Part shown: positions 1 through 64,000 of the stretch, piece by piece
How the letters are laid out: every line of letters begins with the position of its first letter
Numbering within the stretch: position 1 is the stretch's first letter
NCBI RefSeq assembly: GCF_000497125.1
Contig: NC_090597.1
Coordinates: 321,797 to 385,796 of the forward strand
DNA from: Spironucleus salmonicida
Taxonomy: Eukaryota
DNA length: 64,000 bases
Direction: 5' to 3'
Notes under the pieces: model-generated
The model's input: only the letters and a program-made list of their open reading frames with translations
Told to the model about the DNA's origin: nothing
Databases searched by the model: none
Position numbers and translations under genes: made by a program

Positions 1-1863
1 TGGGTTCAAGCCAGCCTTTGCATTAGCAACTCGTGGAAAAAAATGAGTTTGCACATCTACCTTAAGAGTTGCATACAGTACCTGAGTCGACACAACTTGT
101 AGAGAAACACTCAGCTCCGACCTTGCTAAACTTATTTGCACAGGATTCGCATTGTGAGCCGGAATATCCAGTGGAGCAGACGCATTTGTTCTTGGTGCAA
201 TTTCCGTGATTGTTGCAAATGATATTATCTTTTAGGCAAACGTCTGAGACGCATGTGCCGCTTACCAGAGTGAAGTCATTAGCGCAAGTTCCCGTTTTGC
301 ACTTTTATGCTGAATCTTGGCTACCGGAGCAAGCACAGGTGTTATCTTTGCAGGTCCCGTTCCCGCCGCAAATTAATTTATCGTCGCCAATGCATGCATT
401 TGTTATACATTTTTAATCTACCAAAGTGAAGCCCGTGAGACAATTGGTGCAGTCATTGTCGAAGTTTTCTTTGCACTTACAGGCTTTCGTAGTTAAATCG
501 CAGGTCCCGTTGTTGGCACAAATTACATCGTCCTTGAGGCACTGGGTGGCCGTGCAAACGTTCTTATCGCCAATTTTTACCATCTGTAGACCGTCTTCGC
601 AGGCGCCACATTTAGGCTAAAAGCCAGGACCGCACTTGCAGGCGTCATTCGTGCAGGTCCCGTTTCCGCTGCAAATCACACCAGAGTCAACACAAGCAGT
701 GGCAACGCAGTCTTCATTTATCAACTCTTTCCCTGCAGCACACGCGGAGCACTATTGTGCGGGATCCAAATTATTTCTGCACCTGCATTTATTTGAAGAG
801 CAGGTCCCCTTGTTGCTGCAAGTTGTTCTACCTGAAACGCAAGGGGTAGGGACACAAATTCCATCCAATAACGTGTTATTTGCCATACATTTAGAGCACT
901 GGTTCTAAGGATCAAAATTTTTGTGCACCAGCATTTATTTCCAGAGCAGGTACCATTACCGTTACAAATATTTTTCCCCGTTATACAAGAATTAGATACA
1001 CAAACTCCGTCAATAACGCTTAAACCGTCTTAACATGACGTACACTTAGTTTTTGGATCAAACTTTTTTTAACACTAACATTTATTTCCAGAGCAGGCCC
1101 CTATGTTGTTGCATATTGTTTTATTTACGACACAACCAGCCACCTTACAGGTCTTGACGCCGTCTTAGTCTATTTCAGCATAGCCTTCCACACATTCAGA
1201 GCACTATTTTGCCGGATCATACTTTTCTCTGCAGATACATTTTTTGTTTGCATCGCAGTGCCCGTCGTTATTGCAGACCTTTTCGCCGTTTACGCAGTTG
1301 TTGTTGATACAATAGTTAGCTAATTTCGTATACTCGGTATCGCAATTTTAGCATTAGCTGGCACTGTCATAGCCCTCAAAACATTGGCAAGTTCCCTTAT
1401 CGCAGGATCCTATATTGGCGCAAATCCTGCCATCGGCGCTAAGACAGCTCGCCTTTGTGCATCGTTATTTTCCTTAAATTTCGACAATTATATCACCTTC
1501 AGCGCATTGTGAGCATTTTGATGCAGGGTCAAAATTGTTGGCGCAGGAGCAAACACTATTAGTACAGCTTCCGTTGTCAGAGCAGATTTTTCCATCAATA
1601 AGGCATCCCGCGTACGAGCATACCTCATCCACTGGTTCTAGGCCATTCGCACAAGCTGAACACTTTTAAGCTGGATCTAAATTTTTGTCACAGTAGCAAG
1701 ACGTTTTACCGGCCTTGTTTGTAAGGCAAAGTCCCTATTCTGAGCATACCTTCTTATTAGAATCTATACATACGTCAGAATAGCATTCTTTGTATCCTTC
1801 TCTGTCTACAGCTTATACATAACCTGTTGGACATAATGAAGTCATTTTACTAAGTTGTGTCAT
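1..1863 (-). CDS. Cysteine-rich protein with EGF/tenascin-like repeats (3' end outside the window)
   Basis: Code-6 translation from ATG 1863 (or 1845): MTSLCPTGYVQAVDREGYKECYSDVC..., with repeated units such as ICSDNGSCTNSVCSCANNFDPASKCSQC. Frame not checked base by base to position 1. Confidence 0.85.
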
Positions 1864-2542
1864 ACAGATATGGTAAAGTTGTATAATATTAGTAAATAGA
1901 GAAACTTATTGTTAGATATATAGTTATATTATATAGAAATAAAGTATTATTAATATCAAAAACAGGGTATTTCATCAATTATGTATATTTGTATATAATA
2001 TGTTAATAATTTTCTTGCATACAATTTTAATGTGAAATCTAAAATATATGATTGACCTTCTATTATATTAATGAATTAGAAATTCATTTTTACTATGATC
2101 TAGTATGTCATATCTAATAATTCGTATAGTTCTTCGTTAACAATCCACATTACATATTTTTTAAAATGTTCAATATTAATCAGACTACTGCCATAAATTC
2201 ATTCAATTTTCTAGAAATAGAGTAACTTTAAATGAACTAAGGTAACATTAATATTATTTCGTGCATCAATATCTATTTAATGTGATATTTTGTAGTAAAA
2301 ATAACCATATTCAATTTCTAATATATAAAAATCAGTATATTTAATTATACAATAATTCCGCCTTTTGAAGTTTAAGTATAGAAAGTAAAATATATTTTTC
2401 CTAAAATATTAAGTCTAAGCTTTAATAATACGATTAAATAAATGGATACTTGTATTGATGTAAATAACGATTTTTTAACATCACAGTGTAGTATTAGTAA
2501 TTCCTACTATGAGAAACCATAGAATATATAGTGAAGTAGTAA

Positions 2543-2684
2543 GTAACCCATACCAAAAACAGGAACCAGTACTCTCCAGTTTCAAAACCGCCAAAGTCAT
2601 TTTTATGACCGCGTTGCGACCAGAGCCATGACTTTCCGTTGTTTAAACCGAAACCGGCCGAGCCCTACTTTTGGTACGGGTTGC
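2543..2684 (-). ncRNA. Candidate structured ncRNA (142-nt rod-like hairpin)
   Basis: Nested stems on the minus strand: GCAACCCGUACCAAAA/UUUUGGUAUGGGUUAC, CCGGUUUC/GAAACUGG, AAAGUCAU/AUGACUUU, UGGUCGC/GCGGUCA. Most non-Watson-Crick pairs are G-U on the minus strand. GC-richer than its flanks. Confidence 0.5.
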
Positions 2685-3299
2685 GTAATACTGCATAGTT
2701 CAAAAGTTCTGATGAAATTATAAAAGATTAAGGTGACTATAATCCTCACAAAGCAAGAGTTTTATAATGATTTTCTATACGCTCTATAAAATTAATTTAA
2801 AGTATTTCTTTACGGATTTTCGTGTCTAAATCAAAAGCTTTATCACGTTAATACGCACAATTTTTAAGCATAACATTTAGTATTATTATTAAACATAACC
2901 ACAAAGCATTTGAAATCTAAGTAGTAATATTGTGATTTTATTATAAAATTAGTCAGCTTCTACGCTTAAACTAATCACCCATATCCTTTTCATGCATTTA
3001 GTTGAATGATTCAAATAACACATTTGGTGCATAAATAACTAGGCGTGGTACAGTAGCCGCTATCTCTCCTCTGGCCGCTCTTTTTACCATGCCATTCTCA
3101 AAATGTTGACTTACCAGACCTAGGTTCCCGATATTATATTTAATATTATAGTCATCGCGAGGAGAAATGAAGTTATGCAGCAGCTCGGGCCCGCTCGACC
3201 GCCTCCCAGCATCCGTAAGCAGCACCCGGCTCGTTGCGTCGAGCCATGCTTTAGTCCGCTATCTATATAATCTTATGAGTAGAAAATGCTCCGCCCGGC

Positions 3300-4459
3300 T
3301 CAGTAGCTGAACGAGGCGGCGCGCTTCAGCCCCACTTTCGCCGCCATGCCGGCCCTGATCTTGACGAAAATCGTCACATGGGCCTGCCTGTTGTGCCACC
3401 TCAGAAACGGTACCGCGCGCAGCACATTGTTGAACACCAGCACGCCCAGGACGGTCACGACGAAGCCCGCGCACTTTAGCGGCGTGTACCTAGCCGACAC
3501 GGACTCGTAGCCGAACGAGGTGAGGAATATCCAGTTTGTGATGGACTTCAGTGTATTGAACGTAGAGCTGCTCGCTGCCGAGGTTCGGTTCGTGATTTCG
3601 GCGGCAGCGGCGTTGAGGAGGAGCGCGAAAACAGCGTACAGCGCGTGCATCAAGCCCTGCGTCGGCGATGAGCTCACCTGGTAGAGCCAGCCCCGCGAGT
3701 CTTCGAAGGGCGACTGCGGCGTGGTGGTCGAAAACGGGTTGACGACGACGTTCAGCACCGGGAGCAGGATCGCGCACAGCAGCACACCCCAGCCGCCCTG
3801 GTTACCGATCACCACCAGGCCGCTCGTCTGGACTCGCCGCAGGATCATCTCCTGCAACACGTAGTAGCTGGCCGACAGGAAGCAGCCCACGGCGGTGTAG
3901 AGCACGCCGAGGATGGCTTTCAGCGGAAAGTCAGACTAGTCGTTGGCCAGGTCCTCGCCGAGCGAAACTAGGACCCGCCTGCGAGTATAGCCAGCAACCC
4001 AAGACACTGGGGCAGGTCAAAATTGCGCGTGTAGTCCTTGAAGATCGGTAGCGATATGAGCGCAACGAAAATGGGTGTTAGCCTCCCCACTATGTTGTAT
4101 ACCTCAATGTTGGAGTAGAACTTCCCCAGATGAAAGATGGAGGATGCGATAAAATCGATGGCGGCCGGAATAATGAAATAGAGCGTGTGCCTCAGAAATT
4201 TGAAGTAAACCTTCGTCTCCTGCAGGGCGGGCTGCGGGGTCTTAAGCTGCCTCTTAACGAACTCGACCACCGCAAATACAGCGAGGCTCAGAAACTCCCC
4301 GATGAACATGAAGAGGACCAGCATGTATGGGTGGTTAAACGACTCACCTTCGCAGGTGGGGCACGTAGGCAGGACCTGCGACATGATCGTGTGCTGGAGC
4401 ACTTAGCAGGCAGATGAGGAAAGCAGAGACAGTGCTACTAATACGTAGATAAGCGGCAT
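3300..4459 (-). CDS. Multi-pass membrane transporter, SLC35F/nucleotide-sugar transporter (DMT) -like; one frameshift near 3975
   Basis: MPLIYVLVALSLLSSSACQ(TAA)VLQH...FNHPYMLVLFMFIGEFLSL...FIIPAAIDF...YYVLQEMIL...ending TGA at 3300-3302. About 10 hydrophobic segments. The two halves are offset by one base in a G run (GGCGGGTCC on the minus strand). Confidence 0.8.
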
Positions 4460-4951
4460 GCTTTTATGCGCTAAGGGGCCGAGCATCCTCTGAATACTAT
4501 TTTTGCAAGTTGCTGATTATTATGTTATATACTGCCTATCATACCATACCTAATATCCCTTATTCAATATATAGAGAACAATGTTAATTGCCAACTATAC
4601 AATTTTCCATGGGGTATTACTATACTGAAATAGAACTGAAAATTTTCTGGAACGAAATTTGTTTCGTATTGGTAGGAAAACTAAGTAAACGCAGAATTCT
4701 ATTTTGGACGTGGTTGGGAAAATCAAACCATACCTTCATTTACCAAGCTAGCACCTAGCTTGATGGCACCTGTTCTATCGCTTCGGCTCTGCTAAAAATA
4801 GAATAAACCCGCGCTTTATGTTTAGGCACGAATACCTCAGAATTTGGTAAACCACCTCTCTGCGCAATCCACAACTAAAGGTGCTATCTAGAGATCTTCA
4901 CATTCCTTTGGAATTATAGCATTATTATATAATTTATAGCTAGTAAAATAA

Positions 4952-5482
4952 TCAATGAAAATTGCCGAAGCCGCCGTTGCAGCCGCCTCCTCCCATGCCA
5001 TTTGACATTCCCGGGTTCATTCCATGGCCCATTCCCATTCCCATGTTTCCGCATCCCATGCCCATGCCTGGATTTGGCATCATCGGCCCACAGCCCATTC
5101 CGTGCATACCGCCGCCGTTCTGCATAAGCCCTGGGTTGCCGTGGAGCATCATTACCTAGCCGGCAAAGTCTTGGCATGACATCCTTGTGGGGTGGTCCAT
5201 ACGGCACTTGAAGCAGTACATGTAGACACCATAGCGGCTATGCATCTCCATGTTGCTAAAATACTGTTTGAACTGAGGGTTGTTTTTGTATTGTTGTACG
5301 ATCGGGAACACATCCATGCACTGGCCCTGGGGGTAACCCATTCCCATCTATTGCCCCATGCCCATACCCATAGGATGCCTCATGCCAATTTGCTAGTTCA
5401 TGCCCATATTTCCCATATGAAGGCCGGCGCCTCCGCTTACATGCGTAGAGCTTGTTACCATACCAGAACCTTCGCCTCCCAT
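4952..5482 (-). CDS. 176-aa Gly/Met/Pro/Asn-rich low-complexity protein with a central C-x2-C-x3-H-x5-C motif
   Basis: Single open frame in code 6 (three TAG read as Gln) from AAAATG to TGA, 531 nt. Core sequence YMYCFKCRMDHPTRMSCQDF, flanked by MGMG/NPGM repeats. Confidence 0.85.
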
Positions 5483-5763
5483 TTTGGGAAACTGCTGTCC
5501 ACGCAAATAGTTACCCTATTATATTTAGTAAAATAGTAAGTTTCTACTTTTTTTGATTTTCACTGTAATATATGTTACCCGAATTACATTACTTTTAAAA
5601 TTAAAGACTAAATAATACAATGCTGTTTGTATATAAATTACAAGAGATGAATATATTATAAGGTGACATCTATCGTGTAATTATAGTATAATTAGCTATA
5701 CTTTAAAAAATCCACATCAACAAGAATTTATTATTATATATTGATACATTATCCTACTAGTAA

Positions 5764-7020
5764 ATGCAATTTAAATGTGACTGTATCCTTTAAAAATAGT
5801 GCAGCCTGATTGATTTTTAATAGCTATATATACGCTTAAGTAAAGTAGCGTATGGTTAGAAGTAAATCTATTCTTAATACCTATGAGTTGTTCTTTCGCT
5901 GTCGGATGCAGCATATGTTATTCATATTATCTCGACGAAATAAGAAAGCTACATCACTTTTACTTTCGACATTGGTAGCTTCTGCAATACTTACTGTACT
6001 CCAGATTTGGTGCACTGGGAAGACATTGCAAGGCGCTACCTCAAATTTATAATTTGGCATTATAACGTAAATATGTTAGTTATACAGATGCGTAGTCTTG
6101 TTAAAATTTCAAAAAACTATTTAGCAGTTAAATGTTCTCCAACATTTGCAATCAAGTAAGCAATGCAATATAACCTAACTTAGTGCCAGAGCAGCAATAT
6201 CTCGCTGTAGGAAACCTATGAGAGTCTAACTAAAGACGATATTTCTTCTAGCAGATTATGATTCTTCTTGCTCTACTAATAAGATAGATGCTCCTTACTA
6301 CCAACAATAATCGTAATTATGATTAATTATTGAACCGTTAAATTATAATTTATCAAATGTCGAATTTAACAATTTTAGCAGATAATGTTTCTATACTTTT
6401 CGTATTACATTTTTAAATATATGTAATTCGCAGTATGGAGTACTAAATATAACATTTTAATTGCTAAACTAGTTATTTAACGCAAGAGTAAGGGAACCCT
6501 ATATGCTAGGCCGCTACATTGAATTCTTCGTTTATGATCAGTGGTTACTACCGTTTTAGCTAATTTTAAATCGCATATGATTTAAATGAAGCACTTTCGC
6601 TCAACTTCACTATTTTTTCTAAATATACTTTTAATGAGAGGATCAGTAAAGTGCCCGAGTTTAAATTTATTCTCATTTTGAACGACAAAGAAAACGCTAT
6701 AAATTTATAAATATTTTCAACCACAGTAATTGATAGAACTTTATTTTATTAAGCACTACCTTGCGCCTATCAACTCTTAATGTCAATAGTAAGCACTCCT
6801 GAATTAGTACGGACCTTGAGTGGTTATGCTAGTCAGGCTTTACAATTATTGTTTGCACGTGCTCAGTTAGCAATACTAGCTAAGATGACTAAATACAAAA
6901 CGCAAGCATGGGATAATGAATCAATATTGATCTCTACTTAGGAATTAAAAATTAAATTGTTGATCCGCATTTTCCTAAATACTGTAAGTAATTATACCTA
7001 GCTACAAAATTATTTTATAT
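5764..7020 (+). pseudogene. Possible decayed gene of unknown function
   Basis: Protein-like segments (VVLSLSDAAYVIHIIS...DLVHWEDIARRYLKF; STPELVRTLSGYASQALQLLFARAQLAILAKM) separated by TGA stops and frame changes. No recognisable motif. Confidence 0.25.
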
Positions 7021-8785
7021 ATAAATATTTTACTCAAAATTATAATATCATAAAAATATATACATGTTCTCGAAAAATATTCTATACTTCTAAAACCTAG
7101 CTTTGATTAATTACAACTAGAATAGCTAATCAATGATAATTAAAAGATAATATGGCAATAATGTAATATATCTCGTTAACTTCTATAATCAGTCAAATCA
7201 GCGGTTGTAACCACAGATTAAAACTTGTCAATTTTCAAAATGTTACTGTACACTAAGGAAGAAGCAAAAAAGTATATTTTCAAAAGAATATTACTCGAAA
7301 TAGTCTAACGGGAGCTTGGCTGTGCTCAGCAACATTGGAATTTGAAACCTTAATGAGGGCTCACGGAATTAATGGCAGATACAAGTACAAGATGGGGTGT
7401 TAGAGTTGTTTCGTTAGACGGGTATTTATTGTAAAGGTAAAACAACCTCTTCACAGGAAAGAGTCAAATTACTGTTAGCACATTGTCATTCATTAGTTAC
7501 AAATGGAAATAGTGCAAACAATTATATAAAACTGGATATTATTCATTTTTATTCTATATATTATACAATAATATACAGTCAATAATAGAATGCATTAGAT
7601 TAATAAATAATTGCTGGTCAACCAATCTGAAATATACTATACTTTAGGCATAAATAATATGCATAATACGCTGCATCAAATTATATGTTCATTATAGTGT
7701 CTATAAAATATTGGACTATATTAATTTTACGATTCTTATTAATAGGAATATAGTTGTTAACTAATAAGATTAGCGTAATTTCTTGTAGCATGAAAATGGT
7801 AACAACTCATGATTTTTACGCTAATTATGGAAAGGCAAATAATGAAATGCAAGTTCCTTCTAAGATTCCGTTAGTTATGGATCATATGGCATGCTAAGCA
7901 ATGGAAGATATTATCTTACCTGCTTAGTAATACAGTTTGATATTTATGAATAACCAAGCTGAATTATATTGGTAGTAGTAGATGGTGTATTAATATTAAA
8001 TACATGGTTTACAATAACTAACATAAAGTACTCGTTTTGATAATCAAAGCCAATTTAGTGTATTGATTATGTGATCTGAGAATTCTGGCATAAGCTAATA
8101 TTTTATTGCTAGCATGCCCTGCTCCTAACAAAGTACCATCAGTGTCTACATGCACTAAAAGCTTAACAATAGGGAAACTGTATGCGATTACACTAAAACT
8201 ACTAAAATATCAATAAAATGTTGTAATTAGCAGCTATCTATTTAAGATACCTCTCAAAATAGAGTATTTCATATATGACCACTTTAAGATTATAACTTTA
8301 TATTTTAAAATATTAATACATATGGAATACAGTACTTTATATATTAATTATAGCCTTTCTGTTATCTTTAAATATTGATCTATCTGCATCTAACTTTAGG
8401 TTCACGTTACATACAAGTATAATTTTTAAATAAATCTTAATTGTGTATTTAAGTTAATTATTTTTTGATTCTCGCCATAAACTTTATTTACCCTAAATTA
8501 AAGTCTGTTATATTAAACTATTTCGGTTTCTAGATTCCATTTATCAAGTAAATATAAAGTTAAAATGTAATATTTATGTTTGTATATATTTATATATATA
8601 GGATTCACAATTATTGTTCTAAATATATATTTATAAATAGTAATATTAAGTTTACGAATTTATAATACTAACTCTACAATATCATATAACTGATATCTAA
8701 TTTTATTTTCATATTTATATTAAGTAACTAACTAATACTATAATTATTATTGAAGCACAATAGATATTTTTAGATAAACATGCTG

Positions 8786-8816
8786 ATTATTATTATTATT
8801 TTATTATTATTATTAT

Positions 8817-8849
<33 letters not shown>

Positions 8850-8886
8850 TATTTTTTTTTTTTTTTTTATTTTATTATTATTATTA

Positions 8887-8919
<33 letters not shown>

Positions 8920-8920
8920 A
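8786..8920 (+). repeat. (ATT)n / poly-T simple repeat
   Basis: Directly visible; lies about 130 bp upstream of the CRMP at 9054. Confidence 0.95.
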
Positions 8921-9053
8921 TATTTAATTTATATTTATTTCAAGACGACCCTAATTAGTGTCATTATTACTAATATAGATACTGAAAACGAGAAACTATT
9001 AATATGAAATTTAGCTTAAGTAAATTACACACGTCAAAAGCCACTCCACTATA

Positions 9054-10943
9054 ATGGCACAATTTATCTGCCCAGATAATCCTTGCCCAAGCGGTATGGT
9101 CTGCCCCAGTACAGCGCTCGGTACCACCAAGGCACAATGCGTAAAGTGCGGAGTATTTAATTGCGCTAAGTGCCTTCCCGATAATCCTGATATCTGCGTT
9201 TCCTGCATACAGGGAAGCATTTTAAAGGATGGATTTTGTCCCAGTTGCTCGCAAATGTGTGATGTTTGCGAAAGTGAGGTAGCCTGCAAAACTTGTAAGC
9301 AGGGAGCTTATCTTTCGGATCAAAAATGTGCATTTTGCCCTACTCGTTGCGGTTAATGCGACTCCTAGGGTGTTTGCTAAGCCTGCAAAGAAGGTTTCTT
9401 TTTAGATGCAAAAAAAGAATGTGAGTATTGTATGGATAATTGCAGTGTGTGTTTGGACAAAAAAACGTGCTAAACGTGCAAAATGGGATTTAGACTGTCT
9501 GGATCGCAGTGCGTTGCCTGCTCATCTGGATGTGATATCTGCACCGATGATAATACTTGCACAAAGTGTAATTAAGCATCGATTGCCGATAATAATTAAT
9601 GTATATCCTGTCCAAATAATTGCCTGACATGTAAAAAGCAAGGCCAGTGTGAGATATGTAAAGAAGGCCATTTTTTAGAAAATGGTGGATGTTCCCATGT
9701 GGTAAGCGTTGTCTTATCTGCGAATCTAAGAACAAATGTAAAGTCTGCTAGCCCCATTACAGTACATCAGCTGTCGTAGATAATGGTGATTGCACTTCTC
9801 TACATGCGATGATATTAATTAATGTGCAAAAAATTAATAATGTATAGATAGAAGTGGAGGATAGCATTGTCGTGTCTTAAGATAAAACTGTTCATCATGG
9901 ATATAGAACAAAGTGCATTTAGTGTGCACCGCATTTTAACCTTTTTGAAGGTTCCTGTGACCATTGCTCAGCCAACTGCGAGTACTGCGTCTCGAGCACA
10001 TATGCTCCAACTGCTTTGACTACCATTTGTGAATAACTAAAAAGTCTGCCAAACATGCTCAGGCGGGTGCCTGCACTGTATGAGCGAGAAGAAGTGCTAT
10101 GAATGCACCCCTGGCTATGAACTGCAGAAAGACGCATGCGTCAAAATTTTAGCTAACGAATGCTCGCCCTCCACCCCCTGCAAAAACGGAATGTTCTGCG
10201 AACACGTTAAAGGAGAAACGAAGTGCAAGGACTGTATGCTAGGATGCGACATTTGCACCAGCTCCCTAACCTGCAGCGCCTGCAAATCGAGCCTCATTTT
10301 CGAAAACGGCGCCTGCGTGGCGTGCCCCTTAAACTGCAAAACCTGCTCGGATTCGACGACCTGCACCGCCTGTTTGTACGACCTAGCGCTGTCCGAAAAC
10401 GGCAAATGCGTCAAGAACGAGTGCACGGTGCGCAATCAGTGCAAGAAAGCAGAATTTTGCGATATGGCGTCTTCTGGTAACACCTGCAAATCTTGTGCGC
10501 CAAATTGCGCGAATTGCGAAAGTTCAGAAAAGTGCAATTCCTGTCAAGAAGGCTTCTCTATAACGAAAGCGCCCAATGCGTTAAATCCAGTGCGCCGCCA
10601 ACAGGCCGTGCGGAACTGGCGAATTCTGCGACCCCAAGGGAGCTGCAAGTCCTGCAGTTCAAATTGCGCGGATTGCGAAAGTCAGAGAATTGCAATCCTG
10701 CATTAGCGGATTCGCTGCGAACGACAGCGAAAGTGCGTTTTGCAGAATAACAAAGCGGGCGGCGGCTACGTTATCGCTATAATTATCGCCGTTTTAATTG
10801 TGGTCGCGTGCGTTACGGGCGGTGCGATTTTCTTTATCGTGAAGAGGAAGAGAGATAGTGGAAGGGATTGCACAGAATGGCGACGAAGCGCGATGTTGCT
10901 GGTAGTTAGGATAAAGTTTCGGCGTTTTCCAGTGACTGAATGA
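9054..10943 (+). CDS. Cysteine-rich membrane protein (CXXC repeats, C-terminal TM); several frameshifts (pseudogene or assembly errors)
   Basis: MAQFICPDNPCPSGMVCP..., many CxxC, then TM YVIAIIIAVLIVVACVTGGAIFFIV and KRKR. Frame breaks near 9690 and between about 10570 and 10740. Confidence 0.85.
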
Positions 10944-12568
10944 GGTTAATTCGAGTAGTTGAAAATATCGTATAATAGGTTTAGTGGTAAGTAAGGTTTA
11001 GCAATTGGGGTTGTTAGAATGTATAAGATATTGGGCGTTAAATGATAGATTTATAATATTGTTAGATAACTAATATGGGCAGTAGCAAGTTGTAGATGAA
11101 AATATTTATAATTATTTTGGAAGGCGGGGTTTGAAGTAATAGATTGTGAGGAGTGGATTTAGAAGTTTAGGGGAAGTTTATGAGTGTGTGCTTCCTTTAC
11201 GTGAGCCACGTCTCACTGTTACTTTGATTTTAGCTGTTATTTAAGTTTTCAGTTAAAGTTGAAACAACGATGTAATGTATTTAGTCAGCAATAAGATACA
11301 AATATTCTCAATCTAAGAAATATTAATTAATTATGATTTTAGAGTGAGTGAAATCTCACATATTTTTCCATGAATACAATATAAATTATATGACTGATAT
11401 ACTTAGAAATTTAAAAAACAAATTCTTTCTTATAATGCAATATATACTATATATTGAAGGATATTTTCTTAATATGTTTGAACTTCTAGACATTAAATAA
11501 ATATCATACTTTTATTCTGCATCATAAATGAGCGGATATCATGTATGGACGTAAAACGGCATAAGATAACTTATGTGTGCAGTGTAAATCTCAACCAATA
11601 TTACTGGTAGGATAAGTTGGAAAAATGTCACATAATCTCTAAATTATGAGAACTAGTGTTAGCTGAAGCGATAATATTACAATATAATGGTTCGAAACAA
11701 AAAAATACGTGATCTTCTGAAAATTTAAATGTATAAAAGTCAGCTATTTTGGGTGAGCTATTTAAAATAATTGGATAAGATTGATATATATTATTTGCAT
11801 GAAGTTTATTTTAATAATATTTTGAGTACTGTACTTCACTGACTCTTTATTATAAGCTTATATTATCTTGCATTTTTTAATTAAATTTGTACTTATAAAT
11901 ACTAATATGCCAATATAAACCCTTTTACCGGCATAATAATTTTCAATAGTACTATGTAACTGACTACATATCACTAATTATCACTGTAACATGAATTTAT
12001 GATCCAATTTTGTGTTGCTACATTTCCTAATTTGCATTATATATTCTAAAACCCTGATTATGGATTCTATCAATTCAAGATGTGCATTCAATAATATTCT
12101 TATAAAATAGAGTAAGACTCTCAAACTTTAATATTTCAAAGTAATGAAAAATGTGATCACTAATTTTATATGATACTAAGAAACAAAAGATATAGGATAA
12201 ATACAAGTATTAGTATACGAAAGTAATTTTTAGTTTTTGGAGGTAACTATTAAATTACCTTGCACGGATATTAAACCACAAATGAATATATAATTAATAT
12301 CTACTTTATCCCCTTAAACGTTATTATTTATTAGAATCTTAGTGAAACTTGAAATAGTATCTAAAGGATAGCCATAATCCATTGGTAATAAATTTATATA
12401 AAAATTACTCTATCTTGTCACTTTAATATATACTTCTACATAACTCCGAGTAGGCTTCTTTGAAGCTTGCCTATAAACATCATAATAGTAATCGCTAGCA
12501 TATAAGAGAAGCTATCAAAGGCATATTATATAAAACAATACAGTTATTGGAAGATCATCATTTTAAAA

Positions 12569-14190
12569 ATGACCTCTAAACCATATTGTTCAGTGGGAAA
12601 CGATATCTGCTAGAAAGGCTATTTCTGCCCAGCAGAAGGTGTAATGCATGAGTAATGCTAAAGATGCTCAAGTGACATTAAGGTTGGCCAAGGATGCAAT
12701 TGTACAGCATTGACGAGTATTAGAAACTGCATGAAGTGCAGAGGTAAGCACTGCTCCGAATGTATACCTGGGTTCTTTACATAGCTTAATAAGTGCACAA
12801 GATGTAAAGAAGGATGCAAGACGTGCACCTCCTTGCGCAATTGCACTATGTGCGAGGATAACTACATATTTAACACCTCTAGTAAAATATGTACACCTAG
12901 ATGTATCACAAACGACGACTGTAGAAATATTTAAGGCCAGTACTGTGACTAGTAAACTCATATGTGCACACCCTGCGGTTCGTTCTGCTCAGCTTGTGTA
13001 TCATCTGATTTCTGCTATACCTGCACATCGACTTATCACACTCTAACCACCGCTGGTCTTTGCACCGCCGGGTGTACCTACCTTCAGGATGGTTAATACT
13101 GCAAAGATGGCAAGGCGGAGCCCTGCGCCGGAGGTATCGAATCAGCGTGCAAGTGTGGTTAGTATTAAAATTGTGCCACCTGCTCTTAGGACGGATACTG
13201 CACCTCTTGCCTAACAAATTATATGCAGGACATGTTTGGAGCCTGCTCTTAATGTGCATATGGCTACGAAATGAACGAGTCAATTTGCATTCCGATTCAG
13301 TTTACTCATTAAGCTTCTGGAGTATGCTCCTTAACTAGCTTAACATGCAGGGCCGGTTATTTCTGCCCAGCTAAAGATTACAATTTAGTGCAGTGTCTGC
13401 CCTGCAACAATAATATGGCCTACGGAGAATCATGCTACTGCTAAGACAGCATACCTACCAATAATTGTATTGAGTGTGCCGGTGGATAGTGTACCGGTCT
13501 TCTGTACGTGCATAACGACCATACGATGGCTGAAAATAATTGTCGTCCTGGATGCTAAATTTGTGATTACTACTAGAACTGTATTTAGTGTGACGAAACT
13601 CATTATATAGATTATTCAACTCTAATTTGTTATGAGAAATGCAATACTAATTAAGAATGCGCTGGACCAGAGCCAAGATACTGTGATCCAGATAGTATGA
13701 CATGCAGTAATGTTTGCTTGGTTGCTTGGCATGTGGTAACAAATATGAATGCTACAAATGCGACCCACTTCATTATGTCACCACTATAGCAGGATTTTGT
13801 GCCCCCAAATGTGATAATCTTCCAATAGGACATTACTGCAATAATGGTAAACCTGAGCCATGTGCTTAGGGAATAACATCTATGTGTAACTGTGGAACAT
13901 CATAAAATTGTGCCACTTGCAATTTTGAATGCAATACATGCGATTTATGTCTGACTAATGCAACAAATTATAATAATTAGTGCCTTACTAAGTTTGATTT
14001 AGACTAAATGTATCAGTAATCATAGCTTGTTGCCTAGAAAATAATGTTAAGTGATCCCTTAACTGCTAGAAACTACCTTGGACCAGCAGCTGCAGTTGTT
14101 ATTTTTACAGTCTGTATAGGTGTTGTATTGTATTTCGTTCAGAAAAGAGTCCGCAAGAACACCAAAGTTACTGCAACCGCAATTAACTGA
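12569..14190 (+). CDS. Cysteine-rich membrane protein; one frameshift near 13709
   Basis: MTSKPYCSVGNDICQKGYFCP..., CxxC and CxC motifs, TM PAAAVVIFTVCIGVVLYFV followed by QKRVRK, TGA at 14188-14190. Confidence 0.88.
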
Positions 14191-16150
14191 GATAATTAAT
14201 TCACTTTAAAACGTATAAGCGTACATAGTTAACTATAAATATTTCGTCAAGAGTAAAAATCACATAGTTATTAAACTTTAAAAGCTATATTATTAAGATA
14301 TTCTGCCATTATAAACATACAATAAACTTTTTATCTCGTATTAATTTACTATATCTGACAAGTATCCTAAGTAACTAGTAAGATTTAACTATTTTTTAAA
14401 AACTTACTTAGAAATAGATAATTACAATGATCTCAAAAATTACAAGTTTTATTATCTTATTATATAGAGTTAATACCTAAATAGAAGATATAATTTAGAA
14501 ATCAACGAAACTGCTTAATTTGCAATACATAGTATAATAATTTATAGAAACATAGCATAGATTAGGTATTTTTATAAGACTACCCAAGATGGTTTATTAA
14601 TGTTGATTTGTTTCAATAATAATATTATTAAGTTTATTGAATAATAATTGAATACATCCGTAATATTCATTGTATTTATTAATTAATTAAGTATACATAT
14701 GCGCAGAGATTTTTCTGTGTTAATGTCCAAGTATTTATTTTCAACTTGTAATTCCACTGTTAAATGCTAAAAATCTTATTTATATATTTCAATGCTAAAT
14801 AATAGCTTGGATTATTAGATATTTTTCATACTATAGAAATTCTTTAAATAATATTTAGAAAAATATTATAGCTTATCTTTCTTATTTAATATGCTTTATA
14901 TGATCATATAGTACTAATCACATATGTTAAAGTAAAATATGAATAGTTTCATTGTAAAATAGAATTAAAATATGAATAATTTTTGTATTGTAACAGATTA
15001 AGAACATCAATACGTACTGAATATATATTGATAATATTTAGACCAATATTATATCTAGAGTTGAAATAAATAATTGCTTCTTGTTTATCATATTTTTATG
15101 TTTTAGTAATTAAAGTTTATTTATATACTATCAAACTTGAACATAATTTAATGCTTTATTGTCAAGATTAGTAAATTCATCTTAATATTTCCTTAAAAAT
15201 TTATTTAGTTTAAATTATAATTATTATTTAGTAAATTATAATTATATAATTTTTTAGAAGTATATAAGCGTTAATGTATAACAATAATAAAACTACTAAA
15301 AATTGAAATCCACATTATCATTTCTAATAACTATTACCAAAAAAATTTAAATTTATACAATCCTTATGAAAATATCAAATATTTTCACGGAAACCCGAAT
15401 AGAACCATAAGTAATAGCAAGTATATTAATCTGTTTTTAGCAATTAATCACATGAACTTAATAAATTATAGTAGAAATAGGATGATATTTATTTTTTTAA
15501 GTCCTTGTTCTAATAGTATTGTAAGATATAAATTGATGTATCAGAAAATAAAAATCAATTACTAGGAGCTACATATTAGTTGAACTTCTAGATACCATAG
15601 TATATATAATGTTTATAAATCTTATTTTAAACAAACTTGCAATTTAGTAAAACAATAATATTTATATAAAAGCCTTTCAGCCATAGTAAAATTAACAGCT
15701 CATTCTAAATAGAAATAATGTTCATTTTTATTATAAAGCATATTATGTTTCCACTTATTTAATTTTTTAGTAAATTTAATTTAGTAGTACAGTAAATAAC
15801 CATATATTATGATTAATAAAATTTGTATAAAATTTTATAGTTTTCTTATTATCCAGAAGGTATGTATTAAGTGGGTTCAAAATATTAAAGTTATCTTCTA
15901 ATTATAGTTTTTATTATTTCTATCCCAATACTTTTCAAATTATTTTCACTGATTTCACTAATTTTTATAACCAGATAATTATTATTAAATTTTTTCTTAA
16001 AGTAAGATATCCAATTTATCTTTAGTTGAACCGTATTTTCTCTTAGTTCAATATAATCCTATTTTATTAACATATACTTTCCTTTAAACCAAATTTATCT
16101 ATATTCCATGATAGAATATTATAATAATTTTACCACTCCTTTTATTGTTC

Positions 16151-18624
16151 ATGGGCGCAGCCGGATCTTGCTCAGACGAGTCAAATAAGTGCGGTTCACC
16201 CTATTACTGCCCTCTCGACCACCATGAATCAACTGCATGTCTCCTGTGTAATCCAAGCCAGCCAGTCGGAACCTCCTGCCAATGCGGTAAAAAGTACACA
16301 ATCCACCCCAACTGCGCGGGCTGCAACGGCGAAGCCTGTATCGCTTGTACACAAAATTTCTTTCTACTAAATAGCAAGTGCGAAGCCTGCATCGCAAACT
16401 GCACGACCTGCAGCAGCAATACGACCTGCGACTCGTGTTTTGCTGGCTACTTTGCGAACGCCTCGAAAGTCTGCCAGAAGTGCTCAGAAAACTGCCAAAC
16501 ATGCAGCACCGAGACTAGCTGTCTAACATGCTTTCCGAATCAGTTCCTGACCCCTGAGAAATCCTGCCACTTCTGCGCCAAAAACTGCGAGAAGTGCCAG
16601 GGCTGACCGCTTGCGACGTCTGCAAGGACGGGTACTTTCCAGCGGCAGTGGGTTGTGAAAAGTGTGGTGAAGCGATGAAAATAGGTGATGAATGTCAGTG
16701 TGCTGCCGTTAAAATCGCCAATTGCGTGCAGTGCGCTGGTGCCAAGTGCGCGACCTGCAGGATGGGATACAAGCTCATTCTCGGTACCTGCGTGCCAGAC
16801 TAGTGTCAGGTGGATAAAAATTGCCAGATTTACGAGTTCTGCGACGTGAGTGCCACCAAACCCAACGCGTGCAGGTCGTGCTCCAAGCGGTGCAAAACTT
16901 GTTCAGGAGCCGATGACCACTGCACTTCATGCCAGGAGGGTCAGTTCCTCGCCGAAAACACCTGCCAGCCGTGCGATTTTGGCACACCGGCCGGTTTTTC
17001 CTGCAACTGCGGGACAATCATGGCCGCTAACTGTGGTAAGTGCTTAGATGACGCCTGTGCGAGCTGCATCGACGGGTTCATCATGCGTGCAGCGGTATGT
17101 GTTCCTTGCGCGTAGGACCAAATTCAGGCCGCAAGTTGCACATGTCATGGCCAGGTGATCGCAGGCTGCGTGTCGTGCAGCGCAAAAGGCTGTGACGCAT
17201 GCAAGCCAAATTTCAAGCTCATAGACAACGCCTGTCTGCCGAACGAATGCCAGAATACCGTAGACTGCAAAAGCGGCGAGTTCTGCCTGGAGAGCCCGGT
17301 GCAGGTGAACCACTGCGTATCGTGCGGCGAGAACTGTGCCGTGTGCCAGAACGCTGACATTTGCACGCGCTGCCAAAGTGGCTTCTTCAGAGATTCACAA
17401 AGCGCCTGCGCGCCCTGCGCACGCGATATTCAAATGGGTGGCGGCTGCCAGTGTGGGGAGCTCGAAATCAGCAACTGCGCAGAGTGCGGCGCGGACACCT
17501 GCAAAGCATGCAGGGATAAGTACGACCTGCGCGGCGGTGCCTGTATCGCAAACGAGTGCCAGGACGACTCGGAGTGCGGGGATGGGAATTTTTGCAGCAT
17601 CCGCGCATCAGGGCACCAGTGTGCTAAATGCGGCAAGAGCTGCCAATCGTGCAAAAAGAGCGCAACAAATTGTACCAGCTGCAACTCTGGGCAGAGCTTG
17701 ATCGGTGGAGTCTGCGACAGATGCCGTTTCGACAGCCCGGCAGGCACTGCGTGCAACTGCAGCGGGAAACTCGTGCCAAACTGCGGTTTCTGCGAGAAGC
17801 AAAACTGCTAATTTGCGCCAATAATTTTTTCCTTGACGGCAGCGTCTGCGCTCCGTGCAGCGATAACCGTCCGATTGGGAGCCTTTGCACCTGCTCTGGG
17901 CTGGACACTGAGAATTGCGCGCTTTGCGGTACAAATTCGTGCGCTAAATGCGTTGTCGGCAGCAAGATAATTGACGGAGAATGCAGGTCTGACGAGTGCG
18001 GGAACAGTAGAGTGTGCGAGGCAGGAAAGTACTGCTAGCAGTTTGTGGACAAAATTAATGTTTGTCTGGAATGTGATGTTAGTGCTAGACCTGCACTATG
18101 GTGGGTTCGTGCGATTTATGTTCATCTGGGTATTTTAAAACGGCGCAAAACTGCGTTCTGTGCGATAAAATTTAAAATGGGGAGTGTAACTGCGGTGAAA
18201 TGATGCTAAAGTCGTGTAGGATGTGCGAAAAAGATAAATGTATTTAGTGCGCAGTTGGAAATAGCGTGCGTGAAGGTGTTTGCGTCAGCTGTGCAGAACT
18301 GGTAGAGGGCGAAAAGTGTGATTGTGGACTCAAATAAATTAACTGCATCAAATGCGGTTAGGAAAATCAGTGCTCAGTATGCCATGATGGTCACATATGA
18401 TAAAAGGGAATGCATCAGTTGCGCCGACAATCCCCAGCTATGCGTAATAAAATTTCATAAATACAATTATTTTCATCGTCATAGGAATCTTAGGTGGGAT
18501 AGCCTTAATAGTCGGGGCTGCGGTATTTGTAATCATCGCTAGGAAACGGAAATCCCATGTTAATCCAGATTATGACACCACACTTTTAAATCAGAGCAAC
18601 AACTCGAGCAGCTAGTTATTTTGA
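16151..18624 (+). CDS. Cysteine-rich membrane protein; frameshifts near 16600, 17808, ~18095 and possibly later
   Basis: MGAAGSCSDESNKCGSPYYCP..., repeated GxxCxCG..NCxxC modules, TM IIFIVIGILGGIALIVGAAVFVIIA followed by RKRK, TGA at 18622-18624. Confidence 0.88.
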
Positions 18625-19139
18625 GTGACATGTGACATATTTTAAATGCTATTGGCGTTAAAGTGTTTGAGGTAGATATCGGATGGCATTATATAGAGAA
18701 GTTAAGGAAAATGCTTTACTGACAGTTTAAGTAAAACTTTCACAGCCTTCATGTATTCTAGTCACGAGAGTTATAAGTATTATCTCATTATTGTCATTAG
18801 CCATTGTAATGAAAAATGATTAGTTTCAGAGATGTTAGTAGTGACTACTAGATAGTATAATTGTAAATGCAGCTGCTAAATTCATACTTTTAATTTCAAT
18901 TTTTAGCCCATTCTCATAAACGGATGTGAGTATGACCATTGTGCAGTAAGTTTCCATAAACAGTCAGATATATAATGTGATAAATATCTTAATTTTAGCA
19001 TATGGCTTATACTAGGATTGGGCTAGATGCGCTTTATTGTAATATACAGGATGCATATAGTAAATGTTGAATACTGCCTATAATCTATAATATGGAAATT
19101 TCGTACCTTGACTATCTCTTGATATAATTAGTAAGGGAA

Positions 19140-19234
19140 TAGCACGACTAGGAATCGAACCCAGGTCTCTTAAAAAATTTCGCCAAATGGCAAATAGAAT
19201 AATCATAAGAATGCTCCCACTGCACCATCGTACT
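19140..19234 (-). tRNA. tRNA or tRNA-like gene with a 24-nt-expanded anticodon arm (body most like tRNA-Gly; identity uncertain)
   Basis: AGTACGA-TG-GTGC AGTGGGA GCAT-T-[41-nt arm CTTA...TAAG]-AGAC-CTGGG TTCGATT CCTAG-TCGTGCT-A. Acceptor, D and T stems pair, and A and B boxes are canonical. Confidence 0.75.
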
Positions 19235-20187
19235 AATATTATATTTTATTAACTAGCATAGTATTTTCTTATTACTCCTAGAGCCTACTTAGCTGTATAT
19301 GAAAATTATGCAGAAAGTATCATGCTTCATAAATTACTTAAACTAGCTATAGCCACCTATTCCGTGCATAATGAGATCCTCATACACAAAAGCTGATTAA
19401 GTTGGATTTAGGCATTTCCCTAAAAGTTTTTACTTTGCTAAATACAATTATAATATATATTGATACTTTTCTAAAATACGAACATGGAAACCTGTAGATG
19501 ATTTATTTCATCGAGGGTAGTTTGATTTAATATTTGGTAATATTAACAACAAATAAGCACTAAAACACTACTGGGATGTATTTCGCCTAAGTGGTGAATT
19601 TATTTGTATAAGTACCACTAGTTACCGTAAATCACTAAACTAGTCTTTATAACAAACTACTACTTACTGTTTGTATAAATTTATAAGAAGTGGCCTTAAT
19701 TTAGCTACGAAATTATTGGTATAGTGTCTACTATTAATAAGTTCTAATTAAATTAACTTATTATTTAACTTAACTTTAGGCACTCTTACTTAAAATATTT
19801 TAGTATTTTTACTTAAGCTATCTAAAATGCTTAATTTATAGGAAATAAGCAATTAATAGGTGTAAAATAATAAAGCTAGGTATTAAAATAATATTATTAT
19901 TGTTCACTGTATTTCAATAAATAGTGTCTTAAATTAAAGCTTCCAAGTAAAAATTTATATCAAAATTTGCTTAAAACTATAACATTTGATGTAAACTTAT
20001 ACGTCATAACAATTACAGAATGCTTACTGATCTAAAAGTAGATTACGTAGTTCCTATTATCTAAAGTTTCACTTTACTCTGTTCTGATAAACATACTTGC
20101 CTATTAGCATTTAAGATAAAATAAACCATTGATAGTGAGCAAAATAGTGAATAAATATAAGCTTTCACAAAATAAATATTAAACCTC

Positions 20188-23100
20188 TCACTTTGCCATA
20201 TTGTGCTGGAAGCTGTATTTCTTAGGGCGCTTGGCGTAAAAGATGGACACGCCGGCTATTATGCCTACAGCGGCCACCGCAGCTACCACCATACCGGCTA
20301 TGTTCGCTATGAACAGCGACTCATTGCGCTATTCTTCTATCGGGACGCAGGCTTGCTCGACCATTTCAAAACCCTCGGCGCAGGAGTCGCATTAATCTTC
20401 CGTGCTCAACTTCCACTCCGGGGTGCAGGCGAAGCATTTCGTACCGCTGCAGTTTGCGCAGTTTAGCATACTGGCGCAGTTGCACGAACTTTTGCCGTTG
20501 CAAGCCTCGCAGGACTGGGAGGAACCGCACATTTCACCTACTAAGCAGTTATCGTCAGTCTTGCACATCACCTTGCAGACCTGATCGACCAGTACGTATC
20601 CGGTAAAGCAGCCTGCACACTTGTTCCCATCGCAGCTCGTGCACGTATCGAACTGGTTCCCCTCGCAGTTACAGAGATAGCCTGGCGATACATATTAGCA
20701 CAAAGAGCAGGAAGGGGACAAAATACAGGCATGCCCGGTGAGGCAGAATGACGAGTCCTTGGTGTTCTCGCAGACCCCCGTGAAGCCTGGAGGGCTCACT
20801 AGGCACCGCTTGTTGATCATCACCGACCCCGCCATGCAGGTGGCACATCCCTTGTTGTCTGCGGTGCAGGTGGCGCAGTTCGGCGCATTGCCGCAGTTGC
20901 ACTGGTTTTGGACCGCAGGGCACTATTTCGTCTCATTGGGGCCGCTGCAGTAGTGCCCCGCCGGAACAGGTTTGCTGCAAATCGGCACCGAGCAGGAGTT
21001 CTGAGAGTCGGGCCCGTACCCCGACAGGCAGCTGGAGCAGGTTCCGGCAGCACTGCACGCGACACAGTTTATCGAGTCGCCGCAGTTGCAGGCTTTGTCC
21101 TATTTTCCGCAGACGTTGCACTCGCTGGAGTTTTGATCGCAGTATTAGTTTACAGGGCAGTCAGAGGTGTTGACGCAGGTGACTTTGGGTTGGCAAAAGC
21201 CATTAACGAGCAGAAACCTTCCAGGCATGTCTGGCAGCTGTCTTGGTACGCCGAGCAGGTCTGGCAGTTTTTGGCCTCCGAGCATTTGCATTCCTTAACC
21301 GATGCGGTGGTGCAGAGCTCGCAGCTGGCTTCTTTATCGTCAGAAGGACAGAAGAAGCCGTTGAAGCAGGAGTTTGCTGGCCCGCATTTGTTAGGCTTGC
21401 ACTCGCCCTTGAGGAGCTCCAGCCAGCAATACAGAGCTTGCACTAATTATCTTAGCAGAAAATGCAGTTTTCGCGCATGGTTCCACCGCAGTTGCACGAC
21501 TTCCCACTCGTCAGCTGGTTGCATGGAAGGCATACCTCCCCGAACTAGCCATTGCAGAAAAACGAGTTGTTGCACCTCGAAGACTTGTTGCTTTATCGCA
21601 TATATTTTTAGTTTCATTAGTGATTTTAGCGCATTACAGAGTGGAAGGATTGAATACATGGCCGCTCGTGCACGTCTGGCAAGTGTTGGATAGAATTCCG
21701 CAGGTTTTACAGTTTTGTGCCGTTCCGCAGTTGCACGCTGCGTCTACCGCAATTGAGCATGGCTCGCACTTTGCGTTTGCTGCCGAGTCAGGCGGACAGT
21801 GGTGTTGGGAAGGCATTTTGCCGCTAAAAGATCATCCCCGCAGTTGTTTTCTACACAGGCCCCTTGTAATAGCTCAAACCCGGTAATACAGCTCGTGCAG
21901 CTTCCACTGCTGCATTTGTTACAGTTCTTGATGTCATCTCCGCTGCAGTGACAGAATTAGTTTATCTTAAGCTGACCACAGCTGACGCAAATGGTTCCAA
22001 AAGTACCATTACAGTAAAAGTCGTCATTACACAATGTTGATTTATCATTAGAATCACATATATTTCCCTTCAGACTACATTAATTCTTGTCATCTAATTC
22101 GTATCCGGCAATGCAGGAACCGCAGGAGTTACTGGTGCTACCGCAGGTTTGGCAGAAGTTGGCCCCGCATTAGCAGGCATTAGCGGATTTATCTGTGCAT
22201 AACTAGCAGTTAACCGTGCCGCTGCTCCCATCAGGGCAGTAATTGCCCAACGCGCAGGTGCTTGAGGGCCCGCCAGAATTGCAGGTGTTTGTCACGCAGA
22301 TGTTGTTGTACGGATAGTAGCCTTCAATGCAGGCCTCGCAGCCACATTCTCCGAATTACATTACTTACAATTTCGTAACAGCACACTACCGCATTTGCAG
22401 GCCTTACCTTTGTCCATTGAAACACAAGATACGCACGCGTCTCCGAAGTTTCCTTTGCAGAACTTGCCAGACATGCAAAGAGTGGAGCCATTGGCGAAGT
22501 CGCAGATATCGCCCTTCAAAACACATTGAGAAGTGCTCGCCTGCAAATCATATCCAGAAAAGCAGGACCCACAAGTATTTACTACCGTCCCGCACGTTTA
22601 ACAACTAGGGAGAAGCCCGCACTTGCATTCTTGCTGCTGATTATTGCATTGCTTGCAAACCTCGGTTCCCGATACTGCGCTATTCGAACAGTAGTACCCA
22701 TCAATGCAGTTTTGTGTGTTTTTGGGATCTCCGCACATATTGGGTACGCAAACTCCATCGATAGGCAGATATTTATCAATGCAAACTTCGCATTTATCCC
22801 CTTTGCATTACTTGCAGTTTTCTTGGAGCGTCAAGTTGCAATTGCAAAATTGACCCTCTGCAATATTCGCGCATAGTTTACAATCATCTCCAGGTTTCCA
22901 TTGCACATGAAACCTATATCACATGTAAAGGACTCCTATAAAGGGCTGCAAACATTAGACTTCGCTATGCAGCGCATTTTGTCGTTGAAATGAAACCTGG
23001 AAGACAGGTGCTGCACGTTTATTTCTCCAAATCGCAGGTTTCGCAGTTTTGCAGGTAAAAACACTAGCACGGCACCGTTTAACCCTTCACACAGGGTTCG

Positions 23101-24163
23101 CACGCTGCCATCCCCTGCGTCCACGCCGGGCAGGCATACTCATTAAGCATAAGCTCGTCTCGTTCGTACAATAGTTAGCGATGCAGTTGGTTCCAGTGCT
23201 AATTCGTGACATGAAAAACCCGTAACCACATTCATCACATTCTGCGTTTTGCACCTAATACAATTATAGAGCTTTCTACGTGGGTTACAGTGACATCCTT
23301 CGCTGAGATACATCGTGTCGCAAGATCGGCAAACCAGACCGCTTTCGTCGCAGTAGAATCCTTTTGTGCAGTTTGAACTCGTGGGGTTGTTTGGGTTACC
23401 GCCTGAAATACAAGTCTTCGGGTTCTAGCAACTTTTATAATCTTAATTGAAAACCGTTCCGAAAGTCAAACCTTGGGCACAGGTCCTGCAGCCAACTCCG
23501 CCAACGTCGCATACCTTACACCCCTATATTGTATCATACTCCTCACAATGGCATCGAACACCTGGGTCCGTACTCGTAGAACAGCTGTTACATTTACCGC
23601 CGCTACAATGGTATCCTACGTCACAGTTATTGCTGGCCTAGCAAGATTTTTGAACGATGGTGCTTTCGCATTTCCCATTTACCAAAATTAAGCCCCTGAT
23701 GCATTTTGAGCAGAAGTCGCCATCGCAGTTCTGGCATCCTGCTATGGCTTAACCGGCGCAGTTACAGCTTAATTAAATGTTTATGTCGTTGCACTTTTGG
23801 CATTTGGCACCAGACTATTGGGGACAGAAGTACTCGTGCGGGCAGACTGCCGAATCGTTGTTGCAGTTATCTTGGGAGAGAATACAACGATTGTTGGACA
23901 GAGTATAACCAGTTATGCACTTGGAGCACTAGATTCCGGTACACTCAGCACAGTTTTCTCGTAGGTTGTCTGCACAGTTGCACTTCTTTCCAGGGAGCAT
24001 GTTAACGTGACATTTTTTACACATCACGCCGTCTTTATAGTTAGGAAGAGGACAATATGAGTTAGTAGCACAGTCGAGTGAGTGGAGTTGCAGGTCTAGG
24101 TTTCTAGAGCAGTTTCCATAATAATTCTATGGTTCGGGCATTATATAAAATTAGAATAATCAT
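20188..24163 (-). CDS. Large cysteine-rich membrane protein (about 1300 aa) with multiple frame disruptions; possibly a pseudogene
   Basis: MIILILYNARTIELYGNCS..., repeated CNCGxxxNCxTC modules, TM IAGMVVAAVAAVGIIAGVSIFY followed by AKRPKK, ending AAG TGA at 20188. Confidence 0.82.
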
Positions 24164-25670
24164 ATACTTTTAATAATAATGTATATACAGAACAAAAATG
24201 TGAGTTTTTTAAATTATTTTTGGATTATCATTATAGTTTAAGAATATATACTACTTTTCGCAGTTATAACTATTTTCATAATTATTTATTTTGATAAATA
24301 ATAATATATTATAAAAATATTAAATTATAAATTAGTGTGTTTATACTAAAAATATTTGTAATTTGCTAAGGAATTTAGAAAATCTTTTATATAATTAATT
24401 ATATTATCAATAAACACTTATCTTTATTTTTAAAGTAATAAATATAATGTATTATATATAAATAATAAATGCATCGTATATAAAAGTATGCATGTTTTGA
24501 AAAATAATTATATTTACCATACTCACCAGTAATAGTTGATATTAACTATTTTGGTAATTTCTTTTCTATATATATTTTTAAATTAATAGAATATTACTAA
24601 TGTAATATTATATGGTAATAGTTCTATTTTTATTTACTATAATTAAGAAACTAGTTTTTCAATGTCTGAAATGTATATTATTAATATTAATTTTTCAGTT
24701 TAATAACTATTATATAAACATAGATATAAAAGAAAAGGAACATAAGATGTGAACCTTAAAGAAATAAATAATATTTCTAACTAAATTGCACATAAATAAC
24801 TTAAACATCTTTACGAGTAATTAATAATAATAAACATTTAGATTAATTAACAGTGTAACGAAATGCAAAGTAATCTGATTATGATATTAAGTACGCATTT
24901 GATTTATAATTTGGATTATGATCGTATTGGCTATACCTGTAAAATTAGTATTATTTAAATTATTCAAATACTATTTTTTACTTTGGAAAGAAGAAAAAAT
25001 ATATACTTTATCATATAGTAACTATTTTTTATTAATACCACAAATAATTATTTACAGTAAATCTGGAAAGTTTCAAAACAATATATTAAAATATATTATA
25101 TTATAAAATAATTATATATAAAAAATCACTATTCTTTAAACTGTAATGTTAGGCACTTAAAGCTAATAAAAAGAGTTACAAAAATATATATTGGCGGTAA
25201 ATCTTACTATCACTTTCTAGCATCTTTTAATTGAACTATAATTATTATTGTAGGTAGGTATTATTACTGATTCAGTTTCTCGTGGAAATGCGAACTTGTC
25301 TTAATATTGTATTTTAATCTAACAAATATTTTTACATCTTTAGAACAAGTAGAAACTGTAAAACTTAATTAACTGTCAATTAATCCAATTAAACCGTTGT
25401 CAAAATACAAATCACTGTGGACTTTAATTTCGTTATTTTATAGTACTCCTACAATATATTTTACAAGTAACTGAATTTGCAAGTTAAATATTATAATCAT
25501 CTACCACAATTTACACTTACTTGTTTTTTATTGAAAAACATTCAATCGAGAAACAGTTTTAATATATCATTATATAATCGTATATTACAAAAACGACTCA
25601 TTTAACTTATATATTATCATAGATACTTATTTTTTGTCCACTCCATTTTTTACCCCTCCTAAATCATAAT

Positions 25671-26648
25671 ATGCCAACTTTTAACTTCGGGGCATCTACA
25701 ACCACTGGTCGTCGGCCTTCCAATGAGGACGCGCACACAATCACTCACCTGAATTCGAAGCTTCCCTGCCAATTCGTAGCTGTTTACGACGGCCACGGCG
25801 GCGCCTCAGCCGCCTGCTACGCGTCAACCACACTCCACACGATCCTCTAGGCCCAGAAAACGTTCCCAGACGACATCAAGAAGTCATTTATCACAGCTTT
25901 CACGACAACCGATAAAAACTACATTAAGCAGGAAAATTCGTCAGATATCTTCTCATCAGCAGGCTGCACCGCCTGCGCCTGCCTGCTGACTCCCACACAC
26001 GCGTATTTTGCGAACGCAGGAGACGCGCGCGCAATTATCTCTAAAAACGACCAAATCGTCCAAATAACGACCGACCACAAACCGTCGCTGCCGTCAGAAC
26101 GCGCCAGAATCGAGCAATTCGGCTCGTGCGTCGTTGAGCAGCCAGGCGACTGCCCGCGCGTTGCAGGGATGCTAGCAGTCTCACGCGCGATCGGAGACGC
26201 CCCGTTTAAGGGCTGCGGCGTCGTGGCGCTCCCAGACGTCTTTTCAGAGGAGCTGCAAGGCGTCGATTTCATCGTTTTGGCCTGCGACGGCGTCTGGGAC
26301 GTCCTGACGAACGAAGAAGTGCAGCAAATCGTGAAAATTTGCCTCAAAATGCCCGGAAATGCGAGTTCCGTGAGAGAGAAAATCTTGAAATAAGGAGTGG
26401 AAAAACTGCTCGAATCGACGAATTTCAGGGACAATGCGTGCAGGGAGGCAGAGCAAATTCTGGTGCAGCTCGCTGAGAGCGTTTCAGCGCCTGCGAACGA
26501 TTTGACGTGCAATTTGAAGACCGAAATCGAGAAAATGAGCCCCGCACATCTCGCGAGGATGATTTGCAAGGTCGCTGTGTGCGTTGGGAGCGATGACAAT
26601 ATCAGCTGCGTCGTTGGCGTCGAAAGAGCGGTTTACGAGAAAAAGTGA
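25671..26648 (+). CDS. Protein phosphatase 2C (PPM family), 325 aa
   Basis: Motifs GRRPSNED, VYDGHGG, GCTA, ANAGDAR, DHKP..ER.RI, LAVSRAIGD, LACDGVWDV, GSDDNIS. Open in code 6 with in-frame TAG (25848) and TAA (26391). Confidence 0.97.
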
Positions 26649-28397
26649 GCGGGGAAATTGATATATAGTGTATATAAGGGGTAGTTATGGAGGTGGAGTG
26701 GTGGAGTGGAAGGGGTAAAATTTAGTATATAGTGTATATAAGAGATTAATTGGTGGAAAAGGAGTGAAAAGTGGAAGGGTGAAATTTATTATTATTATTA
26801 TTATATGATTAATATAATGTTAATATGGAGGGAGTGGAATGGTAATAAAGTGGAAATTGAATGTTAAAAGGAAAATTGGGGATAGGGTAGGGATGTGAGC
26901 TAAGTGATGGTGATGAGATAGTGGGGATTAGCTGGTTAAAAATTGGGAGTGGTTGGAAAGTAGGAAACGGGGCAGTGGTTAGATTATGAAAATTTGAAGG
27001 CATTGGGTGTAAGTTAGCAAAATTCTAGGAGTAGTGAGGCTTGCAGAAGTTGTTAGGTAAGATTGTGCAGGTTGTTGATAGGCGTAAAATTTGTTCTATA
27101 ACGTAATATTTACGTTTTTTTAAGTGGATGTAGTAGGCATGTTACATTGCTTAATAAAAGTAACTTATAATTACTAACTGGTGTATGATTAGTGGTAAGT
27201 GCAGTTATTTAGGGAAAAGTGTAATCAATGCTTTAGGTGCATCGTTATTATGTAAAAATATTCTTATAATGTTAATTTAGAGAAATGATAATTTTAACTA
27301 ATAGTTACCATAAATTTATTACTGGAACAATGTTTAACTGTCAATTAATAAAATGAAATTATTTGTTTAATAAAAATTATCGCATTATATTTAATGGCTG
27401 CATAAATGAAAAGATTAATTTATTAGATAAATTAACTGTAAATAAGCAAGATTTGACGTCATTCATATAATAATACTAAGAATTAATACTAAAGATGATT
27501 TGGTAAAAGTTTGTTACAGTATATTACTTTAATCTTTATTATATTTAACAAATATTTATCAGTAATAATCAATACTACAAGAATAACTATGAATAAGCTG
27601 TAAATATTGTAGTTAAAAATTAATATTATTATTTTATTTATATTAATTATGGCCGTACGAAACCTATTATTTACTAGTTTTACATAGCTTTATATACAAG
27701 GCATTAAGTAAATCTTCATCTACCATCCGATAAAAGTAATATATTGATAAAAATTAAAAAGGAAATAGTGAAAAACCATAGAATTATATTTTATATAGTA
27801 AAATATATATAATTTAATCTAACATATTATAAAATGAATCGCTTTAATTTTTTAATAAAGCAAACTAACTAATACATATAAGCAGCAGATATTATCACAT
27901 TTATTATAATAAATATAATTATTTTATTTATTATATCATTTCTAGTCTATAGGATAGTGTACATTTAAATCTATATAATCACCATTACATGTAAATACAC
28001 GAATAGATAAATGGAAGATTAAATATATATTTCTATGATAAGATAGTTATGAAACCAGCAGATAATGATTTTTTAACAGATATTATTTCATAAGAATTTA
28101 CTTCAACAACTACATTTTAACTTCGTTTATGGTTGTATTTAAAATTTATTACAATGAGGTTTATTTTATTTATTATATATTCTGTGATAAAAATAATACA
28201 ATTAAATCAATTTATCAAATAATTATCTTATTATTTTCGAAAAGAATAGATTCAGCATTTTGTTCAAATGATATTTTAATACTTTTCTATTTTAATTACT
28301 CTGACTTCTCTTTTATACATTTTCTATTTTGTCCTAGTATTATATAAATATGTAATAAATTCAGCTTCACTTTATTTTAGACGAATTTCTCATCTTT

Positions 28398-30269
28398 TCA
28401 GTTTAAATCTTATTACTGAATATTATGCAAGGCCTTACTTTTAGTACTTCTTGCTTATTTTTTATGTTTAACTATATAGTAAATAACTCCAGCAGTTATA
28501 CATAAAACCAAAATACAAACCACAACAACAATTATTATTATCATACTTGACTTCAAACCTTGCTAGGATTTTTCACACCGACTATTTTCTAAATTATATT
28601 TATCATAACACTCTTCACATTAGGCGCTATTTATGCACGATTTACAACCTTCTTCGCATTTTAAGCATTCTTTCTTACCTCCTAATTTATTACAAAATTC
28701 TCCGTACTGACAATATTAATCAGAAAAACAGTAATCTTTAACACACTGCATCTAAGATGATAGGCTATAATTGCTTTTACAGGTTTGGCACTGATTTAAA
28801 CTTGCACATTTTAAGCAGTTTTCTTAACATTACTTGCACGTTGCATTTTGTAAATCACAAAACTTTCCGTCTTCGCAAAGTTAAGTAGAAGAACAATTGG
28901 AGTTGGAACACTCGTATTTCTAATTAAATTTATAACCATATTAACAAGACAGGCATGTATCCTCATCATAGCATTTGTCGCAATTTTTGGGGCAGCGCAC
29001 GCACAAGTTTTTTTAAAACACGAAGCCTTGTTTACATATTTCACAGGTATCTAAGTTATTACATTTTTCACAATTGGGAATACATTTTTCGCAGCTTGAA
29101 AACTCTGGAATTTAGAGACAAAACTGTTAAGAGGGACAATCTTTTGTTTCCTAACACTCGCTTTTCACAAGTTTCTTACAATAACCATTTATAAGTTCAT
29201 AGCCAATAAGGCACTGATAACAGTCATCTGCATTTGTACAATGTTAGCATCCAATACTACACCGCTAGCACTTGCTTTAGTCATTCACAAAATATTTTTC
29301 GAAACAGTTTTAACAAATATCATCAGACATACAATATTCACAGTTTTCTCCACACTTAACGCAACCTTTGTTGTAAATAACGTAATGTGGTTCGCACTAT
29401 TTACAATCTTTGTAACCTCTCAGTTCTAAGCAATTCGGTCCTAATGAAAAGCAATAATTACCTCCAAGTTCAGCTAAACAATATTCTTTTGGTTTACAAG
29501 GATTTAAATCGTTGCATTAAGTTAAACGACAGTTAGTAACATTATTCTTTGTTTAGAGGGTATAACCTTTATCACACAGTTAACATTCGTCATTAGACTT
29601 ACAAGAGAGACAGTTGCTACTACAGGATCCGCATGAAGTATTATGCTTATAAAACTTACTGTCGCATATGTTACATTAGCCACTTATATTACACTAAATA
29701 CAGTTATTTGGACAGGAAACACAACTTCCACCACTAATGGTAAATTTATTGACACATTTTGTGCAAATAGTTTCATTTGAACATTCTGAACAATTTTTAC
29801 TGCATTGTTTACATATTGATCCAGCTAAGAAAAATCCAGATTTACATTTAGAGCATTATGAGGTATTAGAGCAGTTTAAACATCCCCAAGAACAGGTTGA
29901 ACATGTATAATTGGAGTTTAGAAAATATCCATTAAAACAATTAATACAAGTTTGGCTATTCTGACATTCTCTGCAACCAGTATCACACTTTATGCAATAT
30001 TTATCAGCTAAGAAGCGTCCTGGTTCACATTTAGTACAAATTGACGAGTCGATACAAGTATCACAACCATCGCTACAGTATAAACATTTTTAGTTAGATA
30101 GATACTTTCCTTTTACACAGCCAACGCAAACTTTATAATCCTCTGGAAGACATTTTCCACAACTAAACACACCACATGCCTAACAAATATTTTACATGTT
30201 TAAAGTGTTAGTGATAGGGCATACAGTTCCATCAGGGCAATCGTGCTCTGGACATTCATAAAGTGACAT
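28398..30269 (-). CDS. Cysteine-rich membrane protein, about 623 aa; paralog of the genes at 9054 and 62171
   Basis: MSLYECPEHDCPDGTVCP...CGVFSCGKC, CxxC repeats, TM IIIIVVVVCILVLCITAGVIYYIV followed by KHKK. Start-to-stop span is 1872 nt (multiple of 3). Confidence 0.9.
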
Positions 30270-30745
30270 TTTATATTAGTTATTTAAATTATATTTACAA
30301 TAATTATAATAAATAGTGTATTTTATATTTTTAGGTTTTCCAATTTAGTTATGCTCGATTACTATTTAATAATAATATGTTAATTTAGATCACAATATTT
30401 TAGTAGTATATATTACTTAAATTATTAAATAGAAACTCTTAAAATGTGGTGTACTCTAATGATAATATTTTAATATATTATGTTTATGTATTCATACATA
30501 AATTGATGAAAAATTTAATAATATTGTGCATATTCCTTATTAAACAAGACTTATATTAATAATAGTATTTCCTAAAATAGAATAATATTTTAAATATTTA
30601 AATAAGATACCTTTCTATTATTACATTACTCATTACAAATTTATTCATCTTATAATATAATTATAAAATATAAATTAAATAATTATCATTAATTTATCGT
30701 ATTTAATATTATTTAAAATTAATTTTGTTTGCTGATCTTGATAAT

Positions 30746-30914
<169 letters not shown>

Positions 30915-31726
30915 ATTAACTAATTTGTTTTAACACATAGCGCACGCCAAAATATTTATGTCTCAGCAAAAATTTTACTAAATTTACTATTTGCAAACTA
31001 ATTTACTGACAAACCACATAATAACCTATACATATATTTTATGCACTACATAGTTATTTTATGTATAAATTCTGGCGATAGATCATATCAATCCGTAACC
31101 TCACGTTTAATATTAATTTTATCAAAATTTCCCGTTTTACCTCTTTGTAAACCCACTTTTTCGCCCTAATACTAAAAACTAAAAACCTCCAATAATAGAA
31201 ACTACCCCATTACGTATTTTACACTCTTTTTCACCCTAATTTACCTTTTGAGAGCATTTTACATCACTAAAATCATAATTCTCAATATGCTCCACCCAAA
31301 AGCTCTAATTTTCTCTTAGCGTATACCTTTCACCTCCTTCTATAAACTCTTCGCCAGCCTTTAGCCCACCAACCTCACAACAATTTATCTTTCCACATTT
31401 TTATTCTATAAAAAATAACAATTATATATCATATAATAATCATATAACTGCGCATTTTTACCTTTCCTAATTCAAATTTTCAAATTTTTTTTCTCCCAGA
31501 ATCAACCACACACGCCCATTTGCAGCACTACGTGCTTAACCCAAATTAGCTCATTTTCGTCTGACGCAAAATTCTGCAAATGCCGTAATCCCCCTTAATC
31601 CTGAAACTGAAACTCACCGCAATTCGCGCTTTTAGAAACTGAGCATTTCCGCTCGCAAAATTTGCATCTGAAAGGCTGTTTCCAGTGCCGTGAAAACGCT
31701 ATTTGTGGTATGTTTATTTTGCAAAA

Positions 31727-32363
31727 AATGATGTTCTAGAATTAATTATTAGGAAGGATGATGCGTTTCTGAGTGAAAGAAATGGTAGTTTGGCGGTTTC
31801 TGAATGTGATATAATGAGAGCATCTACGTATAATAATGATGTTCTAGAATTAATTATTAGGAAGGATGATGCGTTTCTGAGTGAAAGAAATGGCAGTTTA
31901 GCGGTTTCTGAATGTGATATAATGATCGCATCTACGTATAATAATGATGTTCTAGAATTAATTATTAGGAAGGATGATGCGTTTCTGAGTGAAAGAAATG
32001 GTAGTTTGGCGGTTTCTGAATGTGATATAATGATCGCATCTACGTATAATAATGATGTTCTAGAATTAATTATTAGGAAGGATGATGCGTTTCTGAGTGA
32101 AAGAAATGGTAGTTTGGCGGTTTCTGAATGTGATATAATGAGAGCATCTACGTATAATAATGATGTTCTAGAATTAATTATTAGGAAGGATGATGCGTTT
32201 CTGAGTGAAAGAAATGGCAGTTTAGCGGTTTCTGAATGTGATATAATGAGAGCATCTACGTATAATAATGATGTTCTAGAATTAATTATTAGGAAGGATG
32301 ATGCGTTTCTGAGTGAAAGAAATGGCAGTTTAGCGGTTTCTGAATGTGATATAATGAGAGCAT
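31727..32363. repeat. Tandem repeat, 108-bp unit, about 5.9 copies
   Basis: Unit begins AATGATGTTCTAGAATTAATTATTAGG at 31727, 31835, 31943, 32051, 32159 and 32267. Only four variable positions. Confidence 0.97.
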
Positions 32364-32632
32364 TTTTTTCAGCGTTAATTGCAACTTTAGGTGTTACGTT
32401 TGGTCAAGATTTTGGCAATAACATTTGCCGATTGGGGGTTATTTTATATGTGTGTAATATGTCAGGTTCAGATGATTTAGCGATGTGGTTACGTTATATC
32501 AGTTTATTCTTATGCAAAACAGCGCTAGATACGATTTCGAGGATAGTGCGTTGGAGATTTTAATCATAATTAATTTGAATTTATATTTGAATTCGGTTTT
32601 CCGTTTTAAAATAAAGCGATATTAAAATTGAA

Positions 32633-35600
32633 TTAGTATTAGTATTAGTATTAGTATTAGTATTAGTATTAGTATAATTAGTATTAGTATTAGTATTAGT
32701 ATTAGTATTTTTTTTAGTATTAGTATTTATATTGTATTAGTATTAGTATTAGTATTAGTATTAGTATTAGTATTAGTATTAGTATTAGTATTAGTATTAG
32801 TATTAGTATTAGTATTAGTATTAGTATTAGTATTAGTATTAGTATTAGTATTAGTATTAGTATTAGTATTAGTATTAGTATTAGTATTTATTGTATTTAT
32901 TAGTATTAGTATTAGTATTTAGTATTAGTATTTAGTATTAGTATTAGTATTAGTATTAGTATTAGTATTAGTATTAGTATTAGTATTAGTATTAGTATTA
33001 GTATTAGTATTAGTATTAGTATTAGTATTAGTATTAGTATTAGTATTAGTTTTTTTTTTTTTTTTTTTTTTTTTATTAGTATTAGTATTAGTATTAGTAT
33101 TAGTATTAGTATTAGTATTAGTATTAGTATTAGTATTTTAGTATTTTTAGTATTAGTATTAGTATTTAGTATTAGTATTAGTATTAGTATTAGTATTAGT
33201 ATTAGTTTTATTAGTATTAGTATTAGTATTAGTATTAGTATTAGTATTAGTATTAGTATTAGTATTAGTATTAGTATTAGTATTAGTATTAGTATTAGTA
33301 TTAGTATTAGTATTAGTATTAGTATTAGTATTAGTATTAGTATTAGTATTAGTATTAGTATTAGTATTAAGTATTAGTATTAGTATTAGTATTAGTATTA
33401 GTATTAGTATTAGTATTAGTATTAGTATTAGTATTAGTATTAGTATTAGTATTAGTATTAGTATTAGTATTAGTATTAGTATTAGTATTAGTATTAGTAT
33501 TAGTATTAGTATTAGTATTAGTATTAGTATTAGTATTAGTATTAGTATTAGTATTAGTATTAGTATTAGTATTAGTATTAGTATTAGTATTAGTATTATA
33601 TTAGTATTAGTATTAGTATTATATTAGTATTAGTATTAGTATTAGTATTTATTAGTATTAGTATTAGTATTAGTATTAGTATTAGTATTAGTATTAGTAT
33701 TAGTATTAGTATTAGTATTAGTATTAGTATTAGTATTAGTATTAGTATTAGTATTAGTATTAGTATTAGTATTAGTATTAGTATTAGTATTAGTATTTAG
33801 TATTAGTATTAGTATTAGTATTAGTATTATAGTATTAGTATTAGTATTAGTATTAGTATTATTTAGTATTAGTATTAGTATTAGTATTAGTATTAGTATT
33901 AGTATTGTATAGTATTAGTATTAGTATTAGTATTAGTATTAGTATTAGTATTAGTATTAGTATTAGTATTAGTATTAGTATTAGTATTAGTATTATTAGT
34001 ATTAGTATTAGTATTAGTATTTTATTAGTATTAGTATTTAGTATTAGTATTAGTATTAGTATTAGTATTAGTATTAGTATTAGTATTAGTATTAGTATTA
34101 GTATTAGTATTAGTATTAGTATTAGTATTAGTATTAGTATTAGTATTAGTATTAGTATTAGTATTAGTATTAGTATTAGTATTAGTATTAGTATTAGTAT
34201 TAGTATTTTAGTATTAGTATTAGTATTAGTATTAGTATTAGTATTAGTATTAGTATTAGTATTAGTATTAGTATTAGTATTAGTATTAGTATTAGTATTA
34301 TAGTATTAGTATTAGTATTAGTATTAGTATTAGTATTAGTATTAGTATTAGTATTAGTATTAGTATTAGTATTAGTATTAGTATTAGTATTAGTATTAGT
34401 ATTTTTTTTTTTAGTATTAGTATTAGTATTTATTAGTATTATTTAGTATTAGTATTAGTATTAGTATTAGTATTAGTATTAGTATTTAGTATTAGTATTA
34501 GTATTAGTATTAGTATTAGTATTAGTATTAGTATTTATTTATTAGTATTAGTATTATTAGTATTAGTATTAAGTATTAGTATTAGTATTAGTATTAGTAT
34601 TAGTATTAGTATTATTTAGTATTAGTATTAGTTATTAGTATTAGTTTATTTAGTATTAGTATTAGTATTAGTATTAGTATTAGTATTAGTATTAGTATTA
34701 GTATTAGTATTAGTATTAGTATTAGTATTAGTATTAGTATTTAGTATTAGTATTAGTATTAGTATTAGTATTAGTATTAGTATTAGTATTAGTATTAGTA
34801 TTAGTATTAGTATTAGTATTAGTAGTATTAGTATTAGTATTAGTATTAGTATTAGTATTAGTATTAGTATTATTAGTATTAGTATTAGTATTAGTATTAG
34901 TATTAGTATTAGTATTAGTATTAGTATTAGTATTAGTATTAGTATTAGTATTAGTATTAGTATTAGTATTAGTATTAGTATTAGTATTAGTATTAGTATT
35001 AGTATTAGTATTAGTATTAGTATTAGTATTAGTATTAGTATTAGTATTAGTATTAGTATTAAGTATTAGTATTAGTATTAGTATTAGTATTAGTATTAGT
35101 ATTAGTATTAGTATTAGTATTAGTATTAGTATTAGTATTAGTATTAGTATTAGTATTAGTATTAGTATTAGTATTAGTATTAGTATTAGTATTAGTATTA
35201 GTATTAGTATTAGTATTAGTATTAGTATTAGTATTAGTATTAGTATTAGTATTAGTATTAGTATTAGTATTAGTATTAGTATTAGTATTAGTATTAGTAT
35301 TAGTATTAGTATTGTATTAGTATTAGTATTAGTATTAGTATTAGTATTAGTATTAGTTTGTATTAGTATTAGTATTAGTATTAGTATTAGTATTAGTATT
35401 TAGTATTAGTATTAGTATTAAGTATTAGTATTAGTATTAGTATTAGTATTAGTATTAGTATTAGTATTTAGTATTAGTATTAGTATTAGTATTAGTATTA
35501 GTATTAGTATTAGTATTAGTATTAGTATTAGTATTAGTATTAGTATTAGTATTAGTATTAGTATTTATTAGTATTAGTATTAGTATTAGTATTAGTATTA

Positions 35601-37533
35601 GTATTAGTATTAGTATTAGTATTAGTATTAGTATTAGTATTAGTATTAGTATTAGTATTAGTATTAGTATTGTATTAGTATTAGTATTATATTAGTATTA
35701 GTATTAGTTTAATTAGTATTAGTATTAGTTTAGTATTAGTATTTATTAGTATTAGTATTAGTATTAGTATTATTAGTATTAGTATTAGTATTAGTATTAG
35801 TATTAGTATTAGTATTAGTATTAGTATTAGTATTAGTATTAGTATTAGTATTAGTATTAGTATTAGTATTAGTATTAGTATTAGTATTAGTATTTAGTAT
35901 TAGTATTAGTATTAGTATTAGTATTAGTATTAGTATTAGTATTAGTATTAGTATTAGTATTAGTATTTAGTATTAGTATTAGTATTAGTATTAGTATTAG
36001 TTATTAGTATTAGTATTAGTATTTAGTATTATATTAGTATTAGTATTAGTATTAGTATTAGTATTAGTATTAGTATTAGTATTAGTATTAGTATTAGTAT
36101 TAGTATTAGTATTAGTATTAGTATTAGTATTAGTATTAGTATTAGTATTTAGTATTAGTATTAGTATTAGTATTAGTATTAGTATTTAGTATTAGTATTT
36201 TAGTATTAGTATTAGTTATTTAGTATTAGTATTAGTATTTAGTATTAGTATTAGTATTAGTATTAGTATTAGTATTAGTATTTAGTATTAGTATTAGTAT
36301 TAGTATTAGTATTAGTATTAGTATTAGTATTAGTTAGTATTAGTATTAGTATTATATTATTAGTATTAGTATTAGTATTAGTATTAGTATTAGTATTAGT
36401 ATTAGTATTAGTATTAGTATTAGTATTAGTATTAGTATTAGTATTAGTATTAGTATTAGTATTAGTATTAGTATTAGTATTAGTATTAGTATTAGTATAG
36501 TATTAGTATTAGTATTAGTATTAGTATTAGTATTAGTATTAGTATTAGTATTAGTATTAGTATTAGTATTAGTATTAGTATTAGTATTAGTATTAGTATT
36601 AGTATTAGTATTAGTATTAGTATTAGTATTAGTATAGTATTAGTATTAGTATTATATTATTTTAGTATTAGTATTAGTATTAGTATTAGTATTTATTTAG
36701 TATTAGTATTTTAGTATTAGTATTAGTATTAGTATTAGTATTAGTATTAGTATTAGTATTAGTATTAGTATTAGTATTAGTATTAGTATTAGTATTAGTA
36801 TTAGTATTAGTATTAGTATTAGTATTAGTATTAGTATTAGTATTAGTATTAGTATTAGTATTAGTATTAGTATTAGTATTAGTATTAGTATTTAGTATTA
36901 GTATTAGTATTAGTATTTAGTATTAGTATTTTAGTATTAGTATTAGTATTAGTATTTAGTATTAGTATTAGTATTAGTATTAGTATTAGTATTAGTATTA
37001 GTATTTAGTATTAGTATTAGTATTAGTATTAGTATTAGTATTAGTATTAGTATTAGTATTAGTATTAGTATTAGTATTAGTATTAGTATTAGTATTAGTA
37101 TTAGTATTAGTATTAGTATTAGTATTAGTATTTTTATTTTTTTTTTTTTTATTTTTTTTTAGTATTAGTATTAGTATTAGTATTAGTTATTTAGTATTAG
37201 TATTAGTATTAGTATTAGTATTAGTATTAGTATTAGTATTAGTATTAGTATTAGTATTAGTATTAGTATTAGTATTAGTATTAGTATTAGTATTAGTATT
37301 AGTATTAGTATTAGTATTAGTATTAGTATTAGTATTAGTATTAGTATTAGTATTAGTATTAGTATTAGTATTTAGTATTAGTATTTAGTATATTAGTATT
37401 AGTATTAGTATTAGTATTAGTATTAGTATTAGTATTAGTATTAGTATTAGTATTAGTATTAGTATTAGTATTAGTATTAGTATTAGTATTAGTATTAGTA
37501 TTAGTATTAGTATTAGTATTAGTATTAGTATTA
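32633..37533. repeat. (TTAGTA)n hexamer satellite, about 4.9 kb
   Basis: About 800 units with scattered indels and poly-T interruptions. Confidence 0.98.
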
Positions 37534-37735
37534 CTACTATAATTTGGTTTGCGCTGGAAGATATTTGAGATTGTTATCTCGTCTATATGAATCTTACCCT
37601 GGGGACTTCGTATCCAGTTTTTTAAAATAATAGTATATTTAGTATTATATAAAATACTAACATTTCATATGCTATATAGCTGATCTTACCAGTACTTATT
37701 ATTAACCATATTTAATTGCAAAGTTTTCAGTCATA

Positions 37736-40700
37736 ATGCCAGTACCTCTGAGAATAAGTTTCAAAGTGCGTTAATACTAGATTTGTAATGCAAAAATCAA
37801 AGTCAATGACAATAACTAAGAGATACTCACTTTTACCATACAAGGCAGCGAAATCATATAGTCCAGGCAGTTAAACATAAGTTGCAGGTATATACTCAGA
37901 ACAGATATTTACTGCCATCAGCAGCTATGCGCATTCTAGATTATTTTACTCTATAAGAAACTAGGTAAAATTGCTCAGAATATAAGCTTTTAGGTCTCGT
38001 AGTTTAGTTAGATACTTGTGGCAAGGGATCCTAGTTTTTGGGATAATATCGGCCTTGTCGCAGCTCAGATTGGACTTAATGTGCTTTCAATTTAAACTGA
38101 CGATATGCCTACCATTACTTAGTTCTTATAATGTATTGAAGACTATGATCTGTAGTATTTTTCCTTTTATAATAATTTTGACACTTTAGAAATTTTTTAT
38201 CCTGATAATACAGATAAGTTCAATTTTCATGAAAATTAGGTTTTGATTCAACTAGCAGCAATTAAATATCATGAAAAGGGGGATTAACCTCTTTTATTGC
38301 CTCAAATATTTGGATATTCAGCATTTTTATTATTTAATACATATTATAAAGCTTTAGAAACTGAGTATTATAAGACTAAACATGAAGATTTCCAAGTTGG
38401 TCTGCTTCTCAAAATATTCAAATACTCAAATAGGATTTATAACGGAGATACATTTGAAAACAATGATTAGTAGAAAAAGTTGAAGAGCTTTCACAGCATT
38501 AATCTATTTTAGATACCACTCCATTTTATTGATACTGGTATCTGTCTGGTGATGTTCCAATAGCTTTGCCAGATTTCATACATATTTAAAGCAGAGTACT
38601 TTGCAATATTATCGAAAACTTAAAGTAGATATTCATATAGATTAAATAATGCTGTGATAATCTAAAGTTCCAAGTCTGGAAAGAGTGTGGCATTATATAC
38701 TCAATATTTTTTTAACCTTTTAATTGGAGATGTTCCTATATTGCTTAATAAGAATGGTTCAAAGAACCAGCCTTTATATTACTATAAAACAGGTTCTTTT
38801 CATGAAAAGCTGGAAAAGGTGTACTAAAATACCTTCGCTTTGCAAGACTTGAAAAATTTTAATTTAACTATCCTAAATGATATTTGTGACTTTCATAGCT
38901 TTTAATTAGAAAGCTTAAACTATATAGACTACCTTAACTGTAAGATGAATATTTTCATAGACAATATGCAAAATAACTTTAAAAAAGTAAATGGAGTCAC
39001 TGGACTAGATGCCATCAGGAATTTAAAATATGGTTTTTCAATTGAGATCTATTTTGATTTATTAAAAAAGTATTCTTTCTTTATTTATGAGGGTGATATT
39101 GATACAAGTGGTATAACAGATTATTAGGTACTACTTTACGATACTGGATAGAGTTATAAGAAACGTCCTATCATATTGGTAGATGAATGCTTAGACTCTT
39201 AGAAATAAAATTATAGCCAGTGTATAAAACTATGCTAAATGATATTTTTCTAATACTAGAAAAAACTAGAGGATCTAGGTTAGCAGTGTTATTTTACAAT
39301 ATAAAATATATTGTAAGATATATAAAATAAGCATTATAATGATGTCTATGCTAATCATGGTTTTATGTTGTTTTAAATAACTTACTAGGTGATATTTTAG
39401 CTTCTGAACACATACTTACTGCAAAAAGTAAAGTCTTAAATAGTAGAGCTTGGATAAACTGCTAAATATTTGAACCAGAATATAGATGTATATTAACTAT
39501 TAGAAAATATTATTGAAAGTATTAATTCGAAAGAGTAAAGTAGATATTGCGCGATTAATAATAATTTAAATATCATAATTGATTATTTTAATGTACTCAA
39601 ATATAATTTAACAAAAACCGAGTATACTCTAATGGCAATATGGTACTTACGTCTTCAAAAACATCATTATGATATTATCGATGAGCTAATACTATATTCA
39701 CCTCAAATTTTGAATATCCAAGATAGAATATAATTTAAATACAGTTTTTTCTATGATTTGCCAAAAATATATATAAATAGAAAAAATTACTAAGAAGAAT
39801 TTGAATATTATTTTTTTAAGTTCATAATGTCTTTATTCAACCCTAGAACGGTTGAGACACTATTCTGGAAGACATTTCAGATGATTGGCTTCAAAGCAAT
39901 AAATATAAATAGTAATAATCCTTATGAAAATGGTTGTAGAGATATTGTATAAGTATCTACTAAATTTTGGACACAATCTATTAATGACAAAATTATTCAA
40001 TATTTTAACTCAGAAATTCCCCTTAACGAATAAGCAAAAAAAATGTAATAAATAATTTATATAAATAATGCATAATTATAAACTCGATTATATACCAAGC
40101 ATACCAAAATATATAAGAACTATAGCGACTATATAATGTCTGTTATAATGGTAGGTACAGATATTGCCATAATAGATGAATCCTCATTTGATAAGTTTAG
40201 TTTAGTTAACAATACTTCTTATTCTCCAAAACATTACGCTACAAATATTTTAGGATATATATAGCCTCATCCATCGCGTTTACACAGTTCCCAGTATAAT
40301 AGAAGTAGCATGCTAGTTAATAATAAAGAAATGGTACCTTTGCTTAATGAGATTCCTGAAAAGTTGCAAAAAGCCTTAGATCTCTCATCAATTCTGATAG
40401 AGTTAGCCAATTCTATGATAGGAGAGAAATCTTCTACAATATAGTTAATATGTCCATACATATGCACTTAACTATGGTATATATATTAAAAGAACTACAC
40501 ATATGTTTACAATTTTAATGCAATAGAAAAGCACACAATTATGGTCAATAATATTGAAAATTAAGTATATTAGTTTAGCAGTCTTACTTAAACGTTTGAC
40601 AATATTCAAATAGGCAAAGAACAAAGCTAATCAGATTATTTTTAAATTATCAATTATTAAAACTCTATTAAATTGATATCCATGGAAGGAAAATATAATT

Positions 40701-42832
40701 TGAGTAGTAGAGCATCCACAACATTAAATCGAGAGGTGATGAGTGTGCTGATGTTCTAACTGATGCAATAATTCATCTAATTATATTCCAGAACGGAGCT
40801 AACATAGTTAGATGGATAAAGAGAGTTCTCGAGTCTTTCCAAATTGTTCAAGCGGAGATTTCTACTGAGTTATCTAAACATATTATTGTTCATGATGATT
40901 TTAACGTAGTAACCAGTCACTGCTATTAAGAATATTTAATTAATTATACTCCACGGGCAGACTGGCAGTAGTAACATACAATTTTTATGTGAAGGCAATA
41001 TTGAGGATATAAATACTTAAAAATTACTTGAATAAATATATAGAATACCAGGAAAGCACGAGATGATGCTCATGCCACAAACTATAGATTTTGCAATCTA
41101 GAACTTCAACAATGATGTGAGAATATTTCCATCGGCTGAAGTTTGGAACCATATATTGAAAGACTCGATTGAGTCTGCCATTGAAGATTTTAAAATATTA
41201 TAGGAATAGAAAATTATCGATAGTAGGCTGATTGTCGTAATTTATTTTGAAAGGAGCAGACTTTTAAACAAGATAACAGAATAAAGCGAAGTAATATTCG
41301 ATTTTATTCTAACTTTTCATGGATACGAGGATATCGGACTCGAGTGGCTGTACGGCTGTTAGGTTCTCCCAGTATATTGTGATAACCATATCAAGGAAGT
41401 TTTGCAGTAAAGGATAACACCGTTTGGACTCAAAAATGCTGTCCAAATAGAATTAGACTAGTGCGAACCATTTACATTGATTCATATGGGATAAGTATTA
41501 ATCAGGGATGTTGATATATAGTAAACAGCAGAGAGAGAAATATGCAGAAAATTGCAAAACAATATTGCTGAAAATTAGATAGACTCATATGTATATTAAG
41601 TGTAGTAATTAGATAATAAATATATAAAAAAATTAGAATTATTGCAGCAAGGCTTCAGGTTATTTAAATTAATAATGCATATGGATACACAGTATATATA
41701 GATCATAACTAATATAGATGATATAGACACATTACTTGTTAACCTAAGATAAATTAACATATCGCTACTACCAGATAGAATGACTTTACAGAATTTTGCT
41801 GTTATATGCAACTCTCAATACTGTTAGAATTTATTTCAGTCTGGAATTTCAAAATTTAAGTTACCATTGTAAACAGTAACAATAGATCTGATATTTGATC
41901 TGGATCTCATTGTAGTTAAGTCAAATGTATAAAAATTGGAGAAGTTGATTGAATTTATCAAATGGTAGAATACAAATGTGCTAATAGTATTCAAAAATAA
42001 AGTAGAATTATTGCTTCTTCTTGACTTTCTTAATTTAGAGCTTGTGTCGGTATATTAATAAAGATAAGATTTTAATTTTATGGTTGTTGCGCAATAGAAG
42101 CAAAACATGGACTAAATGACTATGACAATACTAAATTAATAAATACACAATTTTGAACATTTACCGCTAACGCTATAAAAGTCTAATTAAATAAACATGC
42201 GATTATTGAAGCTAGATATCGTATACTAAGATAAATTGGCAGATGAAGATATATATGAATTTATTGACAGGCAAAGATATTTGAATAACAAGATTTAGGT
42301 TGAGTATCTAAGTTAGATACCACCCATTTTTACCTGTTATAATAGCTTACTCAAAGAAATATAAGTTACAAAAAGTGTTATTTATAATATTAAAGATAAA
42401 GTCCTTCATTTAGCAAACGAGAATTAGTGTGTAAGTCACTTGGTGCATGCAAATGGATAAATAATCGCAGATATAAAAGGATGGGGGTCAGACTATGCTT
42501 ATTTATTAATAAATCTTATTAAAAGCAATAAAATAAATACAGATAACAAGTTTTTATTCAGATAGACCATCGAGGTCCAGTTTAATATGATTTCGTAACT
42601 ATTTAAAAAATAAAAAAATACTTCAAGCGATTCAAATTAATGCAAAGTCAAATTGCATGGAGAATTGTATACTGATCAGTAGAGAGATCATATTAAAGAA
42701 AATGGTTTTGTTTAAGTTTAAGGTACTTTAGGGTATCAAATATTATGCCTGTTTTGTGAAATCAAAGTGGTGGTGATCGGAATTATATAAGATGAATAAT
42801 AAGATATATTATAGTTAATTGCAGTTGAATGA
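37736..42832 (+). CDS. 1698-aa hypothetical protein with divergent P-loop NTPase-like motifs
   Basis: 5097 nt without an in-frame TGA when read by eye in code 6. AVIIQSSKSGKS near 38651-38686, NIFIDN near 38950, RPIILVDE near 39164-39187, LIILHGQTGSSN near 40940-40975. Confidence 0.85.

Positions 42833-64000: not shown

Follow-up and report, generated by a model that had tools for sequence, protein, structure and literature searches.

We describe an imperfect inverted repeat of 164 bp that occupies an AT-rich spacer flanked by minus-strand genes in DNA probably from a hexamitine diplomonad, and we tentatively interpret it, from its sequence, as a decayed foldback or MITE-like inverted-repeat DNA element, for which the relic of a small non-autonomous transposon is the likeliest origin. 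The window analysed here is the whole 64-kb stretch of DNA in which the repeat lies, and all coordinates refer to it. The repeat, its extent, its base composition and its uniqueness within the window are direct observations, as is the weakness of the strand bias in its G-U pairing, a bias that had led a first-pass annotation to propose a functional minus-strand RNA. Such an RNA is a possible but less likely account of the locus.

Genomic context and genetic code

The hairpin occupies a spacer of about 1.1 kb flanked by two genes on the minus strand (Table 1). The first-pass annotation had placed it between two minus-strand genes and upstream of a cysteine-rich protein gene, and this placement is borne out when TAA and TAG are read as glutamine, the reading under which the neighbours extend over 3303-4486 and 2-1863. 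The assignment of the upstream neighbour to a transporter family is a lead only. Both neighbours change frame at homopolymer runs, which represent either pseudogene lesions or indel errors of long-read assembly. A cysteine-rich protein used as the query of an initial homology search returned no match.

The choice of genetic code follows from the window itself. Long cysteine-rich frames open only with NCBI table 6 (TAA, TAG = Gln), and the standard code and table 4 were dropped in its favour. Genes that are visible only under table 6 include those at 25671-26645 (+), 54090-56765 (-) and 62015-63712 (+). In a gene for a PP2C phosphatase, TAA and TAG each occur once in frame, and the product is 100% identical to a database protein; among named species, this phosphatase has its best relatives in Hexamita inflata (46% identity), followed by Giardia with 41% and Spironucleus salmonicida with 36%. 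From this context we infer that the DNA is eukaryotic and comes from a hexamitine diplomonad.

The window holds at least ten open reading frames (ORFs) for cysteine-rich proteins with VSP/EGF/furin-like repeats and can be described as a cluster of surface-protein-like genes; such ORFs lie at 2-1863, 10020-10940, 12464-13951, 16112-18195, 20191-24159, 48770-50291, 54090-56765 and 62015-63712. One of the cysteine-rich proteins passes the Pfam VSP cut-off (49.7 bits against 31.4), and several end in a membrane helix followed by a short basic tail. Among other features, an ORF at 4952-5482 (-) encodes a low-complexity protein rich in Met, Gly and Asn that belongs to no Pfam family. A 108-nt tandem repeat is present in six copies at 31616-32455, the inner ones 97-98% identical, and is overlapped by an ORF (31703-32563) whose Pfam matches look like repeat artefacts. 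Microsatellites of ATT/TAT trinucleotides and poly-T are found at 30734-30924 and 8785-8930.

Structure and extent of the inverted repeat

A nested inverted repeat in intergenic DNA had been claimed at 2543-2684. Inspection of the sequence finds an imperfect, nested and intergenic repeat at these positions, and it folds strongly on both strands. The repeat also outgrows its first delimitation: an inverted-repeat search and the folding of 2520-2707 add 11 nt on each side, giving the full length of 164 bp (2532-2695), with terminal arms of 32 nt (2532-2563 and 2664-2695) that are 78% complementary.

Folded as RNA, the minus strand of 2543-2684 reaches -55.3 kcal/mol (z -5.48) and the plus strand -40.1 kcal/mol (z -3.45), and in neither case was any of 200 dinucleotide shuffles as stable. 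The strands are therefore of unequal stability, and equal stability was one of the outcomes that the first-pass annotation had named as evidence against an RNA. With DNA parameters the minus strand folds at -27.3 (z -4.66) and the plus strand at -18.3 (z -2.06), a value equalled by 6 of 200 shuffles. The minimum free energy (MFE) structure contains 52 pairs on the minus strand, 8 of them G-U, and 47 pairs on the plus strand, 2 of them G-U. From its base, the minus-strand rod consists of an uninterrupted helix of 19 bp, helices of 4, 9 and 4 bp, a single pair, a perfect helix of 8 bp and an apical helix of 7 bp. Three of the basal helix's minus-strand pairs are G-U, and on the plus strand these positions are A.C mismatches. 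The hairpin-forming inverted repeat is genuine and beyond chance.

Table 1. Coordinates of the inverted repeat, its parts, its flanks and the neighbouring genes in the window
Feature	Positions	Strand	Remarks
Downstream neighbour, gene for a cysteine-rich EGF/VSP-like repeat protein	2..1863	-	TAA/TAG read as Gln; frame change at ~922-930, A5T4 run
TAG, left flank, possible 3-bp target-site duplication	2529..2531	no strand	Identical to right flank
Full imperfect inverted repeat	2532..2695	no strand	Outer 11 nt AT-rich, 8/11 complementary; TG...CA termini
Hairpin as first noted	2543..2684	-	52-bp rod, 8 G-U, -55.3 kcal/mol
Basal 19-bp uninterrupted helix, 3' half	2545..2563	-	Pairs with 2664-2682
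Perfect 8-bp Watson-Crick helix, one half	2593..2600	no strand	Pairs with 2628-2635
Apical 7-bp helix	2606..2622	-	2 G-U; closes the 3-nt loop 2613-2615
Perfect 8-bp Watson-Crick helix, other half	2628..2635	no strand	Pairs with 2593-2600
Basal 19-bp helix, 5' half	2664..2682	-	Pairs with 2545-2563
TAG, right flank	2696..2698	no strand	Directly adjoins the repeat
Upstream neighbour, gene for a DMT/nucleotide-sugar-transporter-like membrane protein	3303..4486	-	Family lead only; frame change at ~3970, G run

The composition of the element sets it apart from its surroundings. It has 49% GC, against 21% in the left flank and 26% in the right, and it is the sole isolated G+C island of more than 115 nt in AT-rich spacer of the window; the other small G+C islands that were folded gave weak structure. 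When the 64 kb was scanned in 2282 windows of 142 nt, 2543-2684 stood out most on the minus strand, with a GC-corrected folding residual larger than any other (z -3.2).

The scan of the plus strand in the same 142-nt windows is dominated by a self-pairing ATTAGT microsatellite. This interrupted hexamer array extends over about 5.4 kb (32400-37900) and shows a GC skew of up to +1.0, i.e. a plus strand without C; its plus-strand RNA pairs strongly with itself, at -69 kcal/mol per 142 nt. Three further segments of the window also fold. The minus strand of 52725-52866 (32% G+C) forms a multi-branched structure of -39.9 kcal/mol (z -3.99, 0 of 200 shuffles), its plus strand being far weaker; Rfam gives noise only at this place, which we regard as a second candidate structured RNA. 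A small G+C island at 11138-11239 (+) forms a hairpin of about 75 nt at -27.9 kcal/mol (z -2.57, 2 of 200 shuffles), and its minus strand is weak. Antisense to a cysteine-rich gene, 16465-16606 (-) folds at -56.5 kcal/mol (z -3.5) against a z of -1.25 on the sense strand, indicating that comparable gaps between strands occur in coding DNA here too.

Strand asymmetry of G-U pairing

The case for a minus-strand RNA made in the first-pass annotation was built on the distribution of non-Watson-Crick positions, of which some 8-9 were counted as A-C on the plus strand, and hence G-U on the minus strand, and one or two as G-U on the plus strand. These counts are about right. Setting the 5' arm against the reverse-complemented 3' arm yields 70 columns with 44 matches, 14 transition mismatches, 11 transversions and 1 gap; eleven of the transition mismatches read A.C on the plus strand and hence pair as G-U on the minus strand, whereas three pair as G-U on the plus strand, in line with the 8 versus 2 G-U pairs of the MFE structures. 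The two-sided binomial probability of this 11:3 split is 0.057. The accompanying premise, that a decaying palindrome should show no strand bias, holds in expectation only, and with 14 informative columns split in this way the argument carries less weight than it was given.

As a strand-symmetric null model, the two bases of each mismatched column were reassigned to the arms at random. The strands then differed by 15.2 kcal/mol or more, the gap observed, in 7.8% of one set of 600 randomisations and in 6.4% of another set of 1500. In 32% of the larger set, the more stable strand did at least as well as -55.3 kcal/mol (P=0.32). The energy of the better strand is thus ordinary, so that what is odd about the locus is a poor plus strand and not a good minus strand. 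Regional mutational strand asymmetry was considered as a cause of the bias and ruled out: the flanks are free of skew (GC 0.01 and AT 0.00 in the left flank) and such an asymmetry therefore does not account for it. A G-U strand asymmetry does exist in the element, but it is marginal (P about 0.06).

Searches for related families and further copies

No known RNA family was recognised at the locus. The first-pass annotation had been unable to recognise motifs of SRP, RNase P/MRP, snRNA or SECIS, and Rfam 15, searched with the whole window, likewise gives no family at gathering score. At E values of up to 10, the regions 2300-2950 and 2525-2702 yield sub-threshold noise only. The best scores over 2525-2702 are those of mir-427 (17.2 bits, cut-off 70), Atu_C4 (14.0, cut-off 80) and mir-3688 (13.3, cut-off 84), so that a match to a known family, which would have removed any novelty, is not seen. 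ARAGORN reports neither tRNA nor tmRNA. The Giardia ncRNA 3'-end motif CCTTYNHTHAA has no match on either strand of 2300-2950; PMC6679479 describes this motif as not conserved in Spironucleus.

Several particular RNA classes were tried and set aside. A U5 snRNA was rejected on the absence of the conserved, U-rich, 11-nt loop I motif UGCCUUUUACY (as given in PMC6679479), the apical loop of the element being 3 nt in a G+C stem, and SECIS, SRP, Sm-site, H/ACA and C/D readings were dropped after inspection by eye. A plus-strand GTGTAGTA at about 2489-2496, in the stretch 2487-2500 and 45 nt upstream of the hairpin, resembles the branch-point-binding stretch of U2 snRNA; it was discarded as U2-like, having no match to a U2 model and resembling ATTAGT low complexity.

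Copies of the element were sought at the nucleotide and protein levels. Within the 64-kb window, blastn with word size 7 finds no second copy, and a covariance model of the hairpin returns just two matches, which are the locus itself on each strand. Among prokaryotes, 185,579 genomes of bacteria and archaea were searched with a gapped pattern that combines the two conserved termini; none matched, a result that excludes close prokaryotic relatives only. Translation of the element in a minus frame gave no candidate in a set of 5.8 billion proteins. A 55-aa translation in a plus frame gave three matches among 1.84 billion representatives (E 2.5e-6 to 1e-4), which were rejected as copies of the element: they are translations of tandem repeats, with 26-43% identity recurring 4-9 times. 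In the literature, no link between Spironucleus, Hexamita or Trepomonas and miniature inverted-repeat or foldback elements was found among the matches listed, and the eight files of the Hexamita inflata supplement (PMC11787283) contain intron coordinates and mention neither MITE nor hairpin.

Interpretation of the element

The explanation we favour, although with less than even confidence, is that of a decayed foldback or MITE-like element. A non-autonomous element of about 164 bp would have inserted into the AT-rich spacer between the two minus-strand genes, a transposase having bound both terminal inverted repeats and duplicated the 3-bp target TAG. Drift through AT-biased substitution would then have reduced the arms to about 63% identity (44/70 columns). 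The ability to fold would be a by-product of the repeat, and the minus-strand excess of G-U pairs would be sampling noise in 14 informative columns. The mobility, age and neutrality that this account ascribes to the element are what we infer from the features that follow.

The architecture of the repeat is that of a MITE or foldback element in having terminal inverted repeats, a length of 164 bp and reading frames across it that are short or intergenic in composition. The repeat runs into AT-rich sequence and then ends sharply at TG...CA, and these ends, together with the TAG on either side, are a hint that a transposon inserted here. For a fixed boundary, chance gives such 3-nt identity at 3.2% of the 23561 AT-rich positions examined, and the TAG boundary was picked after the repeat had been seen. 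Pairing is strongest at the termini, where the basal 21 columns carry four mismatches, all of them transitions, and most transversions fall in the middle of the element; such a pattern would follow if function had resided in the ends. The divergence between the arms also has a direction, in that 23 of the 25 mismatch columns set a G/C base against an A/T base, which fits the AT-biased decay of a GC-richer palindrome. By our rough estimate, divergence of the arms to the extent seen here would bring a perfect palindrome from 60% GC down to about 49%, so that the G+C island does not by itself demand selection. The 11 transversion mismatches, which break the helix on either strand and have been tolerated, favour a MITE-like relic over an RNA, as does the absence of a matching Rfam family.

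Comparison with Stowaway- and Tourist-like MITEs shows agreement in small size, non-coding content, inverted termini, the potential to form a hairpin over the full length, intergenic position, sharp ends and identical short flanks. The element differs from them in having no further copies in the 64-kb window, in its atypical TAG flank and in arms that are only about 63% identical, and it could not be placed in a superfamily. The usual targets of the common MITE superfamilies are TWA or TA, unlike TAG. Other observations also weigh against a relic: no transposase gene is present in the window (searching 50 ORFs against Pfam returned the VSP, EGF and PP2C families only), the 11:3 bias comes without skew in the flanks, and the element is a 49% GC island and the top GC-corrected minus-strand folder of 2282 windows. 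Two weak, post-hoc signals oppose each other, the G-U bias (P about 0.06) pointing to RNA and the TAG flanks (P about 0.03) to insertion. We rank a transposon relic above a minus-strand RNA, and the latter above a palindrome that never moved, on the ground that inverted-repeat elements are common in repeat-rich genomes. The Hexamita inflata genome, the only large one published for this clade, is reported in PMC11787283 to have 33.3% G+C, 34% interspersed repeats and 2676 DNA transposons.

Alternative explanations

The foremost competitor of a transposon relic is a gene for a structured RNA on the minus strand, which would encode either a Dicer-cut hairpin (a miRNA-like or hairpin-RNA precursor) or a lineage-specific ncRNA, might derive from a mobile repeat, and would be transcribed either independently or as a read-through product of the minus-strand gene upstream. 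We put it at well below even chances. Its evidence begins with the folding: the minus strand is more stable than the plus strand by 15.2 kcal/mol, it carries the larger number of G-U pairs (8 vs 2 in the MFE structures, and 11 vs 3 transition columns, with no skew in the flanks to explain them), and it is the best GC-corrected minus-strand folder among the 2282 windows, set as a GC island in an AT-rich spacer. This strand is also the one common to both neighbouring genes. A stable imperfect stem-loop, as a miRNA-like precursor should have, is present on it (-55.3 kcal/mol, z -5.48, 52 pairs), with an unbroken basal helix of 19 bp in a stem of about 52 bp overall. RNase III enzymes accept the geometry of a 19-bp unbroken helix within a stem of about 52 bp. 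The element resembles hairpin-RNA and miRNA-like precursors in its long imperfect stem, with G-U pairs essentially confined to one strand. In the related Giardia, Dicer and Argonaute are functional and miRNA-like RNAs are produced (PMC2583053), and the imperfect stem of the element is like a Dicer-dependent small-RNA precursor of that organism. The known Giardia examples are snoRNA-derived, unlike an intergenic rod. Several housekeeping snRNAs of Spironucleus are, according to PMC6679479, still unidentified on account of their high divergence.

The same data temper an RNA gene at several points. The strand bias on which it draws is marginal (P 0.057 to 0.078), the minus-strand energy matches that of the same mismatches in random orientation (P=0.32), 11 helix-breaking transversions are tolerated, and the Rfam miRNA-precursor models score far below their cut-offs (13-17 bits against 70-84). 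In a search for target complementarity, 22-mers of the hairpin match the rest of the window at 17 of 22 positions at best, and eight shuffles give 17-18. Of the functional minus-strand ncRNA proposed in the first-pass annotation, what stands is the inequality of the strands and the lack of an Rfam family; marginal bias, tolerated transversions and transposon-like ends count against it. The more specific proposal, of a Dicer-processed intergenic hairpin that perhaps targets the cysteine-rich surface-protein family or of a rod-shaped stand-in for a missing housekeeping RNA, seems to us unlikely, and slightly more so than a minus-strand RNA in general. A literature search found neither such a hairpin nor such a stand-in described for hexamitine diplomonads.

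Origin as DNA without transposition, by a local inverted duplication or as a cruciform-forming palindrome (for instance a by-product of repair or replication) with no role as RNA, is improbable, though several observations are in keeping with it. The repeat is single-copy within the 64-kb window and has no match in bacterial or archaeal genomes, its single-stranded DNA folds on both strands, and the divergence of its arms fits neutral AT-biased decay. Yet blastn finds no sequence in the window from which the duplication could have arisen, and the 11:3 strand bias tells against this origin as it does against a transposon relic. Sharp TG...CA ends and identical 3-nt flanks suggest insertion over duplication in place.

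Far less probable still is that the hairpin lies inside a structured, diplomonad-type spliceosomal intron, where it would unite the 5' splice site with the fused branch-point/3' splice site. Stem-loops of this kind occur within the long introns of Spironucleus and Giardia, and the 5' splice-site consensus of S. vortens is GTAAGTY (Hudson et al. 2019, PMC6679479). The element recalls such stem-loops in its stable hairpin with GTAAGT at the plus-strand foot (2539-2544), and ...CATAG follows the repeat at 2694-2698; GTAAGT is moreover scarce in the 64 kb, where it occurs 14 times on the plus strand and 16 times on the minus strand. The plus-strand GTAAGTA at 2539-2545 agrees with GTAAGTY at 6 of 7 positions, and the minus strand offers upstream only GTATTAC, the 5' consensus being GTAAGTY or GTATGTT. 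This GTAAGT lies, however, within a GTA-rich low-complexity stretch like the ATTAGT microsatellite, and the extended helix would bury it as a 5' splice site. The fused branch-point/3' splice-site consensus, RCTAACAARHTAG or VCTRACACRCAG in PMC6679479, is absent by eye from either strand up to 80 nt away from the hairpin, and RCTAACAARHTAG is not found downstream on either strand. About 22 nt would be left unpaired, against the 40-42 nt reported in the same source, and the element is much longer than the diplomonad introns of 40-67 nt given there. In the closest published genome, introns measure about 43 nt, judging by an entry in Supplementary Table 3 of PMC11787283. The flanks, at 21-26% GC, have non-coding composition, and there is neither a plus-strand gene nearby nor an interrupted reading frame.

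Implications

As a transposon relic, the reading we prefer, the element would be nothing unusual in a protist genome rich in repeats, and its sole importance would be as a warning against putting much trust in the strand distribution of G-U pairs counted in one copy. A minus-strand hairpin RNA, if that reading were true, would be the first intergenic small-RNA precursor or a new structured ncRNA in the Hexamita/Spironucleus branch, where even core snRNAs are still missing according to PMC6679479, and it would offer a handle on RNA-based control of the adjoining families of cysteine-rich surface proteins.

Follow-up and report, generated by a model that had tools for sequence, protein, structure and literature searches.

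The locus and its genomic setting

Spironucleus salmonicida is a fish parasite that reads TAA and TAG as Gln. In the window, the 64,000-nt stretch of its DNA analysed here, a tRNA-like gene of 95 nt lies on the minus strand and reads from 19234 to 19140. The gene occupies a 2-kb AT-rich gap in a gene-poor array of cysteine-rich surface-protein (CRMP) genes. On one side stands a plus-strand CRMP gene with a frame change near its end, and on the other the 3' end of a minus-strand CRMP gene (20188-21291). The CRMP array and its swings in G+C content fit the published description of the S. salmonicida genome (PMC1805757, PMC9509377); the chromosome-scale genome paper characterizes such regions as gene-poor and variable (PMC9509377).

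Several other features of the window were recorded along the way. Its G+C mosaic is extreme, from 16% to 53% in 2-kb intervals, and the G+C-rich blocks tend to be CRMP genes. Three of these genes are apparently intact, have many in-frame TAA and TAG codons, and encode a C-terminal membrane helix with a short basic tail.

16145-18198 and 17628-18038, plus strand: CRMP-like gene beside the tRNA-like gene, G+C about 53-55%, with Cys-rich repeats that continue in another frame; probably a pseudogene
28398-30269, minus strand: apparently intact CRMP gene, Pfam VSP match of 46.9 bits
54087-56240, minus strand: intact gene in which TAA or TAG occurs 13 times in frame; its product is a cysteine-rich membrane protein
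62171-63715, plus strand: apparently intact CRMP gene, Pfam VSP match of 51.1 bits
32632-37533: 4.9-kb hexamer microsatellite (ATTAGT)n, about 820 copies, 94% matches, nearly free of C on this strand (GC skew 1.0 at 34001-36000)
31727-32363: 108-bp tandem repeat, 5.9 copies, 98% identity
31814-32578, plus strand: open frame into which the 108-bp repeat falls and in which it would encode 36-residue protein repeats
8786-8918 and 30744-30918: (ATT)n microsatellites of 45 and 58 copies

Besides itself, the 54087-56240 product has best relatives at 60%, 59%, 40% and 30% identity; each of them carries Pfam VSP and is an S. salmonicida protein named cysteine-rich membrane protein 2. The frame 31814-32578 gave no convincing Pfam match; five families reach E < 0.001 there, with no stretch passing alone.

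A tRNA-like gene with an intact body

The gene matches the Rfam tRNA model RF00005 over its full length (model positions 1-71) with 39.1 bits against a gathering score of 29; the E-value is 1.2e-6 in an 801-nt search and 9.8e-5 in a search of the whole window. It is missed by a default-filter Rfam scan and by ARAGORN run without introns. Once introns are allowed, ARAGORN, one of the programs that the original prediction had named as a check, finds it, and it is the only tRNA gene called in the 64 kb. Its parts are as follows.

19140-19234, minus strand: whole tRNA-like gene, 95 nt (RF00005; ARAGORN with introns)
19199-19234, minus strand: presumed 5' exon, tRNA positions 1-37, with the acceptor 5' strand, the D arm, the 5' side of the anticodon stem and the loop letters G-A-U-U-A-U at positions 32-37 (direct reading, CM alignment)
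19175-19198, minus strand: insert of 24 nt following position 37, where canonical introns lie (CM alignment; identity with a paralog ends at 19174)
19179-19194, minus strand: small hairpin in the insert, 6 pairs and a 4-nt loop (MFE and centroid folds)
19140-19174, minus strand: presumed 3' exon, positions 38-73, with the 3' strand of the anticodon stem, a 4-nt variable loop, the T arm, the acceptor 3' strand and the discriminator A (19141-19174 are common to a contig of higher depth in run X1)

The body of the molecule is well kept. Direct reading agrees with the earlier claim that the acceptor, D and T stems all pair: the acceptor stem has 7 of 7 pairs (one U-G), the D stem 4 of 4 (one G-U) and the T stem 5 of 5 (one G-U). 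The acceptor begins with A1-U72, again as claimed, followed by G2-C71 and U3-G70. The anticodon stem has 4 of 5 pairs, the mismatch being U31-U39. When the gene is read against the RF00005 consensus line, the conserved U8, A14, G18G19, G53, T54-T55-C56, A58 and C61 are all present. The G+C content of the exons is 43.7%. The cloverleaf reaches -22.1 kcal/mol, against -22.8 for the unconstrained MFE structure, and the fold energy of the 95 nt is no better than that of shuffled sequences (z -0.70), which is usual for tRNAs.

The insert in the anticodon arm

The anticodon arm measures 41 nt instead of the normal 17; in the CM alignment it takes up 33 nt where the model has 9. The 24 extra nucleotides of the original prediction are thus present in the alignment, and they are also present in contigs assembled from public runs of two independent studies. 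The insertion is carried, with no listed letter differences, by record 24 of run X7 (covering 18978-19325), by record 12 of run X5 (18909-19220), and by records 2 and 3 of run X1, which overlap across it. The contigs bear out the insertion, which does not come from an error of assembly. Nothing was found in favour of an artefact of assembly or sequencing, and this reading is rejected on these contigs as extremely improbable. Run X6 has no cover over 19174-19214, a gap from which no conclusion is drawn. The joined, spliced form is absent from the contigs of four runs, an absence that is uninformative on the mature tRNA.

The insert hairpin contains the GCC that the original prediction took as an anticodon, and it has no second occurrence in the window.

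Reading the anticodon arm

The arm was read by removing one piece at a time. None of 18 single removals in the standard register, and none of 162 over nine registers, combines a stem of 4 or more pairs with a loop that has both U33 and a purine at 37. The canonical 24-nt cut leaves the loop G32-A33-U-U-A-U37-U38 on a 4-bp stem. It places UUA at positions 34-36 flanked by A33 and U37, so that the loop departs from the canonical one, just as the original prediction had said of a single 37/38 intron. No product with at most one intron removed has the 7-nt loop, U33, purine 37 and 5-bp stem of a decoding tRNA. The isotype that ARAGORN assigns varies with the cut among Asn, Ile, Gly and Gln: a 26-nt removal gives Asn(att) with an 8-bp acceptor, and a 24-nt removal in a shifted register gives Ile(tat).

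Two readings of the arm had been put forward as working tRNAs. In the first, a 24-nt intron is spliced at 37/38 and the resulting UUA, on its 4-bp stem, reads UAA (perhaps UAG) as Gln. The insert does lie at the canonical place: the identity with another locus runs from position 38 onward, so that its boundary at 19174 coincides with the start of the 3' exon, which supports the 37/38 boundary that had been proposed. The tRNA body is intact. As in a eukaryotic pre-tRNA with a canonical intron, the insert follows position 37, the 3' exon starts at 38, a pair between position 32 and intron position -3 is possible, and the splice sites lie outside long helices. With the canonical cut, position 32 pairs (G-U) with intron position -3, and the central helix forms 3 of 4 pairs; this helix score is equalled by 488 of 2000 shuffled introns. 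A decoder of this kind would have work to do in a host that reads TAA and TAG as Gln and in which a single intact CRMP gene holds 13 such codons in frame. There are also precedents for a short stem: UGA is read in Blastocrithidia and some ciliates by a tRNA-Trp(CCA) whose anticodon stem has 4 bp, and tRNAs with such stems are known to alter the reading of stop codons in other protists (PMC13092985). The gene resembles that tRNA in its four-pair anticodon stem and in a host with reassigned stop codons; it differs in that the tRNA-Trp(CCA) described there has a canonical loop and a near-cognate codon, whereas here the loop itself is aberrant. UUA does stand at 34-36 after one canonical cut, as the Gln(UUA) claim had it, but U33 and the purine at 37 are absent, and the loop could close to 3 nt via G32-U38 and A33-U37. 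The gene also has an internal T6 run and lacks a terminator (see below), and its 5' exon appears to be single copy. Moreover, an odd decoder is not needed because a canonical Gln(CUA) gene has already been reported in S. salmonicida (PMC5304391). We regard a working UAA decoder as unlikely.

In the second reading, a tRNA-Gly(GCC) would mature from this gene by loss of an 11-nt intron at 30/31 and a 13-nt intron at 37/38, in the manner of the red alga Cyanidioschyzon. Taking out both pieces leaves UUGCCAU as the loop, and ARAGORN assigns the shortened sequence to Gly(gcc); the pairing of GCC with GGC within the insert, which had also been predicted, is present in the MFE fold. The loop is therefore obtainable but does not rise above chance. 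When the inner 33 nt of the arm were shuffled (n=300), all 300 shuffled arms allowed at least one double-removal reading, with a mean of 15 anticodons, and the real arm by double removal also allows GGC, TTG and TCT. The product retains the U31-U39 mismatch. Glycine tRNAs are identified at the acceptor by the pairs C2-G71 and G3-C70, in place of which this gene has G2-C71 and U3-G70. The bulge-helix-bulge motif has a general geometry against which the proposed introns can be judged, and each of them forms 1 of the 4 central pairs. The GCC loop takes two removals and is not reached by the known splicing rules. For eukaryotic nuclear genes, ectopic introns are reported as a first in Cyanidioschyzon (PMC3728597). 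As with the ectopic and multiple introns of Cyanidioschyzon merolae and archaea, the window gene has more surplus sequence than a single simple insertion into the loop would call for, and a canonical-looking loop in the middle of the arm; unlike them, it has no bulge-helix-bulge at the proposed sites, and its reading is not above chance. The shuffling result and the 1-of-4 pairs at both introns lead us to reject the two-intron reading as evidence, and a tRNA-Gly(GCC) with two introns at this locus is very improbable.

Signals for Pol III

The signals that bear on transcription by Pol III are the following.

19217-19227, minus strand: A-box-like stretch, tRNA positions 8-19 (direct reading)
19151-19161, minus strand: B box in the T loop, GGTTCGATTCC, the only match in the window at no more than 1 mismatch
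19172-19177, minus strand: T6 run over the border of insert and 3' exon, a potential Pol III stop (direct count)
18812-18816, minus strand: T5, the first run of four or more T downstream, 324 nt past the gene end (direct count)

We take 19217-19227 to be the A box and GGTTCGATTCC to be the B box, and with these presumed consensus sequences the gene has the two internal boxes of a type 2 Pol III gene. The end of the gene is different from what such a gene would have, since there is no oligo-T right after it and there is one inside it. Both observations, the internal T6 and the missing T-tract, had been made in the original prediction. A Pol III transcript would probably stop inside the gene at the T6, although the number of T residues that diplomonads require may differ.

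Other loci that share the 3' exon

A contig of run X1 raises the depth over 19133-19173 to about 173, compared with about 27 in neighbouring bins. All that this high-depth contig has in common with the window is 19141-19174; to either side its sequence is different. Position 19174 corresponds to tRNA position 38, the first base past a canonical intron, and the shared stretch corresponds to positions 38-72. The 3' exon therefore recurs in at least one further locus, where the upstream sequence is different. That locus has a T4 run 3 nt after the acceptor end and another discriminator. The 5' exon receives no added depth in X1, from which the 5' half appears to be single copy. A tRNA-derived SINE was considered and rejected, the 5' half having no extra depth in X1 and the window no second copy.

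A further contig, record 17 of run X6 (depth 4), follows the window through the downstream flank and the 3' exon but departs from its sequence at 19173; it could be a graph join via a shared 31-mer. By eye alignment, 16 of 20 letters upstream in this contig match gene positions 13-32, and about 10 nt, versus 29 in the window gene, then precede the 3' strand of the anticodon stem. The contig lacks the G18-G19 pair, and its arm is of another length: against 41 nt in the window gene, a reading by eye gives about 22 nt for this contig, and about 14 nt for the high-depth contig of X1. The sequence of the X6 contig suggests that decayed relatives of the gene exist.

Elsewhere, the searches were negative. 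No second copy of the gene was found in the window by self-BLAST of 18200-20200, by the RF00005 search or by a search for the T-loop motif, and two short motifs from the loose ends of the other loci are absent from the window. In the metagenome contigs scanned, neither the exact T arm with acceptor 3' strand nor a degenerate pattern from D arm to T loop with 24-52 nt between them was found. Among phage records, BLASTN with the gene as query matched 14, none at 80% query cover or more; all of these matches are short T-arm hits or due to chance, and they hold no hint of an isotype.

Two observations concern the surroundings of the gene. Over 18969-19296, a 328-nt core that includes the tRNA-like gene, the summed contig depth in X1 is about half of that of both flanks, and the flanks exist in two versions several per cent apart; a second haplotype or copy may lack this core or have a strongly different one. 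In run X5, a 2015-nt contig of depth 358 matches 18602-18722 (121 nt, 8 differences, 1 gap) where the nearby depth is 3-10, so that the genome has some abundant or highly expressed relative at another place. The stretch 18602-18722 itself has no evident open frame or family.

A tRNA pseudogene or a functional tRNA-shaped element

The anticodon arm most likely cannot yield a readable anticodon, which makes a dead copy of a tRNA gene with an intron the likeliest identity of this gene. A loop with neither U33 nor a purine at 37, the internal T6 and the lack of a terminator lead to the conclusion that probably no working tRNA is made from it. The more specific reading that we prefer, with about even confidence, is a non-decoding pseudogene from an intron-containing nuclear tRNA family of S. 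salmonicida. On this reading it has the 3' exon and the intron place of the family, but a loop, transcription signals and a 5' exon that would no longer suit a working gene. Apart from its unusually well-preserved body, it is probably a tRNA pseudogene of the ordinary sort, and the more exotic readings are not supported: nothing was found that points to the unusual tRNA processing or the regulatory role offered in the original prediction. That prediction had itself named two outcomes that would speak against it, a pseudo-tRNA and data contradicting the insertion; the former is now the most economical reading, whereas the contigs carry the insertion.

The pseudogene could have arisen as follows. 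A putative family member with the same 3' exon would have been duplicated, and the 5' exon and the anticodon region would have changed after the duplication. The eukaryotic splicing endonuclease is described in PMC4090602 as using a ruler mechanism that measures from the tRNA body, together with the A-I pair. If this RNA were made and spliced, the Sen endonuclease, measuring in this way, would cut after position 37 and leave a loop without the U-turn base and without a purine at 37. Pol III would probably halt at the internal T6 and would find no terminator past the gene. The copy would then persist in a gene-poor, fast-changing part of the CRMP surface-antigen array.

Known tRNA genes offer points of comparison on both sides. 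Unlike the product of a working intron-containing pre-tRNA, that of the window gene has neither U33 nor a purine at 37, and the gene has an internal T6 and no terminator. Like tRNA pseudogenes and the calls of undetermined isotype made by tRNAscan-SE, it has a tRNA score and no consistent anticodon; unlike typical decayed tRNA pseudogenes, it has all body stems and conserved bases intact. The 2014 annotation of S. salmonicida counts 145 tRNAs, among them 10 with introns and one listed under unknown isotype (PMC3916229, supplement file 10), and the newer assembly counts 162 tRNAs (PMC9509377). The supplements of PMC1805757 contain no list of tRNA genes.

The intact stems and tertiary bases are more than random decay usually leaves, and the gene is therefore either a young copy or under some constraint. 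In addition, the 3' half is identical to its relatives and the 5' half is not, for which plain decay is insufficient unless gene conversion or selection on the 3' half is added. The intact body and the identical 3' half thus leave room for a weak UAA decoder or for an element that works through its body and B box.

Such an element would be functional without decoding. It could be a TFIIIC/Pol III site, serving as a boundary or decoy, or a tRNA-like signal for RNase P/Z, and we assign this a low probability. In that case the gene would owe its preservation to the body and the B box, not to the anticodon. It would account for a perfect body, A box and B box beside an anticodon arm that is free to vary, and for a B-box-bearing 3' half that is the same, letter for letter, across at least two or three loci with differing upstream parts; the position in a CRMP array would also suit it. 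On the other hand, the identity of the 3' half can also stem from recent duplication, from gene conversion or from contig joining via a shared 31-mer, and the gene occurs once in 64 kb that hold many CRMP genes. A broader version, more doubtful still, would place the gene in a small Spironucleus family of non-decoding tRNA-shaped genes with a constant 3' half and variable 5' halves and arms. Equally doubtful is the proposal that the members of this putative family would be TFIIIC/Pol III sites or tRNA-like processing signals in antigen-gene arrays and not decaying pseudogenes.

Significance

Should selection be behind the intact body and the constant 3' half that other loci share, S. salmonicida would have tRNA-like elements with a non-translational role, and this role would lie in a genome whose antigen-gene arrays are poorly understood. 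If the gene is a pseudogene, the reading that we prefer, it matters mainly for annotation, where the anticodon that is called depends on the program; the locus should then not be counted as a decoder of Asn, Ile or Gly codons or of the reassigned stop codons.
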